Shown here: one piece after another, positions 1 to 64,000 of the stretch
Position numbering within the stretch: position 1 is the first letter of the stretch
Layout: every line of letters starts with the position of its first letter
Virus record (IMG/VR): IMGVR_UViG_3300042691_041259
Coordinates: 96,001 to 160,000 of that record
Origin: a virus
Lineage: Duplodnaviria > Caudoviricetes
Reading direction: 5' to 3' (one strand)
DNA length: 64,000 bases
Translations under genes and position numbers: made by a program
The notes under the pieces: generated by a model
Told to the model about the DNA's origin: nothing
The model's input: only the letters and a program-made list of their open reading frames with translations
Database searches by the model: none

Positions 1-293
1 TGTACCGCGTGTGTCCAGCCACAAAGGATTCCGCCTTCTTTCATCTGTTCCAGGTCTGCTGCAACAGGCTTTGGCAAAATAATGATGTCACAGTTATACA
101 GCTGTTCTCTTGGAGCTACTCTACAGCCAAAATTCAAAAAGTACTCATCGGAGTACCCATAGTCAGCGCCATAGCCTTCTTCAAACACAAGCTGCTCTCG
201 GACGCTTTTCTCAATTTTACGAATATGCTCGGGATAAATTGGAATGCGTTTTTCGTTTTCCTTATACGATGTTTTGAATACTCCTGTTGTCAT
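1..293 (-). CDS. N5-(carboxyethyl)ornithine synthase-like protein (AlaDh/PNT-family N-terminal domain), 5' part only; runs off the window start
   Basis: Not in the ORF track. My translation of the minus strand from the ATG at 293 gives MTTGVFKTSYKENEKRIPIYPEHIRKIEKSVREQLVFEEGYGADYGYSDEYFLNFGCRVAPREQLYNCDIIILPKPVAADLEQMKEGGILCGWTHAVQ with no stop. KENExR, FEEGYG, CDII..PK and GWxHxVQ match the Ceo synthase family as I recall it. The ATG overlaps the TGA of the ATP-grasp gene (ATGA, 290-293). Confidence 0.8.
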   Translation of the reverse strand, partial: MTTGVFKTSYKENEKRIPIYPEHIRKIEKSVREQLVFEEGYGADYGYSDEYFLNFGCRVAPREQLYNCDIIILPKPVAADLEQMKEGGILCGWTHAV

Positions 294-1378
294 TTCTTAT
301 CTAGGTTGAAAAAGTACCGATAACCGTCTTTTGCTTTGGGATCTGTTATGAGTTCATAATCCATTGCCCATTGCGACGATTGAATTTCCTTTTTGTATTT
401 TGGCCAGTAGTTCTGGTGTCCAGGAACTACGTATTTTTTGTAGATGTCTTCCAAGAATTCGTCGGGAAGCTGCTCACCGTAAAAGTCTTCATAAATTGCT
501 TTATAGACTTCGCACATTTTCACGCTTCCCAACCCGGTTGCGGATGAAGTTTCCATCACCCACAGCTTTCCTTTCTTATCTACTACAATATCCAGCGACC
601 AAAGGTTTAAGTCCAAGTCTTTCTTAATATCTGAACAGATTTGCAGAACGCTTTTGATAAATTCAGGAGAAACCTTATTTCTGTCTTGGTACACATATGT
701 AAAAGCAATTTTTTCATTTGCTTTCTTGGTCTTAATAGAGCGGTCCTCATCAATGGTAGGAACTCGTTCATTAATGATGATGATCTGGTCCTGGCAAAAT
801 ACTACCCGGTATTCTCTTTCAAAATCAATAAACTGGCAAAAAAGATCAAAATCTTCTTTGCTTTTCTTTAGTTCTTCGGGAGTGTCAAACTTTTGAACTC
901 CTAATCCACTGTGGCCATTTTTAATTTTGGCAATCACAGGAAAACCAACAGCTCCGTCTAGCGCTTCTTTTTTAGAAAACACTGTTTTTGGAAGCCACTT
1001 GTATTTTCCAAAAGTTTTGCCAAACAAGGTTTTATCGCCCGACGTTGGCAAAAGTTCTCTTTTATTGTATAAGAGATCGCTGTTTACCTTTTTATTTTTG
1101 ATAAACATTTCAGACTCTTTGTCCTGTCCGCCTCCGTAATAGAGAAGCGGAATTCCATCTACAATCTGAACCTTTTCATTGTCAAAATCATCTTTGGTAA
1201 AGTAATTATGAAACAGCGCATTTTTAGCGGCCATGTTGTATTTTTTTTCGCGGCCGTTTACATCTCCCGAAGTTGTGCGTATGTCATTGGACTGCATGAC
1301 CCAGCCAACTTTCTTGGCGTACTTGTCATACATATTGGCTTCAAAGATAAATTGTTCGTAGAGTTTAACGTGTTTCAT
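290..1378 (-). CDS. ATP-grasp ligase (RimK/glutathione-synthetase-like fold) with a capsid-targeting-like N-terminus
   Basis: FPVIAKIKNGHSGLGVQK, QFIDFEREYRV and SLDIVVDKKGKLWVMETSSATG are ATP-grasp motifs; N-terminus MKHVKLYEQFIFEA. Confidence 0.8.
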   Translation of the reverse strand: MKHVKLYEQFIFEANMYDKYAKKVGWVMQSNDIRTTSGDVNGREKKYNMAAKNALFHNYFTKDDFDNEKVQIVDGIPLLYYGGGQDKESEMFIKNKKVNSDLLYNKRELLPTSGDKTLFGKTFGKYKWLPKTVFSKKEALDGAVGFPVIAKIKNGHSGLGVQKFDTPEELKKSKEDFDLFCQFIDFEREYRVVFCQDQIIIINERVPTIDEDRSIKTKKANEKIAFTYVYQDRNKVSPEFIKSVLQICSDIKKDLDLNLWSLDIVVDKKGKLWVMETSSATGLGSVKMCEVYKAIYEDFYGEQLPDEFLEDIYKKYVVPGHQNYWPKYKKEIQSSQWAMDYELITDPKAKDGYRYFFNLDKK

Positions 1379-1386
1379 AAAAATTG

Positions 1387-1959
1387 TTATCCAAAGTATT
1401 CATTTTCAAAGTATAGAATCTCGAACTTGCTATCCGTGTTGATCAAGGTCAACGCGTTCAGAAGATCTGAGTATTCGCCCACTGCTTCATTCTGAATGTC
1501 AACATACCCTTGAATGAAGTTAAATGTAGCACAGTGAATGTCACAAAGAATTCTTTGACCTTTTTCACAGTACTTGTCATACAAATCGTATTCCATTTGG
1601 TAAGCGCGATTAATGATATCTACCAGGCTTACAAAATCAACTCGTGTAGGAGCTTGCGGAATGGCTGGCATTTCGTTCCACTGTACAAGGTAGTCCTGTA
1701 GACCTTTTGCGTGTTCTAGTTCGCTTGCCGCTTCAGCTTCAAAGAAAGCGGCTGCTTTTTTGTAGTTTACATTATTACACCAGTTTGCAGCATTTCTGTA
1801 GAAGTAATGCGCTGTATACTCGTCACCAATACGGTCATTGAGCATATTCACAACTTCTGCAGGAAGCTTATTAGGTGTGATTGGCTTAACCGCAGTCAGA
1901 TCAATTGCTTCATTGATCGTAATGTTGTTATCGCCTTTGAATGTTTGAAAAGTTTTCAT
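1387..1959 (-). CDS. Ferritin (non-haem, FtnA-like)
   Basis: Ferroxidase-centre pattern intact: E..Y (DEYTAHYFY), ExxH (SELEHA), E (QMEYD), QxxE (IQNEAVGE); four-helix-bundle length. Confidence 0.85.
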   Translation of the reverse strand: MKTFQTFKGDNNITINEAIDLTAVKPITPNKLPAEVVNMLNDRIGDEYTAHYFYRNAANWCNNVNYKKAAAFFEAEAASELEHAKGLQDYLVQWNEMPAIPQAPTRVDFVSLVDIINRAYQMEYDLYDKYCEKGQRILCDIHCATFNFIQGYVDIQNEAVGEYSDLLNALTLINTDSKFEILYFENEYFG

Positions 1960-2544
1960 CTATTTTATGTATTTTCTTAGCTCATCAAAGTACTTATGAA
2001 GCTCTTTAGGCATCTGTTCGTCGAAAGCTTTTTTGTCGTCGTCCTTTAATGCCTGACGAACTTTAGTTCCGCTTGGCCCACCGTCCTCTCTTGCGTCTAC
2101 CATCTTTACATTAAAGGATGGATCAACTGGAGTATCAGTTTTTGGACCAGTGATATATTCAACTTGTCTTTTGTAATCCGAGAATCGGTCACTTCCGCAA
2201 CCAACACCCATCGGCTCATAACCTTTGCTGCGTAGGAATTGCACCATCAGCGGTATTACCGTCTTTTGACCTTGTGGATAAATGAAATAGTCAGCAATGT
2301 AATTGTTAGCTTTTACCACATCGGCTCCCATCTTTTCCAGCAATGAATCCGGAAATGGAGACTCTTCTTTTTTGGAAAGAATTTGAATAGGTATCACAGG
2401 TAAGCCAAATTCCTCAGAAGTTCTTTTCAAAGCTGCCAAATGTCCATTGTGAAATGGCTGGAACCTTCCAGGAAAGAACACCACTTTTTGGCCTTCTTTC
2501 TCAAAAATAAAGCTTTCAAATGTCTTAACGTATTCTTTTCTCAT
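1960..2544 (-). CDS. HxGH nucleotidyltransferase (cytidylyltransferase-like, T4-like phage family)
   Basis: GRFQPFHNGH, GSDR and SGTKVR motifs; N-terminus MRKEYVKTFESFIFE. Confidence 0.85.
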   Translation of the reverse strand: MRKEYVKTFESFIFEKEGQKVVFFPGRFQPFHNGHLAALKRTSEEFGLPVIPIQILSKKEESPFPDSLLEKMGADVVKANNYIADYFIYPQGQKTVIPLMVQFLRSKGYEPMGVGCGSDRFSDYKRQVEYITGPKTDTPVDPSFNVKMVDAREDGGPSGTKVRQALKDDDKKAFDEQMPKELHKYFDELRKYIK

Positions 2545-3146
2545 TATGCAATATCTTTTGATTCAATCAATGTATACGTAAAAGAATTTCCATGCAGCAA
2601 AGCAGCCTTGCTGCAAATTGCCATGAATTGTTTAAAGTCTTTAATTCTTTTAAACACCTGACAGCCTTCGCTCCAGTTTTCTACGTATTGGCTTTCTGTT
2701 TTGGGATTGCTTCTGTGTATGTTAATTCCAAAAAGCCCTTCATCTACAATAACCTCATTAAAGGTCATATCTTTGTTTTTATCTCGCCAAACTTTTACAA
2801 GTCTTTGCTGGCAAAGAGCCTCATATTTTCCTTGATGCAGACGAATAGTATGCGATCCTCTGTATTGGTTAGGTATGAGTCTAGCAACACCCTTTGGATT
2901 GCTGTAATTCTTTACCGCCTTTGTTCCTGGATCAGTAGTGCATGCCCAAGAAAAAAACTTCCATTCACCGTTTTCCTTGTATGAAATAGTCAACAAATCG
3001 TCAAAAAGATTTGTGACCGACTTTCCAGTTGAAGAGTTTCTAACCCCAACAATGTTGACATCAAACCCTTTATTTTCTTCATCGTCAAACCAAACATATC
3101 CTTTGTTTTGTACGGCAGCTTTTATTTTTTCCAGTGTAAGACTCAT
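2544..3146 (-). CDS. L,D-transpeptidase (YkuD)-like protein, possible peptidoglycan-acting enzyme or endolysin
   Basis: C-terminal H-x14-SxGC catalytic-like motif GINIHRSNPKTESQYVENWSEGCQV. Confidence 0.6.
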   Translation of the reverse strand: MSLTLEKIKAAVQNKGYVWFDDEENKGFDVNIVGVRNSSTGKSVTNLFDDLLTISYKENGEWKFFSWACTTDPGTKAVKNYSNPKGVARLIPNQYRGSHTIRLHQGKYEALCQQRLVKVWRDKNKDMTFNEVIVDEGLFGINIHRSNPKTESQYVENWSEGCQVFKRIKDFKQFMAICSKAALLHGNSFTYTLIESKDIA

Positions 3147-3155
3147 AACAAACTA

Positions 3156-4478
3156 TTATTTTTTATAGGCAAGTATGCTTCGGATTTGATGAAGCGGAGC
3201 AAAAATTCCAGTATACTTATAGAGCTTACCTTTGAATACAAAAGTAATTCCTTCGGTAGGTACTATACTTTCCAGTCCGCCAGCAGCTGCTACTCGAGTA
3301 AGCTCGTGTTCCAGCTTTGCTACATCTTTTTCATCACCATTAGTGCGAATAGAAGAAATCACAGAATCAATTTCTTTTCTCATAGAAGCTGCAGCAGCTG
3401 TAGGATTAGCTGACAAAAACGCACTGATGTTTTTCATCATTTCAGTTCCAACTTCCAGGAAGAGACTTTCCAACGGACCGTATACCTTTCTTTTGAGTTC
3501 TTTTCCACGGCTCTTTTCCATGTCAACAAACCAGTTAGCTCCTTCGCCCAAGTCTTTTTTCAGCTGTGCCGCAGTGTATGACTTGTCAATGTCTGCTATT
3601 CTTCGAGCCAAACCGTCCATTGAATTTTCTGGAATTTCCACTTTTGCTTTAGCAGCTTCTTCCTTCAGAATTTTCTTAGCCATGCCTAAAGCATAATCAC
3701 CAACCGTACTGTTAGAAGTAGAACCGCTTTCTGCCATAATGGAATCAAGCTTGCTCTTGTAATAGGAAGCCCGTTCCTTTGTTTTTGGAAATGGAATAGA
3801 AGCTATATCTTGCGGACCTCGAACAAAGAAAGTTTCTTGAGCAGTTGCATTAGCATCCGCCACAAGTTTTCCAAGTTCTCTACCGGCCTGCTTATCTTCA
3901 CCAATTGCGTTACCATCTGCATCGTGTTCAACTACGCCATGAAATACAAGCATATTCTGTCCATACGGAACAGTATTTTGTGTAATAGGCGTAATGACTT
4001 CAACCGAAGCAAAATTCTTTCCATCGTTAAAGTACTTCTTTTTGTCAGCTTCTGACAGTGAATTGATGGCACCAGTAAGATCTTTCATAGCCGCATTATA
4101 TGCGGTTTCAATATCACCTCGGCCCGCAAACATACTTGCGATACCCGCAGAATCCAAAGCAGCTTCTCCACCATTTTTAAGGTGAGACTTGTTACGAGCC
4201 GCAATAAGCTTCCCGTTTTTCCAAGAGATCATGATGTTTTGACCGTCGGTCTTTTCTTGAACAAAGTTCTCAGGCCCGAACGCGCCGCTAACGGTGGCCT
4301 CAATCATTTCGCGAAGGTCTGCCATCGTCAGTCCTACGTCTTCAAACGGATGACTGATATGGCCGTACGCTCCACCTTCATTTACCGCATTCCACTCTGC
4401 CCAAGAATTAGTACGGCCTTCGTAAAGCCTTACTTGTTCAAGAAATGCATTGTAGCTGTATAGTCTGTTTGTACTCAT
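3156..4478 (-). CDS. ATP-dependent ligase/nucleotidyltransferase-superfamily protein (RNA-ligase-like, T4-like phage DUF6267-type)
   Basis: GHISHPFED; motif I EKTDGQN; motif III-like SVEVI; motif IV/V-like EGITF..YKYTG. Confidence 0.65.
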   Translation of the reverse strand: MSTNRLYSYNAFLEQVRLYEGRTNSWAEWNAVNEGGAYGHISHPFEDVGLTMADLREMIEATVSGAFGPENFVQEKTDGQNIMISWKNGKLIAARNKSHLKNGGEAALDSAGIASMFAGRGDIETAYNAAMKDLTGAINSLSEADKKKYFNDGKNFASVEVITPITQNTVPYGQNMLVFHGVVEHDADGNAIGEDKQAGRELGKLVADANATAQETFFVRGPQDIASIPFPKTKERASYYKSKLDSIMAESGSTSNSTVGDYALGMAKKILKEEAAKAKVEIPENSMDGLARRIADIDKSYTAAQLKKDLGEGANWFVDMEKSRGKELKRKVYGPLESLFLEVGTEMMKNISAFLSANPTAAAASMRKEIDSVISSIRTNGDEKDVAKLEHELTRVAAAGGLESIVPTEGITFVFKGKLYKYTGIFAPLHQIRSILAYKK

Positions 4479-4684
4479 TAGAATGTGCTGTCCATTATTA
4501 CTTTTGCGATATCATCAATTAAACCGCTTTTAGCAACATCCGCGCCTGGCTTAAGATAGTTTTCTTTCATCATATGTTCAATAATGACTGTTGCAAGAAC
4601 TTTAGCGCCTGATGGCTTATTCTTCCCTGCTACTTGTACTGCTGCTTCGGCAACAAATGTCTCAAATGATTTAGTGTAATTCAT
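4478..4684 (-). CDS. Small hypothetical protein, putative internal head protein
   Basis: 68 aa; N-terminus MNYTKSFETFVAEA; TAATG coupling to the next gene. Confidence 0.6.
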   Translation of the reverse strand: MNYTKSFETFVAEAAVQVAGKNKPSGAKVLATVIIEHMMKENYLKPGADVAKSGLIDDIAKVIMDSTF

Positions 4685-4957
4685 TTACGGTGCTGTTTTT
4701 ACATGATCTATGAATGCTTCAAAGGCCTTTGTAAGATCCTCATACGCTTCATCAAGATTCGTAATATCTTTCTGATTAGGCACACCCGACACTGGATTGG
4801 GTTCTAGCGTTGCACGCATTGCAAGCTCTGCGGCTGCGGCTTTCGCCTTCTTTTGCAGATCAAGATATTTGTTAACATACTGCTTGAGGCGTGCCTCAGA
4901 AGGACTCGCCTCGTTGATTCCGTTTTCAAATTCTGAAAAGTTCATCTTATTTGGCAT
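4685..4957 (-). CDS. Small helical hypothetical protein, putative internal head protein
   Basis: 90 aa; N-terminus MPNKMNFSEFENGINEA; abuts neighbouring genes. Confidence 0.6.
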   Translation of the reverse strand: MPNKMNFSEFENGINEASPSEARLKQYVNKYLDLQKKAKAAAAELAMRATLEPNPVSGVPNQKDITNLDEAYEDLTKAFEAFIDHVKTAP

Positions 4958-5375
4958 CTTTTTCAGTATCGATTTCGCCTTCCTTGTTTACTTCTTCTCC
5001 CTGCTCTTCTTCTTTCTTAGGCTTAGCATCTTTTACTTCTTCACCGCCTTCTTGCGCGTCTTCAGCAGCAGGGAGTTTTTCAGTTTCTTTAGCATCTTTA
5101 GCAGCAGGAATTTCAGCTTCTTTAACACCAGCTTCATCTTTTTCTTTTTCAACTTTGTCTTTTGCCGCAGGCTTAACACCTTTGCCAGCATCCCAGTCAG
5201 CTGCAATCTCATTGAAGAACTCTTTCTTCTTCTCGTCGTCCAAGTCAGCAGGAGATTCTACTCCGTACTTTGCAAGTTTTGCTTGGAAATAGTCTTGGTA
5301 AGACTTTTGCAGCTCTGATTTTTTAGCATCTTCGGCTTCGCGGATTGAACCAATCCATTCACTAAATTTTTTCAT
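4947..5375 (-). CDS. Highly charged protein, possible prohead core or internal protein
   Basis: 142 aa, E/K/A-rich; MKKFSEWIGSIREA; YQDYFQAKLAKYGVESPADLDDEKKKEFF resembles small T4-like phage proteins as I recall them. Confidence 0.6.
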   Translation of the reverse strand: MKKFSEWIGSIREAEDAKKSELQKSYQDYFQAKLAKYGVESPADLDDEKKKEFFNEIAADWDAGKGVKPAAKDKVEKEKDEAGVKEAEIPAAKDAKETEKLPAAEDAQEGGEEVKDAKPKKEEEQGEEVNKEGEIDTEKDAK

Positions 5376-5384
5376 TGTTCTATT

Positions 5385-6209
5385 TTATTTTATGTTTTCT
5401 TTTTTCTTTTGGAGCTTTTTAATCTCATCATTTATGCTCTGAATTGCAGACATAGCTTTTTTAGCCCCCGGATCGCTTGAATCACCTCCGTATTCATCCT
5501 CAATTTTTTTATTGAGAGACTTTTGTTTTTGCATCAGCGAATTTATCTTATCATCAATTTCTTGAACTTTATCGCTAACGCTACTTTCTTCATCTTTTTT
5601 CTTTACAAAGAAAATAGTATTTCCTTTAGGAGTATTTATAGGACCTGAACTATCATACTTTTTAGGGTCGGGAACTTCTGGACCGCCCTCCCCGGGCTTG
5701 TATTGATACATGCCCGCATCCTTTGCTTGCTTGACAGCTTTATCATAAATTTCCTTTGTTTTCTCGCTACTCATTATCCAGTATTCTTTTTTACCATCTG
5801 GATTAACGACTGACGCAGTTTTTGGGAACCCTTCAGAATCAGCTTCTTCGTATCGATCCTGGTCGGTTTTTACAAAGCCTTTAGATTCCAAATCTTCTTT
5901 TTTCTTTGCATAGTCCTCTTTTGCCTGTTCGGCCTTATCTTTTAGCAGATCTACCTGTTTTTGAATAATTTCCTTTTTCTTTGTGGAACCTTCCCCTTCA
6001 ACATCTTTCTTGGCACCTATTAAAGCTTTGATTTTGTCTCGTATAGCAGAAAGCAGTCCTTCATTCATGCATTCATCAATATTAACAAATTCAATAATCT
6101 CTTCTTCTGTTAAAGAATTAAATACATCAGAATTTTCTACTTCCAGCGTAAAACTTTTAATAGATTCTTTTAGAGCAAATTGCTCAAATTTCATAATACG
6201 AGTTTTCAT
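5385..6209 (-). CDS. Lys/Glu-rich coiled-coil hypothetical protein, putative internal head protein
   Basis: 274 aa; MKTRIMKFEQFALKES; further L/I/M-x-E sites (LTEE, IIE, MNEG). Confidence 0.6.
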   Translation of the reverse strand: MKTRIMKFEQFALKESIKSFTLEVENSDVFNSLTEEEIIEFVNIDECMNEGLLSAIRDKIKALIGAKKDVEGEGSTKKKEIIQKQVDLLKDKAEQAKEDYAKKKEDLESKGFVKTDQDRYEEADSEGFPKTASVVNPDGKKEYWIMSSEKTKEIYDKAVKQAKDAGMYQYKPGEGGPEVPDPKKYDSSGPINTPKGNTIFFVKKKDEESSVSDKVQEIDDKINSLMQKQKSLNKKIEDEYGGDSSDPGAKKAMSAIQSINDEIKKLQKKKENIK

Positions 6210-6223
6210 TTTTCTTATTTTTT

Positions 6224-6610
6224 TTATGACATTCCGTAGATGTTCTGGAATTTTCCGTAGTATTTATCCAACTCCTCACTAAGTATTTTGGTAACAGCTT
6301 CCTGACCCATTCCTACCGCATCGGCAAGCTTCTTGATGATATCTTCATCAATACGAAGTTTTTTGTCCATTGCATGAACAAAGGTAGTAACACACTGGTT
6401 AATGAGAGTTTCTAACTGCTTATCGCCTTCGGCTTTAGGCCAAAATATGTCAAGCAGATGAGATCTGAGTCCATCTAAAGTGGGGTCTGCGTGGTTAACT
6501 CCCGATGCTACGGGATTGTTAGTCATGGGAAGATCGTGAGACTTGGAACTCTTTGCGTTTCCTGCTCCTCTTGCATAACCCTCGTTAAGAAATTCTTTGA
6601 AAGACTTCAT
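6224..6610 (-). CDS. Hypothetical protein, putative internal head protein
   Basis: 128 aa; MKSFKEFLNEG closely matches the T4 internal-protein leaders (IPI MKTFKEF.., IPIII MKTYQEFIAE). Confidence 0.65.
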   Translation of the reverse strand: MKSFKEFLNEGYARGAGNAKSSKSHDLPMTNNPVASGVNHADPTLDGLRSHLLDIFWPKAEGDKQLETLINQCVTTFVHAMDKKLRIDEDIIKKLADAVGMGQEAVTKILSEELDKYYGKFQNIYGMS

Positions 6611-6626
6611 TTACCGGATATTTATG

Positions 6627-6635
6627 CTATATATC
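6627..6635 (-). promoter_or_regulatory. Putative late promoter GATATATAG (a second element, CATAAATA, at 6619-6626)
   Basis: Lies just upstream of the 6610 start; the same motif recurs before many structural genes; resembles the T4 late consensus TATAAATA. Confidence 0.5.
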
Positions 6636-6637
6636 CG

Positions 6638-8167
6638 TTAGAAAGAAACTTTATAGAGCTTATAGGGGAACCCTTGCTGTTTGTAGATTTTCATACGATC
6701 TTCTCCGTGCTTCATCAAATAGTTTTTATTCTTGGAACCGATAGAAAAGTCGTCCACAAAGTCAATGATATTTACCTTTTCCTTTCCTTCATACAGACGC
6801 ATTCCTCGACCGATTGATTGACGAACAATCTTTTCGCTTTTGTAAGATTCCACAAAGAAAACGTTGTGAATGTTATTGATGGAAATACCCGTTGAAAATG
6901 TTCCAAAGGAAGCAACCATAATTTTATTGGTTCCCTCTTCCATTCTTTTAATATAGTCTTCTCGCATATCTGGAGGAGTACTGCCATCTACATAAAATAC
7001 TTCTTTATCGGCGGTATGCTCTCGAATATAGTCATAGATTCTTCTTCCATATTGATCTTTTACATTCTGGAAAAGGACCAAGGAATTCTTGGTAGTTTTG
7101 CAAATAAAGTTACATACGTATAGGAATCGCGGACGGTTTTCTACCACCATCCGTTTCTCAATTTCTAGCAATTTAGCTCCATCAAGATCCCCGCTGTTCT
7201 TCTGTTCTCGTAATGACTCAAGTTTTTCTCGCACATCATGGTCCATATAGTCCATTTGTACAATCTTTACCTGTATTGGAGTGGCGTACTTATTTTCGGT
7301 AAGGAATGAGGCGCTAATGTTATTTACTTGCGGACCCAGGTATGCTTGAATGGTAAGAGCTTCAGTACTCCCGTTTTGTAGCATAGTTCCTGATAGGCCA
7401 ACCGCATAGGTAGCATCCATACAGTTTACCAAGATCTTTTTAATAGAACTTGCATTGGTATGATGCGCTTCATCCACAAGGACTGCGTCAATGCCTTCAA
7501 AGAAATAAAGCTCGCGCTTTACCAGTGATTGATATGTTCCTATAATGAGTTCTACGTCTTTCTTGGTTTTATCAGTACCTCCATGAATAAGCTGGGTAAC
7601 AAATTCCAGCTTTTTATTATTGTACAGCTCAAAGTCCTCGTTGGTCTGTAGAATCAAATTTGTATTAGGAACTACAATCATTAGACGGCTAGCTTTTCTG
7701 CGATCAATCATATATGCAAAAAGCATAAACATAATCAAGGTCTTTCCAGCAGAAGTCGCAATTTCACTAATGCTCCGTCGATATTTAAGGATTGGAATGC
7801 ACGCATCTACTTGATAGTCGCGAGGCTTAATTTTTGGATGGTCACTAAAGAATTCTGACACCCATGATCGAAAGTCTGCTTCATCAAAATCATTGTCAAT
7901 TACGCCTTCAAATCCTGCCACTTCAAGCTTAAAGCTATACTTATGGCATGTCTCCTTTAATTCATTCCAAAGCCCAACCGGGATTCGGTTGTAACGGTCA
8001 ATAAAAGATATGTAGCCATCCCATACCTTCTTTTTTACTAGCGGATGGAACCGCCAATTACTAATGCGTTTTTTAAAGGAGTGACGGATTTGATCCATCT
8101 CCAGTTCCGTGGCATCAGTTATCTGTATGAAACGTTTGTCTTGAGTTACTTCGGCTTTCACTTCCAT
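6638..8167 (-). CDS. uvsW: UvsW-like superfamily 2 DNA helicase
   Basis: PRDYQ Q-motif, ATSAGKT, DEAH, GLSGT, SFGTFSTGISI, QSIGRGMR; T4-like context. Confidence 0.92.
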   Translation of the reverse strand: MEVKAEVTQDKRFIQITDATELEMDQIRHSFKKRISNWRFHPLVKKKVWDGYISFIDRYNRIPVGLWNELKETCHKYSFKLEVAGFEGVIDNDFDEADFRSWVSEFFSDHPKIKPRDYQVDACIPILKYRRSISEIATSAGKTLIMFMLFAYMIDRRKASRLMIVVPNTNLILQTNEDFELYNNKKLEFVTQLIHGGTDKTKKDVELIIGTYQSLVKRELYFFEGIDAVLVDEAHHTNASSIKKILVNCMDATYAVGLSGTMLQNGSTEALTIQAYLGPQVNNISASFLTENKYATPIQVKIVQMDYMDHDVREKLESLREQKNSGDLDGAKLLEIEKRMVVENRPRFLYVCNFICKTTKNSLVLFQNVKDQYGRRIYDYIREHTADKEVFYVDGSTPPDMREDYIKRMEEGTNKIMVASFGTFSTGISINNIHNVFFVESYKSEKIVRQSIGRGMRLYEGKEKVNIIDFVDDFSIGSKNKNYLMKHGEDRMKIYKQQGFPYKLYKVSF

Positions 8168-8169
8168 TT

Positions 8170-8949
8170 CTAGTCATTTTTAGAGTCTTTAAGGTTCTTG
8201 AGGTATTCAATGATAGGTTTTTTATTCCAGTTTTTGTGATAGTTCTCGCAAAGAAGCCGAAAATTTTCACGTTCATTGAGCAGATCAGTTCCTTCTAACA
8301 CTATTTTCTGTACTCCTTCTGGATAGGAAATCCACACTTCGGCTCTTTTTACCTTTCGGCCGGTTCTTTCTTCGTATGCAATGGAGTACGCGCCTAACTG
8401 CTTACGATATTTTTTAACTTGGTCTTCGCCTCTTGGAGAGCTTGCGCTTTTAAAGTCTCCCAGAATATCTCCATCTTCAATTTCTTCAATATACCCAAAG
8501 TCTGCCGTACCTGCAAACATACATTCATGAGACCATAAAAACTTTTCCGAAAACAGCGGTCTTTTCATCTGCTGAAACAGTTCGGATTCCAACATATTGT
8601 AAAAGAGGTCACGGCCTTTTGCAATAGTTCTCTCCTCGTATTTTCCTGCAAGCTCTTTAGAAGTTTTCTTTTGTGTGTATAAAAGGCATGCATCGCTTTT
8701 ACCATGGTAACCCATACAAATAAGGTAATTTTCCAGGAAAGTATGCATCACAGTTCCACGGTTAGCTGCATTGGAAGAAATACGTGCAAGTTCTTCAGCT
8801 CCAATATCCTCTGAAAGCTTTTCCAGCCAGGGCTGTGGCTCAGAAGAAAGCACAGTTGTTACTGATGGGTAGATGCGAATGTCTTCGCCATCCCGTACCA
8901 TGTAAACTCTCCCATGAGGAGTATCGACTCTTTTTATGTTTGCGTTCAT
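8170..8949 (-). CDS. PD-(D/E)xK exonuclease (T4-like phage family)
   Basis: YPSVTTVLS, RGTVMH, E..L, AGTAD, GDFKS, QLGAY; ATGA overlap with uvsY. Confidence 0.85.
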   Translation of the reverse strand: MNANIKRVDTPHGRVYMVRDGEDIRIYPSVTTVLSSEPQPWLEKLSEDIGAEELARISSNAANRGTVMHTFLENYLICMGYHGKSDACLLYTQKKTSKELAGKYEERTIAKGRDLFYNMLESELFQQMKRPLFSEKFLWSHECMFAGTADFGYIEEIEDGDILGDFKSASSPRGEDQVKKYRKQLGAYSIAYEERTGRKVKRAEVWISYPEGVQKIVLEGTDLLNERENFRLLCENYHKNWNKKPIIEYLKNLKDSKND

Positions 8950-9407
8950 CCTCTTCGGTATTCTTCTAAAGCTATTCGATGTTTTACTCCATAACAGATA
9001 GTGTCTATGCTTCTGAGTGTTTCCCTCATATAATCCAAATGATTTTGTAGCAGCTCTCGTCTTTCTACAATATCTGCAAGGTCAACATCAATAAACAACA
9101 TCTTTGGATCCTTATCTAGCCTTAGATCGTAATTTTGAGTATAGTGCAAGTATCTTTCCCGCTTTCTCTCTCGGTAGATTCGATTCAGTTTTGAAGAATG
9201 AGCAACAAGCTCGTGTACATAGTCTCCAGCAATCTGTCTTTGACTATATAGGTCTGTAAGAAGCTCTGCTACATCATAAATGTTTTTCAGTCTCTCAGTA
9301 AGAGAACTTACTTTGGTAGTCCACTCTTCTCGTTCTGTCGCAAACCTTTGGTAAAGGCTGTCGTTCTTAGAAGAGGCTTCCTGCACCGTTGTCTTTTCTT
9401 CTGACAT
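8946..9407 (-). CDS. uvsY: UvsY-like recombination mediator
   Basis: 153-aa helical protein with YTQNYDLRL..K..FID.D and L..IDTICYGVKHRI; sits next to uvsW. Confidence 0.65.
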   Translation of the reverse strand: MSEEKTTVQEASSKNDSLYQRFATEREEWTTKVSSLTERLKNIYDVAELLTDLYSQRQIAGDYVHELVAHSSKLNRIYRERKRERYLHYTQNYDLRLDKDPKMLFIDVDLADIVERRELLQNHLDYMRETLRSIDTICYGVKHRIALEEYRRG

Positions 9408-9538
9408 ACACGTTATTTTTAGTAGACTTCAATCGTGGTTGTTCCGCCACAAAATCGGTCAGAGTATTTATTTCAGGCAAATTTGTTTGAAAAAATGCCA
9501 GGCCTTTCAGCTTTATCGGAGCTTCCAACCAAATCTGC

Positions 9539-10621
9539 TCAGATCCAATATGCGTCATACTTATTGGTTGAGAAGAAGTCTCCGAATCTTGGGAGGCTGA
9601 TTTGTTTTCGTTTTGCATAAACTATCAGGTCGGTCAAGTCTATTTTTTTGTTGCCGTATGGTATTTTAGCGGTATCCAAGTACTTTTTCCACAAGAACAC
9701 TGGATAGCCTACTAGAAGCTTTTCCATTGAAGCCTCTCTGCCTGCGGCATCGTAGTCGTACATATACCGAACGCTTCCCATTTCAAGAGGAAAGTCAATC
9801 TTGGAAGAACATGTTGCGACAGCATTTTTAAAGAGGAAGCTATCCAGCGGGCCTTCAAATACCGTAATAGGTTGTTTAAAGTCAAGCTGAAGTATTCCAA
9901 AAGTAGTAGATATTTTGTCAATTTCCAATACATCCTCGGTAGGTTGAACACCTAAGTCTTCATAAATACGCGAAAGCTTCCAGGTCATATACTTGGGAGT
10001 TGACTTGAAATTACGTACCTGAAAACCTAATGCCCGGTCTGTCCCGGGAACCATGTGGTAAATGTAGAGCTTTTCCTTTTCGGAATCCCAAGAAAACTTG
10101 GTAAACTCCGGCTGACATCTTTTCTTTAGATACTGAAAAATACGAGCATTGTCTACTGGAACTGCTCCATAAAATTCATCCAGTGCCGAACGGCTGAGAG
10201 AAACTTTTTCAATTAGACCTTTATCAAGAAAAACAAAAGGATCAATTGATTTTGTACTAGGAGCAAATTCTTGTTGCTGGCTCTGGATGTAAATGATTTC
10301 ATTAGTGTCCAGCTGTTTAGAAAAGTCTTTGAATAATCCACGGACTGTGGTATGCTTTCCACAGTTATAGCAGTGATAGCCAAAGTTTTCCGTGTAGATA
10401 TTACCACGCTTTTTGTGGAGTTCGCTATACGAATCACCACAATAAGGGCATGCAAAATTAAGTCTTCCGACTTTCTCAGAAATTCTCCTTTTCTCGTGCT
10501 CCGGGAAGCGGCTATCTAAAATTTCTTGAAGAAGCTTTTGAATCTTTGCATTGAGCTCAGTCGGATCAACTTCCTTGGAATTAAAAGAAAAGGAGAATGA
10601 GTCAAACTCATTCTCCTTCAT
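9539..10621 (-). CDS. DNA primase (T4 gp61-like)
   Basis: Zinc finger CPYCGDS..KKRG..YHCYNC; TOPRIM VFEGPLD and YDYD. Start moved to MKENEF (10621) to avoid overlapping ssb. Confidence 0.85.
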   Translation of the reverse strand: MKENEFDSFSFSFNSKEVDPTELNAKIQKLLQEILDSRFPEHEKRRISEKVGRLNFACPYCGDSYSELHKKRGNIYTENFGYHCYNCGKHTTVRGLFKDFSKQLDTNEIIYIQSQQQEFAPSTKSIDPFVFLDKGLIEKVSLSRSALDEFYGAVPVDNARIFQYLKKRCQPEFTKFSWDSEKEKLYIYHMVPGTDRALGFQVRNFKSTPKYMTWKLSRIYEDLGVQPTEDVLEIDKISTTFGILQLDFKQPITVFEGPLDSFLFKNAVATCSSKIDFPLEMGSVRYMYDYDAAGREASMEKLLVGYPVFLWKKYLDTAKIPYGNKKIDLTDLIVYAKRKQISLPRFGDFFSTNKYDAYWI

Positions 10622-10634
10622 TGTTGGGTTTATA

Positions 10635-11567
10635 TTAGAGTGAGTCGAATAGTTCATCATCAAAAGACTTACTGTCGAAATCATCTAGATTCAAGTCCGC
10701 CAAACCATCTCCGGTTGAAGAACTGATACTCGGAAGAGAATCAGATTTTTCTACCTGTGCAGTTGTTGTTGGAGCTTTTGCTACAGATTCACGATTAGTC
10801 TTTTCCGCGCTTGCGATGACTCTGCCACCAGGAACCGTGTTACGAATTACTTCATTTACAAAGTCCTCAGTTCCTTGATCCCAGTCTTGGTAATCATAAG
10901 AAGAAAGATCTGGTGATTGATCCAAGAAAGATTTGATCTTGCCCATATCATCGGCAGTCTTTTCCATTGCCTTACCATCCAAATTTACCGGCATTCTTTC
11001 ATCCAAGAATCGGCAGTTGTCGTAGTTATTGTAACCCGCAACCTTTGTAATGTGTACCAGGAAAGGCTTACCTTCAAACAAGTCAAAAGGAATATGTGGC
11101 TTACCAAACTCAGGCTTCATTTCTGCTTGAAGTTTGTTAAAGATCTTTACGCCATACGGCCATACCATAATCTTTCCTACGTTGTCAGGATTGTTATCGT
11201 CCTTCACAATTTGTACAAGTGAAGCGAAACGCTGACGGCGAGAAAAGTTTTCCGCCATTTTCTGTTCGGCAACAGAATCAGATTTTTTAAACTTCCAGAA
11301 CATATCCTGGAGGATTGATTTTTTACCGACTGTTGAAGGGCAATCTACCATTTTAGCCTCGTCATTGGCAGGATTAACCAACCAGCATGACCACTTTTTC
11401 ATGATAGATTTTTTAGGATCTTTGTGCCAAGGCAAGAATCGAACTACTGCCTTGTAAACGCCATCGCGACCTGCATTTGCATCAGGTTTAAAGATGTTTG
11501 ATTGTCTTTTTTCTTCAACTTTAAAGTCGTCTACTGAAAGGTTGAAAATGTCATTGAGATTTTCCAT
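10635..11567 (-). CDS. Single-stranded DNA-binding protein (T4 gp32-like)
   Basis: VVRFLPW, CPSTVGK, QIVKDDNNPDNVGKIMVWPYGVKIF, FDLFEG, GYNNYDNCRF; acidic tail DDELFDSL. Confidence 0.9.
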   Translation of the reverse strand: MENLNDIFNLSVDDFKVEEKRQSNIFKPDANAGRDGVYKAVVRFLPWHKDPKKSIMKKWSCWLVNPANDEAKMVDCPSTVGKKSILQDMFWKFKKSDSVAEQKMAENFSRRQRFASLVQIVKDDNNPDNVGKIMVWPYGVKIFNKLQAEMKPEFGKPHIPFDLFEGKPFLVHITKVAGYNNYDNCRFLDERMPVNLDGKAMEKTADDMGKIKSFLDQSPDLSSYDYQDWDQGTEDFVNEVIRNTVPGGRVIASAEKTNRESVAKAPTTTAQVEKSDSLPSISSSTGDGLADLNLDDFDSKSFDDELFDSL

Positions 11568-11622
11568 TTGTTTTTTAGTGATTTTAAGTTACTTTGAGGG
11601 ATTTATTTGATTTTTATATTCA

Positions 11623-11928
11623 TCAGGGATAAAAGGTTTCCGTCCTATTTTCACTTGCCCACGTAGAGGCAATTCTTTTTAGTTCGGTTATTTCTATTCC
11701 AGACTTTTCTGATAGATTGATAAACCATTGAGATTCTGCTTTCCGTGTGTCTTCTAGTTCTTTCACAATGTCTCCTTGAAGAGCAATCACTTTCTGTACG
11801 TGATCTTCTAAATTCTTCAGCTCTGCATAGAGCTGATCATATTTGTTGACAAAATTGGCAATAGTTTCAAAATCATCCTTTTGAAACGGCTGCCCATTCT
11901 TCAACTCGATAGAGCTTTCTGAAATCAT
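11623..11928 (-). CDS. Coiled-coil hypothetical protein
   Basis: 101 aa; fills the gap before ssb; heptad-like composition. Confidence 0.6.
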   Translation of the reverse strand: MISESSIELKNGQPFQKDDFETIANFVNKYDQLYAELKNLEDHVQKVIALQGDIVKELEDTRKAESQWFINLSEKSGIEITELKRIASTWASENRTETFYP

Positions 11929-12076
11929 CGATGTTTAGTCCTTTTAGAGTTGCGAAAGATTGCTCAGCCCATTCCAGGCTTTCGCTTCTTAATTTTGCGA
12001 TCTTTTCCTTTGCCGGGTCAGATGCTTGATAAAAGTAATATGTTGTTATTGTATCTTCCATATCGTTTATATTCAT
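11873..12076 (-). CDS. Small hypothetical protein
   Basis: Start moved to MNINDMED (ATG at 12076 overlaps the resolvase TGA as ATGA); 67 aa. Confidence 0.55.
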   Translation of the reverse strand: MNINDMEDTITTYYFYQASDPAKEKIAKLRSESLEWAEQSFATLKGLNIDDFRKLYRVEEWAAVSKG

Positions 12077-12714
12077 TTGGTGTTTAAAGTTTTCTCTAAA
12101 GTTTTTGCTATCCAATACGAATCTACAATATCGTCAACGGGCTTAAGCCAGGCACCTTTCTTTGTCTGAAATTCTGCTGGTGCTGTTCGCAAAGCCTGTG
12201 CAAAAGTAGAATCACAATCTGAATTTATGAACGCCTCGATCATCTGTTCTTTCTTAAAGTTTCCCTTTCCGGCAGTTGCCTTAATGGTCATAGGAGAAAA
12301 GAACCAGAGCTGGTCTGGACTGATTTTGCAGTCCTCAATTAAAAAAGATCGAAGCAACCATTGATACCCACTAATCTGGGCTAAACGGTTTCCGCTTGAC
12401 CCAAAGGAAAATCCTTCAATTGCTATTTGATCTTCCTCGTTAAAAGACCAGGCAGAAAGCATTTTTGAAATGCTACGAGTCTGCATTAAGCCATCCTTAA
12501 TGGAAGATCTTTCACGGTCAGTAAGTTTTGCGGATTTTGGTAGTGATTGCTCATCGGGTAATGCTATTACATTTACACCGTGTTGTTGAAGCGTAAGAAA
12601 AAAGTCTTCCTTGGCTACACTTTGTCTTGCAAATGTATAGAATTTCCATTCACCTGCATCTGTAAGCAGTGTAATGGCAGGAGACTTAATTGAAAAGTCT
12701 ATGCCTGCTATCAT
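12073..12714 (-). CDS. RuvC-like (RNase H fold) Holliday junction resolvase
   Basis: AGIDFS, AIEGFS, P..IKATAGKGN, DDIVDSYWI. Confidence 0.75.
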   Translation of the reverse strand: MIAGIDFSIKSPAITLLTDAGEWKFYTFARQSVAKEDFFLTLQQHGVNVIALPDEQSLPKSAKLTDRERSSIKDGLMQTRSISKMLSAWSFNEEDQIAIEGFSFGSSGNRLAQISGYQWLLRSFLIEDCKISPDQLWFFSPMTIKATAGKGNFKKEQMIEAFINSDCDSTFAQALRTAPAEFQTKKGAWLKPVDDIVDSYWIAKTLEKTLNTK

Positions 12715-13037
12715 TTTCCGATGTTTTTACCTATTGCGGATCCCAAAGCTGTAGAAACCAATCGTGAAGTAAGCATATCATAGAGGATTCCTCTTTCAAC
12801 GCCTAATGCATTTGCAATAATTTTTCCGATTGTTGGACCTACCAAGAAACCTGCTGCGCCTCCGATGATTGATCCCAGGATCCCTTCATCAATGCTTGCA
12901 ACACCGTGTATTTCTACAGCCTCTTGAATTTCTTTGTAGATTCGTTCTGCTTCAGCCTTTTCAGATTCGTTTAGGTAGCTCAGATCCATGCTTTCTTCCA
13001 GCAATTGAACCTTACGTGATTCGTCAAATGTTTTCAT
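12711..13037 (-). CDS. Small protein with a capsid-targeting-like leader and a glycine-zipper hydrophobic segment
   Basis: MKTFDESRKVQLLEES; GILGSIIGGAAGFLVGPTIGKIIANALG. Confidence 0.65.
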   Translation of the reverse strand: MKTFDESRKVQLLEESMDLSYLNESEKAEAERIYKEIQEAVEIHGVASIDEGILGSIIGGAAGFLVGPTIGKIIANALGVERGILYDMLTSRLVSTALGSAIGKNIGK

Positions 13038-13038
13038 T

Positions 13039-13239
13039 CTATAGCAATTTTTTAAGCTCTTCTAGGAACGGCCCGTAATTACGATCGCCGTAATCATCTT
13101 CCATAATTTTGGCAACAGCCGCAGCAAAGTCTTTATATGACATGCTGTCGTCTATTTTTTCCATTCCGGCTTTTATGTGTTTAACCAAGCTGGAAACGGT
13201 TGAAGATGATTCATTGATAGCCTCGTTGAAAGATTTCAT
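13039..13239 (-). CDS. Small hypothetical protein, putative internal head protein
   Basis: MKSFNEAINES; late-promoter-like motif just upstream. Confidence 0.6.
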   Translation of the reverse strand: MKSFNEAINESSSTVSSLVKHIKAGMEKIDDSMSYKDFAAAVAKIMEDDYGDRNYGPFLEELKKLL

Positions 13240-13254
13240 GCCATTTAATTTTTT

Positions 13255-13263
13255 CTATATATC
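13255..13263 (-). promoter_or_regulatory. Putative late promoter GATATATAG
   Basis: 16 nt upstream of the 13239 start; identical to the copies at 6627, 38482 and 56746. Confidence 0.5.
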
Positions 13264-13807
13264 ACTGAAGCGTTTTGATGATTCTGATGTAGTTATACTT
13301 AAAGCTGGCAGTAAAGTTACGGAATTCCGCGGTATTTGAAGCGTAATTAAGCTCCAATTCTGATATACCTGACATTACTACCTGTTGAAAGTTGATAGCT
13401 ACAAATTCAAAACCTGTATGATCCAAAAATCCCAGATTAAGATCTGGAAGATACTTCTTTTTATTGTCCAGGTCCCAATACGCAAACATTTGGTCAAACA
13501 TAATCCAGTAGTTTATCCAGCCTTCATATGATTTAAATGTTATCGTAAACTGTCGATCCAAATATCGCTCAAATCTTTTACCACCTTTAGCAGTCACCGG
13601 TTCTTCATATAGAAGCTGTTCCACAGTATCGGCAGTAAGCGCGGGAAATGTAACCGACTGGATACTTGCGCTCATATAGTCCTCAATACTTTCATATGGA
13701 ATCGGTAGCCTTTTTAAGTATGTAGTATACTTTTCAGTAACCGTAGGATAGAAAAAGTTCTTAGGAAACCGTACAAGAAAATTGTTGTTTTTGCTATTTA
13801 ATATCAT
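13262..13807 (-). CDS. Tail-tube-fold protein (T4 gp3 tail completion or gp19/gp54-like)
   Basis: SIQSVTFP, FTITF, INYWIMFD, LGFLD, SELELNY, FTASFKYN pattern typical of tail tube/terminator proteins; 181 aa. Confidence 0.55.
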   Translation of the reverse strand: MILNSKNNNFLVRFPKNFFYPTVTEKYTTYLKRLPIPYESIEDYMSASIQSVTFPALTADTVEQLLYEEPVTAKGGKRFERYLDRQFTITFKSYEGWINYWIMFDQMFAYWDLDNKKKYLPDLNLGFLDHTGFEFVAINFQQVVMSGISELELNYASNTAEFRNFTASFKYNYIRIIKTLQ

Positions 13808-13819
13808 GGTTTGCTTTTA

Positions 13820-16030
13820 TTAGCCTCTAGTATTATCGCCAAGGCCTCCACTTGACGTGTTTGTATTTCCTTTAGTTGTAGGATTGTTAGAAGAGTTAAA
13901 CCCTTTTTCTGGTTCAGCCGGCTTTTCAACATTCGGCATAAGACTCACTTGCGGATTGTCGCCAAACATACTCAATACGTTGCTAATAAACCCTGGTATT
14001 TCTACAATGTTTGGTGTAGGACCGCCATTTGCAGCTTGCTGAATAGCAGTCTGTGTAGCGGCTTGCGCGCTGGTCATTGTAGCTTGCTCCACTTGAGTAA
14101 TTTCTTGCTGCGCTGTTTGTTGAGCATCCAATACGGCATTTGCCACAGAACTTGGAGGTTTACCACCAGTTTCCGTGGTTACAGTAGTTGTATTTCCGCC
14201 ATTCATCTGATTGCTCGCAGAAGCTATATTAGCTGTTGCCTGCGCAAGTGCTTGTTGCTTATCCTTTATTTGCGAATCTAAAGAATCTAGCACACTCTTA
14301 ATATCTTTTGTTTTTCCGTCAGCTTTGTTTTGCAGCGAATCAAATTTCCCTGAATATATCACGGTTTCGGGATTGGTTTGATTGACTATAAAATAGTCTT
14401 TGTCGGTGCTAGCCAAAATCTTTGTTGCAGAAGAAGAATCAATCTTAAATACAACTTCACCCATATTAGGATTGGCAAGATTAATGTCAATATACGCAGG
14501 GATAGATACTTTTATTCCATCCGTAGTGTTAAATGTAAGTGCAACATTACCTATAAAGGAAGACAGATCAAACGATACATTCTGACTCTTATCCGCTGAT
14601 AGCGTAAAGATTTTGAATTTTATCATATTGTCAAACGGGCCTATGTAAATTGTATTAGTCCCTTGTGGATATACCACCTCTCCAAGAGTCGCGCTTAAAT
14701 CTGCCGCGCTACTAATACTAATCATATTGATATCATAGAAAACTGGTGTAACTACGTTCTGAGTTATGATTTCTTTTGGTATAGTCAATCCTGCGATAGA
14801 TGCGTTATCCGATGAAGACATTTGTACAATCTTATTGTATACTTTCACAGGAGTAAACCCTTGTAAAACATTGATCTTCTCTAGTTGCTTTCCGTACTTC
14901 TTTACATTGGTAGAAGTATAAGAAGCTTTTCGAACAATTTCTGTGTTGTCTACTCTATTGAAAAATCTCATAGTGTAGTCAATGGTATAAGAAAATGCTA
15001 GTGATGAGTTCATAATTACCGGGCGGTAGATCATAGGTTGATCAAAGTTTCCGTCTTGTAGCATTGTCATATTAGCAGATCTTACCTGTCCAGTCCCAAT
15101 CTGCTCGTAGAGTTCTATTTGGTTAATTACTACCCAGTCACCACCTACGGAATTTAAGTCATTGATATAGACTTCCAAGAAAGCGCCATTCCATGTAGGG
15201 TAGTACTCAATATAATCATTGAATTCGTCTTCCTTAATTACCAAACCTAGCTGTGAATAGTTATCCGCTGAGTTAAACACCGCGTTGTAAGAATTTCCAG
15301 TGTACAAATACAGATTGCCGTTTAGAGTTTCCGTGTAGTCAACTTCAAACAGGTGTGCGGTGATTTGTGAATTTTGTTGGAATCCTACATTATTAAATGT
15401 GTAATTGTAACCAATAGTGTTGGTAGCAGTCGGGCTATTCCAAAAGTCTTGTTGTACTGTGTATAGTGAAGGAACCTTTACGTCAATGTATCGGTCATAC
15501 AGGCGGTCTCCTAAAAACAGAGGATTTGAATTAAACTCTATTTGCTCCTGTCCTTTAAGATATACATAATTGCATGCGTCAAACAGACGGTTTTGAGTAG
15601 AACTATTTAAAGTCCATTCTTTCCATTGCAGTTGTAAGATTATACCGTCTAACCCAGGAAAATCAAAGCCTGATAGTATGTGTAACCTTGCAGTATCATA
15701 ACGGCCAGCTAATGTAGAAAGATTAGGAGTCTCAGTTTCAACTACAAAATTTGAATTTGTAAGATAGATTGGAACTGCCGTATCAATATCAAAATATGCC
15801 CACTTATTAAGCAGTGGACCCATTCTTCCAGCCGAGCGGTCCAACACGTTTCCTGTCAGTTTTACTGAAGGATTAGTATTAAGGAACTGATAGGTTCCCA
15901 TGTACTTATTTTCCAGTCGAAGAGCGCCGGCGCTACCGGCCGCTCCTGAAATTGGAATAAGCTCGTTATTGTATTGATATTCAAGAAGAGCGTACCTGCT
16001 AATCTGTATGTATGCGGAAGTTCCTGACAT
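13820..16030 (-). CDS. Putative virion structural protein
   Basis: 736 aa, beta-rich N-terminal region, coiled coil and low-complexity T/Q/A/N tail; located in the tail cluster. Confidence 0.55.
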   Translation of the reverse strand: MSGTSAYIQISRYALLEYQYNNELIPISGAAGSAGALRLENKYMGTYQFLNTNPSVKLTGNVLDRSAGRMGPLLNKWAYFDIDTAVPIYLTNSNFVVETETPNLSTLAGRYDTARLHILSGFDFPGLDGIILQLQWKEWTLNSSTQNRLFDACNYVYLKGQEQIEFNSNPLFLGDRLYDRYIDVKVPSLYTVQQDFWNSPTATNTIGYNYTFNNVGFQQNSQITAHLFEVDYTETLNGNLYLYTGNSYNAVFNSADNYSQLGLVIKEDEFNDYIEYYPTWNGAFLEVYINDLNSVGGDWVVINQIELYEQIGTGQVRSANMTMLQDGNFDQPMIYRPVIMNSSLAFSYTIDYTMRFFNRVDNTEIVRKASYTSTNVKKYGKQLEKINVLQGFTPVKVYNKIVQMSSSDNASIAGLTIPKEIITQNVVTPVFYDINMISISSAADLSATLGEVVYPQGTNTIYIGPFDNMIKFKIFTLSADKSQNVSFDLSSFIGNVALTFNTTDGIKVSIPAYIDINLANPNMGEVVFKIDSSSATKILASTDKDYFIVNQTNPETVIYSGKFDSLQNKADGKTKDIKSVLDSLDSQIKDKQQALAQATANIASASNQMNGGNTTTVTTETGGKPPSSVANAVLDAQQTAQQEITQVEQATMTSAQAATQTAIQQAANGGPTPNIVEIPGFISNVLSMFGDNPQVSLMPNVEKPAEPEKGFNSSNNPTTKGNTNTSSGGLGDNTRG

Positions 16031-16039
16031 TCTACTTAT

Positions 16040-16831
16040 TTATTTTACTCGATAGTTTATACCAAACGTTACTCCGATACCAACATAAACCGATGGCCCG
16101 GCAGATCCAAATCCATATGAAATGTTAGGTCCTACAGTTGCTCCAAGCCCCCACTTTTTTGGAGAACCAAAAAGCGGATTATTTTTTCCAGGGATTATTG
16201 CGCCTTCAATATCGCTAACACCAAAATTAGGATGATCGCTTTTTACAAAGATCTTGTAATCATCTCCTTCTTTTGTAAGCCCGGTTACAATCTTAAAACC
16301 ATTAACATCCTTTGTAATGTCGGTTAGCCCTGGAACCACTGTGCTGTCATTTAGCAAAGTGAGTCGTGTAAACCCTTCAAGCTGTTTGAAGTTTCCAGAA
16401 GAATACATTGTGTCCATTCCCCAAGAGAGTTTGTAATTCTTAGGCCACGGGCTTTCTACAATAGTGATATCCTGATTGTCAGGAATTTGCTCTAACAGTG
16501 TTCTTAATCCGCGATTTTGCGACTTTAATGAAGCATTAGTAGAAGTGAGTTGTAACACATTACCTTTTTGCTTTGCCACTTCTGCTGCAAGTTCCGCATT
16601 AAGTTTTTCCAACTCTTTTTTGGTAGCAATAAGGGTAAGCTTCTCAGTTTGGATTTCGCCAGCACGATTTTTGGTCTCACGAATAGTATCTAAAAGAGCC
16701 TTTTCATTTTGCTGATGTCTTTCAACTTGACTTTTTAAGTCCGTGGAAGATCCGCACTCTTTTAACAGCAATATCAGTAATATGATGATTGCCGCAAAAA
16801 GAACTGTATTTGTGTTAAGTTTAAATTTCAT
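16040..16831 (-). CDS. Membrane-anchored coiled-coil protein, possible unimolecular spanin-like lysis protein
   Basis: N-terminal hydrophobic helix ending in Cys (LFAAIIILLILLLKEC), coiled coil, C-terminal amphipathic beta strands KKWGLGATVG..VYVGIGVTFGINY. Confidence 0.45.
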   Translation of the reverse strand: MKFKLNTNTVLFAAIIILLILLLKECGSSTDLKSQVERHQQNEKALLDTIRETKNRAGEIQTEKLTLIATKKELEKLNAELAAEVAKQKGNVLQLTSTNASLKSQNRGLRTLLEQIPDNQDITIVESPWPKNYKLSWGMDTMYSSGNFKQLEGFTRLTLLNDSTVVPGLTDITKDVNGFKIVTGLTKEGDDYKIFVKSDHPNFGVSDIEGAIIPGKNNPLFGSPKKWGLGATVGPNISYGFGSAGPSVYVGIGVTFGINYRVK

Positions 16832-19800
16832 TAGAAACTTGATCTTGCGTATGATTTTCTGTACTGAACAATATTTTGACCACGTAAAGTAATACTTCCA
16901 AAAGGAGCATACGGATACACAAACTCTTGTCCATTATCTAGAGTGGTAGCATTTGTGTTAAACCAAAATCGGGTTTCTGCATTTATTTTATTTTCTATCA
17001 AAGTTTGATAAGCCCCATTAGTCAAGTCAAATACGTCTAGGGTTATATCTCTGTCCCAATCTGACCATTTATATTCGGAATCTGCAGGAACAGGTCTTCC
17101 ACCTGCTCCATTATTACCCGCAACATACTGGTCCCAATCGCCACTCGACGAGCTTATTGGATTCCTTTTTGCTCCTGATAGAAAAATAGGTTTATCGAAC
17201 ATGATTTCGATAGCTATAGAATTAAATTGTTGACCGCTTGAAACTGTTGAACCTATTTCGTCGGCATATTGCGGAGTTATTCTCCACTGAAAATTAACAT
17301 TTCTATTCCAGGCGTCTTCTCCAAAAGATCTCCAGACTATTGCATCAAAATATTGAGGTACTGTTACAAGAACAGTATGAGCATCAAACGCTGGATCAAT
17401 TGTACCCACGTATTGAAGCCAGTTTTTCATTAAGAATTTATAGCCATTTACATTTGCTAAGCTTTTCTTGAAATATTGATCGTAAACAAGACCAATTCTT
17501 GTATCAGGGAAATACGTCCCTGGAGCAGAGGCCGCAGTCTGCCACGGGTTTGCTCCAAAAAGACCCACTTTAGCTGAACCAGCGTCTTGCGAATCCGGAT
17601 CAACGCCGTCAGGAAACGCATTGGGAGTAACTGCCATAGCTACGTTCCAATCTTGAATTTGTTGGGTCCATTCTGCCATGCTAAAAGGCCTTAATAATGG
17701 ATCAGCTTGATATGTGCTCCAGTACCAATCAGTAAATCTGCCCGTCCATGTTTTTGAAACTAATGGAATGGCATCTTTATTATAGATAACATTACTGCCT
17801 TCTCCGGATCGATTGTACGGAGACCCGTCCCAATTGGGTGTGCTATACGCAGTTCCGATAACATTATTGTTATCCCAATGGTTTCTTTCTGAATACGGAA
17901 GAGGATCTCCCGCGTCGCTCAGATAATCCGATCCCACAACGGCAGTTCCCGGGTACCATGCTCTAAATTCAGACCAGTTACCGAAATTGGCTCCGCCACC
18001 AAATTGTCTTTCATAAAAATATGGATCTATTTGGTTAGGCAATCCGTCAAAATCATTGTCCAATGATATATCGTAAGTAAATCGAATATACTGCACCCAT
18101 CGTGCATCAATCCCAATCCAATTTCCACCAACGACTTGATCGCCGTCTCCATCGGGATTAAATGCTTGTAAGGCTTGACCGTAAGTACCCGCGGCGTAAG
18201 GACTATGTACATAGTATTCATAGTTGCTGCCAGCGCCATCAGTGCCTATGATTCCGGAGAGCGGAAGAGTCTCCGCGCCATTATTGAATGTAACAGTTCG
18301 AGGCTCGAGAGTTATATTGAAATCAAAGAGAACGTAATTCTCATTAAGTCTTCTATATCTTATTCCGCTTGACCAGTTTGTATTGATAAAATCTTCATTA
18401 AACTGTGTTCCGTTTTCATTAACAAAGTTTGATATGTCATCTCCATTGTAACTTTTAATTCCCCAATACAAATCAAGGTCTCGCGTAACCTCCGCCCATA
18501 CGCTTTGTGTTGGGTCAAGCGGGTTAATTCCATAAATTCCGCTTTCAATACCCCATTGATGAGGATACACAGGACTTCCTGGAAGCTTTACATATTGAAT
18601 TGGCAGCATTTCGTACGAAAACTGATCTGCCGTATTTTGTTGATTAAATCGATACACGCCTGCAGTTGCTTGGGAAAACAAACCTACTTTTTGAACTTCG
18701 TATGCAGTGACTCGATCAACACGCAGTCTTTGAGGATTGCCACCGCTAGGAGTAGGATATAAATTTGCAAGACCTGGCTGGTCCTGTTCACGGTTACCCA
18801 TGTGATCGGTAACTACCAAGAATGTTCCTCCAGTATTGTCTGCTTTTGGTATGGTATAAGTTCTTAAAGAAGCGTCAGTTTGCGCAGAATCAATAACAGT
18901 AGTGACTTTCATTAGAGGAGCAAGCCCTGCGTTAATCAGGTTTGTAATCTCTCCGGAAGTTAGTCCTGAAGCAGCGCTTTCCATTGTCATGTAGTCCGGC
19001 GCACCAAAAGTTAAAAGTAGTTTTGGTGAAGCAGTACGAGCTGTATAAATTTCTTGAGTTGCTGCAGAAGATGCATCCACCACAGTGGTTATATCTGTTG
19101 AATCCCCATTGCTTCTTATGAATTCATAGCCATCTCCAAGAACAAAGTTATTAAGTCGAACTACTGCGCTGCTAAGAGGTTCTCTTCTAAAAGTTGCTGT
19201 TGCAATAGTAGTTCCTGCATTGTAAATCAAAGAGCCAAGTATTGCTGCTGAAGCGGATGTAGGAATCCATATTTCAGCAAATGGATCAAGAACGCTGCCA
19301 TTTACTTCGCGAGTGTAACTAAATGTACCATTTGCCCAAAAATACGGATAGCCATTTGTAAGCGTATTGTATGACGGTTGATATAAACCAGTTGAACTAA
19401 ATTCCGTAGGATGCGGCAAAGTAACCTTTGGGCAATATTGTAATATGTCATCTCCATCTGTCCAGCCTCCTAGGAAATTAGCCGTGTAACTCATTATTCT
19501 ACCCAAGTTATCAAAGGTAAACGTGTGTACTGCCAACGACCAAAGAGCTTCAGTAGGAGTTCCGTCTATTCCAAAATAACGTTTTGCCCATGTAGCATTT
19601 GCATCATCGGTAATTGTAATAACACCACCCGTTCCAGAAGGTGTGCCTCCAGTACTAAGAAAAAATCCAGGATAACCATATCCTCTGCTTTCTATATGGT
19701 GGCCAATTCTAGACTGCGCTTTTTCTGCCGCAACCTCCAATCGAATGTTTTCAGAAAGAGTAGCTTGCGAATTGATCTGCGCTATTTGTCGAGGAGTCGC

Positions 19801-22800
19801 ATATGTTGGACCATAAGAAGCGTTTGCGTATCCGTAATAATCGGTTGTTCCTGGAACCCACACGCCTGATGGATTTGAAGAATATGACAGAGGCCCAGTT
19901 GCTGTCGGATTTTCTCCAGAAACTGCTGGATATGCATTTCCTAAGTAGTTAATATATCCTGTTGTTGGATCTCTATACAGCGCTGGGTATGCATTTTCAT
20001 CTAAACCGGGCGCATTTCCAATACCAATGTTTCCATCAGAATCAAATAGGATCTTTATGCTATTTACAATTTCACGTTGACCAATCCCCTGTTGTTCCCA
20101 TCGAGCATAATCAGATCCTCCGTCCCTGCCAGCTGCAATAAATGCAAAGCCAAGACGTCCTTCATCATCTGCCAATATGGCAGCGCCTCCATTTGCATCA
20201 TACGGTCTATTGTAAAGACCATCAATATTTACATCTCCGGTAGAATCAGGAAGACCTTGAGCACCGGTTCTCCAAACTGACGCGTATTGATCGTTTGCAA
20301 CCCCATCCACTCCTATGTTATCCAAACCCGCGTCCTGCCCTGCAGAATCGCCCTTTCCAAGAAGGTCTCGATAGAGATTAAAGCCAATATACTTATTAGG
20401 ATTAAAGTACGCGTTATACGCGCCTCCGTGAACCGCAGCAATTGCGTTAGATGTTGTTCCAGGTGTGTTTATAGCAAGCGCTAGATTAGAACCATTTGTG
20501 GTTGGATTAAAAGTTGCAAGTGTTGGCCCAGATGCGCTTGCTGCTTCTCGTGTTGGATAGTTCTTTACGTTTGCCGACCATGGAGTATAGGCCACTGCAG
20601 GAGATGAAAGTGTCACACCGTAATCGTATGCATAATCAAAAATTGCTGCATTGTATTTGTAAGCTTCACCTATGTAATCTATTGAAATTTGGAAATTGCT
20701 AGGCAGCGGGTAGTCTTCACCTACTGCAGGCAGAGCATTTAATCCGTCAACAGTACCTGGAGTAGCTGCTTCATCAAACATAAATGCCTTGTATCCATTT
20801 TTTCCAAAGAAATGGGATCGAGTTCTTGGATACAGAGTATGCATTCCAATCCCTGATAATGCGGCATAACCTACGTATTTGTCTGTTGTTTGATCAACCG
20901 AAAGAGGTGAAATGGATAATGAAAATTCAATTGACTGATAGTTTGCATCCACACCAATTTCTTGTGGCGGATTAGCAGCTCCTGAAACGCTACCGCCTCC
21001 CACTGGAGACGCCCCAAGACGAAGAGCTCCTTTGTGCAGCCAACCTCCATTTCTAGAAGGATTGTAATGATCTACCGGAGTACCAAATCTTCCTCCAAAA
21101 TTTTCTAAATAGCCATTAGCAAAAGTAGGAGTTCGTGAGTCTGATCTATAAACCAGCGCCTCATATCTTATTGCTGCTGCTGATTTTACGCTTGTAGTGA
21201 TACCGATGACTTGCGGTTCTGAAGCTGGCGGATTGACAGCTCCAAAGAGCACGTCATTAAACACACCGCCGTTGTACCAATCACTAAAAGTATTAGGGGC
21301 CGTTTGATACAGTGGGTTATCAGAGTATGGGCCGGTTGCATTAGAATCGTATATCAGTCCAGGCTGTGCTCTTTCAATTGTAAATGCAGCAGCCTTCATT
21401 CTTCTACGTGGAAGCCAAGTAGTGTATGATAACCAAGATTTATCTTCATCGGTATATGGTCCCGATTCAAGAGCCTCCACATAATTAGTGATAGTTTCTT
21501 GAGCTTCATTTTCTGGTCTCCAGTCGGCGTGAACGTGCAACCTTGCACTTGGTTCAAATACTCCAACCCTATCCATAGTAACGGTTCCAATACCGGTATT
21601 TCTCAAAGGCGAAAAATACGCAATAGGCAAACTCTGTAAGATGTTGTTATCAGCTGCCGTATCATAATTGGTAGGGCCGGTTGGCATATTTGAAGTGTAG
21701 ATAAGTACGCCATCGGTGGAAACGCTTGCAGGTATTACGCCAGCTCCAGCCTTTCCTCGAACCATTACCCCGGCAGAACGAACAAGTTCTTGCGTAGATG
21801 TAACATCTGCGTCAGACGCGTCAGGCAATTCAGCGTATATAGAAGTTCCATACCATGATTGACGGTTATTGTATACCCAATTGTCGTAGCCGGTATAAGT
21901 TTGCTGGTTTCCTGAGATTGCACCGTCAATCATCATCTGCCCAGTAAACATTGAATGGTAGCCTTGATATACCTTCCATGCGTAATCAGTATTCCACTCC
22001 ATAATAGTGGTTCCGGTTCGCAAATCAAATGGCGCGTACGCAGCAACTGTTGGATCGTTTTCAAGAGATGTAAACGATTCAGTGTCTTGCGGCATCATAT
22101 TCATAAATTGGTTTGATGTCATAAACCTTCTAACATCAAACAGCATCTCACCAGTATTTGTGGATCCTGTTAAATTTCCACCAAGATTAAAAAAGTCATC
22201 TATTCCATCACGAGTGGTAAAATTATGAATCTTTATGCTACCTGCTGTACCATCTGCTGGAGAAAGTTGATAGTAACCTAAAGTGGTACTTGAATCTACA
22301 GCGGTTCCTGTATAGCCTCTGTTAGTAAAAAATACAATTGGCGAGTATGCGTCAATTGAAACATTATAAAGAGGCTGTACAAATAAATTTTGATTTGCTC
22401 CAGGGCTTAGAGGAGACGGACCGCTGAGCGGCACCGGGTTTCCACCTACCGTATACGGTGCATAAATTATATCTCCCGAGTCAGTGGTTCTAAATCCACG
22501 CGCTTTCATATTGTCAAAATAGCGCGGACCATCAATGCTCATCTTAAACAGGGAGCGGTCTATACCCGAGTTTAATCTTGGGCTATTAAGATAGTCCCAG
22601 TCGTAAATTAGGCCAGTTTCGTTATCCGAAGTGGATCCGCCGTCTTCGTCATATGAAGTTATCCACACTGTTCCAAATTTGGAAGACATGCGTGCATTTG
22701 GAATATCAAAAGGTGCTTGCGTTAGCGGATCTGGCGGGCCAGGAGGGCTATTATATGCGCTTGACGCAATTAAACCCAGATAGTTTGTTCGATCTGATAC

Positions 22801-23394
22801 CCATACTCCAGCAGCGGCAGCAATAATTGCCGAAGTGTTAAGCGGGTACCAATACCAGTCAGGTCCTGTCCACGATCCGCCATCAACATCTAAATAATAC
22901 GGAGATTCTACGTAGTATTCAGATGGTTGGCCATCAATTGCTGTAGCCGATCCGCCTTCTGCTAACGGTGTAGGATCGGGAATATCCAAATACTTCCACC
23001 ATCCAAGCTGATTGTTATCAAAATAGAGCTGACCGTGAACTACTGGAAGCGATGTTGGTCCAGTTCCCCAAGGACCCCATGCATTAGGACCCGTAGTCAG
23101 AAATTCATAAGATCTGTCATTATACGCTGGCGGCGGGAAGAGTACACTGCCTGATGGTGTCACCAAGCTACCGGTGGTACTAAAAGGTATAATCTGTGTG
23201 GAAGGACCAGTAGCGCCAATCGGTCCAGAAGGACCTGTTGCGCCCTGTTTACCAGGAAGCCCGGGAATTCCCTGTTCTCCGCGAACTCCTTGTGGACCTC
23301 CGTTTGACAATGAAATTGTTTGAAAATTTGCATTGAGTTTTGCAACCAGCGTTGATATACTATCGCTGTCGAGTATGTTTTGAAGTGTCAGCAT
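16831..23394 (-). CDS. Giant tail fibre or receptor-binding protein with a collagen-like segment
   Basis: 2187 aa; 11 Gly-X-Y triplets at aa 33-65; G/T/S/Y-rich; GNIGIG-type beta motifs; N-terminal anchor-like segment. Confidence 0.65.
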   Translation of the reverse strand: MLTLQNILDSDSISTLVAKLNANFQTISLSNGGPQGVRGEQGIPGLPGKQGATGPSGPIGATGPSTQIIPFSTTGSLVTPSGSVLFPPPAYNDRSYEFLTTGPNAWGPWGTGPTSLPVVHGQLYFDNNQLGWWKYLDIPDPTPLAEGGSATAIDGQPSEYYVESPYYLDVDGGSWTGPDWYWYPLNTSAIIAAAAGVWVSDRTNYLGLIASSAYNSPPGPPDPLTQAPFDIPNARMSSKFGTVWITSYDEDGGSTSDNETGLIYDWDYLNSPRLNSGIDRSLFKMSIDGPRYFDNMKARGFRTTDSGDIIYAPYTVGGNPVPLSGPSPLSPGANQNLFVQPLYNVSIDAYSPIVFFTNRGYTGTAVDSSTTLGYYQLSPADGTAGSIKIHNFTTRDGIDDFFNLGGNLTGSTNTGEMLFDVRRFMTSNQFMNMMPQDTESFTSLENDPTVAAYAPFDLRTGTTIMEWNTDYAWKVYQGYHSMFTGQMMIDGAISGNQQTYTGYDNWVYNNRQSWYGTSIYAELPDASDADVTSTQELVRSAGVMVRGKAGAGVIPASVSTDGVLIYTSNMPTGPTNYDTAADNNILQSLPIAYFSPLRNTGIGTVTMDRVGVFEPSARLHVHADWRPENEAQETITNYVEALESGPYTDEDKSWLSYTTWLPRRRMKAAAFTIERAQPGLIYDSNATGPYSDNPLYQTAPNTFSDWYNGGVFNDVLFGAVNPPASEPQVIGITTSVKSAAAIRYEALVYRSDSRTPTFANGYLENFGGRFGTPVDHYNPSRNGGWLHKGALRLGASPVGGGSVSGAANPPQEIGVDANYQSIEFSLSISPLSVDQTTDKYVGYAALSGIGMHTLYPRTRSHFFGKNGYKAFMFDEAATPGTVDGLNALPAVGEDYPLPSNFQISIDYIGEAYKYNAAIFDYAYDYGVTLSSPAVAYTPWSANVKNYPTREAASASGPTLATFNPTTNGSNLALAINTPGTTSNAIAAVHGGAYNAYFNPNKYIGFNLYRDLLGKGDSAGQDAGLDNIGVDGVANDQYASVWRTGAQGLPDSTGDVNIDGLYNRPYDANGGAAILADDEGRLGFAFIAAGRDGGSDYARWEQQGIGQREIVNSIKILFDSDGNIGIGNAPGLDENAYPALYRDPTTGYINYLGNAYPAVSGENPTATGPLSYSSNPSGVWVPGTTDYYGYANASYGPTYATPRQIAQINSQATLSENIRLEVAAEKAQSRIGHHIESRGYGYPGFFLSTGGTPSGTGGVITITDDANATWAKRYFGIDGTPTEALWSLAVHTFTFDNLGRIMSYTANFLGGWTDGDDILQYCPKVTLPHPTEFSSTGLYQPSYNTLTNGYPYFWANGTFSYTREVNGSVLDPFAEIWIPTSASAAILGSLIYNAGTTIATATFRREPLSSAVVRLNNFVLGDGYEFIRSNGDSTDITTVVDASSAATQEIYTARTASPKLLLTFGAPDYMTMESAASGLTSGEITNLINAGLAPLMKVTTVIDSAQTDASLRTYTIPKADNTGGTFLVVTDHMGNREQDQPGLANLYPTPSGGNPQRLRVDRVTAYEVQKVGLFSQATAGVYRFNQQNTADQFSYEMLPIQYVKLPGSPVYPHQWGIESGIYGINPLDPTQSVWAEVTRDLDLYWGIKSYNGDDISNFVNENGTQFNEDFINTNWSSGIRYRRLNENYVLFDFNITLEPRTVTFNNGAETLPLSGIIGTDGAGSNYEYYVHSPYAAGTYGQALQAFNPDGDGDQVVGGNWIGIDARWVQYIRFTYDISLDNDFDGLPNQIDPYFYERQFGGGANFGNWSEFRAWYPGTAVVGSDYLSDAGDPLPYSERNHWDNNNVIGTAYSTPNWDGSPYNRSGEGSNVIYNKDAIPLVSKTWTGRFTDWYWSTYQADPLLRPFSMAEWTQQIQDWNVAMAVTPNAFPDGVDPDSQDAGSAKVGLFGANPWQTAASAPGTYFPDTRIGLVYDQYFKKSLANVNGYKFLMKNWLQYVGTIDPAFDAHTVLVTVPQYFDAIVWRSFGEDAWNRNVNFQWRITPQYADEIGSTVSSGQQFNSIAIEIMFDKPIFLSGAKRNPISSSSGDWDQYVAGNNGAGGRPVPADSEYKWSDWDRDITLDVFDLTNGAYQTLIENKINAETRFWFNTNATTLDNGQEFVYPYAPFGSITLRGQNIVQYRKSYARSSF
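23200..23298 (-). repeat. Collagen-like (Gly-X-Y)11 coding repeat
   Basis: GPQGVRGEQGIPGLPGKQGATGPSGPIGATGPS. Confidence 0.9.
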
Positions 23395-23418
23395 CTATGA
23401 TTTTCTATATTACTTTTT

Positions 23419-23427
23419 CTATATATT
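23419..23427 (-). promoter_or_regulatory. Putative late promoter variant AATATATAG
   Basis: About 25 nt upstream of the tail fibre start; one mismatch to GATATATAG. Confidence 0.4.
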
Positions 23428-26400
23428 TAGATCCTTTTAAGTACCGCGCTTATGGAATACGCATTAGCAGCTTTTGTATCTAGCGTTTTTTCCAAAGAAT
23501 AAACAAAGCTACTCTGTGAAGTATTTTTGAAATTACTATCTGTACGATATCCGGCAGCCAGTTTGTCCGCTTCTGTGAGTTCCAACTCCAACACGGGAAG
23601 ACCTTCTCCATTATTTGCGTATAAAAGTATCTGTGTTACTTCATACAGTGGAATGATATTCTTTTCAATATACTCAGACTTTAGTACATCAAGCTCTGCT
23701 TGCGTGTATGTAATATCTGAAATTCCAAGAGAATTAAACCATGCAAATTCATCAAAACTTCCTGACGCAAGAATTCCCTCAAGCAATGCGCGTTTTAATC
23801 GTGTTCTCAAGTCTAAGCGTATCTGTAACAGTGGGAATGTTTGAAGCGAATTATTTTCTACTGTATTTGGAGAAGCTATTGTGGTAACTCCAATAGATTT
23901 TTTAGGTTGTATTACCTCAAAATTAACTTCACCTTCTATAAAAGTTTGAAACTCAAATGTCTTTGGCACCGCCATTGCTTTACTTGCTAAAAACACTTTA
24001 GTCTCTAACATTTCTTGTGTTCCTGAAAGATCCGCATAACTAGTGGTAGTCCTATACTTTCTATAGAAAGAGGCATCCCACGAGCTATCCAATGCAGAAA
24101 GATTTCTCTTATCAATGGAAACTTCTCCTATTAGCGGATACAAACTTTTGTAAGCCGATGTTCTTGAAATTCGTAAAACTTCTTCGTCAGAAACTTTATT
24201 GTAAAAGTAGTTTCTCATAAGTCCGGCTACCGAGGATACACTATTGATATGCGTATTCTTCAAAACGTAATCAGTCTCAAAGTGACGTGTAAAGCTTTCA
24301 TCCTCTCGTGCCCAGAAGCTTATGACTTCATTAGTCTTTGGTTCGTATAATCCTCTGTGTCTAAATTCAAATTCCTGTTCTTTTGTTTTTGTTAAATCAT
24401 AGCCAATAAACTCTGTATTTTCATATTCCAATGGTTTATCCAGGTCATCGCTATAGAAGTATCTACTTAATTTTTTAATTTTATCAAATTCTACAAATTG
24501 CAATGAAAAATCAGGGTTTGATTGTATAACAGAACCTGTTGTTGTTATTTTCCTATGCAAAATGTAATTTGATTGTTGGTTAAACATTTTTGAAATTGAT
24601 GCAAAAGATATAAAGTTTTTCCGATACTGATAAAAAAGTGAGCCACCTCTCAGATTAAAAGTTTGGTATGTATTATATGTAGTATTGATGACAAAGTTTT
24701 GCGAAGCTGAAACATAAGGATACGGAGGATAGCTTGGAAGATTTGATGGTAGCGTTACAAAACCAACATTGGTACTTGTAGTGGCTCTTACATTTATATC
24801 TGTAATATCAGAAACTCTGAAAGATCTATATCTTTCAGGAGTACTAAACGCCAAATAGTCAAGTTTTATATCATCAGCAGCTGCGCGAGAATCATAAACA
24901 ACTATTGAGCTTCTACCATTATTAAATGTATTTTTGCTCGCTACTCCAATCTCACTAAGAAATCCGTCCACCGTCATGGAAGATGCATCATAAGAAAAAT
25001 CCTCTAAATTAGGGGAAGACGTAAAAAACGGAATACCATATCCTATTAGGAATGAGTATGTAGCGCCTACTCCTGTAGAAGTTGCAGCCGTGCTAAGAGT
25101 AATTGTTGACGTGGTTTTAGCAGTTATAGTAGTGCCTGTTGGTATTCCACTTCCATAAACCAAAGCCCCTATATATGCATTATTAGGGGATGATACTCCT
25201 GTTAAAAGATTGGAACCGGTAGTTCTGTTTGCGGTAAACGTATTGTTGAACTCGTCGTTCCATCCACCTAAATAGTAGTCAATTGAGGTTCTATAATTGT
25301 CAAGCGTAGGAAATACCTCTTGATAGACTGGGTAGTAGTTTATGGAAGTGTCTGCAAAAGGATACGCAGAAGTGCCGTCTGTAGTAGTCAGCGGCTGAAA
25401 TATGATTTTGGTAATTAGGCTTGCTGGATCTTCAAATCCTCCAACCCATGCCTTTCCACCAAGTTTTGTATCATCCAACTCTAGTCGCCCGCCTCCTAAA
25501 AGCAGTTGTCGAGGCCGCATGATATTAAATGCTTTAGGGATGTCTTCTGCGTAATAACTCCAAGGAGCAACACCACTATTATTGTAAAAATAATTTGATG
25601 TTACTAAATATCCAGGAGAGCGCGTTGGCTGGGTTGTATAAGGAACTTCCATTGGATACTTATTGTCAACCGCTTCAGGGCCTACGTTATCATAAACCGG
25701 TCTAAAGAACTCACTAAAGGCTCCATATCCACCAATTGATTGCGTTTGCATTGAATTACGAAGCTGATCAATTGCGTAATAGAAAAATGAATAGTCTCCA
25801 AGACCAGCTTGCAATCTGTAGTCCTGTACGTGTATTGTAACTATGATTAAAATAGTCTTAAACAATTGGTTATCAATCACCTCAATATCGATAGGCTTCT
25901 CTTCTTCAAAATTGCCATGAGTAACGAATCTTGCAATGGAAGCAAATTTATAGAGATCAAATCTTTTAGATTCGTTAATCGGTGTTTTTGGAGTAACTGT
26001 AGTATCATAGTCAACCACATTGATCTTGGCACCTCTGAAAAGAGTCTGTGACAGGTCTAATCCGTTTATGTATTTGAAGAACGTGTATCGCTCTTCTCGG
26101 TTCTTTGGAACTTCTAATTTTTCCTGTGATATTTCATTTGGATAGCCTACAACAAAGTATTTCGTAAACCAGTCCTTAGTGTTATCAGTTGTTAAAAGCT
26201 CATACCAACTTTTATCCTGGTAAGCAATATCACTTAACTTCTGAAAGAAATAAGAACGTGATCCTTCAAGAGTTTCTTCAGGAAAATCTTTAGGGACGTT
26301 ATCCAGGTAAGGAAATTCATGAGTTAACAAAAGAGGCTCTGTAAAGTCGACTTCAGGATCTGGAGAAAAGTTTGTAATACCAAAAGCTGAAGAATTGTTA

Positions 26401-29400
26401 AGTCTATAATAGTTATCACGGGCATCTGTTCCTTCCTGCACCCATTTAAGTATGCTTGGCACTACCTTAGATTTTACAGCCAGATCTTTTTGCTGGTTTT
26501 CACGAAGTCTGTCATATTCAGAAAGCAACATTTGATATGTAAACTTTTCAAAGGACTGGTCATCGGAAAATCTTCCAATTGTTTCCAAGTCGTCGGCTGT
26601 TAAAAAGTCGGTCAAACTAGAAAATCCAGCAAATCTAGTAATGTTTGTATCTTTGTAATAGTTAGAGCCTTGTACCCGTATTTTGTACTTAATTGCCGTT
26701 GTGGGATCATCACTAGTATTATAGTCGCCCCATACATTTATTGCTGAAATACGTGCTTTGGTAAAAAAGCTCTCGTTGGTTCCATCCGTGTGTAAGAGTT
26801 TTCTTACAAAATTACGTGTACCTACTGCTGTATATTGTGGGCCTTTATTATCTTGTCCTGGATTTGCTCCTTGCGGATTCGCCGCATTAAACGGTCCTAA
26901 CGGTGGAGTCGCATCCCCTAAATAATCATTTGGAATTTCTAATACATCGTAAAAATAAGGTGGATATGTTGTATTCATCATTAATGTCTGCAAGCTTTTT
27001 GCTTGCTCGACATTATTTGCAATAGGAGTGGATCCGGCAAGCGGATCAATGTGAAGTATTGATACCGTTCGATCTACAAATTTCCATTTTTTATCATTAT
27101 TGTCAAAGAATTCAATATCCAATTCCAAATTGATAGTATCCAATGGAGAGCCTGTGTAATCTTCTACTATGATAGAAACATCATAATTTTCTCCCATATT
27201 AAGATTGATAGGATCTGTAAAATTTAAAGTTCCTGCCGAAAGAGCTGCTGTAAGAGAAGACGCAAGAGCGGGCTTACTTATTTTAATAGACCCAAGCGCT
27301 GGTAAAACAGCTGGAGTTACTTCTATGATTGTAGTATCTGCTTGTATATACGGTCCGCCAACTGCAAAAGTTGAATCTCTTAAAGGCATTCCTACAAAAA
27401 GATCATTTGGAAACGTAATATTGTTTATGATATCTGAACCGTTAGTCACATTACCAACAAAAGGAACAAACACAGAGCCTACCTCTTCACGATTAAAATA
27501 CCGTAGCAACTCTATAGTTGGTGCATAAGAGTACTCGGAGAAGTACGTATCCACATCAAATGTTTTGATTGGGAGAAGCGAAAATATACCAAAAGTTGGT
27601 CGATAGACTTGGTATGCCACTACTTTTTTATCCAATGTGTAGTAAAACTCATCTCGATCTTTGTCAATTTGGATGATTGAATAAATGTTATAGTCTGAAA
27701 AGTCAGAATTTTCCAAATACGGCAAAGAATATACATATTTTCCTTGCACATCCCAGCCTCTCAGTCTCGAGTAATTTCCTTTTTGCACCTGGAACCACTG
27801 TTGATAGACTTCTTTATCATTTGTTATTGATATTTCCCCCGCTTTAAAGGATACACTGGAAGCGGTTTCAGTTGCATTTTTGCTAATCACAACCGTTGAG
27901 GTATTTTCTCGAAGCTCTAAAATTACAGAGCCGACAGAAATTCCGGATCCACTAATAGGAGCCCCTACATATAGACTGTTAGGAAACGTTACAGATGTTA
28001 TTTGATCAGAAGCCAAAGCAATTGAACCGATAAAATTTGTATTTCGATCCGAATAGTATCTCTTGCCATCTTCAAAAGAAATTGCTGCTCGCGCTCTATT
28101 TCTTCTAACTCCACCAACAAAATACTGGCTGAGATGATCAGTGCCCCACTCAAAATGAATTAAAGCTGAAAAATTACCAGTTCCTGCTAGATCTATGCTA
28201 AATTCATCTATTTTAAGAACTGTAGAATCTGCAGGTGATATGTAAGTTGTGGAAGTTCCAGTCACATACGGATTATACGGATCAACGCCTTTTCTAATGT
28301 TAACCGACCATTGATCTGGAGTTGTAGAAATCTGTGTAGATGAGATAAAATAGTCAGAAACCGTATAAACTGGGGTGTACTCTTTCATTTGGAAAGAGAG
28401 TTCCGGAACGCTTGCGGTGGTTATTGCCAAATCAATATCGGCAGAAAGCGCAGCGCCTCCAATTAAATCTTTATCAATTGTTACTGTATCGGTATCTGAA
28501 TAACCGAATCCTCCATACGCAATAGTTACCGAGCTAATTGATCCTGTTCCATCTACAACAATATCAAAATTGGCAGCAACGCCACCTATAGGCGAAACAC
28601 TTGATGGTACATCATAATAAGAGCCCGTTGTATAACCGTTTGCTGTTGAAGTAATTCCAGTAATGCTATCAATTCTGCCTGTCAGTACATCTGCTGTAAA
28701 GCTTCCACGATTAGCGTTTCCTTTCTCGTAAAAGCCAGTGTTTCTTGGAACACTGATATTTTCTTTAAGCCGTCTTTTAATAGTGATTTTGTTTCCGTTC
28801 TCAAAATTCTCAAGAGATTTTATGTAAACGGAATCTCCTAGCGATTCTGCCTTTACAATGCAGTATTCAAAGGAATTGATACACTGTGCAATTGCTTGCG
28901 CAACCTGTGCTGGTGTACCTCTATTTGAAAATGTATTCTTATAGTCTCGCGTTTGTGGGTCATATACAGGATAGTCCCAGCCTTCTCCTGGAGAAAGGCC
29001 TACGGGATTTGCTTCAAGAATCCATTTGTATTGAAGATACTCCGTTTCACCATAGCACTCCAAATCTGTATTTAATCCGACAACACGATTTTGTGAAACA
29101 ATGTTTCCATTTTGCACACGAACCTCAAAAGAGTCTCCTACAGTAGGAGACCCTAGAAATTTGACAACCAAATAACTATCCACCCATGATGGTGAATTTG
29201 TTCCAGTAAACCCGGTAGTAAGATAGTCTTCTGGTAGAGATCCAAATACGCCAGTATCATTTTTCTGAACATCGTATTCTATATCGCCTCCTGGCGTGTT
29301 GATGATAGTAATTCTATAGTAATAGTCTCTCTGCTCCGAGCTGAGTTTTTCCAAAGAAATTTCAAAAGTTTCGTAATCGGCTATTGGCGTTTCATTTTTT

Positions 29401-31814
29401 AATATGTCTTCAATAACCATTACTACCTGTGAGTTTCCTCCGGGTAGAAGATCCGCATTACTTTGCGAAGAGATCTGTGTTATGCCTCCATAGTCGCTGA
29501 TGTTTTCTTGATTGTCAAATAGCTGTAATTGCGTAACTCTTTTAAAACTTGGAGATCCTGGAGTTCCATAATTTAATTCTTGAAGTTTATTGACTCTCTT
29601 AAAATTTCCAAATCGATCTTTTACATAAAAAAACCGAAGAGGATCATCCACCATTGAAGGCAGAGGAAACTTCCCATTTACAAATCCCGTGTACTCGGGT
29701 GTTGCTGAAGTGTTAATTGTTCCATCCGCCGGATTATGAAAATAGTCTACTGGCAGTTGTATGCCATTTGCGTTTGTTTGTACAAAAGGTTGAAGATTAT
29801 ACGGCTCTCCGTCAAGACCTAATTTTGGCAAAGGTGTTTGACCACTTATAGCGCCTAGAATTTCAGGAACAATTTCAAACTCTGCAAGCTGATTTTCTGT
29901 TACATAAAATCCATAGTATCTATTGATAGAGTACGGGGTTGCTTCCGTGTCATTAAACAAAAATTCCAAGTTGATTAGATTAGTACTAATTAAAGTATTT
30001 CTTTCAAAGCCGCTGGTAATAGTTTCCTCAAAATCGAGTATTCGATTGTCGCTTGTCCAAAAATCATTTAAGAATTCTCCTTTTCCAGTTATATTCCCAG
30101 TTGTGTAATCTATACCATACCATGTGGTAGGTGTGTCGGAACTAAAAGACACTTCAAGAGGTCGCTCTTTAAATCGTGGATCATCTACAATTTTTCTAAG
30201 ATACGTACCAAGCGGTGAAGACTCTCGCAAATCAAAAGTTTTAACAACTCTAGCGTCCTTAAAGAACTCTTGAAACTTTTCCGGATTTGTAGAATCGTGA
30301 TATGTAAGAGGGTTCAGCGGATGATCCAATCTAAATATCACAAAGAATTCCGGCAATTGTTTTCTCATCCAAAGAGGCGCCAGGAAAGTATAGTCTTCGT
30401 CATAGAATTTACTGTTTAACTGTTCTATGCCGTAATTGTAAAAGTTATCATATTGTTCGCTTAGCGATCTTTTTGTATTAAGATATTGATCATCCTTTTG
30501 ATACAGCTGATACAGTAGCTGTGGAGACAGTTTTCCTTGATCTAAGAAATAAAAGAGATCTCTTTGAAAAGTTGAATTTGAACTTATAGCGTATTTCTTA
30601 AATCTCGAGTTTGAAAGCTCCTCTGACGCATTAATAGAATTAAGCCATAAGGCTCCGCCAGAATCCACAGTAAGTTTAACATTACCTGTAAGCTTTGGAT
30701 TTGTCTTAAGTACACCATATGAAGTAAGGTCATCATAAATTTCCGACCCTGTATTAGGAAACTCATTTTGATAAGTTGTGCGCGTAGTTTTTACATCCGT
30801 TTCCGGGTAACCAAAAAGATGTAATTCGTGATAGTCAACTAAATGCTCTGTTGCAAGATCCGCTTGGGCCAATTTTTGTCCATAATTAACAGTAGCTCTT
30901 GCAATTTCTGCAGACATAGTTGGATCTGCGTCCCAAACAAAAGGAGCGGTAGCTGATGAATCTGTTTTTGCTATTAAAAAGTTTATCTTTAAATGCGAAT
31001 TGGCAACACCATCATAATCTATTCTGTAAGTTATTCTAGGAGGATTTGGATCAATCGTATTTTTTCGATAACTTGACCAAGGATTAACGACCCCTGAAAC
31101 AATTCTAGTAAAATAATCCGTGCTTGCTGGCCAATCATCGGTAGGCGTTTGGCCATCAAATTGATTAGGCCCTATTGGCGATGGATTATAGTATACTGGA
31201 GGAGCGCTTATCAAACTTTGTTCTGCAACGACTGCTGCGCTAATTTGATTGATTTGCCAATTGTTGTCCTCTTTCCAGTTACCAATTTGCATTAAAAAGC
31301 CTTCTCCTTGAATTTGGTCAATGCCAGAGTATGCCGAATCTATTGCAATGTAATAATAATAGGTTCCACTGATAAGATATCTGCCTTTTTCAACAACTTT
31401 TGATTGGAACCTCATAACATTTATAGGTCCTGCATATGATGACGCGGTTGATAAACCCGGAGGGGTTCTAGCGTACATAGAGACCGTTTTTATATCGTCT
31501 CCAATTTGAATAGCTTCCCATGAAGCCTTTTCAAAGGCTTTTCCAGTTTTTGCAAATTCGGAAAAATAGAATCTAAATTGAGTAGGCTCTGGCTGAGGCA
31601 TTGGCGACTCTGGAATCACGGTCATGGCCTCAAATTTCGATTCAAAAGTCTGTGGCTGTATGTATGGAGAAGCCCAAAGAGTTTCACCGTCAGCCCACGC
31701 GGTGCCGGTTGCAGGGTCCGGATCATTTGCCTCTATGCTAAGAAAAAGAGTTGTTCTGCCTTGCACAACAACCTCTTTCTCAAAATTTACTCTGTAGAAA
31801 TTTGAATTACGCAT
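23427..31814 (-). CDS. Giant virion structural protein (baseplate/tail associated)
   Basis: 2795 aa uninterrupted; three copies of a ~65-aa beta module; GxGY-type module; tail-cluster context. Confidence 0.6.
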   Translation of the reverse strand: MRNSNFYRVNFEKEVVVQGRTTLFLSIEANDPDPATGTAWADGETLWASPYIQPQTFESKFEAMTVIPESPMPQPEPTQFRFYFSEFAKTGKAFEKASWEAIQIGDDIKTVSMYARTPPGLSTASSYAGPINVMRFQSKVVEKGRYLISGTYYYYIAIDSAYSGIDQIQGEGFLMQIGNWKEDNNWQINQISAAVVAEQSLISAPPVYYNPSPIGPNQFDGQTPTDDWPASTDYFTRIVSGVVNPWSSYRKNTIDPNPPRITYRIDYDGVANSHLKINFLIAKTDSSATAPFVWDADPTMSAEIARATVNYGQKLAQADLATEHLVDYHELHLFGYPETDVKTTRTTYQNEFPNTGSEIYDDLTSYGVLKTNPKLTGNVKLTVDSGGALWLNSINASEELSNSRFKKYAISSNSTFQRDLFYFLDQGKLSPQLLYQLYQKDDQYLNTKRSLSEQYDNFYNYGIEQLNSKFYDEDYTFLAPLWMRKQLPEFFVIFRLDHPLNPLTYHDSTNPEKFQEFFKDARVVKTFDLRESSPLGTYLRKIVDDPRFKERPLEVSFSSDTPTTWYGIDYTTGNITGKGEFLNDFWTSDNRILDFEETITSGFERNTLISTNLINLEFLFNDTEATPYSINRYYGFYVTENQLAEFEIVPEILGAISGQTPLPKLGLDGEPYNLQPFVQTNANGIQLPVDYFHNPADGTINTSATPEYTGFVNGKFPLPSMVDDPLRFFYVKDRFGNFKRVNKLQELNYGTPGSPSFKRVTQLQLFDNQENISDYGGITQISSQSNADLLPGGNSQVVMVIEDILKNETPIADYETFEISLEKLSSEQRDYYYRITIINTPGGDIEYDVQKNDTGVFGSLPEDYLTTGFTGTNSPSWVDSYLVVKFLGSPTVGDSFEVRVQNGNIVSQNRVVGLNTDLECYGETEYLQYKWILEANPVGLSPGEGWDYPVYDPQTRDYKNTFSNRGTPAQVAQAIAQCINSFEYCIVKAESLGDSVYIKSLENFENGNKITIKRRLKENISVPRNTGFYEKGNANRGSFTADVLTGRIDSITGITSTANGYTTGSYYDVPSSVSPIGGVAANFDIVVDGTGSISSVTIAYGGFGYSDTDTVTIDKDLIGGAALSADIDLAITTASVPELSFQMKEYTPVYTVSDYFISSTQISTTPDQWSVNIRKGVDPYNPYVTGTSTTYISPADSTVLKIDEFSIDLAGTGNFSALIHFEWGTDHLSQYFVGGVRRNRARAAISFEDGKRYYSDRNTNFIGSIALASDQITSVTFPNSLYVGAPISGSGISVGSVILELRENTSTVVISKNATETASSVSFKAGEISITNDKEVYQQWFQVQKGNYSRLRGWDVQGKYVYSLPYLENSDFSDYNIYSIIQIDKDRDEFYYTLDKKVVAYQVYRPTFGIFSLLPIKTFDVDTYFSEYSYAPTIELLRYFNREEVGSVFVPFVGNVTNGSDIINNITFPNDLFVGMPLRDSTFAVGGPYIQADTTIIEVTPAVLPALGSIKISKPALASSLTAALSAGTLNFTDPINLNMGENYDVSIIVEDYTGSPLDTINLELDIEFFDNNDKKWKFVDRTVSILHIDPLAGSTPIANNVEQAKSLQTLMMNTTYPPYFYDVLEIPNDYLGDATPPLGPFNAANPQGANPGQDNKGPQYTAVGTRNFVRKLLHTDGTNESFFTKARISAINVWGDYNTSDDPTTAIKYKIRVQGSNYYKDTNITRFAGFSSLTDFLTADDLETIGRFSDDQSFEKFTYQMLLSEYDRLRENQQKDLAVKSKVVPSILKWVQEGTDARDNYYRLNNSSAFGITNFSPDPEVDFTEPLLLTHEFPYLDNVPKDFPEETLEGSRSYFFQKLSDIAYQDKSWYELLTTDNTKDWFTKYFVVGYPNEISQEKLEVPKNREERYTFFKYINGLDLSQTLFRGAKINVVDYDTTVTPKTPINESKRFDLYKFASIARFVTHGNFEEEKPIDIEVIDNQLFKTILIIVTIHVQDYRLQAGLGDYSFFYYAIDQLRNSMQTQSIGGYGAFSEFFRPVYDNVGPEAVDNKYPMEVPYTTQPTRSPGYLVTSNYFYNNSGVAPWSYYAEDIPKAFNIMRPRQLLLGGGRLELDDTKLGGKAWVGGFEDPASLITKIIFQPLTTTDGTSAYPFADTSINYYPVYQEVFPTLDNYRTSIDYYLGGWNDEFNNTFTANRTTGSNLLTGVSSPNNAYIGALVYGSGIPTGTTITAKTTSTITLSTAATSTGVGATYSFLIGYGIPFFTSSPNLEDFSYDASSMTVDGFLSEIGVASKNTFNNGRSSIVVYDSRAAADDIKLDYLAFSTPERYRSFRVSDITDINVRATTSTNVGFVTLPSNLPSYPPYPYVSASQNFVINTTYNTYQTFNLRGGSLFYQYRKNFISFASISKMFNQQSNYILHRKITTTGSVIQSNPDFSLQFVEFDKIKKLSRYFYSDDLDKPLEYENTEFIGYDLTKTKEQEFEFRHRGLYEPKTNEVISFWAREDESFTRHFETDYVLKNTHINSVSSVAGLMRNYFYNKVSDEEVLRISRTSAYKSLYPLIGEVSIDKRNLSALDSSWDASFYRKYRTTTSYADLSGTQEMLETKVFLASKAMAVPKTFEFQTFIEGEVNFEVIQPKKSIGVTTIASPNTVENNSLQTFPLLQIRLDLRTRLKRALLEGILASGSFDEFAWFNSLGISDITYTQAELDVLKSEYIEKNIIPLYEVTQILLYANNGEGLPVLELELTEADKLAAGYRTDSNFKNTSQSSFVYSLEKTLDTKAANAYSISAVLKRI

Positions 31815-34800
31815 TATCTAGTCAGCGTTTTAATGCTATTTTTATCGTATGTGATATTTTCTTTGGTTTTAACCAGAGAAGTCTGTAACTCATCCACTCT
31901 TTGAGCTGTTGATTGTCTCTTGTAAGTAGCGGAAACTTGCACATCAAAAGAAAACACCGTTGTTTCTTTTACATAGATATCTATTCCAATCTTTTTTGAA
32001 TAGTTCAATTGCGTAGGTGGAGTCCAACCAGCAGAACTGTCATAGCCACCTACGTAGCCAGTACCGGTACCGGTGTTATCACCTGCATAGTCGGTCATTC
32101 TGAATTGATATATGATAGGAATCTGAATTGCATTTGCTTCACCAGTTCCAAGATCTTTTACAGCTCGATAGTCAGTTCCATCTACTAGAAGTTGATCAAA
32201 TGTAGCAGGCGCCAATAAGAGATAAGATCCACAAGTATTTTTTCCAATCAAATAACGGTCGCCATCAATGAATCCAAATTTATCTGGCAGCAAATCTACG
32301 CTAGGCGTAAATACTGGGTTTGGTGGAATCGGTGGAATTGTTCCGGCTGGAGTTGCACCTGAATTTTCATACCAATTATTCTTGTATTGTAACTGTCTTA
32401 CATCATCGGCAGACGTATTAAAATTGTAAGCATGTCTAAAGGTAGAAACGCTTTCAGCCGATGTAGGATAGCCATCCACCGTAGTTGAAAAAATCTGCGG
32501 TGATTGCAAATATATTGGTAGCGTTCCTGTTTGAATTGCTGGATGCTGAATATGCACGCAGAAATCGTTTATCTGTCCGCCGCCTTGCGGTGCACCACCT
32601 GAATATGCTCCATTCCATATATACGACTGAATTGGAGCGGCTCCATTGATATTAGGCAGCAATCTTCTAGCAGCGTCAGTTCTGGGTTCTACATAAAGTG
32701 GCGTCGCCAAGCCTATATCAGTATATCTACTATAGAGATATTGCGATCTCAGCTGACCGCTTTGATAAAAAGCGGAGCTGAATTTGTTTGCATTGTTAGT
32801 ATCCGCTCTTGCAATTGTTGTATTTACAATTGGAACAAGATCGTACTTTCTAGCATAAATGTAATCATAGTCATTGAACGTAGTAGTAAGACCGCTATCT
32901 GGCAAATCCTGCCCAATACCGCCAGGGAATCTTGAAACAAGTTCCAGCGTTGCAGCAATAGGATTTTCCAGAGAGAGTATATAGACTTTGTTAATTACTG
33001 CGCCTCTTTGAGAAGAAGACGGAAGCAACGCTACGTAATCCGTATAATAGCCTGCAAAAAGTTTGATAGTCGAACCGTTTTGTATTTCGGTTTTTGAACT
33101 TGCATCTTTGTCTATTACAAAAACGTGTAATTCTCCTTTTGCTTGAGAAATTTTGTTTTGTATCTCCTGGATTGCAATATCTAATGCTTTTAATTTTTCA
33201 TACAGGGAAATAACTACTCCTGAAGAATCGTAAAATGATGAAGATATTACATCAGCGCTGTGAGCATAGTATTGTTCGCCAGAATTAAATGAAGAACTAA
33301 GGTGAACATCAAGTCCTTTGGCAGCCAAATCAGATTCCAATTGAACTTTTACAGCCTCTTGTCTTGCTTGAGCCAGCGCTAGTAACGCCTCGTCTTCGCC
33401 AGTGAAATCCTGTGGAAACTCAATACTAACAATGTTTGACGGAACAGAAAGCAACGGTGATACTGGCCATCCTGCTTCAGAAACTGCCACAATGTAAAAC
33501 TCAACCTTTTCGCCTTTAGTGATAGGAATATCTACCTGGTTGACGTTGATAGTGTCCGGATTTTCAATGTCCTCGCTATCCCATACGTATTTTCCAACAG
33601 TGGTATTGTAGCTTTTTGTGCGAATATCCGACTTTACCTGTTGCCAGTTGCTGAAACTTGCTCTGACTGTTTTACCAGTCGTTGAAGCTATATCAAACTG
33701 TTTTGTATCCGATGCGTTTCCTGCTGGATTAACATAACGGTAATACACATAGAATTGTATTACATTTTGGAATCCAGTCTTATCGCTATACTTTGGTGTT
33801 GGAATATCGAAGAATCCACGAACCCTGTATTTTGGAGTATCTAACGCGGCAGGCGCATCTTGTGAAGTTGCTGCAAGTTCGTTTACAATACTCGCATATA
33901 GAGAAGATTGGCTGTTCTTTTCTCGAATCAACGAATCCAACTCGTTCTTTACGCCACGACGATCTGTCTCAGAAGCAAAGTTTGTTGTATTGAGTTCTTG
34001 AGTTTTCTTATCTATTGAACTCTGTAGCTGAGTAATTAAAGCCTCAATTCTTACTTTGTCGGCAGCCTTTTTACGTATAGAAACTATTTGTGCTTGATCC
34101 AGTTTATGTTCATTAACTTGCACAACTTTAAAGTTTGCTGCATTAAGCTCAGGCGCATCAGGAGTTATACCATCCATTACTGAAATGGTATTGTTTTTGG
34201 TTGCGGCTAAGAGCTGCGATCCAAAGTCCATTACACGAGTTTGATAGTAATCTACCAGGCTTGTTGTGCCTTCTGCCAAGTCAACTGACAGATCGTTGGA
34301 ATAAAATGCAACTCCAGGAGAATACTTTGTGGATATTAAGTTTTCTTCATCATTTACATTTTTGAAGAACACTACTTGTCTTTCATCAAATCCAACTCCC
34401 ACGTTAGCGAGTTTTGGAGAAAACCGAGGTGAATAAATTGAAACAGGTTCACCTGCTACAAGAGGCTCATAGCCACGAAGCCTTTTTATTCCCACGTATC
34501 GGGTTTCGCTATTAACCTCATTGACTTCGTATATAGTCTCGCCTTTGATCAATTGATCTCCGACTTTTAAAGTCATGGTATTCTGTTGTATCGAGAGGTT
34601 ATCTGTGTATCTTAGACTGTTGAAAAGATATCTCCTTTTGGTTACCACAGTACCGTCTTGTAGAGTGACCTGTTGGTCACGATATGAAACAACAGTAAAT
34701 TCACCACTGTATCGGACTACTGAAAGAGGTAAATCGATAACTTCCTCGTCTACATAAAAAGTGTAATTGAGCCTTTGCAGTTCAATCAGAAAGTTTACGT

Positions 34801-35335
34801 AGTCAATATCATTTCTGCCTTTGATGTTTCCATCAAAGTATGTGATTTTTTCTTGAGTATCCGTATTGATGATGAGCCTTTTTACACCAATTTTGGATTC
34901 TTGCTGTGCAACATATTTTGTAACATTAAAGCTAACTTTAAGAGCCGGAGTCATCATTGACTCAAAGAACCAATTAGTTTCTGGTACAAATTTAGATGGC
35001 ACTTTCAAAGAACCTATTGGTGCTGGATCCGTAGGCGTTTTTGTTTGATAAATCCGCTTAAAAGATCCGTCAGGCATTCTGACATACGCCTCTGAGTCAA
35101 ACCCCATTAAAGTAGTTAGCGTATTATCAATTCGCGAAAGCGAACCTCGGATTCCCGAAAAGGATGGAATTGTGTATGTGCTGGTAGTCCCGTCAGCATT
35201 TGTTGTAGTTACCTGAACTACATCCGCGTCTGTTGTGACTGCTTGAGATTGTTTTGCGATAATCTCCAGAGCATTATTCTGAAGCCTAACAAACTCCGCT
35301 AGAATTGTTGAAAAACTATTACTGGTCTCTGCCAT
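31814..35335 (-). CDS. Large virion structural protein
   Basis: 1173 aa; two coiled-coil segments and an Ig/FN3-like strand pattern (KVEFYIVAVSEAGW..SNIVSIEF); TAATG coupling to the 2795-aa gene. Confidence 0.55.
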   Translation of the reverse strand: MAETSNSFSTILAEFVRLQNNALEIIAKQSQAVTTDADVVQVTTTNADGTTSTYTIPSFSGIRGSLSRIDNTLTTLMGFDSEAYVRMPDGSFKRIYQTKTPTDPAPIGSLKVPSKFVPETNWFFESMMTPALKVSFNVTKYVAQQESKIGVKRLIINTDTQEKITYFDGNIKGRNDIDYVNFLIELQRLNYTFYVDEEVIDLPLSVVRYSGEFTVVSYRDQQVTLQDGTVVTKRRYLFNSLRYTDNLSIQQNTMTLKVGDQLIKGETIYEVNEVNSETRYVGIKRLRGYEPLVAGEPVSIYSPRFSPKLANVGVGFDERQVVFFKNVNDEENLISTKYSPGVAFYSNDLSVDLAEGTTSLVDYYQTRVMDFGSQLLAATKNNTISVMDGITPDAPELNAANFKVVQVNEHKLDQAQIVSIRKKAADKVRIEALITQLQSSIDKKTQELNTTNFASETDRRGVKNELDSLIREKNSQSSLYASIVNELAATSQDAPAALDTPKYRVRGFFDIPTPKYSDKTGFQNVIQFYVYYRYVNPAGNASDTKQFDIASTTGKTVRASFSNWQQVKSDIRTKSYNTTVGKYVWDSEDIENPDTINVNQVDIPITKGEKVEFYIVAVSEAGWPVSPLLSVPSNIVSIEFPQDFTGEDEALLALAQARQEAVKVQLESDLAAKGLDVHLSSSFNSGEQYYAHSADVISSSFYDSSGVVISLYEKLKALDIAIQEIQNKISQAKGELHVFVIDKDASSKTEIQNGSTIKLFAGYYTDYVALLPSSSQRGAVINKVYILSLENPIAATLELVSRFPGGIGQDLPDSGLTTTFNDYDYIYARKYDLVPIVNTTIARADTNNANKFSSAFYQSGQLRSQYLYSRYTDIGLATPLYVEPRTDAARRLLPNINGAAPIQSYIWNGAYSGGAPQGGGQINDFCVHIQHPAIQTGTLPIYLQSPQIFSTTVDGYPTSAESVSTFRHAYNFNTSADDVRQLQYKNNWYENSGATPAGTIPPIPPNPVFTPSVDLLPDKFGFIDGDRYLIGKNTCGSYLLLAPATFDQLLVDGTDYRAVKDLGTGEANAIQIPIIYQFRMTDYAGDNTGTGTGYVGGYDSSAGWTPPTQLNYSKKIGIDIYVKETTVFSFDVQVSATYKRQSTAQRVDELQTSLVKTKENITYDKNSIKTLTR

Positions 35336-35354
35336 TTTGACCCTATTTTTGTTT

Positions 35355-35362
35355 TATTTATC
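35355..35362 (-). promoter_or_regulatory. Putative late promoter GATAAATA
   Basis: 20 nt upstream of the 35335 start; recurrent motif. Confidence 0.5.
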
Positions 35363-35384
35363 CCAGCGGTTTCTAAAGGTGAAT

Positions 35385-37625
35385 TTAGAAAATGTCCACT
35401 GAGAATGTGTATGTTGCTGGGTCTAAGCAGATAAGTTCAATAATTGGATTGTCGCCCTTGGCTATGAACTGTGCGTAAGTAATAAAGCCAATTTCTGCTG
35501 AATAAGGGAACCCCGTGTTCAATGTATCAAGAGCATCTGAGTATATGATAAAATTGAAATTGCCATTGGTATTGGACATATCAATTCCATTTTCAAAAGC
35601 TATTCTAAATACTTGTCCAGGCTGCCACTTATTGATAGTATCATCAAGGTATATGATGATATCTCTGTCAGTTACAGGAAGCGCGCTTGGTGTTCCTCCA
35701 AGTATTTTAAGGTAATTGTTATATTCTAATAGCTTACGAAGGTAACTATAAGAATTTCCATTTGTTGTAAAGTCCATTGTTCCAGAAGGAACATTGAAGT
35801 ATACCAAAGTCTTATCGGTCGGAGATGTTGCATCCCCAATAGTAAAGAGTTCTCGAGTATTGTTAATCTTCGCTCTTCCCGGATTTGACTTGTCAATAAA
35901 AATACCAGGACCTGCCTCTAAAAGATCTAAGTTATATGCGACTTCTACACTAGTCAGTCCTTTGTAGATATTATTGATTTCTTCATAGTTTCTCTCAATT
36001 AGGCCTACCAAATTTTGATTGTTGATGAAGACCTGTTGAGATTCTTGGATAAGTACAGTCAGCTCATCAAGACGTATTTGAATTTCAGCAGCAGTTTGCG
36101 AATTGATAAGTTGATTTTCAATATCATTTACCTGAGCTTGCAAAGCTATCAGTTGATCCTGGTTTGCATTAAGCAAGTCTGAAGAATTTAGAAGCTGATT
36201 GATTGCTTCCATAAACTGCGACAACGAGTACGGGTTGTAGTCATTGATGCTTGTTTCAATAGATGTATCTTGTGAGTTTACATCAAACTTAATGTTGACA
36301 CGGAAAGCAAAAGAATTACCATTGTCTCCAGTTAATGAATTAGGCTTATACTTTGTATATGTAGGAATGTATCCGCCACCACCTGTTTTTGGATCTACAT
36401 TGTCTAAGAAAAGAACGCCAAAAAGATTGGTGGTAGAATCTGTAGCATTATTCGGATCATACAGATCATAATAAAGCAAAACTGCATTAAACTCAAAAGA
36501 TTGCGCTACGGCTTGCTCGTTATATTTACCAAACTCTGTAATGTTTTGATTAGCCATGCCTGCATACGCATCAGTGCTGTAAATAAGGCTAATGCCATCA
36601 AGTCGGCTTCGAACATATTCTACTAGCTTGTTTACACTTTCAATTTTGTATCGGTCATTTCGACTATCGTTAAATGTGGTGGCAGGCTCTGTAAAGTATG
36701 TATTTGCATACGGGTTTAGTCCAAACCACCAGCTAAAAAGAGGATTTGCTGAATCTACATATGTTGCTGAAGTTGGATCGTAATAATAAAAGGTTGCAAG
36801 AGCGCCAAACGGATCGTTTACTGTAAACGTATTAAGTACTGAATCATAATATGCTTCAATACTTAGTCCTGCTGGTGAAACAGTATTAGTGTCTCTTCCA
36901 AAAAGATATGGAGCATTGAGAGGATTTGACGGGTTATTTTGAAACGCGCCAGTCTTAGGGTAGTTTGCGTCATCAACAGAATTAAACAAAACTACCGGAG
37001 TATTTCCATGGCTTGTTGGAAGATATAAATAAACCTCAGAAAAAGCATTAAAACTATTTCGAACAGAATTTATGATACTTACATCTCCAAGATACTTAAC
37101 AACCTTTTTGTAAAATATGCTATCGTCTTCTTCTACATAAACTGTAGGATTGCTAGTAACGGGACTAATTGCAGGATATTTAGTTGGATTAGATGTAATT
37201 ACGCTTTGAACGTATTCAGATGTGTTGGCTTCCCGAAAACGAATTGCACCAATTTCTTTTAGCCACTTAAAGAAAACTCTTTCTGAAACTGTTAAAGATG
37301 TGTTAGGATCATAATTTGTTTGGCCAGATAGAGTGGATTCTAAGTTCAAACAATAATTCTGGAACGATTCAGCAAAGAAATCGTTCCATGTCTTGGTTCC
37401 ATCAACCTGTTCAAATCCGCCAGGAACATTAGACAAACCTATTGTATTGATGAAAGACGGAGACGTATTTTCAATTGGTGGCAGATTCATCAAAGCATAT
37501 TTCGAAAAACGAAACTTCTTTTGTGAATCATTGAATGTTAAGCCCAAGTCTTCAGACGCAGAAGAGAACGTATAAAACGTTCCTCCTTGTAGTCTTATTG
37601 GTCTTATGAGTGGTGCAACAGCCAT
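35385..37625 (-). CDS. Putative virion structural protein
   Basis: 746 aa; central coiled coil (LNANQDQLIALQAQVNDIE..); within the structural operon. Confidence 0.55.
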   Translation of the reverse strand: MAVAPLIRPIRLQGGTFYTFSSASEDLGLTFNDSQKKFRFSKYALMNLPPIENTSPSFINTIGLSNVPGGFEQVDGTKTWNDFFAESFQNYCLNLESTLSGQTNYDPNTSLTVSERVFFKWLKEIGAIRFREANTSEYVQSVITSNPTKYPAISPVTSNPTVYVEEDDSIFYKKVVKYLGDVSIINSVRNSFNAFSEVYLYLPTSHGNTPVVLFNSVDDANYPKTGAFQNNPSNPLNAPYLFGRDTNTVSPAGLSIEAYYDSVLNTFTVNDPFGALATFYYYDPTSATYVDSANPLFSWWFGLNPYANTYFTEPATTFNDSRNDRYKIESVNKLVEYVRSRLDGISLIYSTDAYAGMANQNITEFGKYNEQAVAQSFEFNAVLLYYDLYDPNNATDSTTNLFGVLFLDNVDPKTGGGGYIPTYTKYKPNSLTGDNGNSFAFRVNIKFDVNSQDTSIETSINDYNPYSLSQFMEAINQLLNSSDLLNANQDQLIALQAQVNDIENQLINSQTAAEIQIRLDELTVLIQESQQVFINNQNLVGLIERNYEEINNIYKGLTSVEVAYNLDLLEAGPGIFIDKSNPGRAKINNTRELFTIGDATSPTDKTLVYFNVPSGTMDFTTNGNSYSYLRKLLEYNNYLKILGGTPSALPVTDRDIIIYLDDTINKWQPGQVFRIAFENGIDMSNTNGNFNFIIYSDALDTLNTGFPYSAEIGFITYAQFIAKGDNPIIELICLDPATYTFSVDIF

Positions 37626-37645
37626 TAAAGTGCTTTATCTATTTT

Positions 37646-38452
37646 TTAGAAGTAGGTTACGTCTCCGTGAGCTCCTACAACTTTCCAACCATTAGCTCCA
37701 GCGGCTAAGTCAATCCAAATACCGGTAAATTTAGCATCGGTTTGTGAATTAAGTGTTGTATTTAAGATGATATTTGATCCAACTGCAGTATTGTCAAAGG
37801 CCGGATCGAAATTGGTAGTGTTATCCAATTCAAACTGTAGGTTTGAAGGTGCATTAGTGTCAAATACAAGTGTGACAAGCTGACCAGCGTTCACAGTGCC
37901 TACAGCAGGTAGAGTTAAAACGTTAAACGATGAAGCGGTAGAAACATCTAGGTGCATAACCCTAACGGTGTCTAATATAGGTAGAACTCCTGTTGCAACC
38001 TCTGTGTTTACGGCTGGACTCTTACTATTAGCAGCAGACCATTGTTCATTTGTTTCAGAGTCATTTCCTATATACTGTAAGTCATTAACAAATGTATCAG
38101 TATTTGCGGTGTTATTAAATGTAACTGCTCCGTCAACAGTTAGTGTACTGCTAATTGTAGCCGCGCCCGTCAGACCCAGCGTTGAGCTGTTTGTTGGTGT
38201 TCCTAAATTAAGATTTCCGTCAATCTGTGCCGAACCCTGGCACAGGAAAAGATTGACTGACGCTGCTCTATTGTATCGCAGCACTTGAACATCGCCTACA
38301 TTCAAAGATCCGCCAGGTACATATGAAGTGTTAAGACGCGTTTCAAGAGTATTGATTGCGTTTTGAAGGAGTGTGAAATTGTTATTCAGAACAATTCTTG
38401 AGGCGGCAATGTTATCTCCGCCTAAGATTTCTGTGATAGTTACTGTTGCCAT
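37646..38452 (-). CDS. Putative baseplate or tail-fibre-associated protein
   Basis: 268 aa; N-terminus ITEILGGDNIAASRIVLNNNF similar to that of the 2187-aa fibre; T/N-rich beta strands. Confidence 0.55.
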   Translation of the reverse strand: MATVTITEILGGDNIAASRIVLNNNFTLLQNAINTLETRLNTSYVPGGSLNVGDVQVLRYNRAASVNLFLCQGSAQIDGNLNLGTPTNSSTLGLTGAATISSTLTVDGAVTFNNTANTDTFVNDLQYIGNDSETNEQWSAANSKSPAVNTEVATGVLPILDTVRVMHLDVSTASSFNVLTLPAVGTVNAGQLVTLVFDTNAPSNLQFELDNTTNFDPAFDNTAVGSNIILNTTLNSQTDAKFTGIWIDLAAGANGWKVVGAHGDVTYF

Positions 38453-38481
38453 TTTTTCGTATTTTTTGTGCTTTTTCTAAA

Positions 38482-38490
38482 CTATATATC
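38482..38490 (-). promoter_or_regulatory. Putative late promoter GATATATAG
   Basis: 30 nt upstream of the 38452 start; overlaps the stop codon of the glycosylase gene. Confidence 0.5.
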
Positions 38491-39348
38491 TCCTTCAATT
38501 CCTTTTGTGTTTGACCGCTTATATGCCGCCGGAACGTTTTCTTCCCAGCGTGGGTCATACCAGAATCTTCTGCCAGTTTTGTCAATCACCGAATTGCCTT
38601 TACCATAAACCTGCATCCATGCACCAAATCCATCAGCAGGGACACCATTAGGGTTTACCCAGTCTTTTAGCTGTCCACCACCAAGAGTGTATGCATCTCT
38701 TACGCATAGGTGTGTGACTTTTAGAATTTCTTCTAACTGATCACGAGTAAGATCTTTTGCAATGGTAAAAGGCATAACGTTGGTTCGATAAAGAATCTCA
38801 GCTCTGAGGTAATTTCCAACTCCGTTAAAATAGCCTTGATTCATTAAGAGCTCATTTACCGGAGAGTTAAATGCTTTAGATGTTTGCCAATTTGCTCGAA
38901 CTGAGTTTGCAAACTCATTAAATTCTGTAAGAGGGCACGGACCTCTGTCAGAATTCCAGGTACCCCATCTCCACTTTGCAAAACGTCGAACATCATGTAA
39001 AACCAATAGATCTCCACGATTAGTGATTAGCCTCAAGTGAGCGTGCTTTAAGACTTCGTCTTTCTTTGGACTGTCATGCCGTACCATCGCCCAGGATCCG
39101 CTCATTCCAAGAGATACCATCAGATAACGTTTATCTTCACCGGTAGGCCCTCCTCCAACAAGCTCAAGCTCAAGCATCAATTCCTTTCCTCGGCTAGCGG
39201 CTTTAACGGTAAAAAGACCACCATCAAAGGCAGTAAGTTCAGTTTTTACTTTTGAGACGGGTGATTTTTCAATCTTCTCAAAGAATTGATTAGTAGCGAC
39301 CATGTTAATAAAGTCGCCCATGATTTTAACTTCGGCTAATTCAGGCAT
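38482..39348 (-). CDS. Fpg/Nei-family DNA glycosylase/AP lyase, NEIL1-like (zincless finger)
   Basis: Catalytic N-terminal PE, RGKEL, LGMSGS, HAHLR, DVRRF, RGPC, H2TH NQGYFNGVGNYLRAEILY; no C4 zinc finger. Confidence 0.9.
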   Translation of the reverse strand: MPELAEVKIMGDFINMVATNQFFEKIEKSPVSKVKTELTAFDGGLFTVKAASRGKELMLELELVGGGPTGEDKRYLMVSLGMSGSWAMVRHDSPKKDEVLKHAHLRLITNRGDLLVLHDVRRFAKWRWGTWNSDRGPCPLTEFNEFANSVRANWQTSKAFNSPVNELLMNQGYFNGVGNYLRAEILYRTNVMPFTIAKDLTRDQLEEILKVTHLCVRDAYTLGGGQLKDWVNPNGVPADGFGAWMQVYGKGNSVIDKTGRRFWYDPRWEENVPAAYKRSNTKGIEGDI

Positions 39349-40067
39349 TATAGAGTATTGCTTTGTAAAGTTTGTGGCTGATATATGTTGTAGATCTTTT
39401 CGGCTAAGAGAATCATTGATTTTACATCCTTTTCACAGTATGTAGTTACACGATCAATTTCACCAGCATAAAATGTGGAATGAACCTGACTGCCATCAAT
39501 ATCATCTTTTGGAGTTGGGATTCCCATGCCAAAACAAGCCTCTTCAAATGTAACATCCAATGAAGATCCGCTTTTCCACATTTCTTTCATATCAAAGATA
39601 TTCATTTCCCAAGGCTTCTTTTCATAAGAACTTAAACAATCAGGAACTTGGATTCCATTTATTAGCAGCCGGCGGACAATCCATGGAACGTCAAAGTTTT
39701 TAATGTTCCATCCGGTAGGTATTAAACCTGCGGAGTCTGCTTTATGAAATAGATTTGCAATCTTCTTTAGCATTGTGACTTCATCACTATCAGAAATTGT
39801 TTGGATTTGCATTTCGCCATCCTTCCAGATTCCATAAGAAAGACATGCAATTCTTCCAAATTCAGGAAAGAGCGCCACATTGTTTGGGTAGTCTTTATGA
39901 AGATCGCCTGTCCAGCTCTTTCCATTGTGGAGTCGGCTGCTTTTCTTTTCAAATATACCAACCGCTTCGGGACCTTTGTCATCAATCATGGATTGAAAGT
40001 CTGGATATTGACCGCAAGTCTCAATGTCAAAAAATAAGAATTTCTTAAACTTTTCTCGTGAATACAT
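39348..40067 (-). CDS. DEDD 3'-5' exonuclease (stand-alone PolB-exonuclease-like)
   Basis: FFDIET, GWNIKNFDVPWI, YCEKDV; TAATG coupling to the glycosylase. Confidence 0.85.
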   Translation of the reverse strand: MYSREKFKKFLFFDIETCGQYPDFQSMIDDKGPEAVGIFEKKSSRLHNGKSWTGDLHKDYPNNVALFPEFGRIACLSYGIWKDGEMQIQTISDSDEVTMLKKIANLFHKADSAGLIPTGWNIKNFDVPWIVRRLLINGIQVPDCLSSYEKKPWEMNIFDMKEMWKSGSSLDVTFEEACFGMGIPTPKDDIDGSQVHSTFYAGEIDRVTTYCEKDVKSMILLAEKIYNIYQPQTLQSNTL

Positions 40068-40199
40068 AGTTTTACTTTATTTGATTATTCTATACACAAA
40101 GAGATAAAGGTTTTCTGAAACTTTTGTCAAGAGCTGTATAAAATTAGTATCAGAAGAAAGGAGGATAAGACTATTCTCTATGACAAATAAACACTCAAT

Positions 40200-40466
40200 A
40201 TGGACCAGAACGATCTCAGAAACGCTATGCAGTCACCACAGATTGACTTAAGCACGGCTCCTTGGCACGGTTGTGAGCAAGGTAATTTTATGTTTGACAA
40301 TGCTACAATGTTCAAGCGCATTTCTCCACTAGTTTCTCCTACAGGAAACGAAGAGTTTGCAGCTGCTGAAGTTATAGTTTGTCGCAAGTGTGGAAAGATT
40401 CCGCCCTTCTTTGCTGAAAAAATGGGCGATTGTCCAGCTGAACACGTTTCAGAGTGCAAGAAGTAA
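40200..40466 (+). CDS. Small hypothetical protein, possibly metal-binding
   Basis: 88 aa; HGC..., CRKCG and further Cys/His; divergent from the exonuclease gene. Confidence 0.6.
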   Translation: MDQNDLRNAMQSPQIDLSTAPWHGCEQGNFMFDNATMFKRISPLVSPTGNEEFAAAEVIVCRKCGKIPPFFAEKMGDCPAEHVSECKK

Positions 40467-40870
40467 AACACTATCAAAAGATCTCAGTTAGACGCTCCTC
40501 CCTACATGGGTGGGGCGTTTTTGCTGATGAAGTTATTCTGCCAAATGAAATGGTGGAAGTTGCGCCTGGCGTTCTTTTACAACAAAGCTTTTTAAACGCT
40601 TGCCACTACGTTGCAACTGCCGAAGGAATGCCACCCGAAGAGATCATGTTAGATCAATATGGGATTGGCTGGACCGATGGCCGAGCTTTCTTTCCTTTAG
40701 GATGGGTAGGTTTATACAACCACTCCGACAATCCTTCAGCAGAATTTGTGTACGTAAGCGATGAACTTGTTGGAATCCGCTCTCTTAAAGAGATCTCTCC
40801 CGACCAAGAAATTACCGTTAACTATGGGGATCACTGGTGGAGGCAGAAGGGTTACCTCCAGAAGGCTTAG
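40454..40870 (+). CDS. SET-domain protein (putative lysine methyltransferase)
   Basis: SSLHGWGVFA, YNHSDNPSA, EITVNYG are SET signature motifs; GTG start. Confidence 0.88.
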   Translation: MQEVKHYQKISVRRSSLHGWGVFADEVILPNEMVEVAPGVLLQQSFLNACHYVATAEGMPPEEIMLDQYGIGWTDGRAFFPLGWVGLYNHSDNPSAEFVYVSDELVGIRSLKEISPDQEITVNYGDHWWRQKGYLQKA

Positions 40871-41591
40871 ACTCATAACGCTCAAACTCGTCTTCAATCT
40901 CAATGATAATGGGATTTCTTACAATATCTTCGCGATTGAAGTGCATTATTCCAAATTGAGTCTTGCTTTCAAATAGTCTCATCACAATTTCAAGCGATGA
41001 CATCTTTTTGTCTTTAAGGTCAATTTGTTTGGTGTCTCCAATAATGATCATTTTGCTGTCTTCGCCAATACGAGTCATGGTAGTTCTCATATTCTTTAGA
41101 GAGATATTTTGAGCCTCGTCTACAATAATAATCGTGTTATCAATAGAACGACCTCTAATATACGCCAAAGGTAGTACCTCAATAATTTCATGCTCGATAA
41201 GTTTTTGTGTAAGAGGCTTGCCAATAATTTTGTAAAAATTGTCAAGAAAAGATTCCATAAATGGCTCCATCTTTTCTTTAAGGCTTCCTTTAAGATATCC
41301 AATGTCTTCTCCTTCTGTGACAGTTACGCTTTTGGCAAGAATAATTTTCTTGTAAAAGTTTTCCGAATTTGCTAACAGCTTGAGAGCCTCAGCACAAGCA
41401 ACATAAGTCTTGCCCGTTCCGGCGGGACCTCCGCAGATAACTATATCTTTATTTTTGATAAGCCTACTCAGAAGCTTTTGATTTTCTGTCTTTGGTAAAA
41501 AACTGACTTTTACTCTGGCAGTTGAAAATTCTTCTCTCACATATTGAGGTTTTTCTTCTGCGGATTGTTGGTTTGGTTTTCTTCTTGCCAT
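40818..41591 (-). CDS. phoH: PhoH-family ATPase
   Basis: GPAGTGKT, GYLKGSLKEKM, LAYIRGRS, DEAQN, GDTKQID, DIVRNP. Confidence 0.95.
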   Translation of the reverse strand: MARRKPNQQSAEEKPQYVREEFSTARVKVSFLPKTENQKLLSRLIKNKDIVICGGPAGTGKTYVACAEALKLLANSENFYKKIILAKSVTVTEGEDIGYLKGSLKEKMEPFMESFLDNFYKIIGKPLTQKLIEHEIIEVLPLAYIRGRSIDNTIIIVDEAQNISLKNMRTTMTRIGEDSKMIIIGDTKQIDLKDKKMSSLEIVMRLFESKTQFGIMHFNREDIVRNPIIIEIEDEFERYESKPSGGNPSASTSDPHS

Positions 41592-42145
41592 TATACTTTT
41601 ACGGTTTGAACTTTTACATCTTTTTCTTTCTCTAACTCTTTTGCGTGATCAAGATTTTCTTGATTGTCATCGAAAAAGATAAAGTCATAATATCCTTGTG
41701 ATATGAGGTCTTTTAGTGCCTCAGATTTCTTTTGTGCAATACTTCCTTGATATGAATACTTTGGATCATTAACAGCTATCACCAAGTCGGGGTGAATGTC
41801 TATACCATTCTCTAAAAAGAACGTTCTTATCATATTAGAAGATGAACGAGCAGTGAGTATACACACATGTACTCCTCTTCTATAAAAGTCATTGAGTTTA
41901 TCCAGTACATGAGTAATAAACTCAGCGTTCCTTAGCACGTCTAGGCTTTCAAAATCTTTAAAAGAAAGACTGTGTTTCTTGGGATCGTGTTTAAAAAAAT
42001 TAAACTCAGCAGGCGTAAGACTTTTAATTACTTTGCCTTTTCGGTCAAGAACCTGTATTTTTGCGGTAGATATAACTAACGTATCGTCCAGGTCAAAGAC
42101 CGCAAGTCTTCCTTTGGAAGTTCCTTTTATATTTGCTTCGTTCAT
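41591..42145 (-). CDS. HAD-superfamily phosphatase-like protein
   Basis: Motif I FDLDDTL, motif II LTAR, motif III K (QKK), motif IV FFDD. Confidence 0.8.
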   Translation of the reverse strand: MNEANIKGTSKGRLAVFDLDDTLVISTAKIQVLDRKGKVIKSLTPAEFNFFKHDPKKHSLSFKDFESLDVLRNAEFITHVLDKLNDFYRRGVHVCILTARSSSNMIRTFFLENGIDIHPDLVIAVNDPKYSYQGSIAQKKSEALKDLISQGYYDFIFFDDNQENLDHAKELEKEKDVKVQTVKV

Positions 42146-42150
42146 ATACT

Positions 42151-42158
42151 TATTTATC
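42151..42158 (-). promoter_or_regulatory. Putative late promoter GATAAATA
   Basis: 6 nt upstream of the HAD start; recurrent motif. Confidence 0.4.
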
Positions 42159-45100
42159 CTTCATTACGATCTGCCATATAGACTTCTATATAGTCCTTGT
42201 TGTATCGGCTTTGCGTATTACCATTGGTATCGGTAATTTCCAATTCCAAGTCGTATAGGCCAGTCTCCAGGAAAGTCCACATAAAGTCAGAATCTTCTAT
42301 TGAACAAACTTTAGTTCCATCATGATATAGGTTCCATAAGAAATGTGTTTTTCCTGCAATATCTGATGCGTCTGATGAAAATAATACCGAGCATCCAGCA
42401 GGGATTTTTCTTTCACGCAATGATATTGTAGTGTCTTCCCATGTAAATGCCGAGTTTATAGAACTCTCATATTGCAGTCTCATTGAATCCCATTGCTCTG
42501 TACTGCTCCAAAGTTGTCTTGTGACTGGCTGGATTTTTATATTTAGATCTAACGGGGTGTACGCATAAAAGACTGCTGTAGCTGCTGAATCAATAGGTAT
42601 GTCAATATTGATTAAACTATTTTTGTTATCAACGCTAATAATTTTTGTCTTAAACTGATTTGTAAGAACTGGTCCGCCTGAAACTTCGCCTATAACCATT
42701 CCAGACTTAAGAGATTCAATAGGACTTGGCATTAAAGCAGGTGTAAATGGAGCTGTCGGCTGCGTTATGCTGGTAATTTGATAAGTTTCCGGATCAAATA
42801 TGAGAGCCCCATCAATGTTTGTAGTTCCATTAAAATACACTGCGTTTCTTCCTATTAAACCAGTTTGAGGATTAACCACAACAGCTTCAATAGTTAAAGT
42901 TTCTGAGCTTACTGGCGAAGCTGCCGAGTTGTAAACATTTGAAGCAAATTTTATCACTATAGGAATAGGATACTGGTCCCAGTTAGAATAATTGGCTGCA
43001 AAAAAAGTGCTAGTTGAAAAATCAAAAGGAGAACCTGCGTTGTATATAGTGGCTTGTCCATCAAAAAATGAATTTAGAACTAAATATAAATCGTCAGGCG
43101 TTGGCGGAACTATTGCGTTGCCGTTTACATCAAATATAGAAACTACAGTTCCAGGTTTATACAAGTTAGGAAAAGTATTTGCAATTGGTGTTAAAAACGG
43201 AAAACCATCAACCTGGCCATTAGGAGAGCTCCATGACTTAGAAGGGTACCATCCTCCATTAACAGCATTGTAGTCGCTGTAACGATTCTCCCCTCCCTCA
43301 TAAATGTAGGTTTGTATGTTTCTATACGGCTGAGCAAATTGCAGAAGACTATTTTCTAAGCCTGCACCATAAAATATATCTCTATTTTGAACCCAATTAT
43401 AGTAATTTCCAAGAGGAAAAGTATGGTTCCACTCGGTAAGATCACTGACTCCAGGCTCGTATATGTAATGATTTGACACAAATAAATTATTAGTATTGGA
43501 TCTAACGTATCCTAAAGAATCTGCACCCGGAGACTTTGCATACGCATTAATTACTATATCAGGATCGGAAGCCGGCGTTGACAATATAAATTTCACAGAG
43601 CCGGCTCTTTTTGGATATACCTCCATACAAAAGCTTTCAACTGTTGTCGCGGCAGGTGCAAACATAGTTAGCGTAGTAACAAAACCACTGTTCTCGTTGA
43701 TAAGGCCAATGCCAGGTCCAAATTCACCAATTATAGTTAATGCATTTGGATCCCACAACCAGCCTGCAAGAGGAAGATCTGATTGATACCCTACTATATT
43801 GCTAACAACTTTGCTGCCAGCTACCATATCACCGTGTATTACACATGCAGGAATCCATGGAATAGCTCCTCCAACAGTAAACGCTCCAGAAGAACCGAGA
43901 GTTACCTGTCCAGCTCCAGCGCCTGAAACTTCCCATCCTGGCTGTATATTTGTTCCAAGAACAAAATCCCCAACAGCAGCAATGGTATCATCACCATAAA
44001 GATTAGAATCAGTAGGATCGCCCCAAGTGTAAAAACCTTGATCAACCGCTCCTATAGTATCAGAAGACACTTCATAATAAAACTTTGAAAGACCGGGATT
44101 GTCATTTTTGCCCCAGTAACCTGATACGTCGTATATGTTATTGTTTAAAAAGTTTGTGGCAAATACAGCAATTTCTGGATAACTAACAGCTGGCATATCA
44201 TAGTAAAGCGGATCATATTCATTAAATTGTAAAAATGTTTCTCCCGAATTCTCTGCTACAAATCGGAAATTTGCTGAAAGACTATACGGCCAGTCAATGG
44301 TGTTCCATGTCTGCGAACACATTGCATCCCAATCAAGATTCAAAACTTCACTCCAACCAAGTTTTACTCCTAAATGAGTATCTGCATAGTCTTCATCAAA
44401 GTCTCGTGCTTTAAGCTTAAATGTAGAATCACAGCGATAGAGTTCGTGATTAGGGTCTTTTACCGTCACAATAGACCATCCTGGAATTTGATAAAATTCT
44501 CCAACATTTATTATTTCTTGTGAATACTCGCCTTCAGAAATTCCCCAATCAAAGAACCACCCTCTTCCTGTGTATGGTTCTGCTGGAAATACTATGCTAT
44601 TTTCAAATTCACCAAGAATTGGACGAGTATTAAAGTCCATAGTTATATCAAGATTTCCTGTAATACCATTTTGGAGAGATGTGTAAGTTCTTGTTGGAAA
44701 CACATTATATTTGTACTCAATCCAACCAAATATGTCAATGTCGTCAATTTGCCCTAGCCAATTATTGAGCTCGTCAAATTTCTTTCCTTCTAGCGCTGTG
44801 GCTTCTATACAAATTATGGAAGACTCGCCAGCGCTCCATATATTCCAAGGACTACCTTGATTGCTAGAGTCCTCATACATATCAATAGTTCGGAAATGCT
44901 GCTCATATAGAGTCGTTCCCTCATTAAAGATTTTTCCTTTAATTTCATAAAGTGCAAATATTCCTCCAATTTGATATGTTACCCATACGGAATTAGTAAC
45001 GGGATTATACACCATTACTCTAAATACTCCTGGCACTGTAGGATTTATTGTGTACACTGGAGTTGAAAGATCAAAAAAGCTGTACACATCAATTCTTGGA

Positions 45101-48100
45101 GTTCCACCAACATTTCTAGAAACCCACCAGTGACCATCAGCTTCATGATATGCAAGAGCGGTAACAGTATTCCAGTTTGCTGAAATGTTTTTATTAGTAC
45201 GCGTATACGGATAACTGCATTCCAACTCATAATAAACAGTGGTAGCAACCGATAAATTAAAGGCTATGATTCTATCAATATGTTCTACATAACGAATGCC
45301 AAGAACTGCTGCTGGAAGAGATACCGTGTCAATGATAGTATTCCAATTTGGTGAATTTGGATCTGCATCAATTATTGAAAGCGGTGAATTGTCTCCTGCT
45401 AACACCCAAATCCTTTTTCTTACAGGATCATAAGTAATACCGGAACAACTAGTATTAGGGGTTGTATCTATTTGAGCAATTATTGAACCTGTATTAGCGT
45501 CTACGCAATACGCAAATTCGTCAGAAGTTGCACAATAAAGCATATCGTAACCTGATCCGCCATCTCTTACAAATACCATGTTAGCGTTTGTAGAATTAGC
45601 GCTGGTTAATGTAGTAAATAAAGATGCTGTATTTGTATTGGGATCCAAGGTATAAATGTCGTTACCGATAGTTTGCCCTTCTGGATAAAAAAAGCGGTCA
45701 AGTTCTCTTACATAAAATAGTTTTTTTACATTTGCGGCAATTGATATGTTATTCTGTGTAGCGGCTTCTAAATCAATATAATATGCGTTATTTGTAGACG
45801 GTGGAACATACACACCGTAAATAAATCCAGGGCCTCCATCAGGGCTAGGGCGATACGCGCCAGCACCGGTAAAAATACTTATTGGCTGAATAAGTGGCGG
45901 AGATATTTCAGGATCAAGTGGATCGAACGCCCACCAAAAAGTTTTATCAGGTTGCGTAATTACAAGATCAAACTCAGTAAAACCAGGACGGACTTCTTTT
46001 AATAAGTCAGCAGTAGTTGCATACGTATTTGTATTTGTATTGTTTACATAAAACATTGCTCGATTTCCCCAATTTGCCTCAGTAGGGCTATCAAGAGTCT
46101 CAACTACTACAGGTGCCGGATTGCCTAAAACTCCTAAATTCAAATTACCGTTCTCATAAGATTGGTTTCGGTAGTTATAGATTTGCCCACTTACCCATTG
46201 CTCGGTTATCGGCGAAGTGCCATCTGTGATGATTCCTGAATATAGTGTTGTAACAGGATCTACATTTTTTGCATATATAGGTATACCCCATGAAGCAAGT
46301 GGATGATCTAAATTCCACCGGCTATCATTTAGTGGAGTATTATTGTCTCCTTTAAGAGTAACATATTGTCCAGGAATCAAAGTTTTCCCGTTTTCTGGAG
46401 TATATAAATCATCTTGAATAACAATAGTATTTGCAACTTCTCTCAGGACTTCCCAAGCAGTAGGGTTTGCCTCAAAACTTGATGGCCATGCAGGCACAGA
46501 ACTAATTGTGTATTCAACATATGTCACAAAATCAGTAGCGCTAGTTGCTTCCACCGGAAACACAGATCCATCTCTACGAAGATACACAATTTCTGCACCA
46601 AAGCTTGTAGCAATTGGTCGATTCTGCACATCAGAAAGCTCCACTGTGACTACACCTGTAATAGGATTAAACTCAGTGACTTTACCTACAAGGCTATCAT
46701 AAGCAGATACTTTCCATACGTCATAATCAGGAGCTTTTGGATAGTTCCAATTGTTTTCCTGGCTAAGAGGTGTTACATTCAAGGTATCCCATAGGATATC
46801 ACAATCATCCCACACAGTCCATGTTTTAATATGATTGATCCAACGGCCCCAAAACTCGTCCCACATATAAAAAGCTTCATCCCACGTGTCTACACAATTT
46901 TGTTCCATCTGTAGAATGTTTGACTCTTGGCCAGATCCATCATAAACGCCTGGTGTGTCTGACGGGCCGATATATCGTGTAGCAAACGAAGACAATGCCT
47001 CAGGCATATATACTTCTACGTAGTCTCTTTTTATCTCGTTTACCCAATTGTTATCTGTGTCATATACAATCAGCTCTACTTTATAGAAACCTTTATACGG
47101 CAAAGGAACCGTGTGAGTAATAAGTTTGTCAATAGATTTTTGTCCAGAAGTATAAATGAAATTGCTGGTTCCTGGCTCAGATGTAACTTTCCATTCCATG
47201 TCATAAAAGTTTCCACGACCAATTTCATCCCAAGTATATAAGGTTGAAGTATGCCCGCCGGTAAGTTTTACTTCTGGCGTGGAAGTATAAGCTGACCCAC
47301 TGCTGTTAATTTCAATAGCGTGTATCTGTATGTTAAAATTTCCTGGAACCGAATTAAAGCTTGTGGAAATATCAACGTAGTTTCCGCCTACCGTATCATA
47401 AGCAAGTACAACACATGGCTTATCCAAAGAATTTCCACCAGTATCAGTACCAACTACAAACATTGTTGGAAGTATCTGGACCTGTAAAGGAAACACTGCT
47501 TGTGGAGTTGCAAAAAATGCTCGAGCAGAGGTTGGCGAAAGCGCATTAATTGAAGTTACTTCAAGATCTAAAATCTTCACTTCACCGTTTCTCATATATG
47601 CAGTAGCTGTGGCATTTATGCCATCGCCACCAATAAAGTCTACGGTTGGAGTACGTGTATAACCGCTACCTGGATCTATAATTTCAATTGCTTCAATTGC
47701 GCCGGTGCCCGCTGGAAGAGGGCTAACATAGGCTTTTAGAGTTGCCTCGGTAGCGCTCCATAAGTTATCCCATGAAAATATCATTTCATCCCAGGTAACA
47801 TCGAATCCAGTTGCCTCAAGCTCAAGAAAAGCAGCTACTGGAGCATATGGCTCATTGGTAAGAACTTCTAATTGTGTCCCTTGATCAAAGTATCCTACAT
47901 ACGGTCCTTGAACTGTTGTGAGATTAAAATTGTACGTACATACTATTGGAAGACCTGTATCTGGATCTGCTGGCGTAAATACTGGAGGATCTAAGATTGG
48001 GTAACCCTTTCCTTGTGTGGTTGTTTTAACGCCTTCCAACACATATTGAATATCTTGTTGATCAAGTTTAAATCCTCTGCCTACCCCTGAATAGTAAATG

Positions 48101-50616
48101 TTGTTTACTAAATCTTCACTTGCAACATATGTTTGTGAAAATGTTGGCGGCAGCACAAAATAACGACTTCCTTGTGTAAGCCCTGTAACCACTTCAATGT
48201 CAACTACGTCGCCTGATCCTCCAACCGTAATTACTTTTACTCTAATTGGAGTGGAGAAAACACCACCACCCAGAGTAATAATGTCGCCTACGCTATAATC
48301 CACGCCGCCATCGGAATTCCCCGATAGCGTATATAGAGACGGGGCGGCTTTTACAAATGCAACACCATTCCAAAGTTTTGATGGCGAAGCATTTCCCGAA
48401 GTCGAACCTACGGATAGCACTGGGATTTTGTTTACTGTGGCGAGTGGAGCCTCAATGTTTACACCTTTGATTGTATAAGTAGCAAAGTATGATTGCAAAG
48501 TATCTGTTCCTGGTGAATACGAATAAGCAATTTCGTTAGTATCGTATCGGCGAGCATCCTCAATAGGAATGCGAGTATCATTGGCATTAAAGTCAACTTT
48601 CCGCGTAAGTTCCACCACAAATTGTTCTACTCGGTCATTCCAAGTATTGGCAGCGTATCTTTCATAGTATACGCCTTCTCCAACAATATCAACAATCTTG
48701 GCATTCAGTGGTATGAAACCACCTTCCAAGTATTGTTTTAAAGCAAACAGCTTAATTAGAATTTCATGATTGCTAAATTGAAATGCATCAATAGTCTGTG
48801 GAACGCCATTTTCATCAAGAACTCCGCTTTCCTTATTTAAGTCGTAGAAGAGACCGAATTTATTGGTCTTTTTGTAAACTCTGCTTGGCATCATTTCCAA
48901 GCTTCCATAAGGAACTCCTCGTTCTTCTAATTGAAACGGAATCTGGACCTGCTTGTATTTTCTATAGTAAACATCCTGCTTATTAACATTAAGCCAATAC
49001 TCTTTAATTCGTATATCATAATAGCCAAACCAATTGACAATATTTACCAATCCTTTATATGCTCCAAGATAAGGCCAAATTTGGTCTCCTTGCAAAAGCA
49101 TTTCTTTTCTCTTTTGATTGAGAAGCAGAAAGTTTGGCATGTCTTCAAAAACATCGCTATCTCTAAAGATCAATTCTTGGTTTTCGGTAACGTCTCTTCC
49201 AAAATTCTGTAACAATCTGCCTAGTCTTTCATCTTCTCCTTGTGCCTCGGCTCTAAGAGAGATTTGCGATATTAACACAGGTGCATAAGGAAACGTAACA
49301 TCTTCAAGTACAAAAACGCGAATATAGCTACCTTCAGTTCCTGCAGAAAAACCAAGATGGAATTGCATAAGTCGCTCATCCCATTCTTCGGTCACTTGTC
49401 TAAATTGATAACCAGGAACGCTAGCACCGGAAAAGTTTCCAACTGCCGGAAGTCCAGTAATTCCTGCTGTGAATGCGTCAGGCGATGTAAGATTTGTAGT
49501 ATCTGTAGGGGTATGAACAAAAGAACTGACTTTGGTAATTACTGGAAAATCTTCTTCGTACTTCACAGTAAACATAAATATCTCATCTTCCAATCCAACC
49601 ATTCTGCCACGCCACTTGGGAACCGCTCTAAAAAACATAGTTACCGGAGCAGCGGTATTTGCAATTACAGGAATAGTATTTGGCGTAGAAAAGTATACAA
49701 TTCTATTTGATACCTGAACAACATCATAAGTTCCCGCGATCAAAAGAGGTGCCGCTGCATCATATACGCGGATTGACATGCCCGCTACAAATCCGTGAGG
49801 CACATATGCTTCTAAAGCAGTACCAGAACCATTTTGGGTAGGAGCGGAATCTATAGTAATTTGTGTAAGACTGTCTACAGAAACAATTTTAGTTCCTGCG
49901 GGTATTCCAGTTCCTTCAACAAACATACCAGCCGCCAAACTGGCAGTACTGGCTATGCTAAAGATTTTTTTCTGGCCAGCAATAAAACTTCCGTTAAATG
50001 AATTTATGAATACTGAAACCGAACCAACACCAGTGCTAGATTCAATAGCGTCCACAGCTATTTTGTTATTATAGAATCCTACAGGGTTGGCAGGTCCTTC
50101 ATTAGCTCTTGGAAAGCTGTAACCATAATTAAGACTTCCAGGAGTTTGTGGCGACGCTACAACTTGCTCCAAAACAAAAATGTCTTGGTTTTCAATTAGA
50201 CCTGTAGAAACAATATCAAAGTACATTTCTCCAAGCCATGTAACATTTGGATAAGCAAATTTGGTATTTCCAGGTTTCCAATCAGAATTACCAGTAAACG
50301 ATAGACCATTAAATCCAATAATAGTTCCAGTTAGTGGATCGACTACTAAATCAGCGGGATCGCTATTCCATACGTATTTTGTAATAAGATTTTCAAAACG
50401 CAAGTATGCGCTTCCTGTGATGTCATAATTGTATCCTCCACTTGTAATTTCTAGAGAAACAATTCTACCTTCTGGGCTGGTATACACATTAAATGTAGCG
50501 CCGTATCCTCCAGAATTGGTAGGATCCACAACAGTTACCAGCGTAACTGTTTGCGGAAGAAGGTTAATTTCATTACCCTTCTTATCAAAGAAATTGAGCC
50601 TGTTTGTTAAAAGCAT
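42154..50616 (-). CDS. Giant baseplate wedge protein (gp7-like position), multidomain
   Basis: 2820 aa, two genes downstream of gp6; YKGLVNIVNWFGY..IKEYW wedge-like segment; two PKD-like domains, a YVTN-like propeller and Trp-rich repeats. Confidence 0.55.
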   Translation of the reverse strand: MLLTNRLNFFDKKGNEINLLPQTVTLVTVVDPTNSGGYGATFNVYTSPEGRIVSLEITSGGYNYDITGSAYLRFENLITKYVWNSDPADLVVDPLTGTIIGFNGLSFTGNSDWKPGNTKFAYPNVTWLGEMYFDIVSTGLIENQDIFVLEQVVASPQTPGSLNYGYSFPRANEGPANPVGFYNNKIAVDAIESSTGVGSVSVFINSFNGSFIAGQKKIFSIASTASLAAGMFVEGTGIPAGTKIVSVDSLTQITIDSAPTQNGSGTALEAYVPHGFVAGMSIRVYDAAAPLLIAGTYDVVQVSNRIVYFSTPNTIPVIANTAAPVTMFFRAVPKWRGRMVGLEDEIFMFTVKYEEDFPVITKVSSFVHTPTDTTNLTSPDAFTAGITGLPAVGNFSGASVPGYQFRQVTEEWDERLMQFHLGFSAGTEGSYIRVFVLEDVTFPYAPVLISQISLRAEAQGEDERLGRLLQNFGRDVTENQELIFRDSDVFEDMPNFLLLNQKRKEMLLQGDQIWPYLGAYKGLVNIVNWFGYYDIRIKEYWLNVNKQDVYYRKYKQVQIPFQLEERGVPYGSLEMMPSRVYKKTNKFGLFYDLNKESGVLDENGVPQTIDAFQFSNHEILIKLFALKQYLEGGFIPLNAKIVDIVGEGVYYERYAANTWNDRVEQFVVELTRKVDFNANDTRIPIEDARRYDTNEIAYSYSPGTDTLQSYFATYTIKGVNIEAPLATVNKIPVLSVGSTSGNASPSKLWNGVAFVKAAPSLYTLSGNSDGGVDYSVGDIITLGGGVFSTPIRVKVITVGGSGDVVDIEVVTGLTQGSRYFVLPPTFSQTYVASEDLVNNIYYSGVGRGFKLDQQDIQYVLEGVKTTTQGKGYPILDPPVFTPADPDTGLPIVCTYNFNLTTVQGPYVGYFDQGTQLEVLTNEPYAPVAAFLELEATGFDVTWDEMIFSWDNLWSATEATLKAYVSPLPAGTGAIEAIEIIDPGSGYTRTPTVDFIGGDGINATATAYMRNGEVKILDLEVTSINALSPTSARAFFATPQAVFPLQVQILPTMFVVGTDTGGNSLDKPCVVLAYDTVGGNYVDISTSFNSVPGNFNIQIHAIEINSSGSAYTSTPEVKLTGGHTSTLYTWDEIGRGNFYDMEWKVTSEPGTSNFIYTSGQKSIDKLITHTVPLPYKGFYKVELIVYDTDNNWVNEIKRDYVEVYMPEALSSFATRYIGPSDTPGVYDGSGQESNILQMEQNCVDTWDEAFYMWDEFWGRWINHIKTWTVWDDCDILWDTLNVTPLSQENNWNYPKAPDYDVWKVSAYDSLVGKVTEFNPITGVVTVELSDVQNRPIATSFGAEIVYLRRDGSVFPVEATSATDFVTYVEYTISSVPAWPSSFEANPTAWEVLREVANTIVIQDDLYTPENGKTLIPGQYVTLKGDNNTPLNDSRWNLDHPLASWGIPIYAKNVDPVTTLYSGIITDGTSPITEQWVSGQIYNYRNQSYENGNLNLGVLGNPAPVVVETLDSPTEANWGNRAMFYVNNTNTNTYATTADLLKEVRPGFTEFDLVITQPDKTFWWAFDPLDPEISPPLIQPISIFTGAGAYRPSPDGGPGFIYGVYVPPSTNNAYYIDLEAATQNNISIAANVKKLFYVRELDRFFYPEGQTIGNDIYTLDPNTNTASLFTTLTSANSTNANMVFVRDGGSGYDMLYCATSDEFAYCVDANTGSIIAQIDTTPNTSCSGITYDPVRKRIWVLAGDNSPLSIIDADPNSPNWNTIIDTVSLPAAVLGIRYVEHIDRIIAFNLSVATTVYYELECSYPYTRTNKNISANWNTVTALAYHEADGHWWVSRNVGGTPRIDVYSFFDLSTPVYTINPTVPGVFRVMVYNPVTNSVWVTYQIGGIFALYEIKGKIFNEGTTLYEQHFRTIDMYEDSSNQGSPWNIWSAGESSIICIEATALEGKKFDELNNWLGQIDDIDIFGWIEYKYNVFPTRTYTSLQNGITGNLDITMDFNTRPILGEFENSIVFPAEPYTGRGWFFDWGISEGEYSQEIINVGEFYQIPGWSIVTVKDPNHELYRCDSTFKLKARDFDEDYADTHLGVKLGWSEVLNLDWDAMCSQTWNTIDWPYSLSANFRFVAENSGETFLQFNEYDPLYYDMPAVSYPEIAVFATNFLNNNIYDVSGYWGKNDNPGLSKFYYEVSSDTIGAVDQGFYTWGDPTDSNLYGDDTIAAVGDFVLGTNIQPGWEVSGAGAGQVTLGSSGAFTVGGAIPWIPACVIHGDMVAGSKVVSNIVGYQSDLPLAGWLWDPNALTIIGEFGPGIGLINENSGFVTTLTMFAPAATTVESFCMEVYPKRAGSVKFILSTPASDPDIVINAYAKSPGADSLGYVRSNTNNLFVSNHYIYEPGVSDLTEWNHTFPLGNYYNWVQNRDIFYGAGLENSLLQFAQPYRNIQTYIYEGGENRYSDYNAVNGGWYPSKSWSSPNGQVDGFPFLTPIANTFPNLYKPGTVVSIFDVNGNAIVPPTPDDLYLVLNSFFDGQATIYNAGSPFDFSTSTFFAANYSNWDQYPIPIVIKFASNVYNSAASPVSSETLTIEAVVVNPQTGLIGRNAVYFNGTTNIDGALIFDPETYQITSITQPTAPFTPALMPSPIESLKSGMVIGEVSGGPVLTNQFKTKIISVDNKNSLINIDIPIDSAATAVFYAYTPLDLNIKIQPVTRQLWSSTEQWDSMRLQYESSINSAFTWEDTTISLRERKIPAGCSVLFSSDASDIAGKTHFLWNLYHDGTKVCSIEDSDFMWTFLETGLYDLELEITDTNGNTQSRYNKDYIEVYMADRNEG

Positions 50617-50891
50617 TAAGAGTGTACTTTATAGTTTTTATCTACTGTGTAATTGAAAGCCTTCTTAATACTTCCTATGTAATTGATGAGATAAACAAGC
50701 ATTGTTTGAAATTGCAAAAACGTATATTCTTTTCTTGAATCCACCAATAAGTATTTAGAAGTTGTTTTTTCCAACAAGCGCTCTTCATAATCAAACCCTT
50801 GATTTTTCAGGATGTCTTGTTGATGTATCATCCAATTGTAATAACTGGGTCTTCCTAAATGAGGCCCGGGTTTTGGTGTTTCGGTTATCAT
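50616..50891 (-). CDS. Small baseplate-associated hypothetical protein
   Basis: 91 aa; translationally coupled to gp6 (ATGA) and to the 2820-aa gene (TAATG). Confidence 0.6.
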   Translation of the reverse strand: MITETPKPGPHLGRPSYYNWMIHQQDILKNQGFDYEERLLEKTTSKYLLVDSRKEYTFLQFQTMLVYLINYIGSIKKAFNYTVDKNYKVHS

Positions 50892-52588
50892 ACGCTCTTT
50901 TTGATATTATTTACTTCAATTCGGTGAAGCTCCATATTTAGAGATCTTGGTGTATCTTTTTTGGTGAATGTGATATTTAGAGTTGACGGCTTTCCAGTCT
51001 CAATTCCCGTATTGAAGTACTCTCCATATCGATTAGCCCAGCCTCCACGAATAACTACAAGTTCTCCTCGATCCATTATGATATCACCAAATTCATCCAA
51101 CCCAATATCTTTCTTTGCAGCATTATTTGGATCTTTTTTGAATTGCTCATTTTTTTCACATACAAAGTATACGTTAACTGAGTCAACTCCTTCAACAGAT
51201 TCAATTACTGCTATGAGATCGGATTTTGGAATTCGATCTCTTCTACGGTTATTAAGAAAATAGTCAGAGCATTTAGAAATTATTTGCTGTCGAATAATAT
51301 CTTTGTTGAACCCTTCAAATGCTGTAACGTTTACCATCATCACGTATCTACTAATAATAGGATCCACAACTTTGTTTACCACTGTCATTATTTTTTGGCC
51401 ACTCCGTTCTATCAATTCGTACACCTTTCTCTTTTCGTCACTAGTGAGTCTAAATAAGTTAATTGGAACAGAAAAATAGTCATCAGAACTTTTTTTCCTT
51501 TTATTTACATCGGGTATGAGAAAGAGATACACGGTATTGTCATCCTCAAGATTTTCATCACCGAGAGTATTAAATGCATCAATTACCGAGAAAAAATTAA
51601 ACTTCTGAAAAAAGTATACGTAGTTGTCGGTATTGGCCAATACGTAAGATCTGCTGGTTTTTGGTGCAAGCAATTTTGTAAGAGCTATCGGTTCTGCATC
51701 GGATCCAAAAGAAAACGGCTCGATCATGGCTATACTAAGTATCTTATTTAGATCTACTTCTTCACCAGCAATATCATAGCCTTGCTGTAAAAATTTGAAT
51801 GGCGGAGACGAGTCGGTAATGATATTTCCAGCATTTCCTGAAGTTGTCATATATTCAACCCGGATAACTGCACCTAATGGCGGCTGAGCTCCAAAGTACG
51901 TATTGCCAAAAAATACATCTATTCCGCTATCAATACCGGTTTTTACAATGCATGCATTTTCATTATAGCTTATGTCATAAAGAGAATCGTACTTCTTCCA
52001 CTCTTCATTGTTTACATAGACTTTAACAAAAAAGTTGTCAATGATAAAGTTTTTCTTTGGAGTTGTAGTAAACGATTGAAGAGCTGCACCGGTTCCCGTG
52101 AAAGACTGTGCCTCTATTGCGCCTTGCATTGTATAGACCTCAATAGTATTTTTCCCACTTAGGTCTATTGTCACAGCTTCTTGATCCATTACCAAGGTAT
52201 ACGTAAGACCATTAGTACCACATTGTAAAGTGGTAAAATTAGGAATCACAACGGTATTACCGTACATGTCAACCTTTGCACCATTGTAAGTAAACTTTAA
52301 AGTGCCAGTTGCGGCAATTGCCCGAGTGGGATTGTGGCCGGCAATTCTTGCCAAACCTCTAATAGAATTAGGACGCTGCGCTGTGTATATGTTCAGCTCA
52401 TTAATGCTGTCTTCTACATAATAGAACATCAGCCTACCCATGTCAAGAATCACTTGTAATAGCTGACCGTATGGGCTAGCGGGTGAGAAAACTTGATCGG
52501 ATTGCTGATACTTTGATTCCAGAAAAGACTTTACATCAGTATACATCTGACTGTAAGTTATTCTGGTAAGTTTGAATATCTCTAGCAT
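50888..52588 (-). CDS. Baseplate wedge subunit (T4 gp6-like)
   Basis: SI..LARIAGHNPTR..A, G.DAEPI....LLAP..., DSVNVY; directly follows gp25. Confidence 0.8.
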   Translation of the reverse strand: MLEIFKLTRITYSQMYTDVKSFLESKYQQSDQVFSPASPYGQLLQVILDMGRLMFYYVEDSINELNIYTAQRPNSIRGLARIAGHNPTRAIAATGTLKFTYNGAKVDMYGNTVVIPNFTTLQCGTNGLTYTLVMDQEAVTIDLSGKNTIEVYTMQGAIEAQSFTGTGAALQSFTTTPKKNFIIDNFFVKVYVNNEEWKKYDSLYDISYNENACIVKTGIDSGIDVFFGNTYFGAQPPLGAVIRVEYMTTSGNAGNIITDSSPPFKFLQQGYDIAGEEVDLNKILSIAMIEPFSFGSDAEPIALTKLLAPKTSRSYVLANTDNYVYFFQKFNFFSVIDAFNTLGDENLEDDNTVYLFLIPDVNKRKKSSDDYFSVPINLFRLTSDEKRKVYELIERSGQKIMTVVNKVVDPIISRYVMMVNVTAFEGFNKDIIRQQIISKCSDYFLNNRRRDRIPKSDLIAVIESVEGVDSVNVYFVCEKNEQFKKDPNNAAKKDIGLDEFGDIIMDRGELVVIRGGWANRYGEYFNTGIETGKPSTLNITFTKKDTPRSLNMELHRIEVNNIKKSV

Positions 52589-52604
52589 TGATTGACTTTT
52601 AATG

Positions 52605-52967
52605 TTACACGGCTACCAGCCCAAAGGCCTTGGTACCATTAACATATATATCAATGTAAGCAACATCCCTGACAGTTCCAGGGACAAAATTGATTTCTAA
52701 TTTAAGATTGAATGCGCTGGCTTCGGGTATGTAACTAGCAATTTGTTGGTCAAAAGCCTGCTTTAATTCGTTTGCGCTAAACCCAAAGTCAAATAAGAGA
52801 TCCTCAAGACTAATACCAAATTGCGGATCCCCAAGAATTTCACCCTTTCGAGTAAACATAATCATTTTAAGCTTCTGTATGAGAATACGCAAAGAGTCTC
52901 TCTCTTCAATTTTAAACGCCTCATACCCAGGCTCATTTTGATTGATTATGTATATGTCCTTAATCAT
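52605..52967 (-). CDS. Baseplate wedge subunit (T4 gp25-like)
   Basis: IQKLKMIMFTRKGEILGDPQFGISLEDLLFD; start moved to MIKDIY (TAATG overlap at 52967). Confidence 0.85.
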   Translation of the reverse strand: MIKDIYIINQNEPGYEAFKIEERDSLRILIQKLKMIMFTRKGEILGDPQFGISLEDLLFDFGFSANELKQAFDQQIASYIPEASAFNLKLEINFVPGTVRDVAYIDIYVNGTKAFGLVAV

Positions 52968-53698
52968 TAGTGGAAGATGTAGAACCAATCTGGGCTATTT
53001 TCATCGTCAATCCTTTGTTTGATTTGTTCAAGTTCTTCTTTTCCTTCCTCTTTAATAGTGTCCGCATTTACTTGAACACCTCCTGGAAGATTAAACGTAA
53101 AGAAACCAAGGATTCTACCTAATGAGATTTTAGCCTGCGCAGTAACCCATCTTTGGAAAAACCAATCGTCGTAAAGTTTGTTCTCCTCAATTTTAACATA
53201 GGTTTGTACCGCGCAATTTCTTTTTGGATTTCTACCAATAATTTTCAGTCTCTTTGTATTTCGATTAAAGTCGTACGAAACTCTTTCTAAGATAAACGCC
53301 TGGGTCAAGTCCCAGTAAGAATATTGTGCAGCCCTAAGAACCAAGTCATCCGACGCAAATGGCGAGAGAAAAAGTTCTGCTGCTAATAAACGGTTGTCAT
53401 AAAAGTCAGCATCAATAGTGCCCAATCGGCCGGCTCCTTGTATTTCTCTAATTTCGTAAACGGATATTACGCAGTCGGGCATAAGTATGGAACGAGTCTT
53501 CCTAAAGTCTTCTTGCTGAAACCAGTCTTTAGTTATCACATAGTATTGTGTTTCAACCGCGGGTCCATAATTGACATAAAACCAGTTAAGAGCTTGATCA
53601 ATAACCCGCTCCATTTCTCTTTCAGGAACTGAATACGGGAGTGAACAAGATCCGGTGATCTCATTATTTACCATTTCGATAAGTTCTGCTCTGGTCAT
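52967..53698 (-). CDS. Neck protein (T4 gp13-like)
   Basis: VIDQALNWF; WFFQRWVTAQAKISLGRIL..LPGGVQVNADTIKEEGKEEL matches the gp13 C-terminal pattern. Confidence 0.75.
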   Translation of the reverse strand: MTRAELIEMVNNEITGSCSLPYSVPEREMERVIDQALNWFYVNYGPAVETQYYVITKDWFQQEDFRKTRSILMPDCVISVYEIREIQGAGRLGTIDADFYDNRLLAAELFLSPFASDDLVLRAAQYSYWDLTQAFILERVSYDFNRNTKRLKIIGRNPKRNCAVQTYVKIEENKLYDDWFFQRWVTAQAKISLGRILGFFTFNLPGGVQVNADTIKEEGKEELEQIKQRIDDENSPDWFYIFH

Positions 53699-53722
53699 TT
53701 GTGTTTTCTTATTTTTCTCCGA

Positions 53723-54070
53723 TTATTCAAAATCGGGCAAAAAGCCAAGACTATTCATACAGTCTTGATTAAAGTATGCCTGTTGTGATCTTGGATATTT
53801 GTTACTAAAAATAATTTTATCATCTTTAGCGACATCCAAAAAGTATACCCCTCCACCAATACCGGCTGTGATTGCCCATTCGGCGCCAGATCCACGTTCT
53901 TTTGCTACGTAAACATCCACTTGATCAAAGCGATTGTCATCGTCAAGCGTTTCTTCGCTTCTTTCCGCATCTCTGTCAAAGCTTATTCCACCAAGTCTTA
54001 ATTGTTTTTCAATATCAAAAGGTAAATGCGCTTCGCCAACAAACGCCTCAAACGTTTTTAAGTGCTTCAT
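53723..54070 (-). CDS. Small protein with a capsid-targeting-like leader
   Basis: MKHLKTFEAFVGEA; ATGA coupling to the amidoligase stop. Confidence 0.6.
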   Translation of the reverse strand: MKHLKTFEAFVGEAHLPFDIEKQLRLGGISFDRDAERSEETLDDDNRFDQVDVYVAKERGSGAEWAITAGIGGGVYFLDVAKDDKIIFSNKYPRSQQAYFNQDCMNSLGFLPDFE

Positions 54071-55470
54071 TTCTTTTCTTTCTTTTTATCTTTTTCCTTG
54101 GATTCATCCTTGTAACTACCTGGAGATTCTACGGGTTCTTTCTCTTCAACAATCATGGTTTCTTTAGAAACATTGGCAAGTTTTCCAATCTCCCCGTTAC
54201 GTATTACCCCTCTCACGACTTGGCAATTAATGATATTTGACTTGTTTTCAATAAAGCAATCATTACAAGCATTTTCAACATGTAATGGAGATTCCACTAT
54301 CTTTGAAAAGTCAACCGTGTTTCCTTTTGGAAATACGCTAAATCCAATACGGCTATTCTTAATTTTACAACCGTAAAAAGAACAACGATCCATAACACCT
54401 TCAAGTTCGCAATCAATTATTTCTAAATCGGTAAGCCTACAATTTTTTAATTTGGTGCTCTTTAATTGAAAACGACCAATTTCACTATCCAAATTAAACT
54501 CGCCTTTGGTCATACCGCCAGAAACAATAATTTCAAATAGTTTGTCTCTAAGATTGATCCAAACGCCTTCGAGTACATCATCATTGTCGTTCATATCTAA
54601 TGTTACCTTAATATCAGGGAACTCCTTTTTAAACGACGCATATTTTACAAAAGCTTGCGATATTTTATTTTGCTTTTCAATCATTTTCTTGAACTCTCGC
54701 ACTTCCGATGACGTGAAATCCATGAAATTAAGAACAGAATGCATATGCGTAATAAAGTAAGAAACCAGATCTAAAATCTTCTTGGTTTTCTTTTCATAAT
54801 CCGCGCCACCCATGTAACGATATTCCAAGTAGTTCTTTTCGAGTTTGAGGAAATTTACGCCATAATACTTTTCAAATGGAGTTTGGAAAGCATTTCTGCT
54901 GTAAACTGTGCTATCTTTATTGATAAAGAAGGCTGACTTATTTGGAAGAATTTCTTTAATGCTTCGAGCATAAACAGAATCTCTTCTCTTTGGAAAAACT
55001 GAGTACACGTTTTCTTCATCAAAAGAAAGAATGAACTTTAGAACATTCATATTTTTGATGTCAAATATGGTTGGAAGCTGAACATCGTCAATAGAAATGT
55101 TGACGTGAATGGAGCATCTTTCCGTGGTGTACCCATTATTGCTAATCCATTCCAGCACTTTAATAATGACATTCCGGGCTTCTGTATATTTCATTGGCCC
55201 AGTCACTAATTCGCACATAGTCTTTCCACCGGAATAGTCCGGTTCGAGCTTAAAAATCTCATCGGTTGGTGCTACTGGAGAGTGGTACAGCGGTTTAGGT
55301 TCTTTAATATCGGAAAGGGCCATTGGAACAACAACCCGTTTCCCGATATATTTTGATATTGACCGCGCTGTCTCTAAATGGCCTTTCAAATTAGAATAGA
55401 ATTCAAATTCTATCCCAATCTTTCCTGCCTCTAAAATTTCTGCAGGGCTATAGTTCTTCTTAATTTTCAT
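54067..55470 (-). CDS. Putative amidoligase (COOH-NH2 ligase, glutamine-synthetase-like fold) with C-terminal beta-helix-like repeats
   Basis: GIEFEF, EPDYS, ELVTGP, CSIHVN, KYYGVN, EYRYMGG; C-terminal ~5-residue repeats (LKNCR, IIDCE, IKNSR, IINCQ). Confidence 0.75.
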   Translation of the reverse strand: MKIKKNYSPAEILEAGKIGIEFEFYSNLKGHLETARSISKYIGKRVVVPMALSDIKEPKPLYHSPVAPTDEIFKLEPDYSGGKTMCELVTGPMKYTEARNVIIKVLEWISNNGYTTERCSIHVNISIDDVQLPTIFDIKNMNVLKFILSFDEENVYSVFPKRRDSVYARSIKEILPNKSAFFINKDSTVYSRNAFQTPFEKYYGVNFLKLEKNYLEYRYMGGADYEKKTKKILDLVSYFITHMHSVLNFMDFTSSEVREFKKMIEKQNKISQAFVKYASFKKEFPDIKVTLDMNDNDDVLEGVWINLRDKLFEIIVSGGMTKGEFNLDSEIGRFQLKSTKLKNCRLTDLEIIDCELEGVMDRCSFYGCKIKNSRIGFSVFPKGNTVDFSKIVESPLHVENACNDCFIENKSNIINCQVVRGVIRNGEIGKLANVSKETMIVEEKEPVESPGSYKDESKEKDKKKEKK

Positions 55471-55489
55471 TTAAACAGCTTTCTTTTTA

Positions 55490-55497
55490 TATTTATC
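55490..55497 (-). promoter_or_regulatory. Putative late promoter GATAAATA
   Basis: 20 nt upstream of the amidoligase start. Confidence 0.5.
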
Positions 55498-55511
55498 TCA
55501 GTATGAGTAAC

Positions 55512-56726
55512 TTATTCTTCGTTAGGGATTGTCAAAAAGATTTTATCATTGTGTACGCGTTCAACGGACACCATTACGTGGTCACCTACCGCGTAATTCT
55601 TCTTTTTGATTTTTATTTCTTTCTTGGAAATTAAGCCTACAATATCTTTCTGCAGCTTTACCAAAGTACCAAACGGCTGAATTGAAACAACTTCGCCACC
55701 TGTGATCACTCCTAAATGTTTTTCTTTGAACTCTTCAAGCTCTTTCATACGAATGCTTGGATCTTCATCGGTAAGAATAATTTTCTTATCTGGCGTAATT
55801 TCTTTAATCCAGAATTGAACGGTATTTCCTGCCGAAAATACGCCACTCTTAAAGTCTTCCCGCATTTCAGGAGTCATTTTACTTGTATGTATAAGACCTG
55901 TGAAGATCTCATTAAATTCTACAAATACACCAAACTTGGCAGTACCAGTGACTGTTCCTGTATATTTTTCTTCCAGGCTAAGGCTTTCAATTTTTGAAGG
56001 CAATACGTGTGAAAGATATTTTTTGTGGCTGAATACAAATGTTCCAGCGTCTCTGAGGTAATCTTCCACCATTACGTATATTTCTTTGCCCAGCATTGAA
56101 TCAAAGTCTCTTACAATATTAGCCGCTGCCAAAGAACCAGGTAAGAAACCTTCTATACCGGCAACGTTAACCAGGAATCCACCACCATTTCTGCTGATGA
56201 TTTTTGCGGTGTACGCGCTGGTAGGCTTTTCAATTTGTTGGAAGAACTCAGAACGAATGCTTTGAGAATGTCCTTTGCTTAGAGAAGCTATTGTATAAGG
56301 CTTTATGGTTTCAATTACCACTTTTTTGCCTTCAGCTCCAATAAATCCTGAAAAAGCGCCCTCGGTGTTTTTCATCCAGTCTACAAAAGACTCTTGATTC
56401 ATACCAACAGTCTTAAAGTATGGCTTTTCTTTTTCCAATTGAATCACAGCGTCAATCATACCTGAAAGGGTAACTACCATTTCAGTGTCATTGATACTAA
56501 CCACGGAAGTGATTGCGTGATATTCCCCAACTTTTGGTTCTTTTACGCCGCCAGCTGTGGATTTTTCATAGCGGAGATACATTTCTTCTGCACCGCTGTC
56601 ATGTCTCCAAATCTTTACTCCATATTTCTTTAGGAGAACGGGATTTGGGATTCTTCTTGCTTGACGGTCTTCTGCTTCAAAAGCCGCCCAGTCAAAGTCG
56701 AGTGTTGTGTTATTTTTGATTTGCAT
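55512..56726 (-). CDS. Ribosomal protein bS1 homologue (about four S1 domains)
   Basis: GGFLVNVAGIEGFLPGS..VRDFD, GTVTGTAKFGVFVEF..GLIHTS and GEVVSIQPFGTLV are S1 repeats; N-terminal DFDWAAFE resembles Bacteroidota RpsA as recalled. Confidence 0.8.
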   Translation of the reverse strand: MQIKNNTTLDFDWAAFEAEDRQARRIPNPVLLKKYGVKIWRHDSGAEEMYLRYEKSTAGGVKEPKVGEYHAITSVVSINDTEMVVTLSGMIDAVIQLEKEKPYFKTVGMNQESFVDWMKNTEGAFSGFIGAEGKKVVIETIKPYTIASLSKGHSQSIRSEFFQQIEKPTSAYTAKIISRNGGGFLVNVAGIEGFLPGSLAAANIVRDFDSMLGKEIYVMVEDYLRDAGTFVFSHKKYLSHVLPSKIESLSLEEKYTGTVTGTAKFGVFVEFNEIFTGLIHTSKMTPEMREDFKSGVFSAGNTVQFWIKEITPDKKIILTDEDPSIRMKELEEFKEKHLGVITGGEVVSIQPFGTLVKLQKDIVGLISKKEIKIKKKNYAVGDHVMVSVERVHNDKIFLTIPNEE

Positions 56727-56745
56727 ATTTATAGGTTTTCTATGT

Positions 56746-56754
56746 CTATATATC
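56746..56754 (-). promoter_or_regulatory. Putative late promoter GATATATAG (an exact T4 TATAAATA also overlaps the start, 56726-56733)
   Basis: 20 nt upstream of the bS1-like start. Confidence 0.5.
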
Positions 56755-56756
56755 TT

Positions 56757-59700
56757 TTACGGAATTGCTTGATAGCCTGTAGCCGCCAAGTATGTGGAAC
56801 CAAGTCCTGACTTTCTTTGAGCTGTTGCTACTAATTGGTCTAGCCAAATTACAAAAGGAACATTCTTATCGCTTAGGCCTTCCCAAGTTGGGAGTTTTTC
56901 GAGAGGCTTAGTCGGATGTAATTTTGTAAAGGCAAGCCTTGCCGGAGAAAAACTGCAGGCTAGTAGTTTTACAATCAATGGCGTATTGTTAAAAAGCAGA
57001 GGCAGCACTGAATTTAGCAAAGGCTCTAAAATAGGCTTAAACAGCTCCCAACTTACATCGTAAAAAGGCCCGTCCTTTCCAGGAAGACTGAGTTTTGGCG
57101 GAAATTGGAAAAGCTCAATAATACTTAAAAACGGAAAGCTTCCTAACGCATTTATTGTGTTAATTAACGTAGAAACGCCGTCAAGCGCAGGATACACCGT
57201 TGATTCAAGAACTCCTCCTATAAAGCTTTTTATATCGCTACCTTTAATATCAGACAGACCAACGCCAAAGAGCGCTTTAACAATTAAAGAAACGGCAATT
57301 AGCTTCTGTACATTTTCTGAGGAAACGGCTTCATAAATTTTTGCCATGATAGTTGCTTTAATTGAATCAAAGGCTACTTGTGCGGCTTCTTTCATAAGAG
57401 TTTTAATAAGAGACCCGGGTATCACAATTTGAGAAGGTAATCCAATCTTTCCTGGAAGTGGAACTTTAAACTTAAAAGGTATTTGCTTAACCATGTCAAT
57501 AGTCTGCTTAAGCATATTGTAGCTTTCTGGATCGGGTATCACAAGTTCTGGAACCGCATCAAGCAAACCATTGATGGTGTTGTAAAACAATCTCTCCGCC
57601 GAAGGAAGATTTCCGCTAAGATCTAGTTCAAAAGACACTAGGTTTGCTATTTGTTCAAGCGGCAATGCATCAATAATAGAAGGCGCCGCTTTGAAAGCGC
57701 CTATCAGTACATATATGTATGGCGGAACTACCGGTAGCTGAATGTTTGTGTAACATGGAAATGGAAGAACCAGCGCGTCCACTGTTTTTGAGACAAACCC
57801 AAGAATTTCAGGGTTTATCTTTTTAGCAGCTTCCTCTAAAGGTTTCTTTATCAGCTTTTTAATTATTTTTGCTCGCTCTCGCACTTTTTCATCTAGAGAA
57901 GTATCAAAAGACAGCCTAGATTCTAATTCGTCAATTTCTGCATCGATTTCTCTAAAAAATCTTTTCACATTAGGGGTATCAACTTGCTGCAGTACCTGCT
58001 CACGAAGCTTTTTCTTTATATTGATAGTAGGTATCCCAATTCCTAGAGCTTTAAGCAGCTCGCTTTGTAACTCCGCCGGTGCTGAAGTGACTGTATCAAT
58101 TGCCTTATTGAGATTGTCCATAATTTCTCCTGGCCCTAAAGTTTTTAGCAACAACTTTTTATCATCTTTAGGAAATTTAATAGAATTTACTTTAATGCCA
58201 TCTATAGCTTTTACCGCACCAGCAAACACTTCTGTTAAAGCCGCTTCAATTTCTGCAGGATTTGGCGGTAGGCCTTCAAAAGCTTCCCTGATTTGTTGTC
58301 TCTTAGCACGTGCTGCCGCAGAATTGCCACCTATTGAAGGCGGATCCGGTATTTCCAATTGCGAATAAGAAGACTTAATCTTCTCTTTAAGCTTATCAAT
58401 GATATTTTTTCCGCTGTCTGGATTTCCAACATCGTTATTAGCATTGCCTACTAATAGTTTTCCTAATGGCGAAGACAGATTGATCTTGACTCCGCCTGGA
58501 GGCAACAATATGTCTAATAAAGACTTTTCTTCAAGTGGATTGACTCCAGCCACCGTAGGGTGTGGTATTGAACATGGTCCTCGAGATGTCAACATAAATG
58601 TTGCATCCCCCTTTTCATCAATAAACATAATAAACGGAGCTGGAATAAATCCAGCAAGAGCAATCCAAATAACAATTGTTCCTAAAGGAGTACTGATAGT
58701 TATGATATGTTTCCAAAGAAGAGGCAGAGGTATGCTAATTAAAGGATCGGGTATCCCAAGAGCAAGCGTAGGTATGGCCGGTATTGGAGGTATTGGAAAT
58801 TGAATAGCCACTGGATAGTATCGAAAAAGCCTGACACTAAAATTGGTAGGATCCAATTCAGGTACCGGTAGCACACTTACCTTTTGCATTATTTTTGTGT
58901 ACTCTTTCCAGTAACAGTTCTTAATAAATGTAGGACATCGGCCATCAGATGGTCTTTGACCTACTGGATCTGAACCCAATTTATCCTTGCATTCTTTCTC
59001 TAAATTTGTAGAGTCACCTCCATCAACAGGGGCTCCAAGTTTTTTAGCTGTATTTTCAATGTTTGCTTGATTCTCTTCAACACAAATTTGACAGCTTTCC
59101 ATTAAAGCATCTAGTGAAGCCAGTTCTTCTTGCAATTTTTCGTAATATGTGCGGGCAACAAATGATTTTCTAGAAAAATCGTCTATATTACTAATTGAAT
59201 ACAGTTGGATCAGATCGTCTAAAAACCCGCGGTTTTCAATGTTATCAAAGAAAACAAGCGCTGCTTCCCTTTTTGCTGCTTGGTCAATCGGGCCATTGAT
59301 AAAATTTGCATACGCAGCAGAGTTTTCAATGTCTTGAGCTTTTTGGATAACCTTTTCACGAGTTTTTTTATCTAGGTTTTCTAAAAAATCTTGTGCTATC
59401 TCATCATTACTTTTCAAATCTTGAGAGGCTGCCGGAACCTGTATTATGACTTCCTCTTCCAGACCATTTTTTACCACTTTATTAACTGTTTCGCCTACAG
59501 GCTCTCCTCTATCATTAAACTGTGGCTTTGGCTGTGTGTAGCCTTGCTCTTGATATGTAAAGAAGTAGTCTATTCTTTTTGCTGAGAAGAACGGCTTCCA
59601 TATGCCAACTTCAAAAAGACCTTGCCTATCTTTTACTAGGTTTTCTCCAGAATACTCTGGAACGTCAATGGGTATGATGTAATTCACTAGCGGTTCAGAA

Positions 59701-61628
59701 ATGCCTGTGATTGTGTTAAGCTTTCCGCCTAATGATGTCCCCGTTCCTGATATGTATGACGGATTCCAGACTGTACTAGGTGTATTGATAGACTCTTGCC
59801 AAAGCTCTTGACAGCGCCCTCTAACATCATAATAAGAATCCGTTTCCGCGGTTATTTTAAGAATTCCCGGAGCTTTAATGCTCCATTGATTAAATTGCGT
59901 AGGTAAGTACCCTACCAAATTACTCAGTGGATTTGTGTCTATGTTTAGCCCCTGGCGAATTTGCTGGAGGTTTCCATTTGCAATATTGTTAAGTTCATCT
60001 TTAAATCCATTAAATTGGGTTTCAACCGCAATTAGATTTTCATTTTCATCATTGATTGTTAATGTATAAATTCCTTGTCCTTCATAATTAAGATAAGTCA
60101 AAGCTTCCACCCCGCTAAGAAAATCTTCTGAATTAGTGTACACTCCATTTGTTAGGGATGAGTAATCAGTAGACTCTGCTATAACAGCGTCGCGATCTCT
60201 AATAATCGCAATCAATTGATTATTGAAAAAATCTATGTAATCTTTTAGCCTATCAAAATACTGGATTGTTATCTTGTGTAAAATTGCATGCGAGTAGAAC
60301 GCATACCATTTATTACTTGCGTCTCCTTTCTGCGCTCCACATTTTTGCATCTGCTGAGAAAAAGCATCAATTTCAGAAAGAACTTCTTGAACTTTATTGA
60401 GCTCCCCTTCCTGTGAAGGAATTTCTACATTTGGATAATCCACTGCTACCGATCCATCTTCACCCACACTCGCAAACCCTGATATGTCGGCTGCTATTCC
60501 AGCAGCTCCAGCAGCCCCACTTTCATCACCATCTGTAGGAACTTTGCAAGTCTCGTCATGAATTTTTTGAATCTCTTCCTCCCTATACGCAGATGGCTTA
60601 GGTGTTACATCCGCACATTTATTGATAACCTTTCCTATTTGTGATGGATACGTATCCTCAGGGTCCGGCAAGCCTATTTGTGTTGTGACATTACTTACAG
60701 GGTCAGACAATCCTGCTTCTTGTGCTGCACCATTGTTTACAAGGTCAGGCAATCCTATTATGGATTGAACATTTAATTCTTTTATTTGCTTTTCATTTTC
60801 AAAAAAAGTTTGAGCCTCTTTTTCAATATCAACGTCCTTTACTAAGTTTACTCCAAGTATTTTAGTCTGCTCAAAAAATTCAACTTTGTCCTTTGCATTT
60901 TTCAGAGCATTTTTTACAGATGGCACTCCTAAAAATTGCTCTTTTGCGAGATTTTGCAGCTCTTCAAGTTCTTCTGGCCCAGATTCCGATAAGAGTTTTT
61001 TGTATGTTACACCTGCCAAATTTTGCAAAGCCTCTTCAGCAGAACCAAATTTTGCATCGGGTGCCCATGCAAATGTTCCAATTCCTATTTTGAATCTTAC
61101 GCCAAGCTCAATTGGACCAAACTTAAAACCTAGCACAGCATCAATAGTAGGTATTGTGATAGCTATTTTTAACTTTGAAAACGCGTTTAAATCAATTCCA
61201 CTCAAATCCATTACCTTTGTAATATCAATGTTTGGATTTTCTGTGATTTCAGTAATTTTGAATTTGCCAACCTTCTTTTCCGGATCCGTGATTTTTACAT
61301 CATCAAAATTGACATCGCCATCGGGAAGGCTAAAAAGCGTTTCCACTAATTTTGTAAGCTGCGACATTTTTCCAAGAGGGTCAACTTTCCCAATAAATCG
61401 CTCTTCAATAGGAATTTCGGGATACTCGTTGTAGTCGCTGGATGTTACTGTTTGACTGAACAGATTTTCTATTTCTTTGGCTTTTTTGATGACCGCTTGT
61501 TTTGGAGCAAGCACGCCATCAGGCACGGCTTCGTTTAGAATCTTGTTTATTTCGTCAAGAAGCTCTTTTGCTTCTTTTGATTTTGATTCACAACATGTAC
61601 AATTGATACCGTGAATTTCACTCTTCAT
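56757..61628 (-). CDS. Large hypothetical protein after the spike gene; probably baseplate hub associated
   Basis: 1623 aa; TAATG coupling to gp5; acidic N-terminal half, scattered Cys, Pro-rich hydrophobic segments in the C-terminal half. Confidence 0.5.
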   Translation of the reverse strand: MKSEIHGINCTCCESKSKEAKELLDEINKILNEAVPDGVLAPKQAVIKKAKEIENLFSQTVTSSDYNEYPEIPIEERFIGKVDPLGKMSQLTKLVETLFSLPDGDVNFDDVKITDPEKKVGKFKITEITENPNIDITKVMDLSGIDLNAFSKLKIAITIPTIDAVLGFKFGPIELGVRFKIGIGTFAWAPDAKFGSAEEALQNLAGVTYKKLLSESGPEELEELQNLAKEQFLGVPSVKNALKNAKDKVEFFEQTKILGVNLVKDVDIEKEAQTFFENEKQIKELNVQSIIGLPDLVNNGAAQEAGLSDPVSNVTTQIGLPDPEDTYPSQIGKVINKCADVTPKPSAYREEEIQKIHDETCKVPTDGDESGAAGAAGIAADISGFASVGEDGSVAVDYPNVEIPSQEGELNKVQEVLSEIDAFSQQMQKCGAQKGDASNKWYAFYSHAILHKITIQYFDRLKDYIDFFNNQLIAIIRDRDAVIAESTDYSSLTNGVYTNSEDFLSGVEALTYLNYEGQGIYTLTINDENENLIAVETQFNGFKDELNNIANGNLQQIRQGLNIDTNPLSNLVGYLPTQFNQWSIKAPGILKITAETDSYYDVRGRCQELWQESINTPSTVWNPSYISGTGTSLGGKLNTITGISEPLVNYIIPIDVPEYSGENLVKDRQGLFEVGIWKPFFSAKRIDYFFTYQEQGYTQPKPQFNDRGEPVGETVNKVVKNGLEEEVIIQVPAASQDLKSNDEIAQDFLENLDKKTREKVIQKAQDIENSAAYANFINGPIDQAAKREAALVFFDNIENRGFLDDLIQLYSISNIDDFSRKSFVARTYYEKLQEELASLDALMESCQICVEENQANIENTAKKLGAPVDGGDSTNLEKECKDKLGSDPVGQRPSDGRCPTFIKNCYWKEYTKIMQKVSVLPVPELDPTNFSVRLFRYYPVAIQFPIPPIPAIPTLALGIPDPLISIPLPLLWKHIITISTPLGTIVIWIALAGFIPAPFIMFIDEKGDATFMLTSRGPCSIPHPTVAGVNPLEEKSLLDILLPPGGVKINLSSPLGKLLVGNANNDVGNPDSGKNIIDKLKEKIKSSYSQLEIPDPPSIGGNSAAARAKRQQIREAFEGLPPNPAEIEAALTEVFAGAVKAIDGIKVNSIKFPKDDKKLLLKTLGPGEIMDNLNKAIDTVTSAPAELQSELLKALGIGIPTINIKKKLREQVLQQVDTPNVKRFFREIDAEIDELESRLSFDTSLDEKVRERAKIIKKLIKKPLEEAAKKINPEILGFVSKTVDALVLPFPCYTNIQLPVVPPYIYVLIGAFKAAPSIIDALPLEQIANLVSFELDLSGNLPSAERLFYNTINGLLDAVPELVIPDPESYNMLKQTIDMVKQIPFKFKVPLPGKIGLPSQIVIPGSLIKTLMKEAAQVAFDSIKATIMAKIYEAVSSENVQKLIAVSLIVKALFGVGLSDIKGSDIKSFIGGVLESTVYPALDGVSTLINTINALGSFPFLSIIELFQFPPKLSLPGKDGPFYDVSWELFKPILEPLLNSVLPLLFNNTPLIVKLLACSFSPARLAFTKLHPTKPLEKLPTWEGLSDKNVPFVIWLDQLVATAQRKSGLGSTYLAATGYQAIP

Positions 61629-62392
61629 TATTGAGATAGTTTAACATTCTTTGACGTAGAAAGCTGCTCAAAAGAAGACGCAGCGCCAGTCATTATACCA
61701 GGCGTTGAAGGCAATTTTGCATCAATAGCGCCTGCCATCATTTTTAAAAAGGTCCATAAAGGCTCTGCCAATACACCAGAATAAACTGGCGCAGGCCCGA
61801 GTTTGGTGGCGGCGGTTCCATTCATCGCAACTTCTGAAGATTCCCCTTTTATTAGAGAATTTGAAGTAATGTTAATTGTGCTATTTGCTGTGATATTGAT
61901 GGTTGTACCAACAAGCTCAATTATACTTTGGCTATCTTTATGTTCAATAGTTATACTGCTATCTGGATTGATTGTAATATGAGAATCTTTGTGAAAGATT
62001 TCCATACCATTACCAGGAGTGTAGTAGACTTTTAATTGCTCATCCTCATCGTATGCAAGCACATGACTATTAAGATAGGTGTCACTAATATCAGATTGCA
62101 TAGCCCGGTTAATTGTCTGAATACCATAGTATTCGGGAGAATACAGATTGCCTTCAGAAAATTGGACTCTTACAATTGCGCCGATTTTTGGAATGGAAAG
62201 ACTTCCAAATCCGCCAGGGCCACCTGCAAATACAGTGTTCGTTACTGGGAAAGCCCAAGGAACGTTTTCGTCTTCTACATCATCAAAAAGACTGAAGACT
62301 TTGATTTTGCATCTGCCTAATTTTTCGGGATCATTATTGTCAACGACTGGGCCTACCCAAATTCTGTCTCTTAGTTCTGCTTTTGTTGCCAT
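61628..62392 (-). CDS. Baseplate central spike (gp5/VgrG-like OB fold plus short beta-helix, no lysozyme domain)
   Basis: GPVVDNNDPEKLGRCKIKV, VPWAFPV, SIPKIGAIVRVQF..P.Y.G. Confidence 0.85.
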   Translation of the reverse strand: MATKAELRDRIWVGPVVDNNDPEKLGRCKIKVFSLFDDVEDENVPWAFPVTNTVFAGGPGGFGSLSIPKIGAIVRVQFSEGNLYSPEYYGIQTINRAMQSDISDTYLNSHVLAYDEDEQLKVYYTPGNGMEIFHKDSHITINPDSSITIEHKDSQSIIELVGTTINITANSTINITSNSLIKGESSEVAMNGTAATKLGPAPVYSGVLAEPLWTFLKMMAGAIDAKLPSTPGIMTGAASSFEQLSTSKNVKLSQ

Positions 62393-62397
62393 TTACC

Positions 62398-63999
62398 TTA
62401 TTTATCGGTGTTTGTAGGTGGTGCTTCTTGTGAAGAATTACCCAGAGATCCGGGTGTTTCAATGTTTATATTTGGACCATTTAGACCAGTGCTTTTTTCG
62501 TTTATGACATCATTTTGTTGAGGCGCCTTTTGATCTACCTTGCCAATTTCTGTATAGTTTGTAATTTCAAGGTCTTTTGAAGGCGTGCTCATAATAACCT
62601 TTCCAAGAGGCTGTTTTAAGATTCTTTCACCTTCTAGTTCTGTCTTACCAAGTTCTGGATTATCACTATTTACAGGAGCCCCCAACAGTATTACCGGATT
62701 AAGATATTTATCTATAGTTTCTGGCCCAACGAGCGGTTCTGTTCCAAGTATTTTTTCTGGAATAGAAGGCCCTTCAAGCGGAACTGCTCCAAAATCTGGA
62801 GTTAAACCAAAATTGCCTTCTCTTGCAATTTCAGGTGATGGCGGTGCTTCTAAATTAACGCTTGTTGGTCTAGTATTACTTAGAGTTGGAGCTGTGAGAT
62901 TCACGGGATCTGGTATAACATTAGAAACCGCCGGCGCTTCTAATTCAGTCTTGGAAACTACGCTCTTTGGAACTGGAGCCCCCGTAAGCTCAGCATTAGC
63001 TGGCATATCCTTACTTGGCTCGGCACCTTCCAGATCAACTTCATTTGCTGCCAGATTTTTTTGAATTTTAGGACCGTCCAAAGAAACATTGCCACCCGTT
63101 CCATCCATGCTAGCCCCACCGTCCTCAAATGAAACATTTGTTGCAGAAGCCGAAGCAACTGGTGGAGCATTTAGATCTACTACTTTTACTGTGATTGGCG
63201 TAGTTGGAACAGAAGTCAAATCCACATTAGTGACTTGATTTGGAGCAACTGGTGGAGCATTTAGATCTACTACTTTTACTGTGATTGGCGTAGTTGGAAC
63301 AGAAGTCAAATCCACATTAGTGACTTGATTTGGAGCAACTGGTGGAGCTTGCAGATCTACCGAATCGACCCTTCCAGTTTCTGATGGCGGAGCTTGTAAA
63401 TCTGTTTGGCCAGGCGGCGAATCTATAATTGCTGGACCTTGAAGATCAACAGCCGTTCCAGTTAAGCCATTGATTTGCGGTTCTACCAGAATAACGCTAG
63501 TTGAGGATGGCGGTCCTAATATAGGGCCTTCCAACGCTACTACTTTATCTGGTGAAGGGCTTATTAAAGGTTCTTCCAATGAAACAGTTGTAGAAGACGC
63601 TGAACCTGCTGGAGGAGCCGCCAACTCTACAGATCCTGCTGGACTATCACTTACGGCTGCCCCTTCAAAAGGAACATTAGTGGCAGTCGGCGCACCTACT
63701 GGAGCGGATTCAAATGGAACCGTTTCCGGAGCTGCTGGACTTGTAGAAGGCGCTATAAAAACTACAGTACCGCCACCTTCTGATATTGGAGGAGCCACTA
63801 AATCTTGTACCGCTGGCGACACCGGTCCTTCTGTTGTTGCTCCATTACTTTCCAGAGCAATATTTGTCAATAGGCTTTCAATAAATGGTGGAGCTTCTAA
63901 TTGAACTTGTTGCGCAATTGCTTGCGCAACTTCTGGAGGAAACGAATCCGCAAACGCGTTTCCAAGAAGAACTCCAGCAACTGCGCCTTGAACGGCATC
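62398..63999 (-). CDS. Pro-rich repetitive protein, 3' part only; the start lies beyond the window end
   Basis: The frame stays open upstream of the track's TTG at 63870 (DAVQGAVAGVLLGNAFADSFPPEVAQAIAQQVQLEAPPFIESLL..); many V-x-L-x-(A/G)-P repeats. Confidence 0.7.
   Translation of the reverse strand, partial: DAVQGAVAGVLLGNAFADSFPPEVAQAIAQQVQLEAPPFIESLLTNIALESNGATTEGPVSPAVQDLVAPPISEGGGTVVFIAPSTSPAAPETVPFESAPVGAPTATNVPFEGAAVSDSPAGSVELAAPPAGSASSTTVSLEEPLISPSPDKVVALEGPILGPPSSTSVILVEPQINGLTGTAVDLQGPAIIDSPPGQTDLQAPPSETGRVDSVDLQAPPVAPNQVTNVDLTSVPTTPITVKVVDLNAPPVAPNQVTNVDLTSVPTTPITVKVVDLNAPPVASASATNVSFEDGGASMDGTGGNVSLDGPKIQKNLAANEVDLEGAEPSKDMPANAELTGAPVPKSVVSKTELEAPAVSNVIPDPVNLTAPTLSNTRPTSVNLEAPPSPEIAREGNFGLTPDFGAVPLEGPSIPEKILGTEPLVGPETIDKYLNPVILLGAPVNSDNPELGKTELEGERILKQPLGKVIMSTPSKDLEITNYTEIGKVDQKAPQQNDVINEKSTGLNGPNINIETPGSLGNSSQEAPPTNTDK
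62399..62406 (-). promoter_or_regulatory. Putative late promoter GATAAATA
   Basis: 7 nt upstream of the gp5-like start. Confidence 0.45.
63154..63348. repeat. Perfect 90-bp tandem repeat (about 2.2 copies)
   Basis: Unit starting AGCAACTGGTGGAGCATTTAGATCTAC.. at 63154, 63244 and 63334 (partial); encodes a 30-aa duplication. Confidence 0.95.
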
Positions 64000-64000
64000 G

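Follow-up and report, generated by a model that had tools for sequence, protein, structure and literature searches.

Lactic acid bacteria, Agrobacterium-induced crown galls, metallophores and a few O-antigens are known settings of opine-type (carboxyalkyl-amine) chemistry, which to our knowledge has not been reported in any virus. The described enzyme closest to the one considered here is N5-(L-1-carboxyethyl)-L-ornithine synthase (CEOS, EC 1.5.1.24; Lactococcus lactis P15244 and plasmid copies), a protein of about 310 aa with the two-domain fold of the AlaDh/PNT superfamily, whose genes stand alone among stress genes on plasmids of lactic acid bacteria. A dehydrogenase working with a ligase is familiar from VanH-VanA, in which the dehydrogenase turns a 2-oxo acid into an unusual carboxylic-acid block and an ATP-grasp ligase incorporates this block. 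The phage reductase has the CEOS fold and falls in a sister clade, but it is 349 aa long, is 25-27% identical to Lactococcus-type CEOS, and its gene, unlike the real CEOS genes, adjoins that of a ligase.

The window, that is, the whole stretch of 64,000 nucleotides that was analysed, corresponds to G000:C1:96001-160000 of a 202.5-kb virus record, and the lineage that carries the pair is an uncultivated jumbo phage lineage. The relevant features, in window positions, are the following.

1..293, minus strand: first 97 codons of the reductase gene, an ORF related to CEOS and putatively of NADP(H) type, which continues past the window edge.
290..293, minus strand: ATGA, in which the start codon of the reductase gene overlaps the stop codon of the ATP-grasp gene, a translational coupling that recurs in related loci.
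290..1378, minus strand: gene of an ATP-grasp amide ligase of 362 aa, predicted from weak Pfam matches, phrog_2599, an AF2 model and structural matches.
1340..1378, minus strand: codons of the ligase N-terminal leader MKHVKLYEQFIFE, which resembles T4 capsid-targeting sequences and ends in I-x-E.

The sequence-only reading had proposed an ORF that starts at 293 on the minus strand, overlaps the ATP-grasp stop and encodes several CEOS-like motifs, and these points were borne out. The reductase ATG occupies 293-291 and the ATP-grasp TGA 292-290, so that the four bases ATGA are common to both ORFs, and the translation opens with MTTGVFKTSYKENEKRIPIYPEH and contains FEEGYG, CDIIILPKP and GWTHAV. 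Recovery of the upstream sequence, which it had suggested, completed the ORF from the virus record as a gene that encodes 349 aa (G000:C1:95244-96293, equal to L001:744-1793, minus strand). The reductase is not a chance ORF, because 2121 homologues were detected, the closest at 80% identity. Scans for promoters, terminators and T4 late promoters gave matches at chance level only. The pair most likely makes an amide-linked N-(carboxyalkyl)amino acid, and it probably attaches this unusual carboxyalkyl amino acid to a target. With moderate confidence, we favor a two-gene module in which an imine-reducing opine-type synthase and an ATP-grasp amide ligase work together.

The reductase matched the Pfam profiles AlaDh_PNT_N (E 1.3e-15) and AlaDh_PNT_C (E 7.9e-9), and the latter match means that the NAD(P)-binding C-terminal domain, on which the proposal of a CEOS-like enzyme depended, is present in the full ORF. 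Its AF2 model (pLDDT 93.7) compares with AlaDH at a TM-score of 0.86 and with CEOS at 0.72-0.81 (24-26% identity; Foldseek E about 1e-23), and AlaDH-like C-terminal helices are retained. R16, K75, H95, D256 and D260 are invariant across the reductase family, and the catalytic-type residues R16, K75 and H95 align with those of CEOS and AlaDH. The closest PDB and NCBIfam sequence matches are alanine dehydrogenases, which together with the TM-score of 0.86 would fit an ordinary alanine dehydrogenase lying beside an unrelated ligase, the adjacency being inherited synteny only. Nevertheless, this explanation is very improbable: the reductase scored 60.1 bits against TIGR00518, the alanine dehydrogenase equivalog, whose cut-off is 391.85; the 12-residue AlaDH loop after the AGR motif is absent from both the phage reductase and CEOS; the end of beta2, acidic (E/D) in AlaDH, reads TQR in the phage family and YRK in CEOS; and, as described below, the pairing is found again with a second CEOS clade as well as in bacteria. 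The GWTH motif is common to the phage reductase and CEOS. The residues at the end of beta2, with no acidic side chain among them, suggest that the dinucleotide site is of NADPH type.

The IQ-TREE phylogeny rooted on PntA agrees with this picture, as the AlaDHs form a basal grade and the phage reductase lies outside them (100/99). A group composed of the L. lactis and Vagococcus CEOS and the 318-aa protein of L117 is sister, at 100/99, to a family of phage and cellular proteins of 350-390 aa, in which the phage clade is nested among bacterial 'CEOS-like' proteins. Long branches (1.7 + 2.5 substitutions per site) separate the 350-390-aa clade from real CEOS. Judged by tree position and identity, the phage reductase sits outside the characterised CEOS clade and is not a CEOS orthologue. 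Thus, the CEOS-like identity first proposed stands in part: the protein is nearer to CEOS than to plain alanine dehydrogenases in the tree, the GWTH motif, the shared deletion and beta2, but orthology did not hold. Because the clade is separate and longer and the identity is only 25-27%, pyruvate plus ornithine or lysine as substrates is an analogy rather than a finding, and the long branches, together with the lack of a characterised member in the 350-390-aa clade, mean that the substrates may differ from those of CEOS. Members of this family, which counts more than 2000 detected homologues in many phyla, are called 'alanine dehydrogenase' or 'CEOS' in databases without evidence.

A different assignment within the same reaction type would be a saccharopine-type enzyme (lysine + 2-oxoglutarate) or one acting on polyamines instead of a pyruvate-using CEOS. 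Five cellular members of the family, at 45-49% identity, lie 0-370 nt from Sacchrp_dh-type genes instead of ATP-grasps, a hint that some family members carry out 2-oxoglutarate/lysine or polyamine chemistry. For the phage enzyme we consider this improbable, since these members belong to another subclade, and the nearest relatives of the phage subclade are found in polysaccharide loci. In a profile comparison of the kind suggested by the sequence-only reading, the family profile matched yeast saccharopine dehydrogenase LYS1 with E 1e-3 over ~100 residues (profile positions 233-336), compared with E 4e-25 for AlaDH, and LYS1 was not among the top 30 Swiss-Prot fold matches of the reductase.

The partner protein belongs to the ATP-grasp superfamily, with the three-domain fold, the Lys, the E-x-R and the Asp/Glu metal ligands. 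The core fold spans residues 22-301 of the AF2 model (pLDDT 88.9) and is followed by a 60-residue C-terminal extension; K151, E189, R191, D263 and E276 are invariant in the ligase family, and the ExN metal motif is ETS (Asn to Ser) in the nearest relatives (at least 58% identity). Sequence profiles gave weak Pfam matches to R2K_2, RimK and Dala_Dala_lig_C and a match to phrog_2599 (RimK-like, E 1e-9). The score for R2K_2 (PF18299) was 21.6 bits against a gathering threshold of 26.2, homologues at 35-39% identity carry PF18299/PF14243, and the score for the RimK family TIGR00768 was 16.3 bits against a curated cut-off of 143.4. The top structural matches were ArgX, LysX and RimK (VIA-align, Z 15.6-15.8 over residues 22-301) in a flat ranking from 15.8 down to 13.8, and those in Foldseek were Ddl/PsnB. 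The resemblance to RimK is structural only. A search of 50,697 deposited phage records gave no close homologue of either the ligase or the reductase, in line with the earlier remark that no phage pathway of this kind has been described.

Conservation of the leader MKHVKLYEQFIFE extends over the whole ligase family; the leader ends in IFE and lies outside the fold, where it is disordered in the model with low pLDDT. The same motif heads 17 of the 218 ORFs in this genome, compared with 0.17 expected. A short N-terminal tag with an (L/I)xE-type end on unrelated proteins is, at the level of sequence, the trait of the T4 capsid-targeting sequences, which comprise about 10 N-terminal residues and are processed at an (L/I)xE-type site (PMC9026906). 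This raises the possibility that the ligase travels in the virion, enters the cell together with the DNA and there modifies a host protein, as T4 Alt does, while the reductase provides an unusual amino acid for a peptide-like tag or alters the tag once it is attached. A protein target would also fit the top structural matches, as LysX/ArgX and RimK act on protein carboxylates, the prediction that phage R2K ligases modify host proteins (PMC4431377, PMC7824862), and a phage record that lacks glycan genes. However, the structural ranking is flat, the R2K_2 score is under the Pfam cut-off, and the reductase has no such leader and would not be co-packaged with the ligase. Furthermore, no prohead protease (PF03420) was detected in the record, although the control genomes likewise gave no match, so that this search had no working control. 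We regard the packaged ligase as a tentative and rather unlikely explanation.

Besides overlapping here, the synthase and ligase genes are paired repeatedly. The co-occurrence expected in related phages was found when the gene neighbourhoods were surveyed as the sequence-only reading had advised: of 18 distinct related viral contigs, 17 carry the two genes side by side, with varying flanking genes. In 11 loci the distance between them is -4 to +5 nt, the 4-nt overlap occurring also in L003-L005 and gaps of 1-5 nt in L007-L014; in L020, L023 and L113 the overlap is 17-32 nt when counted from the first in-frame ATG. The exception is L030, where a ligase of 61% identity stands without the reductase and is followed by a 312-bp ORF-free stretch. 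The pair is also found on a 263-kb phage-like contig (ligase at 50% identity), and at least 16 further pairs of ligase and reductase homologues have their members on contigs of equal size. Since all the phage contigs are of one lineage, the conserved adjacency is partly inherited synteny. More distant ligase homologues pair either with the long-form reductase or with a short true CEOS-type protein; in one case, nothing but an IS605 insertion lies between the gene of a 43%-identical ligase and that of a short bona fide CEOS-type protein. Thus, two different CEOS-clade enzymes became attached to the same ligase family. The complex prediction for ligase and reductase scored 0.00, which gives no verdict either way on binding. 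A cytidylyltransferase-like neighbor gene comes and goes beside the pair, and the same is true of ferritin, which adjoins it in the nearest relatives alone; the others have ferritin at another place or lack it. Because the position of ferritin varies, the metal chelator that had been suggested from its vicinity was rejected.

The best comparative lead comes from bacterial capsule and O-antigen loci that combine reductase homologues with ATP-grasps. The closest cellular homologues of the reductase (51-56% identity) lie in Wzx/Wzy/glycosyltransferase loci beside TupA-like or RimK-like ATP-grasps, and all five cellular contexts examined in full were polysaccharide loci with ATP-grasps. One capsule locus, on an E. 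coli plasmid, has genes for a UDP-sugar dehydrogenase and an epimerase, and its CEOS-like gene is overlapped by that of a 322-aa protein in which ATP-grasp motifs are present. BLAST clustering of the bacterial neighbor proteins found few shared families because these loci are so variable, and domain-level scans were needed. The phage ligase had no similarity to these neighbor proteins by BLASTP or phmmer, and hhalign against single bacterial partners aligned the ATP-grasp core alone, with low probability; the analogy is thus functional and not orthologous.

These loci, and the placement of distant ligase homologues among glycosyltransferases, sulfotransferases and a collagen-like gene, are what would be expected if the pair decorated a surface or virion glycan, a uronic or other sugar acid being amidated with an N-(carboxyalkyl)amino acid so that a host antigen or receptor is altered. 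The chemistry has a precedent in the O-antigens of Providencia and Proteus, from which N-epsilon-(1-carboxyethyl)-N-alpha-(D-galacturonoyl)-L-lysine, a carboxyethyl-lysine amide of galacturonic acid, and amides of alanopine are known (PMC10609480). In our search, no relevant paper on CEOS with ATP-grasps or with polysaccharide genes was found, and the openly accessible literature held no gene assignment for O-antigen carboxyethyl-lysine. However, the 202-kb record, which is about 66% complete, yielded no glycosyltransferase (GT2), UDP-sugar dehydrogenase or epimerase, and the genes around the pair are replication and accessory genes, with no glycan genes nearby. Decoration of a glycan by the phage is for these reasons unlikely.

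Taking the two-gene module as the preferred reading, we propose that both genes form one functional unit expressed from the same transcript. The 349-aa protein, a member of the AlaDh/PNT superfamily in the sister clade of CEOS, would act as an opine-type synthase that uses NADP(H) to reduce an imine: a 2-oxo acid, with pyruvate as the model, would be reductively condensed with a primary amine of, for example, lysine or ornithine to give an N-(1-carboxyalkyl)amino acid. The ligase, for its part, would activate a carboxylate as acyl phosphate and then form the amide bond that joins the N-(carboxyalkyl)amino acid to an acceptor. We infer that the products of the two genes are coupled, and the order could be either: the opine may be the substrate of the ligase, or the reductase may cap the free amine after ligation. 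Given the absence of glycan-building genes and the capsid-targeting-like leader of the ligase, we lean to an acceptor that is a macromolecule or metabolite of the host or the phage, and away from a phage-built glycan; nothing was found that points to the peptidoglycan-stem cap that had also been suggested. A more specific scenario, with a capsid-delivered ligase, a reductase derived from bacterial polysaccharide loci, and an amide-linked N-(carboxyalkyl)lysine or -ornithine on a host or phage macromolecule, is speculative and would probably not hold in all its parts.

The phage pair is conserved and translationally coupled, occurs with partners from two CEOS clades, and mirrors a bacterial capsule/O-antigen module. 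If the opine-type modification is real, it would add a new type of modification directed by phages, serving takeover or counter-defence, and would show what a large family of uncharacterised bacterial enzymes does; packaging and injection of the ligase, if they occur, would place the action of the system at a very early stage of infection. Solving the phage pair would probably explain the large uncharacterised reductase family as well, and it may identify the genes for the carboxyethyl-lysine decorations of O-antigens.

Among the known systems, the bacterial CEOS-like genes (e.g., on the E. coli plasmid NZ_AP027746.1) belong to the family of the phage reductase, with 42-59% identity, and their loci with ATP-grasps follow the same two-enzyme logic, often with overlapping genes. 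They differ in that their ATP-grasp partners are of other subfamilies without detectable sequence similarity to the phage ligase, their reductases have two elements that the phage form has lost, an insert of 15-17 residues and a C-terminal tail, and their loci contain glycan genes, whereas the phage locus does not. RimK/LysX/ArgX and the R2K clade give the top structural matches of the ligase with profile scores under the curated cut-offs, but the phage enzyme has an extra 60-residue C-terminal region, the N-terminal leader and, in the close clade, the ETS motif. The T4 internal proteins and Alt share with the ligase a short N-terminal tag that ends in an (L/I)xE-type site, although the putative phage tag is a few residues longer than the T4 tag. 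VanH-VanA resembles the phage pair in operon logic only: VanH is of another dehydrogenase superfamily and makes D-lactate rather than an opine, VanA is a Ddl-type ligase, and homology between the two systems does not extend beyond the ATP-grasp fold.

An ATP-grasp ligase gene is directly followed by a gene for a putative reductase in the virus record (202,505 bp; about 66% complete by CheckV), within a tightly packed minus-strand block of replication and accessory genes. This pair is a genuine feature, a new variant assembled from known enzyme kinds. Record coordinates G000:C1:96001-160000 correspond to the window.

Window 290-1378, minus strand: ligase ORF, 362 aa, upstream of the reductase ORF.
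Start at window 293, minus strand: reductase ORF, 349 aa, in full at L001:744-1793 (record region with the pair); the window holds 97 codons.

The sequence-only reading had placed an ORF start at 293, overlapping the ligase stop; this was confirmed, as the reductase ATG (293-291) and the ligase TGA (292-290) share ATGA, and the ORF reaches 349 aa in the whole record. The ORF is a real gene because it has 2121 homologues, the closest at 80% identity. The full ORF matches AlaDh_PNT_N (E 1.3e-15) and AlaDh_PNT_C (E 7.9e-9), and therefore the C-terminal NAD(P) domain looked for in the completed ORF is present.

Sequence searches alone were ambiguous for the reductase: the top PDB matches are alanine dehydrogenases (AlaDHs; E 1.9e-16), the top NCBIfam match is TIGR00518 (only 60 bits, where the cut-off is 392), and JGI labels its homologues either "alanine dehydrogenase" or "N5-(carboxyethyl)ornithine synthase" (CEOS). 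By tblastn of plasmids, from which the reference sequences were taken, PGAP-named CEOS of Lactococcus and Vagococcus are 25-28% identical to it (E about 1e-15), AlaDHs of Bacillus and Bosea 22-24% (E 1e-7 to 1e-9), and "CEOS" genes of an E. coli and a Streptomyces plasmid 42% and 39%. A tree of 32 sequences (IQ-TREE, LG+C20), with E. coli PntA domain I as its root, has the AlaDHs as a basal grade; a clade supported at 100/99 divides into Lactococcus and Vagococcus CEOS with a 318-aa phage protein on one side and every phage and cellular protein of 350-390 aa on the other. The phage reductases are monophyletic (100/99) and nested among cellular proteins, next to an Ignavibacteriota protein (89/91). 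The alignment agrees in that the reductase and CEOS share a GWTH motif and lack a loop of 12 residues that follows the AG(Y/R) motif, unlike AlaDH; R16, K75, H95, D256 and D260 are retained. The end of beta2 is non-acidic in the reductase and CEOS (TQR or YRK) and E or D in AlaDH, which suggests that the cofactor would be NADP(H), as in CEOS. The AF2 model (pLDDT 93.7) has a TM score of 0.86 to AlaDH and 0.72-0.81 to CEOS, and among the structural matches sequence identity is higher for CEOS. Yeast saccharopine dehydrogenase was reached by the family profile only at E 1e-3. That the protein is a plain alanine dehydrogenase can be all but ruled out. The reductase is a member of a distinct uncharacterised clade, the closest relative of CEOS; thus, the CEOS-like identity first proposed stands as kinship (sister at 100/99) but not as demonstrated CEOS function, and we regard the protein as a predicted opine-type synthase.

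Profile matches of the ligase are weak (R2K_2, E 2e-4; RimK, Ddl and YheCD weaker), and it matches the RimK-like phrog_2599 at E 1e-9. Its AF2 model (pLDDT 88.9) has a full ATP-grasp fold, for which Foldseek returned Ddl, PsnB/MdnC, RimK and LysX; VIA-align placed ArgX/LysX and RimK on top (Z 15.6-15.8 over residues 22-301) in a flat ranking. K151, E189, R191, D263 and E276 do not vary within the family, and the ExN motif is ETS in the close clade and ETN or EIN in farther members. Just 127 homologues were found, nearly all on phage-like contigs, the most distant bearing R2K_2/R2K_3 domains.

Searches of IMG/VR with either protein returned identical contigs, and the co-occurrence expected of a coupled pair was borne out: the ligase gene is followed by the reductase gene in 17 of 18 distinct related viral contigs, one (L030) having lost the reductase. 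Intergenic distances run from -4 to +5 nt in 11 loci; if an earlier in-frame ATG is taken as the start, they are -17 to -32 nt in L020, L023 and L113. At least 16 further ligase and reductase clusters agree in the length of their contigs. The ligase of L113 (JGI 3300029288), a 263-kb phage-like contig, is 50% identical, and its pair overlaps by 17 nt. NCBI ascribes this homologue (P0180) to a "Candidatus Pacearchaeota archaeon" MAG, probably a binning error, because the contig bears gp32 and helicase genes and resembles a jumbo phage. The most telling evidence for coupling is the 89.6-kb phage-like contig L117, in which a 43%-identical ligase is accompanied by the 318-aa protein that groups with bona fide CEOS; thus, one ligase family is joined to two different CEOS-clade enzymes. 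An IS605-type element (resolvase and OrfB/TnpB; L117:7134-8940) lies between these two genes. No such partner accompanies a ligase subclade of 342 aa (38% identity), which has sulfotransferases, glycosyltransferases and a collagen-like gene as its neighbours. Among 50,697 deposited phage genomes there was no close homologue of either gene, the sole weak match being in an uncultured 462-kb phage, and therefore the pair is undescribed in phages.

The neighbouring genes (ferritin, cytidylyltransferase-like, phrog_3000 and 440-aa) stay near the pair in the nearest relatives only.

Window 1387-1959, minus strand: ferritin-like gene with matches to Pfam Ferritin (E 4e-16) and, below cut-off, to non-heme ferritin NF007638 (E 9e-16); where it lies with respect to the pair differs among relatives.
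Window 1960-2544, minus strand: HIGH-motif nucleotidyltransferase, 194 aa (GRFQPFHNGH), with the N-terminal leader described below; archaeal-type NMN adenylyltransferase models match over the motif only.
Window 3156-4478, minus strand: 440-aa protein with a KTDG-like motif (VQEKTDGQN), conserved in nearest relatives; no Pfam or PHROG match.

Relatives of the nucleotidyltransferase occur near the pair elsewhere as a 198-aa protein and, in L113, a 652-aa fusion. The KTDG-like motif suggests that the 440-aa protein may be a ligase-type covalent nucleotidyltransferase.

Together, the reductase and ligase would form a two-enzyme module yielding an amide-linked N-(carboxyalkyl)amino acid, which is the best-supported reading and probably correct; the acceptor could be a protein, a glycan or a small molecule. 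Bacterial counterparts bear on a glycan acceptor. The reductase family is present in at least 534 loci from many phyla, and its closest cellular members (51-56% identity) are located in polysaccharide loci: one of Ignavibacteriota with flippases, glycosyltransferases, pyruvyl transferase, EpsG and a TupA-like ATP-grasp, and three more with Wzy, Wzx, GT2, sugar oxidoreductases, ATPgrasp_ST, PGA_cap and Asn-synthase-like genes, where one or two TupA-like ATP-grasps adjoin the gene. Iterated HMM searches found RimK-like ATP-grasps at most 51 nt from the CEOS-like gene in L033, L036, L037 and L046, and TupA-like ones in seven others (L034, L035, L038, L040, L041, L044 and one locus absent from the distance listing). 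On an E. coli IncFIB/IncY plasmid, wza-wzb-wzc and a WecA-like gene are present at the CEOS-like locus. The gene of a hypothetical protein of 322 aa, alignable to the ATP-grasp core, shares 8 nt with the CEOS-like gene, and next come a flippase, glycosyltransferases, EpsG, an epimerase and a nucleotide-sugar dehydrogenase. Providencia and Proteus O-antigens contain N-epsilon-(1-carboxyethyl)-lysine amide-linked to galacturonic acid, and alanopine amides (PMC10609480, PMC11989651); we found no open papers assigning genes to them. No GT2, UDP-sugar dehydrogenase or epimerase occurs in the 202 kb of the phage record (about 66% complete), and we consider glycan modification by the phage pair quite unlikely as a version of the two-enzyme model.

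In seven polysaccharide loci of bacteria, the CEOS-like gene is flanked by members of an unannotated family (sizes of about 390 and 507 aa; no match in Pfam). This family, which the phage lacks, may be a third part of the bacterial module.

L034:6408-7928 and 9162-10331; also L035, L038, L039, L044 and L045: unannotated flanking family.

In a farther subclade (45-49% identity), the gene directly adjoins a saccharopine-dehydrogenase-type gene (Sacchrp_dh_NADP/_C; L048, L052, L057, L096, L110), which suggests a bacterial saccharopine-like or polyamine pathway; because of these neighbours, the keto acid and amine may vary within the family.

A protein acceptor would fit the model if the ligase were injected to modify proteins, and modification of host proteins has been predicted for phage R2K-type ligases (PMC4431377, PMC7824862). 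The ligase begins with the leader MKHVKLYEQFIFE, which is kept in all its homologues and poorly ordered in the AF2 model, and the reductase is without it. Written as the pattern M-K-H-[VI]-K-x-[FY]-E-x-F-[LI]-x-E, the leader heads 17 of 218 ORFs when matched strictly, where 0.17 would be expected, and about 25 when matched more loosely. Its carriers are mutually unrelated (the ATP-grasp, the cytidylyltransferase-like protein and numerous small proteins).

Window 290-6610: leader-bearing ORFs.
Window 53723-54070: also leader-bearing.
G000:C1:76636-95238 (whole-record coordinates, outside the window): leader-bearing ORFs.

This injected-modifier version of the two-enzyme model is tentative and, on balance, unlikely. 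The leader resembles the capsid-targeting sequences of T4, which comprise about 10 N-terminal residues and are removed at an (L/I)xE-type site (PMC9026906).

Follow-up and report, generated by a model that had tools for sequence, protein, structure and literature searches.

A T4-type capsid targeting-like leader on about 30 unrelated proteins, enzymes included, of an uncultivated T4-related phage

Background

The internal proteins IPI, IPII and IPIII of phage T4 carry an N-terminal capsid targeting sequence (CTS; Mullaney & Black 1996; reviewed in PMC9026906 and PMC3012670), in which targeting depends on residues 4 and 7 and processing on residues 8 and 10, and a foreign protein fused to the CTS is retained and passed on into the host cell (PMC9026906). 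CTS-like variants have been reported from other T-even phages (PMC9026906). In the T4 genome (NC_000866) ipII and ipIII read MKTYQEFIAE/A and ipI reads MKTFKEF...ITE/A, a slash marking the cleavage site here and below, and the maturation site of gp23 reads FGSFLTE/A. In the giant phages phiKZ, 201phi2-1 and SPN3US, ejection or inner-body proteins have long N-terminal propeptides that are cut after Glu by a gp21-related protease (PMC5694885, PMC10052503).

In this study, we describe a leader resembling the T4 CTS in an uncultivated T4-related phage of ~300 kb, represented by a contig of 202,505 bp (CheckV completeness 66%). Coordinates are those of the window, the 64,000-nucleotide stretch IMGVR_UViG_3300042691_041259:96001-160000 on which a first-pass annotation had been made, unless marked as genome positions. 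In kind the signal resembles the T4 CTS, but the leader set is greatly expanded and includes enzymes. A search for a cultured phage with this leader found none.

Results

Comparison of the leader with known signals

The spacing aromatic-x-x-aromatic-hydrophobic-x-Glu is identical to that in T4 (NC_000866), and the comparison with the T4 CTS that the first-pass annotation had made holds. The T4 CTS is, and the present leader would be, an N-terminal propeptide of 10-19 residues on unrelated, fast-evolving proteins, with aromatics three apart, then hydrophobic-x-Glu and then a small residue, and T4 KTYQEFIAE/A can be set beside KTYESFLAE/E and KTFESFLNE/x of the present phage. A gp23-family capsid protein is present in both, as is a gp21-family protease, for the present clade in relatives. 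The present leader, which is known from sequence alone, differs from the T4 CTS in its three extra starting residues (MKH[VI]), and it is found on ~30 carriers on the contig, against the three IPs of T4, including recognisable enzymes of up to 601 aa. The mature T4 IPs are small, basic, DNA-associated proteins, whereas the mature parts of the present carriers are not basic, so that the tag is common to both but the type of protein is not. The scaffold differs too, being in the present clade made largely of 14-residue tandem repeats of the leader motif and fused to the protease, while T4 gp22 has scattered look-alikes only.

Among the T4 core proteins, gp67 and gp68 share their position between portal and protease with a leader gene of the relatives, and a hydrophobic-x-Glu site near the N-terminus is likewise found (gp67 MEGLIE/A, gp22 ..QLIAE/A). 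The leader genes have no detectable sequence similarity to gp67, gp68 or gp22; the aromatic pair is missing from these T4 proteins, and gp22 is encoded by a separate gene and has no regular 14-residue repeats. With phiKZ, 201phi2-1 and SPN3US the present phage has in common a large genome, many proteins loaded in the head (here as a prediction), cleavage after Glu by a protease related to T4 gp21 (here predicted) and a proposed role of the propeptide in head targeting. Most propeptides of the phiKZ type, however, are longer (up to >100 residues), follow no one short motif and occur in paralogous families, whereas the present leader is a single 13-residue consensus on unrelated proteins.

The leader set

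Scanning the whole genome had been proposed as a check on the first reading, and when this was done with a crude ORF call on the entire 202,505-bp contig, ~30 of 213 ORFs were found to carry an N-terminal leader with the consensus M-K-H-[VI]-K-x-[FY]-E-x-F-[LIV]-x-E, the motif lying inside the first 20 residues in 30 of 30 carriers. When the strict pattern [FYW]xx[FWY][LIVMFAE]x[ED] is required to start no later than residue 20, 21 ORFs match, compared with 2.4 +/- 1.5 in shuffled proteins (maximum 8, 500 shuffles), and the pattern is 7.2-fold denser at N-termini than in protein interiors. Almost all carriers have [FY]-x-x-[FWY]; [LIVMF]-x-E comes directly after the second aromatic in 19-21 of them and as a delayed [LIV]-x-E in the remaining ones. 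The P1' residue is mostly A, G or S, and Asp replaces Glu in one carrier. The carriers range from 60 to 601 aa, many being small (60-130 aa), and their mature parts have a median pI of 5.75, against 5.63 for the other ORFs.

BLASTP found no pair at E<1e-3 among the mature parts of the 30 carriers, and the codons vary at conserved leader residues (TTT/TTC, GAA/GAG, AAA/AAG, GTA/GTT/GTC). Because the bodies are unrelated and the codons differ, the leader is conserved at the protein level and not through recent duplication. The leader genes, when compared, have no common upstream sequence, and in orthologues at ~31-34% identity the pattern persists although the residues have changed. The recognised replication, tail and neck genes of the contig are without a leader. 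Some leader genes are located among the replication genes.

The cluster at 290-6610

All nine leader ORFs that had been placed at 290-6610 were found, on the minus strand and with the N-termini as quoted, but the size of the set had been underestimated, given ~30 carriers genome-wide and hundreds in related contigs. The promoter-like motif GATATATAG (6627..6635, minus strand) lies 16 nt upstream of the first gene, which encodes a 128-aa protein (6224..6610) whose leader MKSFKEFLNE/G resembles T4 IPI (MKTFKEF) and whose orthologues retain the pattern as MRIMNFSEFLAE/G. Next come a 274-aa Lys/Glu-rich protein with the leader (MKTRI)MKFEQFALKE/S (5385..6209), a 142-aa acidic protein with MKKFSEWIGSIRE/A (4947..5375; phrog_28651), a 90-aa protein with (MPNK)MNFSEFENGINE/A (4685..4957), a 68-aa protein with MNYTKSFETFVAE/A (4478..4684) and a 440-aa RNA-ligase-like nucleotidyltransferase with the degenerate leader MSTNRLYSYNAFLE (3156..4478). 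The 200-aa product of the following gene (2544..3146, minus strand; phrog_3000), which is similar to the C-terminal part of an endolysin family, has no leader and serves as an internal negative control in the cluster; both it and the helicase at 6638-8167 had been described as leader-free, and indeed are. The remaining members are a 194-aa NMNAT/cytidylyltransferase-like enzyme with the leader MRKEYVKTFESFIFE/K (1960..2544; Pfam PF01467), a 190-aa bacterial-type non-heme ferritin with MKTFQTFKGDNNITINE/A (1387..1959; Pfam PF00210) and a 362-aa ATP-grasp-like (RimK/R2K-like) protein with MKHVKLYEQFIFE/A (290..1378). The leader begins some codons inside the longest ORF in three cases (MRKEY-VKTFESFIFE, MPNK-MNFSEF and MKTRI-MKFEQF).

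Two of these genes are missing precisely in related strains: contigs of such strains skip 1388-1958, the ferritin gene, and the contig of run X10 skips 5375-6221, the gene for the Lys/Glu-rich protein. Elsewhere in the window there are three more carriers, namely a 66-aa protein with the leader MKSFNEAINE/S (13039..13239, minus strand) directly preceded by GATATATAG at 13255-13263, a 115-aa protein with MKHLKTFEAFVGE/A among baseplate and tail genes (53723..54070, minus strand) and possibly 12711-13037.

Enzymes carrying the leader

The enzyme identities proposed by the first-pass annotation fared unequally, those of the ferritin and the NMNAT-like transferase holding, that of the RNA-ligase-like protein holding moderately and that of the ATP-grasp protein weakly. 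The ferritin matches PF00210 with 59.5 bits over residues 38-172 and 55 PDB ferritin sequences at E<=0.01 (best 7.8e-15), the alignment starting at residue ~32 after an N-terminal extension of ~30 residues (compare T4 IPI, MKTFKEF..ITE/A). The NMNAT-like enzyme matches PF01467 with 29.4 bits (cut-off 21) over residues 23-67 (FPGRFQPFHNGH), the (H/T)xGH region, and PDB 1F9A, the NMNAT MJ0541, with E 2.8e-4 from residue 23, a sequence match that covers the N-terminal third only; its orthologues begin MKHIKLFEQFINE/A. The leader extension is absent from cellular ferritin and NMNAT homologues.

Searches of Pfam, PHROG and PDB sequences gave no match for the RNA-ligase-like protein, in which K76-x-D78-G79 is invariant in 15 aligned orthologues. 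Its degenerate leader, YNAFLE, is missing the spacer residue before Glu and is followed by a variable linker, the conserved body starting at residue ~34. An AF2 model (pLDDT 81) has a low-confidence, detached leader helix at 9-20 and disorder at 21-39, and ligases make up all of its top 50 structural matches, with a VIA Z of 8.4 to Trl1 and T4 Rnl1 that is near the tool's grey zone and a Foldseek E of just 1.6e-3. For the ATP-grasp-like protein, Pfam R2K_2 scores 21.6 bits, under the cut-off of 26.2, PHROG 2599 ('S6 glutaminyl transferase') matches with E 1e-9 and the PDB sequence search was without a match; orthologues of 28-73% identity keep the leader. Since the ferritin and NMNAT structures align only from ~32 and 23, and the AF2 model has its leader helix detached and its linker disordered, the leader with its variable linker is an add-on to the protein bodies.

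Promoter-like motif

Of the 9-mer GATATATAG there are 18 copies on the coding strand and two on the other. In 16 of the 22 ATATATAG sites a start codon follows at a distance of 5-36 nt, and the tail sheath gene and a neck gene, as assigned with PHROG, are among the genes so preceded. Genes with GATATATAG in front of them include sheath, neck and giant tail genes as well as the one adjoining the MCP gene, and because the 9-mer is common to structural genes we regard it as a putative late promoter, 'late' being taken from gene context only. Four leader genes also follow it, one of them the first gene of the 290-6610 cluster, and in relatives it is found before the protease-scaffold gene, with leaders on 23 of 58 motif-led genes. 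The leader genes at genome 86.5-94.3 kb follow a different type of promoter, also found before replication genes.

Head genes and relatives

The contig breaks off within a Gp23-family capsid (MCP) gene, leaving its C-terminal part (PF07068, 43.9 bits, genome 202264-202488), and the product is 70-75% identical to the MCPs of related loci. No match to the S77 protease profile (PF03420) was found on the contig, which is 66% complete and ends inside the MCP gene, and we assume that the phage has its own S77 gene outside the contig, ahead of the truncated MCP gene, where relatives have theirs. In the relative LR756500.1 (GC 24%, against 39% in the present phage), a portal gene is followed by an S77 protease fused to the scaffold (PF03420, 44.8 bits) and then by the MCP gene, and ~33 proteins have leaders with the consensus MKYIKEYEEFLNE. 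A pattern scan of IMG/VR found 335 leader ORFs spread over >120 loci (consensus MKHIKLFEQF[VIL]NE[AS]), and 103 of 120 leader loci have other genes in common with the present phage. Of the loci with both a portal and a protease gene, 9/9 have a leader gene between the two, a count biased by the choice of these loci by their leader. The protease-scaffolds of 7 leader-bearing relatives contain 7-13 tandem copies of the motif [YF]xx[YH][LIV]AE with a 14-residue period (~0.5 in shuffles), and both the leaders and such scaffold repeats are absent from Tenacibaculum phage PTm1. The MCP N-termini of relatives read MANLINE/AE, MIKLINE/AE and MHNQLINE/AE.

The connection to head assembly that had been suggested from the window is strengthened by several independent computational findings, namely the T4-family capsid gene on the contig, the same motif repeated in the S77 protease-scaffold of relatives, the LINE/A at MCP N-termini, the leader genes inside head modules and the promoter-like motif held in common with structural genes.

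Discussion

We consider it likely that the leader is a cleavable capsid targeting sequence of the T4 type that directs proteins into the prohead, and a large protein cargo is probably present in the head of this phage. The leader would be an N-terminal propeptide of 10-17 residues, whose aromatic-x-x-aromatic half would dock the protein to the scaffold core as the prohead assembles and whose hydrophobic-x-Glu half would then be cut by the gp21-family (S77) prohead protease, so that the head would enclose the mature protein, ready, as in T4, to be ejected with the DNA. Since the protease-fused scaffold of the clade consists largely of tandem repeats of the same motif, the leader probably imitates one scaffold repeat and would be clipped while the scaffold is diced. 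Docking, cleavage, retention in virions and ejection are all steps that we infer for the leader proteins, and it is by analogy with T4 that active enzymes may be delivered into the host. Several points count against this reading: what has been documented for T4 falls far short of ~30 candidate cargo species, of which some have 360-600 aa and one, the ferritin, is a probable 24-mer; the mature parts, unlike those of the T4 IPs, are not basic; part of the leader genes follow a promoter type also found before replication genes; and the contig, at 66% completeness, gave no match to an S77 protease.

It is very improbable that the pattern is an artefact of chance, of recent duplication of a 5' segment or of a nucleotide-level signal such as one for translation initiation. 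Lys-rich and A-rich starts are common in low-GC phages, but the strict motif is found in 21 ORFs against the 2.4 +/- 1.5 of the shuffles, codons vary at conserved residues with no common sequence upstream, the protein bodies are unrelated, and the pattern is kept at both 24% and 39% GC and in orthologues of ~31-34% identity; the shuffle, codon, cross-genome and BLASTP tests all contradict this explanation. A shared N-terminus could also be a tag unconnected with the capsid, recognised by a phage chaperone or a modifying enzyme or acting as a degradation or timing signal or an oligomerisation helix, with a merely convergent likeness to the T4 CTS. The evidence for packaging is at the level of sequence, and some leader genes stand amid replication genes behind a replication-type promoter, as such a tag would allow. 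We nevertheless think it quite unlikely, given that the match to T4 spans both targeting and processing residues at identical spacing, that head scaffolds of relatives contain repeats of this motif, which the leaderless PTm1 lacks, and that the MCP N-termini bear the cleavage half while leader genes are embedded in head modules.

The tag might instead recruit proteins to the prohead core and be cleaved there, with the proteins acting during assembly only, as core or scaffold accessories, size determinants or DNA-condensing factors, or being degraded and expelled like the scaffold, and thus not forming a delivered arsenal. The gp67/gp68-like position of a leader gene between portal and protease in relatives, the many small carriers of 60-130 aa to which no function is assigned and the identity of the leader motif with the scaffold repeat are all in keeping with such roles. 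An assembly role is not obvious, however, for folded enzymes with intact motifs (the K-x-D-G of the ligase-like protein, a full-length ferritin and an HxGH-type transferase); T4 retains CTS-fused foreign proteins and delivers them into the host (PMC9026906), and gene-precise gain and loss between strains suits accessory cargo more than core parts. We therefore judge a purely assembly-related role unlikely.

Beyond a T4-type targeting leader as such, we advance more tentatively, as a possibility on the doubtful side, that the tag of this widespread clade of large phages copies one repeat unit of its scaffold and that dozens of strain-exchangeable proteins are injected before phage transcription. 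If this is true, any gene that gains a 13-residue cassette would have its product co-assembled in the prohead core and freed by the very cuts that break up the scaffold, the RNA-ligase-like, NMNAT-like and ATP-grasp-like proteins and the ferritin would be examples of injected proteins, and the full set of proteins injected by such a phage would be readable from its sequence alone.

An N-terminal leader on unrelated proteins

The first-pass annotation had singled out nine ORFs on the minus strand (window 290-6610) that begin with a short leader resembling the capsid targeting sequence (CTS) of the phage T4 internal proteins (IPs). All nine are present as described and the two genes named as exceptions, a replication/helicase gene and a transpeptidase-like gene, carry no leader; what has to be revised is the extent, as the set is far bigger. 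In a crude ORF call, ~30 of the 213 ORFs of the whole contig start with M-K-H-[VI]-K-x-[FY]-E-x-F-[LIV]-x-E or a close variant of it, and most of these genes form one run at 76.6-102.6 kb of the genome (genome coordinates refer to the whole contig), the annotated cluster being its right-hand end. Across the whole contig, the strict pattern occurs in 21 ORFs, compared with 2.4 +/- 1.5 in shuffled proteins, and is 7.2-fold denser at N-termini than in protein interiors.

BLASTP among the 30 mature parts detected no mutual similarity, the conserved leader residues are encoded by differing codons, and no common sequence was found in the DNA upstream of the leader genes. With bodies unrelated, codons different and upstream DNA not shared, the leader is best described as one protein-level tag placed on unrelated proteins. 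Internal copies of the leader, additional to an N-terminal one in the first two cases, occur in three proteins: SFQTFEEFVNE at residue 316 of a 601-aa protein (genome 170136-171941; contig stretch L014:10136-11941), MDFESFLSE at residue 121 of the protein at genome 173752-174303 (L014:13752-14303), and MKHVKLYEAYIEE at residue 156 of the protein at genome 89220-89906 (contig stretch L013:13220-13906), whose own N-terminus lacks a leader. Such copies may stem from the fusion of cargo genes or may serve as processing sites within the protein. The 601-aa protein also has a C-terminal PAP2 phosphatase-like domain (26.7 bits, slightly below the Pfam cut-off).

Likeness to the T4 capsid targeting sequence

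In T4 (NC_000866) both ipII and ipIII start with MKTYQEFIAE/A and ipI with MKTFKEFTSTTTPVSTITE/A (the slash marks the cleavage site, a predicted one in the phage studied here and its relatives), and the maturation site of gp23 is FGSFLTE/AEIGG. Targeting by the T4 CTS is governed by residues 4 and 7 and processing by residues 8 and 10 (PMC9026906). The leaders studied here have the same four positions at equal spacing (e.g. KTYESFLAE/E and KTFESFLNE), and that of the ferritin, MKTFQTF..ITINE/A, parallels the T4 IPI. Cuts after the predicted Glu would leave mature forms starting at A14 in the ATP-grasp-like protein, A18 in the ferritin and G11 in the 128-aa protein. The cargo is unlike the T4 IPs in several respects: number, size, charge and enzymatic character. 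We dropped the idea that the leader proteins are IP-like DNA-binding proteins, since a pI comparison showed that their mature parts are not basic.

The tag as an addition to enzymes

Two cluster proteins align with known structures only beyond the leader. Solved bacterial ferritins match the 190-aa protein (window 1387-1959) from residue ~32 only, and the NMNAT MJ0541 matches the 194-aa NMNAT-like protein (1960-2544) from residue 23. The leader pattern persists among 15 orthologues of the 440-aa protein (3156-4478) at ~31-34% identity, and after it come a variable-length linker and an invariant body; the AlphaFold model (pLDDT 81) has a low-confidence helix at residues 9-20, disorder at 21-39 and a confident body. 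As modelled, this body resembles an RNA ligase (all of the top 50 structural matches are ligases, Z up to 8.4), and its K-x-D-G is invariant; PDB sequence searches with this protein and the ATP-grasp-like protein (290-1378) gave no usable match. The ATP-grasp-like and NMNAT-like proteins likewise have orthologues that retain the leader; other relatives carry the NMNAT-like domain as the C-terminal portion of a ~600-aa protein that has none.

The tagged genes also come and go. Metatranscriptome contigs of related strains (~95% identical) lack the ferritin gene with its flanks joined exactly (1388-1958 skipped), and one such strain lacks the 274-aa gene (5385-6209) as well (5375-6221 skipped); this gene-exact presence and absence among strains argues that the tagged genes are exchangeable cassettes.

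Gene fusions were seen around the same modules. The NMNAT-like domain of many IMG/VR relatives lies C-terminal to a ~420-aa module homologous to a leaderless 559-aa protein of this phage (genome 90454-92133), and Microcystis phage Mel-JY01 (locus L180; PP395634.1, 11243-13162) has a single 640-aa protein, without a leader, that combines an NMNAT-like with an RNA-ligase-like domain. The two genes are neighbours in the window, and the fusions hint at joint action of these modules. A leaderless gene for a 349-aa protein (window 3-293; genome 95244-96293) shares 4 nt with the end of the ATP-grasp-like gene, stop codon included, and may form a coupled pair with it; by eye its N-terminus resembles alanine dehydrogenase or N5-(carboxyethyl)ornithine synthase.

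Relatives and their head modules

The IMG/VR virus contig, of which the window covers bases 96,001-160,000, measures 202,505 bp and has a CheckV completeness of 66%, which puts the genome at ~300 kb; nearly all genes lie on the minus strand. Judged by the UvsW-type helicase, the phage has its closest records among uncultured huge phages such as LR756500.1 (462 kb; 43.6% identity), followed by the Lak megaphages of Prevotella (37%) and by Tenacibaculum phage PTm1 (32%), the closest cultured relative by this gene. A blastn search of the leader cluster region against phage records gave no match. A gene broken by the contig end encodes the C-terminal part of a T4 Gp23-family capsid protein (PF07068, 43.9 bits), and no S77 (gp21-family) protease gene was found anywhere on this incomplete contig. 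A search for a closer relative with a head module through the 776-aa protein beside the major capsid protein (MCP) gene yielded a single distant locus. The portal gene (genome 57584-59188; contig stretch L011:17584-19188) lies ~143 kb from the capsid gene (genome 202183-202505), unlike the relatives, in which portal, protease-scaffold and MCP genes adjoin one another; this may reflect a head module in two pieces, or else a circularly permuted genome in which the two ends of the contig meet.

In LR756500.1 (GC 24%) ~33 ORFs have a MKYIKEYEEFLNE-like start, and the head genes comprise a portal, a 632-aa protease-scaffold whose S77 protease domain (44.8 bits) lies at the N-terminus ahead of a long helical C-terminal region, and an MCP of the Gp23 family (550 aa) starting MIKLINE/AE. 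We also scanned IMG/VR with a back-translated pattern for MKH.K.FE.F.xE; as this holds ~22 bases of information, essentially no matches would be expected by chance. At least 120 stretches matched and, among the matches listed, there are at least 335 leader ORFs (consensus MKHIKLFEQF[VIL]NE[AS]), with 103 of 120 stretches having other genes in common with this phage and 13 having a protease-scaffold gene. Among these same listed matches a leader gene lies between portal and protease in all nine stretches having both, the position of gp67/gp68 in T4, and further leader genes immediately precede the protease or the MCP gene; the stretches were fetched through the leader, so these arrangements say that leader genes belong to head modules and nothing about how frequently. 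The MCPs of relatives begin MANLINE/AEV, MHNQLINE/AEV or MANLINE/SEV, and so have the leader's cleavage half and lack its aromatic one.

A repeat of the same motif in the scaffold

In the protease-scaffolds of seven leader-bearing relatives, [FYWH]xx[FWYH][LIVMA]x(x)[ED] recurs 7-13 times, mainly in the form [YF]xx[YH][LIV]AE with a period of exactly 14 residues, compared with ~0.5 copies (maximum 4) in the shuffled proteins. PTm1, which has a protease-scaffold and no leader proteins, served as a negative control and has one site only, outside any repeat; T4 gp22 has just two scattered look-alikes, in contrast to the regular repeats of the relatives. Among the genomes examined, leaders and scaffold repeats thus go together, which suggests that the leader docks as a mimic of one scaffold unit and is cut at the same kind of site as the repeat. 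A complex prediction for scaffold repeats (residues 200-420 of the protease-scaffold from relative locus L138) with residues 1-60 of the leader protein encoded next to it scored 0.00 and, run without controls, is neutral either way. Taken with the likeness to T4, we consider it likely that the leader acts as a CTS-type propeptide, directing proteins to the prohead and then being cut off by a protease of the gp21 family, and that the clade builds its scaffold from the same motif; packaging, cleavage and ejection of the leader proteins are proposed by analogy with T4, and the annotation's further idea of a role in anti-defence or host takeover is a hypothesis.

Within the protease-scaffold gene of another relative (L126:2264-4309) a GATATATAG-like motif at ~3170 has an ATG 17 nt downstream. 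The product, which would start MNGIIKYNEYLAE..., is possibly a nested scaffold-only protein with a leader-like start, reminiscent of the protease/scaffold nesting known from other phages.

Expression signals

Three intergenic motif classes on the contig look like late, middle and early promoters. The coding strand holds 18 copies of the promoter-like motif GATATATAG and the opposite strand two, and 16 of 22 ATATATAG sites lie 5-36 nt upstream of a start codon. The motif precedes the tail sheath gene (PHROG E 8e-99), a head-closure-like gene, giant tail-block genes, the gene beside the MCP and four leader genes, including the first gene of the annotated cluster (128 aa; 6224-6610), which it heads at window 6627-6635 (minus strand); further intergenic motif sites lie at 13255-13263, 23419-23427, 38482-38490 and 56746-56754, also minus. 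In relatives it is found ahead of the protease-scaffold gene, and leaders are present on 23 of the 58 genes that follow the motif. From this gene context we infer that GATATATAG is a late promoter. The pair AAAACTTT-N(13-15)-GAATATAA (25 on the coding strand, one on the other) stands before replication and nucleotide-metabolism genes and also before one leader gene (genome 94.3 kb), so leader genes are not all expected to be purely late. A long element, TGTTAATAAC...hairpin...TTTTTGTATTATTTTTATCCTA, has nine copies before small genes near the contig ends.

Four metatranscriptome runs have contigs across the cluster that come from related strains (90-99% identity); in two of these runs coverage is limited to window 1 to ~6,690, and the following 13 kb are empty. 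Such a pattern would be expected of a separate, well-expressed unit with its start close to the GATATATAG at 6627-6635, and strain divergence or DNA carry-over may also account for the edge near 6,690; a sigma-70 promoter and terminator scan of window 1-9500 gave counts at or below chance and is neutral on a single transcription unit.

Implications

A limited literature search found no description of CTS-like leaders in huge phages, megaphages or Bacteroidota-type phages, which does not in itself prove novelty. If the tag acts as in T4, the set of proteins packaged in the head and injected would be predictable from genomes alone for the uncultivated phages of a large group that is widespread in the environment (at least 120 IMG/VR loci). 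Capsid delivery would then serve dozens of proteins, enzymes included, and not a handful, and the cargo enzymes could plausibly repair RNA or restore NAD, both of which are targeted by bacterial defences. Because the tag matches the scaffold repeat, a simple rule for cargo recruitment suggests itself, and such leaders may be of use as short, portable tags by which foreign proteins could be loaded into the heads of phages.

What the first reader, a model, noticed from the sequence alone, without database searches (positions are those of the whole stretch)
38482..39348. Phage glycosylase that resembles animal NEIL1 more than bacterial Fpg/Nei
Seen: SRGKELML, LGMSGSW, HAHLRL, DVRRFAKW, RGPCPLTEF, KAFNSPVNELLMNQGYFNGVGNYLRAEILY..PF, and WMQVYG..DKTGRRFWY with no C4 zinc finger. 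Known (recalled, needs alignment): human NEIL1 has ARGKELRL, FGMSGSF, HAHLRF, DIRRFGRW, RGPCVLQEY, KAFDRPICEALLDQRFFNGIGNYLRAEILY..PF and a zincless finger WLRCYG..DRHGRTIWF. Such colinear similarity in a bacteriophage bears on the origin of NEIL1 (phage, bacterial or giant-virus transfer).
Basis: partly seen in the sequence, partly recalled or inferred. Interest (0 to 1): 0.75.

Follow-up and report, generated by a model that had tools for sequence, protein, structure and literature searches.

The report
Phage NEIL1-type DNA repair glycosylase
A T4-like jumbo phage carries an intact DNA-repair glycosylase that is clearly closer to animal NEIL1 than to bacterial Fpg/Nei; it belongs to a large, mostly phage-borne family that is the nearest known kin of eukaryotic NEIL1, but which side gave the gene to the other cannot be resolved.

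Summary

- **Similarity:** human NEIL1 matches at E 1e-37, against 1e-12 for the best bacterial Fpg, 1e-6 for Mimivirus Nei1 and 1e-3 for E. coli Nei. A confident model (pLDDT 94.6) is nearest to NEIL1 (Z 29.6, against about 24 for Fpg and MvNei1).
- **Residues:** the catalytic and DNA-contact residues map one to one. The protein lacks NEIL1's C-terminal tail and a roughly 20-residue insert.
- **Not a chimera:** gene order is conserved in independent phage contigs, and dN/dS is about 0.07.
- **Distribution:** at least 427 IMG/VR viral contigs carry a relative. Only 11 loci were found among about 185,000 prokaryote species; one of those is a mis-binned phage and eight (seven labelled Poribacteria) form a chromosomal Poribacteria clade.
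- **Phylogeny:** trees separate this NEIL1-like group from Fpg/Nei (100/99). Eukaryotic NEIL1 is one clade (99/92) that excludes the window protein. AU tests (p 0.35 and 0.37) cannot tell whether eukaryotes are nested in, or sister to, the phage sequences, so the origin stays open.

Other first-stage readers flagged similar genes in other phage genomes. The likely function is base excision repair of oxidised bases in phage DNA. A translationally coupled exonuclease and a nearby T4-Pnkp-like 3'-phosphatase may act with it.

The parts
38482..39348 (-). NEIL1-type Fpg/Nei-superfamily DNA glycosylase/AP lyase gene, 288 aa, intact
   Evidence: ORF. Pfam PF01149 54.5 bits and PF06831 39.5 bits, both over cut-off. 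Human NEIL1 E 1e-37. AF2 pLDDT 94.6. NEIL1 is the top structural match at Z 29.6. dN/dS 0.07 against the L019 orthologue.
38971..39348 (-). N-terminal beta-sandwich domain (aa 1-126) with Pro2, Glu3, Lys55, Met82, Arg121 and Phe123
   Evidence: PF01149 spans residues 1-126. P2, E3 and K55 are invariant, and M82, R121 and F123 are conserved in at least 90% of 64 phage and animal sequences. They map to NEIL1 P2, E3, K54, M81, R118 and F120.
38668..38898 (-). Helix-two-turn-helix DNA-binding domain (aa 151-227) with the FNGVGNYLRAEILY motif
   Evidence: PF06831 spans residues 151-227. N175, G176, G178, N179, Y180, L181 and R182 are invariant or nearly so. N179 aligns with NEIL1 N176.
38554..38619 (-). 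Zincless finger (aa 244-265): a beta-hairpin with Arg260 and no cysteines
   Evidence: DSSP strands at 252-255 and 261-264 in the model. R260 is conserved in at least 90% of sequences and aligns with NEIL1 R277. The structural alignment to NEIL1 runs to residue 290 of NEIL1. PF09292 is only weak for this protein (13.2 bits), but it hits 32 of 64 family members.
39348..40067 (-). PolB-exo2-type 3'-5' exonuclease gene (239 aa), translationally coupled to the glycosylase by a TAATG overlap
   Evidence: PF10108 1.4e-13 and phrog_25228 3.5e-34. Stop and start share one base. The gene is adjacent to the glycosylase in 27 of 82 related loci, upstream in the window's lineage and downstream in a second lineage.
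41591..42145 (-). Stand-alone HAD phosphatase resembling the T4 Pnkp 3'-phosphatase domain; a possible processor of the 3'-phosphate left by beta,delta-elimination (inferred)
   Evidence: DLDDT and FFDDN motifs. phrog_415 'polynucleotide kinase' 8.9e-12. The AF2 model (pLDDT 75) is closest to the T4 Pnkp phosphatase domain (Z 13.1), full-length T4 PNK (12.3) and Pnkp1 (12.1), against 10.8 or less for other HADs.

Best explanation
The gene encodes a functional, compact NEIL1-type bifunctional DNA glycosylase/AP lyase of a T4-like jumbo phage.

Inferred mechanism, by homology with NEIL1: after removal of Met1, the Pro2 amine attacks C1' of a flipped-out oxidised base (thymine glycol, 5-hydroxyuracil, Fapy lesions, hydantoins). 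Glu3 and Lys55 assist. Met82, Arg121 and Phe123 fill the gap in the helix. The H2TH motif (Asn179) and Arg260 of a cysteine-free beta-hairpin (the zincless finger) hold the lesion-strand phosphates. Beta,delta-elimination then leaves a one-nucleotide gap with a 3'-phosphate.

The enzyme most likely repairs oxidative base damage in the phage's own DNA during infection, alongside the phage's UvdE. The translationally coupled 3'-5' exonuclease, and a T4-Pnkp-like 3'-phosphatase two genes away, may clean the 3' end as PNKP does for mammalian NEIL1.

What is shown: sequence, fold, residue conservation, purifying selection and family distribution. What is inferred: activity, substrates, the end-processing partners and the biological role.

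In evolutionary terms it belongs to a large, mainly phage-borne lineage. That lineage and eukaryotic NEIL1 together form a group distinct from all other sampled Fpg/Nei.
For: - Sequence: NEIL1 E 1e-37, against Fpg 1e-12, MvNei1 1.6e-6 and EcoNei 1e-3.
- Structure: the top 50 Foldseek PDB hits are all NEIL1. VIA Z is 29.6 for NEIL1, against 24.3 for EcoFpg, 23.8 for MvNei1, 21.0 for EcoNei, 20.3 for NEIL3 and 12.7 for NEIL2.
- Residues: P2, E3 and K55 are invariant. M82, R121, F123, N179 and R260 are conserved in at least 90% of sequences and map onto the NEIL1 functional residues.
- Selection: dN 0.068, dS 1.0.
- Synteny: conserved on a 318 kb contig at 55% identity and in 19 or more IMG/VR loci.
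- Family: more than 1,100 homologues, 427 IMG/VR contigs, and Atlas clusters that are 78-93% viral.
- Trees: the ingroup is separated from 14 Fpg/Nei sequences at 100/99.
- Repair context: UvdE is in the same genome and lies next to the homologue in a T4-like contig. The exonuclease is coupled by a TAATG overlap. The HAD neighbour is nearest to the T4 Pnkp phosphatase.
Against: - There is no biochemical or expression data.
- PF09292 is below its cut-off for this protein on its own.
- The lesion-recognition loop differs from that of animal NEIL1: it carries the conserved motif GGGQLKDW and is 3 residues longer. Substrate range may therefore differ.
- The exonuclease is adjacent in only 27 of 82 loci, and the HAD in 11 of 82.
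- The HAD's margin over generic HADs is small, 1.3-2.3 Z, and it could serve RNA repair instead.
- The AF2 alignment included animal NEIL1 sequences, which may pull the model towards NEIL1.
Confidence: 0.8

Rival explanations
1. The enzyme has been recruited for the phage's DNA-modification biology rather than for damage repair. For example, it might remove aberrant or oxidised derivatives of hydroxymethylcytosine-type bases, or attack unmodified or differently modified competitor or host DNA.
For: The lesion-recognition loop is distinct and conserved within the phage family. Mammalian NEIL1 has been linked to 5-carboxylcytosine excision (title of PMC5566547, listed).
Against: The gene is not in or near the modification locus; it lies more than 20 kb away. 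The catalytic architecture is that of a lesion glycosylase. A homologue sits beside UvdE in another phage. The family also occurs as the sole Fpg/Nei member in Poribacteria chromosomes, where a housekeeping repair role is the simpler reading.
Confidence: 0.1
2. It is an ordinary bacterial Fpg/MutM or Nei picked up from the host, and the NEIL1 likeness is superficial.
For: Fpg homologues do occur in phages, for example Bacillus phage G gp292. NCBIfam's best model for this protein is fpg.
Against: The fpg equivalog scores 100 bits against a cut-off of 203, and Nei 43.5 against 252. There is no zinc finger. NEIL1 beats Fpg by 25 orders of magnitude in E-value and by 5 Z units. The tree separates it from 14 Fpg/Nei sequences at 100/99. 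Only 11 loci were found in about 185,000 prokaryote species.
Confidence: 0.03
3. The gene is a recent capture from an animal or other eukaryote, or the contig is an assembly chimera containing eukaryotic DNA.
For: The closest characterised protein is animal NEIL1.
Against: Identity to animal NEIL1 is only 33-44%. The eukaryotic sequences form a clade (99/92) that excludes the window protein and all sampled phage sequences. The gene overlaps its phage neighbour by one base. Its GC content matches the window. The same gene order recurs in many independent phage contigs. The phage family is very diverse, with about 100 clusters at 50% identity.
Confidence: 0.03
4. The protein is a DNA-binding or AP-lyase-only derivative without base-excision activity.
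For: No activity data exist. The recognition loop differs from NEIL1.
Against: All catalytic residues (P2, E3, K55) and the void-filling triad are conserved under strong purifying selection.
Confidence: 0.04

Closest known systems
Human/animal NEIL1 (endonuclease VIII-like 1; PDB 1TDH, 5ITX, 6LWx)
   Same: Colinear over the whole catalytic core, at 33-35% identity. Same three-part fold: beta-sandwich, H2TH and zincless finger (Z 29.6, 258 residues, 2.3 A). Same catalytic P2/E3/K54, void-filling M81/R118/F120, N176 and R277 equivalents.
   Different: It lacks the roughly 100-residue disordered C-terminal tail, which from prior knowledge binds PCNA, RPA, FEN1 and other partners. It also lacks a roughly 20-residue insert after the H2TH. 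The lesion-recognition loop has a different conserved motif (GGGQLKDW). It lies outside the eukaryotic NEIL1 clade (99/92). It is encoded by a bacteriophage.
Mimivirus MvNei1 (L315; PDB 3A42/3A46), the published 'viral NEIL1 orthologue'
   Same: A virus-encoded Fpg/Nei enzyme with a zincless finger.
   Different: Far less similar to the window protein than NEIL1 is (E 1.6e-6 against 1e-37; Z 23.8 against 29.6; 23% against 35% identity). PMC3188539 places MvNei1 outside the metazoan NEIL1 clade. It comes from a virus of eukaryotes, not a phage. MvNei1 could not be included in my trees.
Bacterial Fpg/MutM and Nei (E. coli 1K82, 1K3W)
   Same: Same superfamily, same N-terminal Pro/Glu chemistry and same H2TH.
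   Different: These enzymes have a Cys4 zinc finger, which is absent here. Identity is only 21-26%. The protein fails the NCBIfam equivalog cut-offs and lies on the far side of a 100/99 branch.
Mammalian NEIL1-PNKP (APE1-independent) base excision repair (prior knowledge; PNKP is listed among BER factors in the PMC12190888 abstract)
   Same: A beta,delta-lyase glycosylase encoded close to a Pnkp-type HAD 3'-phosphatase domain. This is the combination needed to turn a 3'-phosphate into a 3'-OH.
   Different: The phage phosphatase has no kinase or FHA domain. The linkage is inferred from gene proximity only and is seen only within the window's own phage lineage. T4 Pnkp itself works in RNA repair.

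Membership tests
Fpg/Nei (H2TH) DNA glycosylase superfamily | N-terminal Pro2 nucleophile followed by a catalytic Glu | tested here: met
   The protein starts MPE. P2 and E3 are invariant in 64 aligned sequences, and all 90 or more fetched homologues start MPE.
Fpg/Nei (H2TH) DNA glycosylase superfamily | N-terminal beta-sandwich domain (PF01149) and H2TH domain (PF06831), both above Pfam gathering scores | tested here: met
   54.5 bits against a cut-off of 25.5, and 39.5 against 34.7.
Fpg/Nei (H2TH) DNA glycosylase superfamily | C-terminal beta-hairpin (zinc or zincless finger) carrying a conserved phosphate-binding Arg | tested here: met
   Strands at 252-255 and 261-264. R260 is conserved in at least 90% of sequences and aligns with NEIL1 R277.
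NEIL1 subfamily | Closer to NEIL1 than to any other characterised Fpg/Nei subfamily, in both sequence and structure | tested here: met
   E 1e-37 against 1e-12 or weaker for all others. Z 29.6 against 24.3 or lower.
NEIL1 subfamily | Zincless finger with no Cys4, matching Pfam PF09292 (Neil1-DNA_bind) | tested here: inconclusive
   There are no Cys after residue 215, and the hairpin superposes on NEIL1. However, PF09292 scores only 13.2 bits against a cut-off of 25 for this protein. It matches 32 of 64 family members at E<0.01.
NEIL1 subfamily | Void-filling residues Met81, Arg118 and Phe120 | tested here: met
   M82, R121 and F123 are aligned and conserved.
NEIL1 subfamily | Placement inside the eukaryotic ('MeNeil1') clade | tested here: not met
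   The eukaryotic clade (99/92) excludes the window protein, which sits in a phage clade with L021, L030, L002 and P0099. It shares a 100/99 group with NEIL1 as against Fpg/Nei.
NEIL1 subfamily | Disordered C-terminal protein-interaction tail of about 100 aa | tested here: not met
   The protein ends 23 residues after the zincless finger, at 288 aa against 390 aa.
NEIL1 subfamily | Glycosylase plus beta,delta-lyase activity on oxidised pyrimidines, Fapy lesions and hydantoins, including in bubble and single-stranded DNA | not testable with these tools
   This needs enzyme assays.
Bacterial Fpg/MutM (TIGR00577) | Equivalog score at or above the cut-off, and a Cys4 zinc finger | tested here: not met
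   100 bits against a cut-off of 203.3. No Cys4.
Bacterial endonuclease VIII, Nei (PRK10445) | Equivalog score at or above the cut-off | tested here: not met
   43.5 bits against 252, and the match covers the H2TH part only.

The most novel reading that the evidence does not exclude
Eukaryotic NEIL1 descends from a glycosylase of tailed phages, possibly via a bacterium carrying one. This would parallel the phage ancestry of the mitochondrial RNA polymerase and the Twinkle helicase. The hundreds of phage lineages found here would then be the surviving donor pool. The free maximum-likelihood trees do nest the eukaryotic clade among phage sequences. Phage diversity far exceeds eukaryotic diversity. 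Cellular prokaryotes almost entirely lack the gene.
Probability: 0.35. Interest if true: 0.8.

Novelty: new member of a known kind. Interest (0 to 1): 0.6.

Why it matters
NEIL1 is a much-studied human repair enzyme linked to replication-associated repair, RNA editing of its own transcript, and cancer variants. Its clade has been treated as metazoan ('MeNeil1', PMC3188539). The only viral relative on record, Mimivirus Nei1, lies outside that clade.

This analysis shows that the nearest kin of NEIL1 are hundreds of compact, tail-less enzymes in tailed phages. A small chromosomal clade in Poribacteria and intron-bearing copies in non-animal eukaryotes also belong to the group. Three consequences follow:

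1. The origin of NEIL1 becomes a testable question, with a concrete sister or donor pool.
2. The phage enzymes are minimal, probably easily expressed models for studying NEIL1 lesion recognition without the disordered tail.
3. Large aquatic phages appear to invest in oxidative base excision repair, possibly with their own 3'-end-cleaning enzymes.

I found no paper on phage NEIL1-like enzymes in six full-text searches. However, JGI's automatic annotation already names these genes 'endonuclease VIII-like 1', so the resemblance is implicit in databases.

Tried and rejected
- **Phage databases:** megablast of the region against 50,697 phage records found nothing. tblastn found only distant Fpg-type genes at 33% identity or less, so cultured phages lack close relatives.
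- **Prokaryote scan:** a single-sequence scan of prokaryote genomes found nothing. The profile scan relied on one peptide pattern (QxxFNG[IV]GNY), so 11 loci is a lower bound.
- **MAG lookups:** two exact-sequence lookups of Poribacteria proteins were not on record. I annotated that locus with Pfam instead.
- **Neighbour PDB searches:** the HAD neighbour gave no PDB sequence hit. The exonuclease gave only weak T4/RB69 polymerase exonuclease-domain hits.
- **Promoters:** the promoter scan was at chance level, 14 found against 12.5 expected.
- **Ligase:** no PF01068 ligase was found in the 202 kb record, which is only about 66% complete. This is no evidence of absence.
- **Outgroups:** I could not include MvNei1, NEIL2/3, plant or fungal Fpg, or actinobacterial Nei in the trees, because no tool gave me their sequences. 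Their relation to the window protein rests on PDB E-values and Z-scores only.
- **Donor lineage:** attempts to identify one failed. P0208 and P0198, at the base of or inside the 'eukaryotic' clade, lie on short ambiguous contigs. P0142 and P0130 look phage- or prokaryote-like, but their sister position is unsupported in the careful trees.
- **Direction of transfer:** the FastTree nesting of eukaryotes among phage sequences was not accepted as evidence of direction. The careful trees give a polytomy, and the AU tests do not reject reciprocal monophyly.
- **Phage status of representatives:** the 'rep' sequences in the trees are taken as phage on the basis of Atlas taxon shares, IMG/VR matches and sampled contigs. 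They were not checked one by one.

Full report
**Observation.** The ORF listing and translate show an intact 288-aa ORF at 38482..39348 on the minus strand. The protein has two cysteines (C138 and C215) and none in the C-terminal region, so it has no Cys4 zinc finger.

**What the window is.**
- The window is bases 96001-160000 of a 202.5 kb IMG/VR viral record that CheckV puts at about 66% complete.
- Nearly all genes run on the minus strand, and GC content is an even 0.36-0.44.
- PHROGs and Pfam identify a baseplate wedge and hub, PhoH, a helicase, a primase, an SSB and a PolB-type exonuclease.
- A T4-type gp23 fragment lies at the contig end.
- The genome also has UvdE and two thymidylate-synthase-family genes.
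- It is therefore a T4-related jumbo phage. Earlier notes of this scan say the same and propose a Bacteroidota host and an hmC-sugar locus. I checked those notes only in part.

**Family assignment.**
- Pfam finds the Fpg/Nei N-terminal domain (54.5 bits) and the H2TH domain (39.5 bits), both over their cut-offs. The NEIL1 DNA-binding domain PF09292 is only weak, at 13.2 bits.
- Against all PDB sequences, 15 distinct human NEIL1 constructs score 1e-37 to 4e-36. Next come E. coli Fpg at 1.3e-12, T. thermophilus Fpg at 2.7e-10, Arabidopsis Fpg and MvNei1 at about 1e-6, NEIL2 at 4e-4, E. coli Nei at 1e-3 and MvNei2 at 1e-2.
- NCBIfam's Fpg and Nei equivalogs are missed by a wide margin: 100 bits against 203, and 43.5 against 252.

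**Structure.**
- An AlphaFold2 model built from a 64-sequence alignment has pLDDT 94.6 and pTM 0.90.
- All of the top 50 Foldseek PDB hits are human NEIL1, with TM 0.78-0.87.
- An exhaustive comparison with 48,161 representative chains gives the ranking below.

| Structure | Z |
|---|---|
| NEIL1 (258 residues aligned, 2.3 A, 35% identity) | 29.6 |
| E. coli Fpg | 24.3 |
| T. thermophilus Fpg | 24.0 |
| MvNei1 | 23.8 |
| Arabidopsis Fpg | 21.3 |
| E. coli Nei | 21.0 |
| NEIL3 | 20.3 |
| MvNei2 | 20.1 |
| M. smegmatis Nei2 | 18.2 |
| NEIL2 | 12.7 |

- The C-terminal hairpin (strands 252-255 and 261-264) is the zincless finger.
- Caveat: the input alignment contained five eukaryotic NEIL1 sequences (four animal, one euglenid transcript). 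The ESM Atlas holds an independent model with pTM 0.87.

**Residues.** In the 64-sequence alignment of phage and animal proteins, P2, E3 and K55 are invariant. R53, G54, E56, M82, R121, F123, N175, G176, N179, Y180, R182 and R260 are conserved in at least 90% of sequences.

| Window protein | Primate NEIL1 |
|---|---|
| K55 | K54 |
| M82 | M81 |
| R121 | R118 |
| F123 | F120 |
| N179 | N176 |
| R260 | R277 |

- The differences from NEIL1 are the absence of NEIL1 residues about 198-217, the absence of the C-terminal tail of about 100 aa, and a lesion-recognition loop with its own conserved motif (GGGQLKDW). In that loop K228 and W230 align with NEIL1 K242 and Y244.
- dN/dS against the 89%-identical orthologue is 0.068/1.00, which indicates strong purifying selection.

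**Not a chimera.**
- The glycosylase start overlaps the stop of the upstream exonuclease gene (TAATG).
- The gene order (giant ORF, PhoH, SET, exonuclease, glycosylase, structural ORFs) recurs on a 318 kb contig whose glycosylase is only 55% identical.
- It also recurs in about 20 IMG/VR contigs from different samples.

**Distribution.**
- The word-indexed search found 1,123 homologues. The top 120 are all 240-293 aa and metagenomic, and many are already auto-named 'endonuclease VIII-like 1' by JGI.
- The exhaustive search found 111 clusters at 50% identity with E below 1e-30.
- Atlas neighbours are 78-93% viral, mostly Uroviricota.
- IMG/VR holds at least 427 contigs with a relative.
- Among one genome each of about 185,000 prokaryote species, only 11 loci matched.
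  - One of them, a 'Saprospirales MAG' contig, is in fact a T4-like phage. It carries a T4 portal, gp23, a ligase, and UvdE, the glycosylase and the exonuclease side by side.
  - Seven contigs labelled Poribacteria, plus one 'uncultured bacterium' MAG that clusters with them, carry the gene in what looks like a cellular context: sulfatases, RlmL and an L,D-transpeptidase (Pfam-annotated in one MAG). Flanking ORF sizes are similar in a second MAG.
  - In two of those genomes it is the only Fpg/Nei-family gene.
  - Only 5 of 151 sampled genomes of that phylum have it.
- Named long homologues are animal NEIL1 (primates, tuatara, amphioxus, molluscs, crab, tardigrade) plus protist transcripts from Mastigella, Paulinella and Ploeotia.
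- One basal eukaryotic member is an intron-bearing nuclear gene next to COX16 and KIN17. NEIL1 is therefore not restricted to animals.

**Phylogeny.**
- A FastTree of 172 sequences and two careful IQ-TREE analyses under LG+C20 (85 and 94 rows) agree on three points.
  1. All NEIL1-like sequences (phage, Poribacteria and eukaryote) are separated from Fpg/Nei by a strong branch: 96/96 with 4 outgroup sequences and 100/99 with 14.
  2. The eukaryotic sequences form one clade (98/94 and 99/92).
  3. The window protein sits in a phage clade with L021, L030, L002 and P0099 (99/96), well away from the eukaryotes.
- The backbone among phage lineages is a polytomy.
- I forced all non-eukaryotic NEIL1-like sequences into one clade sister to the eukaryotes. 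This costs only 12.4 and 9.7 log-likelihood units, with p-AU 0.35 and 0.37.
- The data therefore cannot say whether eukaryotic NEIL1 arose from within phage diversity, whether phages acquired it once from an early eukaryote, or whether both derive from an unsampled lineage.
- The outgroup lacks MvNei1, NEIL2/3, plant and fungal Fpg, and actinobacterial Nei.

**Mechanism and context.**
- By homology, the enzyme should excise oxidised bases through the Pro2 Schiff-base mechanism and leave a 3'-phosphate after beta,delta-elimination. This is inferred, not shown.
- Two neighbours fit a downstream role.
  - A PolB-exo2-type 3'-5' exonuclease is translationally coupled to the glycosylase here. It is adjacent in 27 of 82 loci, in two different arrangements.
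  - A stand-alone HAD phosphatase has DLDDT and FFDDN motifs. Its three best structural matches are the T4 Pnkp phosphatase domain (Z 13.1), full-length T4 PNK (12.3) and Pnkp1 (12.1), against 10.8 or less for other HADs.
- This resembles the mammalian NEIL1-PNKP route. However, the linkage is by proximity only, and the phosphatase could serve RNA repair instead.

**Literature.** Six full-text searches found no report of NEIL1-like glycosylases in phages. PMC3188539 treats the NEIL1 clade as metazoan and places MvNei1 outside it. PMC8307549 suggests that H2TH glycosylases reached eukaryotes from mitochondria.

**Verdict.**
- The observation and the main reading are correct.
- The protein is a new, compact, phage-borne member of the NEIL1 kind: a sister or neighbouring lineage, not a member of the eukaryotic clade.
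- Its predicted function is ordinary base excision repair.
- Its interest lies in the size and near-exclusively viral distribution of the family, and in making the origin of NEIL1 testable.
- Other first-stage readers flagged look-alike genes in two other windows of another genome.

Noticed in passing
window 40454-40870 (+), with the 88-aa ORF at 40200-40466 (+): A SET-domain protein (PF00856, 3.3e-11) and a small Cys-containing ORF upstream of it are the only plus-strand genes in a long minus-strand block. The pair is conserved at the same place on the 318 kb relative L002 and in 19 of 82 related loci. A SET methyltransferase in a phage has no obvious target.
   Followed up: partly
L009-L016 (Candidatus Poribacteria MAGs); genomes G001, G002, G057, G068, G085: A subgroup of Poribacteria carries a chromosomal NEIL1-like gene between an RlmL-type methyltransferase and an L,D-transpeptidase. 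It is their only Fpg/Nei-family gene. One genome has two paralogues (95% and 60% identical to the query). The clade groups with a Neomarinimicrobiota MAG copy.
   Followed up: partly
L008 / L099 (CALAZP010000278.1, binned as a Saprospirales MAG): This 70 kb contig is a T4-like phage (T4 portal, gp23, prohead protease, ATP-dependent ligase), not bacterial chromosome. It has a compact repair cluster: 5'-3' exonuclease, UvdE, NEIL1-like glycosylase and PolB-exo2 exonuclease.
   Followed up: partly
L100 (GCA_003024175.1 contig MDYQ01000060.1), 8001-9295: An intron-bearing nuclear NEIL1 homologue (289 aa from 1,295 nt) lies next to COX16, a protein kinase and KIN17 in a non-animal eukaryote. Together with the Mastigella, Paulinella and Ploeotia transcripts, it shows that NEIL1 is not metazoan-only. 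Paulinella groups with animal sequences, which suggests contamination or transfer between eukaryotes.
   Followed up: partly
window 16831-23394, 23427-31814, 31814-35335, 42154-50616, 56757-61628 (all minus strand): Five giant ORFs of 1,173-2,820 aa. The one I searched (31814-35335, 1,173 aa) gave no Pfam family. At least the giant ORFs flanking the glycosylase block have counterparts in the 318 kb relative. They are presumably virion or tail-fibre proteins.
   Followed up: no
window 55512-56726 (-): A phage-encoded 404-aa protein with three S1 RNA-binding repeats (PF00575, 2.7e-21) lies next to an amidoligase-like gene (54067-55470).
   Followed up: no
G000:C1:19450-20259 (outside the window): The same phage encodes a UvdE UV-damage endonuclease (182 bits). 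It therefore carries at least two independent DNA-damage incision enzymes.
   Followed up: partly

Follow-up and report, generated by a model that had tools for sequence, protein, structure and literature searches.

The S1 gene and its setting

The window, by which we mean the whole stretch of 64,000 nucleotides that was analysed, corresponds to bases 96001-160000 of a 202,505-bp IMG/VR virus record whose completeness is estimated at 66%. The carrier is a large, T4-like freshwater phage. Within a long run of minus-strand genes lies a complete open reading frame for a 404-aa homologue of ribosomal protein S1, the only S1-domain gene in the 202,505-bp record and the only ribosomal-type gene that was found there. 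Its start codon is correctly called, since relatives have the same N-terminus. The adjacent genes match T4-type virion families: downstream of S1 lie genes for a head-tail adaptor/gp13-like neck protein, a gp25-like protein and two baseplate wedge proteins, and upstream lies that for a baseplate hub protein. The S1 protein itself had no family match in PHROGs. The features of the gene and its leader are as follows.

55512..56726, minus strand: complete open reading frame of the phage S1 homologue, 404 aa plus stop (open-reading-frame list, translation, Pfam S1)
56532..56726, minus strand: N-terminal helical segment, residues 1-65, with helices 13-23, 29-35 and 46-55 (AlphaFold2)
56676..56699, minus strand: DFDWAAFE, residues 10-17, putative uS2-docking helix motif of Bacteroidota type (alignment to Barnesiella NFDWDAFE)
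56229..56531, minus strand: OB domain 1 and linker helix, residues 66-166 (AlphaFold2 secondary structure)
56328-56438, minus strand: three-helix insertion in domain 1, residues ~97-133 (helices 101-107, 111-120 and 124-129)
56022..56219, minus strand: OB domain 2, residues 170-235, with the signature GGGF...GFLPGS (profile alignment to E. coli bS1 97-239)
55767..55979, minus strand: OB domain 3, residues 250-320, a canonical RNA-binding S1 domain (best Pfam S1 stretch, 252-318)
55527..55715, minus strand: OB domain 4, residues 338-400 (model strands 341-399)
56746..56754, minus strand: promoter-like box GATATATAG, 19 nt upstream of the S1 ATG (window and genome counts)
56726..56733, minus strand: TATAAATA, identical to the T4 late-promoter consensus (gp55-dependent), at a start-codon distance of -4 (sequence)

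Two late-promoter-like boxes upstream of the gene had been noticed in the first-pass annotation, of which one stood. The box GATATATAG, placed 19 nt before the ATG, is a recurrent motif: 0.58 copies are expected in the window and 4 are present, each of them on the minus (coding) strand. Across the genome the coding strand holds 22 occurrences of its core ATATATAG and the other strand 4, and 19 of the 22 sit 5-70 nt upstream of a gene start. The genes behind it are mostly virion genes, including those for the tail sheath, a head-closure homologue, a tail protein and several very large proteins; it also precedes small proteins with MK-x-F-x-E-F-L-N-E leaders, as well as ribonucleotide reductase and a homing endonuclease. 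The variant GATAAATA is found before topoisomerase II and the clamp loader too, and the related [GT]ATAAATA stands before the portal and amidoligase-like genes and again before topoisomerase II and the clamp loader. The second box, TATAAATA, was rejected as a promoter of the S1 gene because it overlaps the A of the ATG and so cannot drive the S1 open reading frame; it is probably just part of the A/T-rich leader.

Late expression, which had also been proposed, is likely in view of the recurrent GATATATAG motif and of a gp55-like late sigma factor encoded in the genome (phrog_234, E 1.9e-13), even though the motif also precedes non-virion genes and the second box falls on the start codon. Weak evidence that the gene is transcribed at all comes from two metatranscriptome runs of one study, in which 25-28% of its 31-mers were present, a figure that gives word shares only and carries neither strand, level nor timing.

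Descent from ribosomal protein bS1

The phage protein is derived from bS1 and is not a generic S1-domain protein (PNPase, RNase R, GSP13, Rrp5). Instead of grouping with non-ribosomal S1-domain proteins, the contrary outcome named in the first-pass annotation, it had bS1 as its best match in NCBIfam, in the PDB and in Foldseek: the eleven best NCBIfam matches were all bS1 equivalog models, the best PDB sequence matches were collinear with bS1 (phage residues 95-304 with E. coli 29-242, and phage 254-372 with E. coli 279-397), and the best Foldseek matches were to ribosome-bound E. coli bS1. The family profile gave the same collinear bS1 picture against PDB sequences. The first 95 residues on their own found a chance match only among PDB sequences (E 0.41).

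The correspondence can be followed domain by domain. Against a 597-aa bS1 reference labelled "Bacteriophage sp.", which an exact look-up traced to Barnesiella intestinihominis bS1, hhalign aligned the family profile with a probability of 97.8% and at ~27% identity, matching phage residues 5-391 collinearly to bS1 residues 6-360, a span that takes in the N-terminal motif and domains 1-4. The two proteins share the F-D-W-x-x-F-E helix motif, the order of domains 1-4, the GGF...FLPGS signature of domain 2 and a canonical RNA-binding domain 3, whereas the phage protein has no domains 5-6 and no C-terminal tail, has a longer N-terminus and a helical insert in domain 1, and has replaced a loop lysine. 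It stops after domain 4, as the hhalign alignment does at residue 360 of the 597 of bS1.

An AlphaFold2 model of the phage protein built on 30 relatives (mean pLDDT 79.7) contains four OB domains, at residues ~69-148, 172-233, 254-319 and 341-399, and Pfam S1 matches the protein in three stretches (76 bits against a cut-off of 22), in agreement with the initial count of about four S1 repeats. The N-terminal segment is longer than in bacterial bS1, by ~20 residues relative to Barnesiella in the hhalign alignment. Insertions in the first domain, likewise noted at first sight, are indeed present: the strands of OB domain 1 in the model span residues 69-78, 82-87, 91-96, 135-140 and 146-148, and three helices (101-129) lie between strands 3 and 4, where hhalign places extra residues relative to bacterial bS1.

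Invariance was scored across 30 relatives of 53-92% identity. In domain 2, Phe184, Phe194 and FLPGSLAA are invariant, and an FLPGS-like motif recurs in 96 of 121 distant full-length cluster representatives. The counterparts of Phe184 and Phe194 in E. coli bS1, Phe120 and Phe130, make up the mRNA pocket of OB2 (PMC10123108). No block of the family is better conserved than domain 3, in which K264, G266, F268, E270, F271, H280, S282 and K283 are all invariant. In domain 1 of E. coli bS1, Lys43 enters the zinc pocket of uS2 (PMC10123108); the loop lysine of the bacterial G-[LY]-K-S is absent from the phage protein, where it aligns with Met90, and members of the family have a hydrophobic residue (Met, Phe, Tyr or Leu) at this position.

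The N-terminal motif had been described as a Bacteroidota-like DFDW..FE segment and as a probable ribosome anchor. Its likeness to Bacteroidota bS1 is sound, in that DFDWAAFE matches NFDWDAFE at the start of Barnesiella bS1 and Trp13 is invariant in the 30 relatives; the motif overlaps the predicted helix 13-23 of the AlphaFold2 model. In E. coli the N-terminal helix of bS1 is its main anchor on uS2, through Phe5 and Phe9 (PMC10123108). When bS1 was sampled from 61 Bacteroidota genomes (from Parabacteroides sp. FAFU027 outward) and 25 Pseudomonadota genomes, [DN]F[DN]W preceded domain 1 in 15 of the 50 Bacteroidota sequences extracted, all 55-89% identical to Barnesiella bS1 (for example QFDWDSFESG, NFNWHNFQEG and DDFDWSIDKR), and was absent from the other 35. 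None of the 24 Pseudomonadota bS1 examined carried it; most have the E. coli-type [ES]-F-x-x-L-[FL]-E-E-S instead. Within the phage family, an F[DN]W-type motif is found in 42 of the 121 distant representatives, often as FDW-x-x-YEDG-[WY]-NG, which is also the form seen in Lak phages, and in about two thirds the N-terminus as called shows no F[DN]W motif, so that docking may not be universal or start codons may have been miscalled. At the level of sequence, then, a putative uS2-docking anchor of the Bacteroidales/Bacteroidota type is present. A complex prediction of Flavobacterium johnsoniae uS2 (RS2_FLAJ1) with phage residues 1-170, run without controls, gave a median score of 0.25, the mark being 0.32, a result that counts neither for binding nor against it.

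The protein is far from its bacterial relatives. Its scores of 77-83 bits fall below all of the curated bS1 cut-offs of 368-918 bits (TIGR00717, 77.4 against 577; NF004952, 83.5 against 524; NF005208, 77.3 against 368). Since bS1 homology is combined with scores below the cut-offs and with a replaced lysine, we call it a diverged descendant lineage of bS1 and not an equivalog by NCBI criteria. Scores so far below the cut-offs, together with the long stem of the phage clade described below, mean that the function may have shifted.

One form that such a shift could take is an RNA chaperone, or an mRNA-protecting or regulatory protein, that works off the ribosome and keeps only the RNA-binding chemistry of bS1. 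It would coat or unfold A/U-rich phage transcripts, shield them from host RNases, or repress or activate particular messages. The strong conservation of domain 3 with its canonical RNA-binding residues would fit such a protein, and what keeps the idea alive is the lost lysine contact (Lys43 in E. coli), the 30-residue insert in domain 1, the extreme divergence from bacterial bS1 and the many distant members with no recognisable anchor motif; the huge-phage study, too, allowed for a role 'on or off the ribosome' (PMC7162821). A free RNA binder, however, would not need Trp13, Phe184, Phe194 and FLPGS, ribosome-side elements that are strongly conserved, nor would its N-terminal motif be expected to track the Bacteroidota bS1 type specifically. 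We consider an off-ribosome role unlikely, though it deserves to be taken seriously. A ribosome-bound role is favoured, since conservation falls precisely on the anchor helix and the pocket of domain 2, with which bS1 works on the ribosome, and on domain 3, with which it works on RNA.

A phage-specific S1 family

That some phages encode S1 homologues is already known. A "possible rpS1" was reported in 2020 from huge phages and Lak megaphages (Al-Shayeb et al., 2020; PMC7162821), which bears out the statement in the first-pass annotation that bS1 homologues have been reported in some huge phages; the same study linked these genes to genomes with few Shine-Dalgarno sites and left it open whether they are true rpS1 (PMC7162821). 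Mizuno et al. deliberately left S1 out as ambiguous (PMC6375957), and IMG labels the present family as ribosomal protein S1. What is new here is the anchor motif of host type, the domain-by-domain correspondence with bS1, the grouping of the phage proteins in one deep clade and the gene's conserved place beside a neck gene. In the papers on phage S1 that we consulted we found no description of the anchor motif or of the gene order S1, amidoligase-like gene, gp13.

The family is large and predominantly viral. Relatives at E<=1e-5 number 633 among 90%-identity clusters, and an exhaustive search returned 128 clusters at 50% identity with E<1e-30. Among the 150 matches listed, nearly all are 340-430 aa long, with some shorter fragments and none of bacterial bS1 length, and viral sequences make up 90-100% of the nearest Atlas clusters. 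Of the deposited phages, Lak megaphages of Prevotella (Lak-A/B/C, 33% identity) and the LR7565xx huge phages matched best. A contig scan yielded one prokaryote-labelled record with the family, a 425-kb contig of a "Pacearchaeota" MAG; it has the same order of S1, amidoligase-like and gp13 genes and is evidently a misbinned huge phage.

In a quick IQ-TREE analysis of 103 sequences, with bacteria sampled from two phyla only, the phage proteins formed one clade (SH-aLRT 100) on a stem of 3.28 substitutions/site. This monophyletic clade includes the Lak copy, which carries SFNWTPYE but differs in having 369 aa and stopping after domain 3. The clade joins the Bacteroidota sequences at their unresolved base, and a tree constrained to unite the phage proteins with motif-bearing Bacteroidota bS1 improved on the free quick tree by 27 lnL units (p-AU 0.89). 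With two phyla and a very long branch, these sequence comparisons are compatible with a Bacteroidota origin of the phage clade, which they do not prove.

The S1 homologue of the jumbo cyanophage PhiMa05 makes an instructive comparison. It too is a phage-encoded bS1 homologue, but it groups with the bS1 of Vampirovibrio and lies beside five other ribosomal protein genes (PMC13157829), whereas the S1 studied here belongs to an old phage-specific lineage.

Relatives at 56%, 43% and 35% identity preserve the order S1, amidoligase-like gene (~460 aa), gp13 neck gene, and one of them also has T4-type prohead protease and gp23 capsid genes nearby. Retention of a place among neck and baseplate genes down to 35% identity is what one might expect of a protein that is packaged in the virion and acts at the start of the next infection, and packaging has been proposed for phage bS21 (PMC9723584). 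The N-terminus of S1 nevertheless lacks the MK-x-F-x-E-F-L-N-E leader of the small proteins behind the same promoter motif. A related suggestion is that the protein serves as a cofactor of another phage RNA enzyme, as host bS1 does for T4 RegB and Q-beta replicase (reviewed in PMC13157829); against this, no RegB homologue was found in the 202-kb record (~66% complete), in a search whose control was empty in every genome. The cofactor and packaged roles are less likely than action on the ribosome, and together we regard them as very improbable.

Position and sequence together also offer a means of sorting such genes. The anchor motif, combined with the signature of domain 2 and with the conservation of gene order, could serve as a criterion by which bS1-derived phage proteins are told from generic S1-domain proteins, and it is this problem, true rpS1 or generic S1-domain protein, that the huge-phage study left open (PMC7162821).

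A possible role in phage translation

The leaders of the phage genes are of a kind on which an S1 protein might act. In a simple call of 209 genes, in which tetramers were scored at -20 to -4, an SD-like core preceded 19, as against 19.9 +/- 3.7 for shuffled leaders; Shine-Dalgarno enrichment is thus absent. Among random coding-strand 17-mers, 16% hold an SD-like tetramer. Between -20 and -4 the leaders contain 49% A and 13% G, and the share of A rises to ~60% at -14 to -11. The characterisation of phage leaders as A/U-rich and SD-less made at first reading agrees with these figures, with the leaders A-rich and SD-like cores at the level of the shuffled control. Bacteroidia have leaders of this type, and their ribosomes sequester the anti-Shine-Dalgarno sequence (PMC7797042, PMC9976891); contacts between bS1 and mRNA are suspected to be most important in Bacteroidetes, which do without Shine-Dalgarno use (PMC7797042). 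One tRNA gene, for tRNA-Arg, was seen.

Ribosome docking with a preference for phage mRNA is plausible on these sequence features. The phage S1 would be made together with the virion proteins, and its N-terminal amphipathic helix would dock on uS2 where mRNA leaves the host 30S subunit, a site that host bS1 holds only weakly and reversibly. Once docked, the phage protein would have two OB domains on the ribosome side, the first remodelled by the insert and the second bearing the bS1 signature, while its RNA-binding OB domains 3-4 would capture A-rich phage leaders without Shine-Dalgarno enrichment. The outcome would be that phage translation is sustained or favoured on ribosomes unable to use Shine-Dalgarno pairing, host bS1 being supplemented or replaced during bulk synthesis of virion proteins. 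We judge the chances that this bS1 descendant, made with the virion proteins, docks on uS2, captures A-rich phage leaders and favours phage translation to be about even.

The loss of domains 5-6 invites another explanation. A protein that keeps the anchor and domains 1-2 could fill the uS2 site as a dominant-negative decoy and, without domains 5-6, fail to support initiation on host mRNAs, so that its main effect would be host shut-off. The gene, however, sits in the virion module, with which it seems to be expressed, and not among early takeover genes; the RNA-binding domains 3-4 are strongly conserved; and phage mRNAs use the same ribosomes and have the same type of leader without Shine-Dalgarno enrichment. 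A decoy is less likely than docking in support of phage translation, and we hold it to be distinctly improbable.

The late replacement of host bS1 proposed here has a close parallel in the bS21 of freshwater Bacteroidetes jumbo phages (Chen et al., 2022; PMC9723584). There, too, large freshwater phages, whose predicted hosts are Bacteroidetes, carry the gene for a ribosomal protein of initiation in their structural module, and the bS21 genes in structural modules are expressed late; late substitution into host ribosomes was proposed, which is the same idea as that put forward here for S1 (PMC9723584). The two systems differ in the protein concerned and in its history, the bS21 copies being close to host sequences whereas the S1 lineage has diverged deeply. 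The present 202-kb record (~66% complete) yielded no bS21.

Taken as a whole, the observations point tentatively to an old, phage-only, four-domain lineage of bS1 that has been inherited vertically beside neck genes in T4-like jumbo and mega phages of Bacteroidota, that has kept the uS2 anchor and remodelled domain 1, and that would act as a late swap of the mRNA-selecting subunit on ribosomes unable to use Shine-Dalgarno pairing. This full account is possible, and we think it somewhat more likely to be wrong in one or other of its parts than to hold throughout.

In Bacteroidia, where start sites are chosen without Shine-Dalgarno pairing, bS1 is the suspected selector. The widespread phage S1 amounts to a natural experiment on this point, in which a host-type anchor and the RNA-binding domains have been kept while the remainder has diverged strongly and domains 5-6 have been lost. 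If the proposal is true, the identity of the S1 bound to the 30S subunit would largely decide which leaders are chosen in Bacteroidia, and the host and phage proteins, as a natural pair of S1 variants, would make this directly testable.

The S1 gene and its neighbours

The 404-aa phage S1 protein ends in a short tail, L-T-I-P-N-E-x, that is nearly invariant across the family, and within it Pro401 and Glu403 are invariant. The tail and the genes flanking the S1 gene are located as follows.

Window 55515-55535, minus strand: C-terminal tail of the S1 protein, residues 398-404, marked by family conservation
Window 54067-55470, minus strand: amidoligase-like protein of 467 aa, with weak matches to Pfam Amidoligase_2 and phrog_7469
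Window 56757-61628, minus strand: open reading frame immediately upstream of S1, encoding a protein of 1623 aa

The Pfam Amidoligase_2 match of the 467-aa protein scores 18 bits, which is under the cut-off, and its match to phrog_7469 has an E-value of 3e-5. In relatives down to 35% identity, the amidoligase-like gene always has S1 on one side and the gp13 neck gene on the other. One relative carries it as two separate genes of 232 aa each. In the relative L007, on a contig of 318 kb, S1 and the amidoligase-like gene are separated by an inserted gene of 250 aa that matches NUMOD3 (homing endonuclease) weakly (L007 9226-9978). The 1623-aa protein on the other side had no match in PHROG, and its position is occupied by several smaller genes in relatives.

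Database records with questionable labels

A 425-kb contig from a 'Candidatus Pacearchaeota' MAG (JBBACR010000001.1) carries S1, amidoligase-like and gp13-like genes in the same order as the phage studied here; it almost certainly comes from a huge phage whose genome was binned with an archaeal MAG. In the 23-kb record MT835643.1 ('UNVERIFIED: Bacteriophage sp.'), the encoded bS1 is identical to that of Barnesiella intestinihominis and its neighbours are ordinary bacterial genes; the record is a piece of bacterial chromosome deposited as phage.

The late sigma factor and small proteins behind the promoter-like box

Full virus record 60439-60873 (G000:C1; L112 1240-1674), outside the window, minus strand: late sigma factor resembling gp55 (match to phrog_234, E 1.9e-13)
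Window 6627-6635 and 13255-13263, and elsewhere genome-wide: GATATATAG boxes before small-protein genes

The sigma factor gene adjoins those for head closure and the DNA end protector, and its reading frame overlaps the one upstream by about 80 nt. Several small proteins encoded after the promoter-like box (128, 66, 183 and 75 aa) begin with leaders resembling MK-[SH]-[FV]-x-x-F-x-x-F-[LM]-N-E. They resemble a family of proteins that carry a leader tag and are possibly targeted to the capsid.
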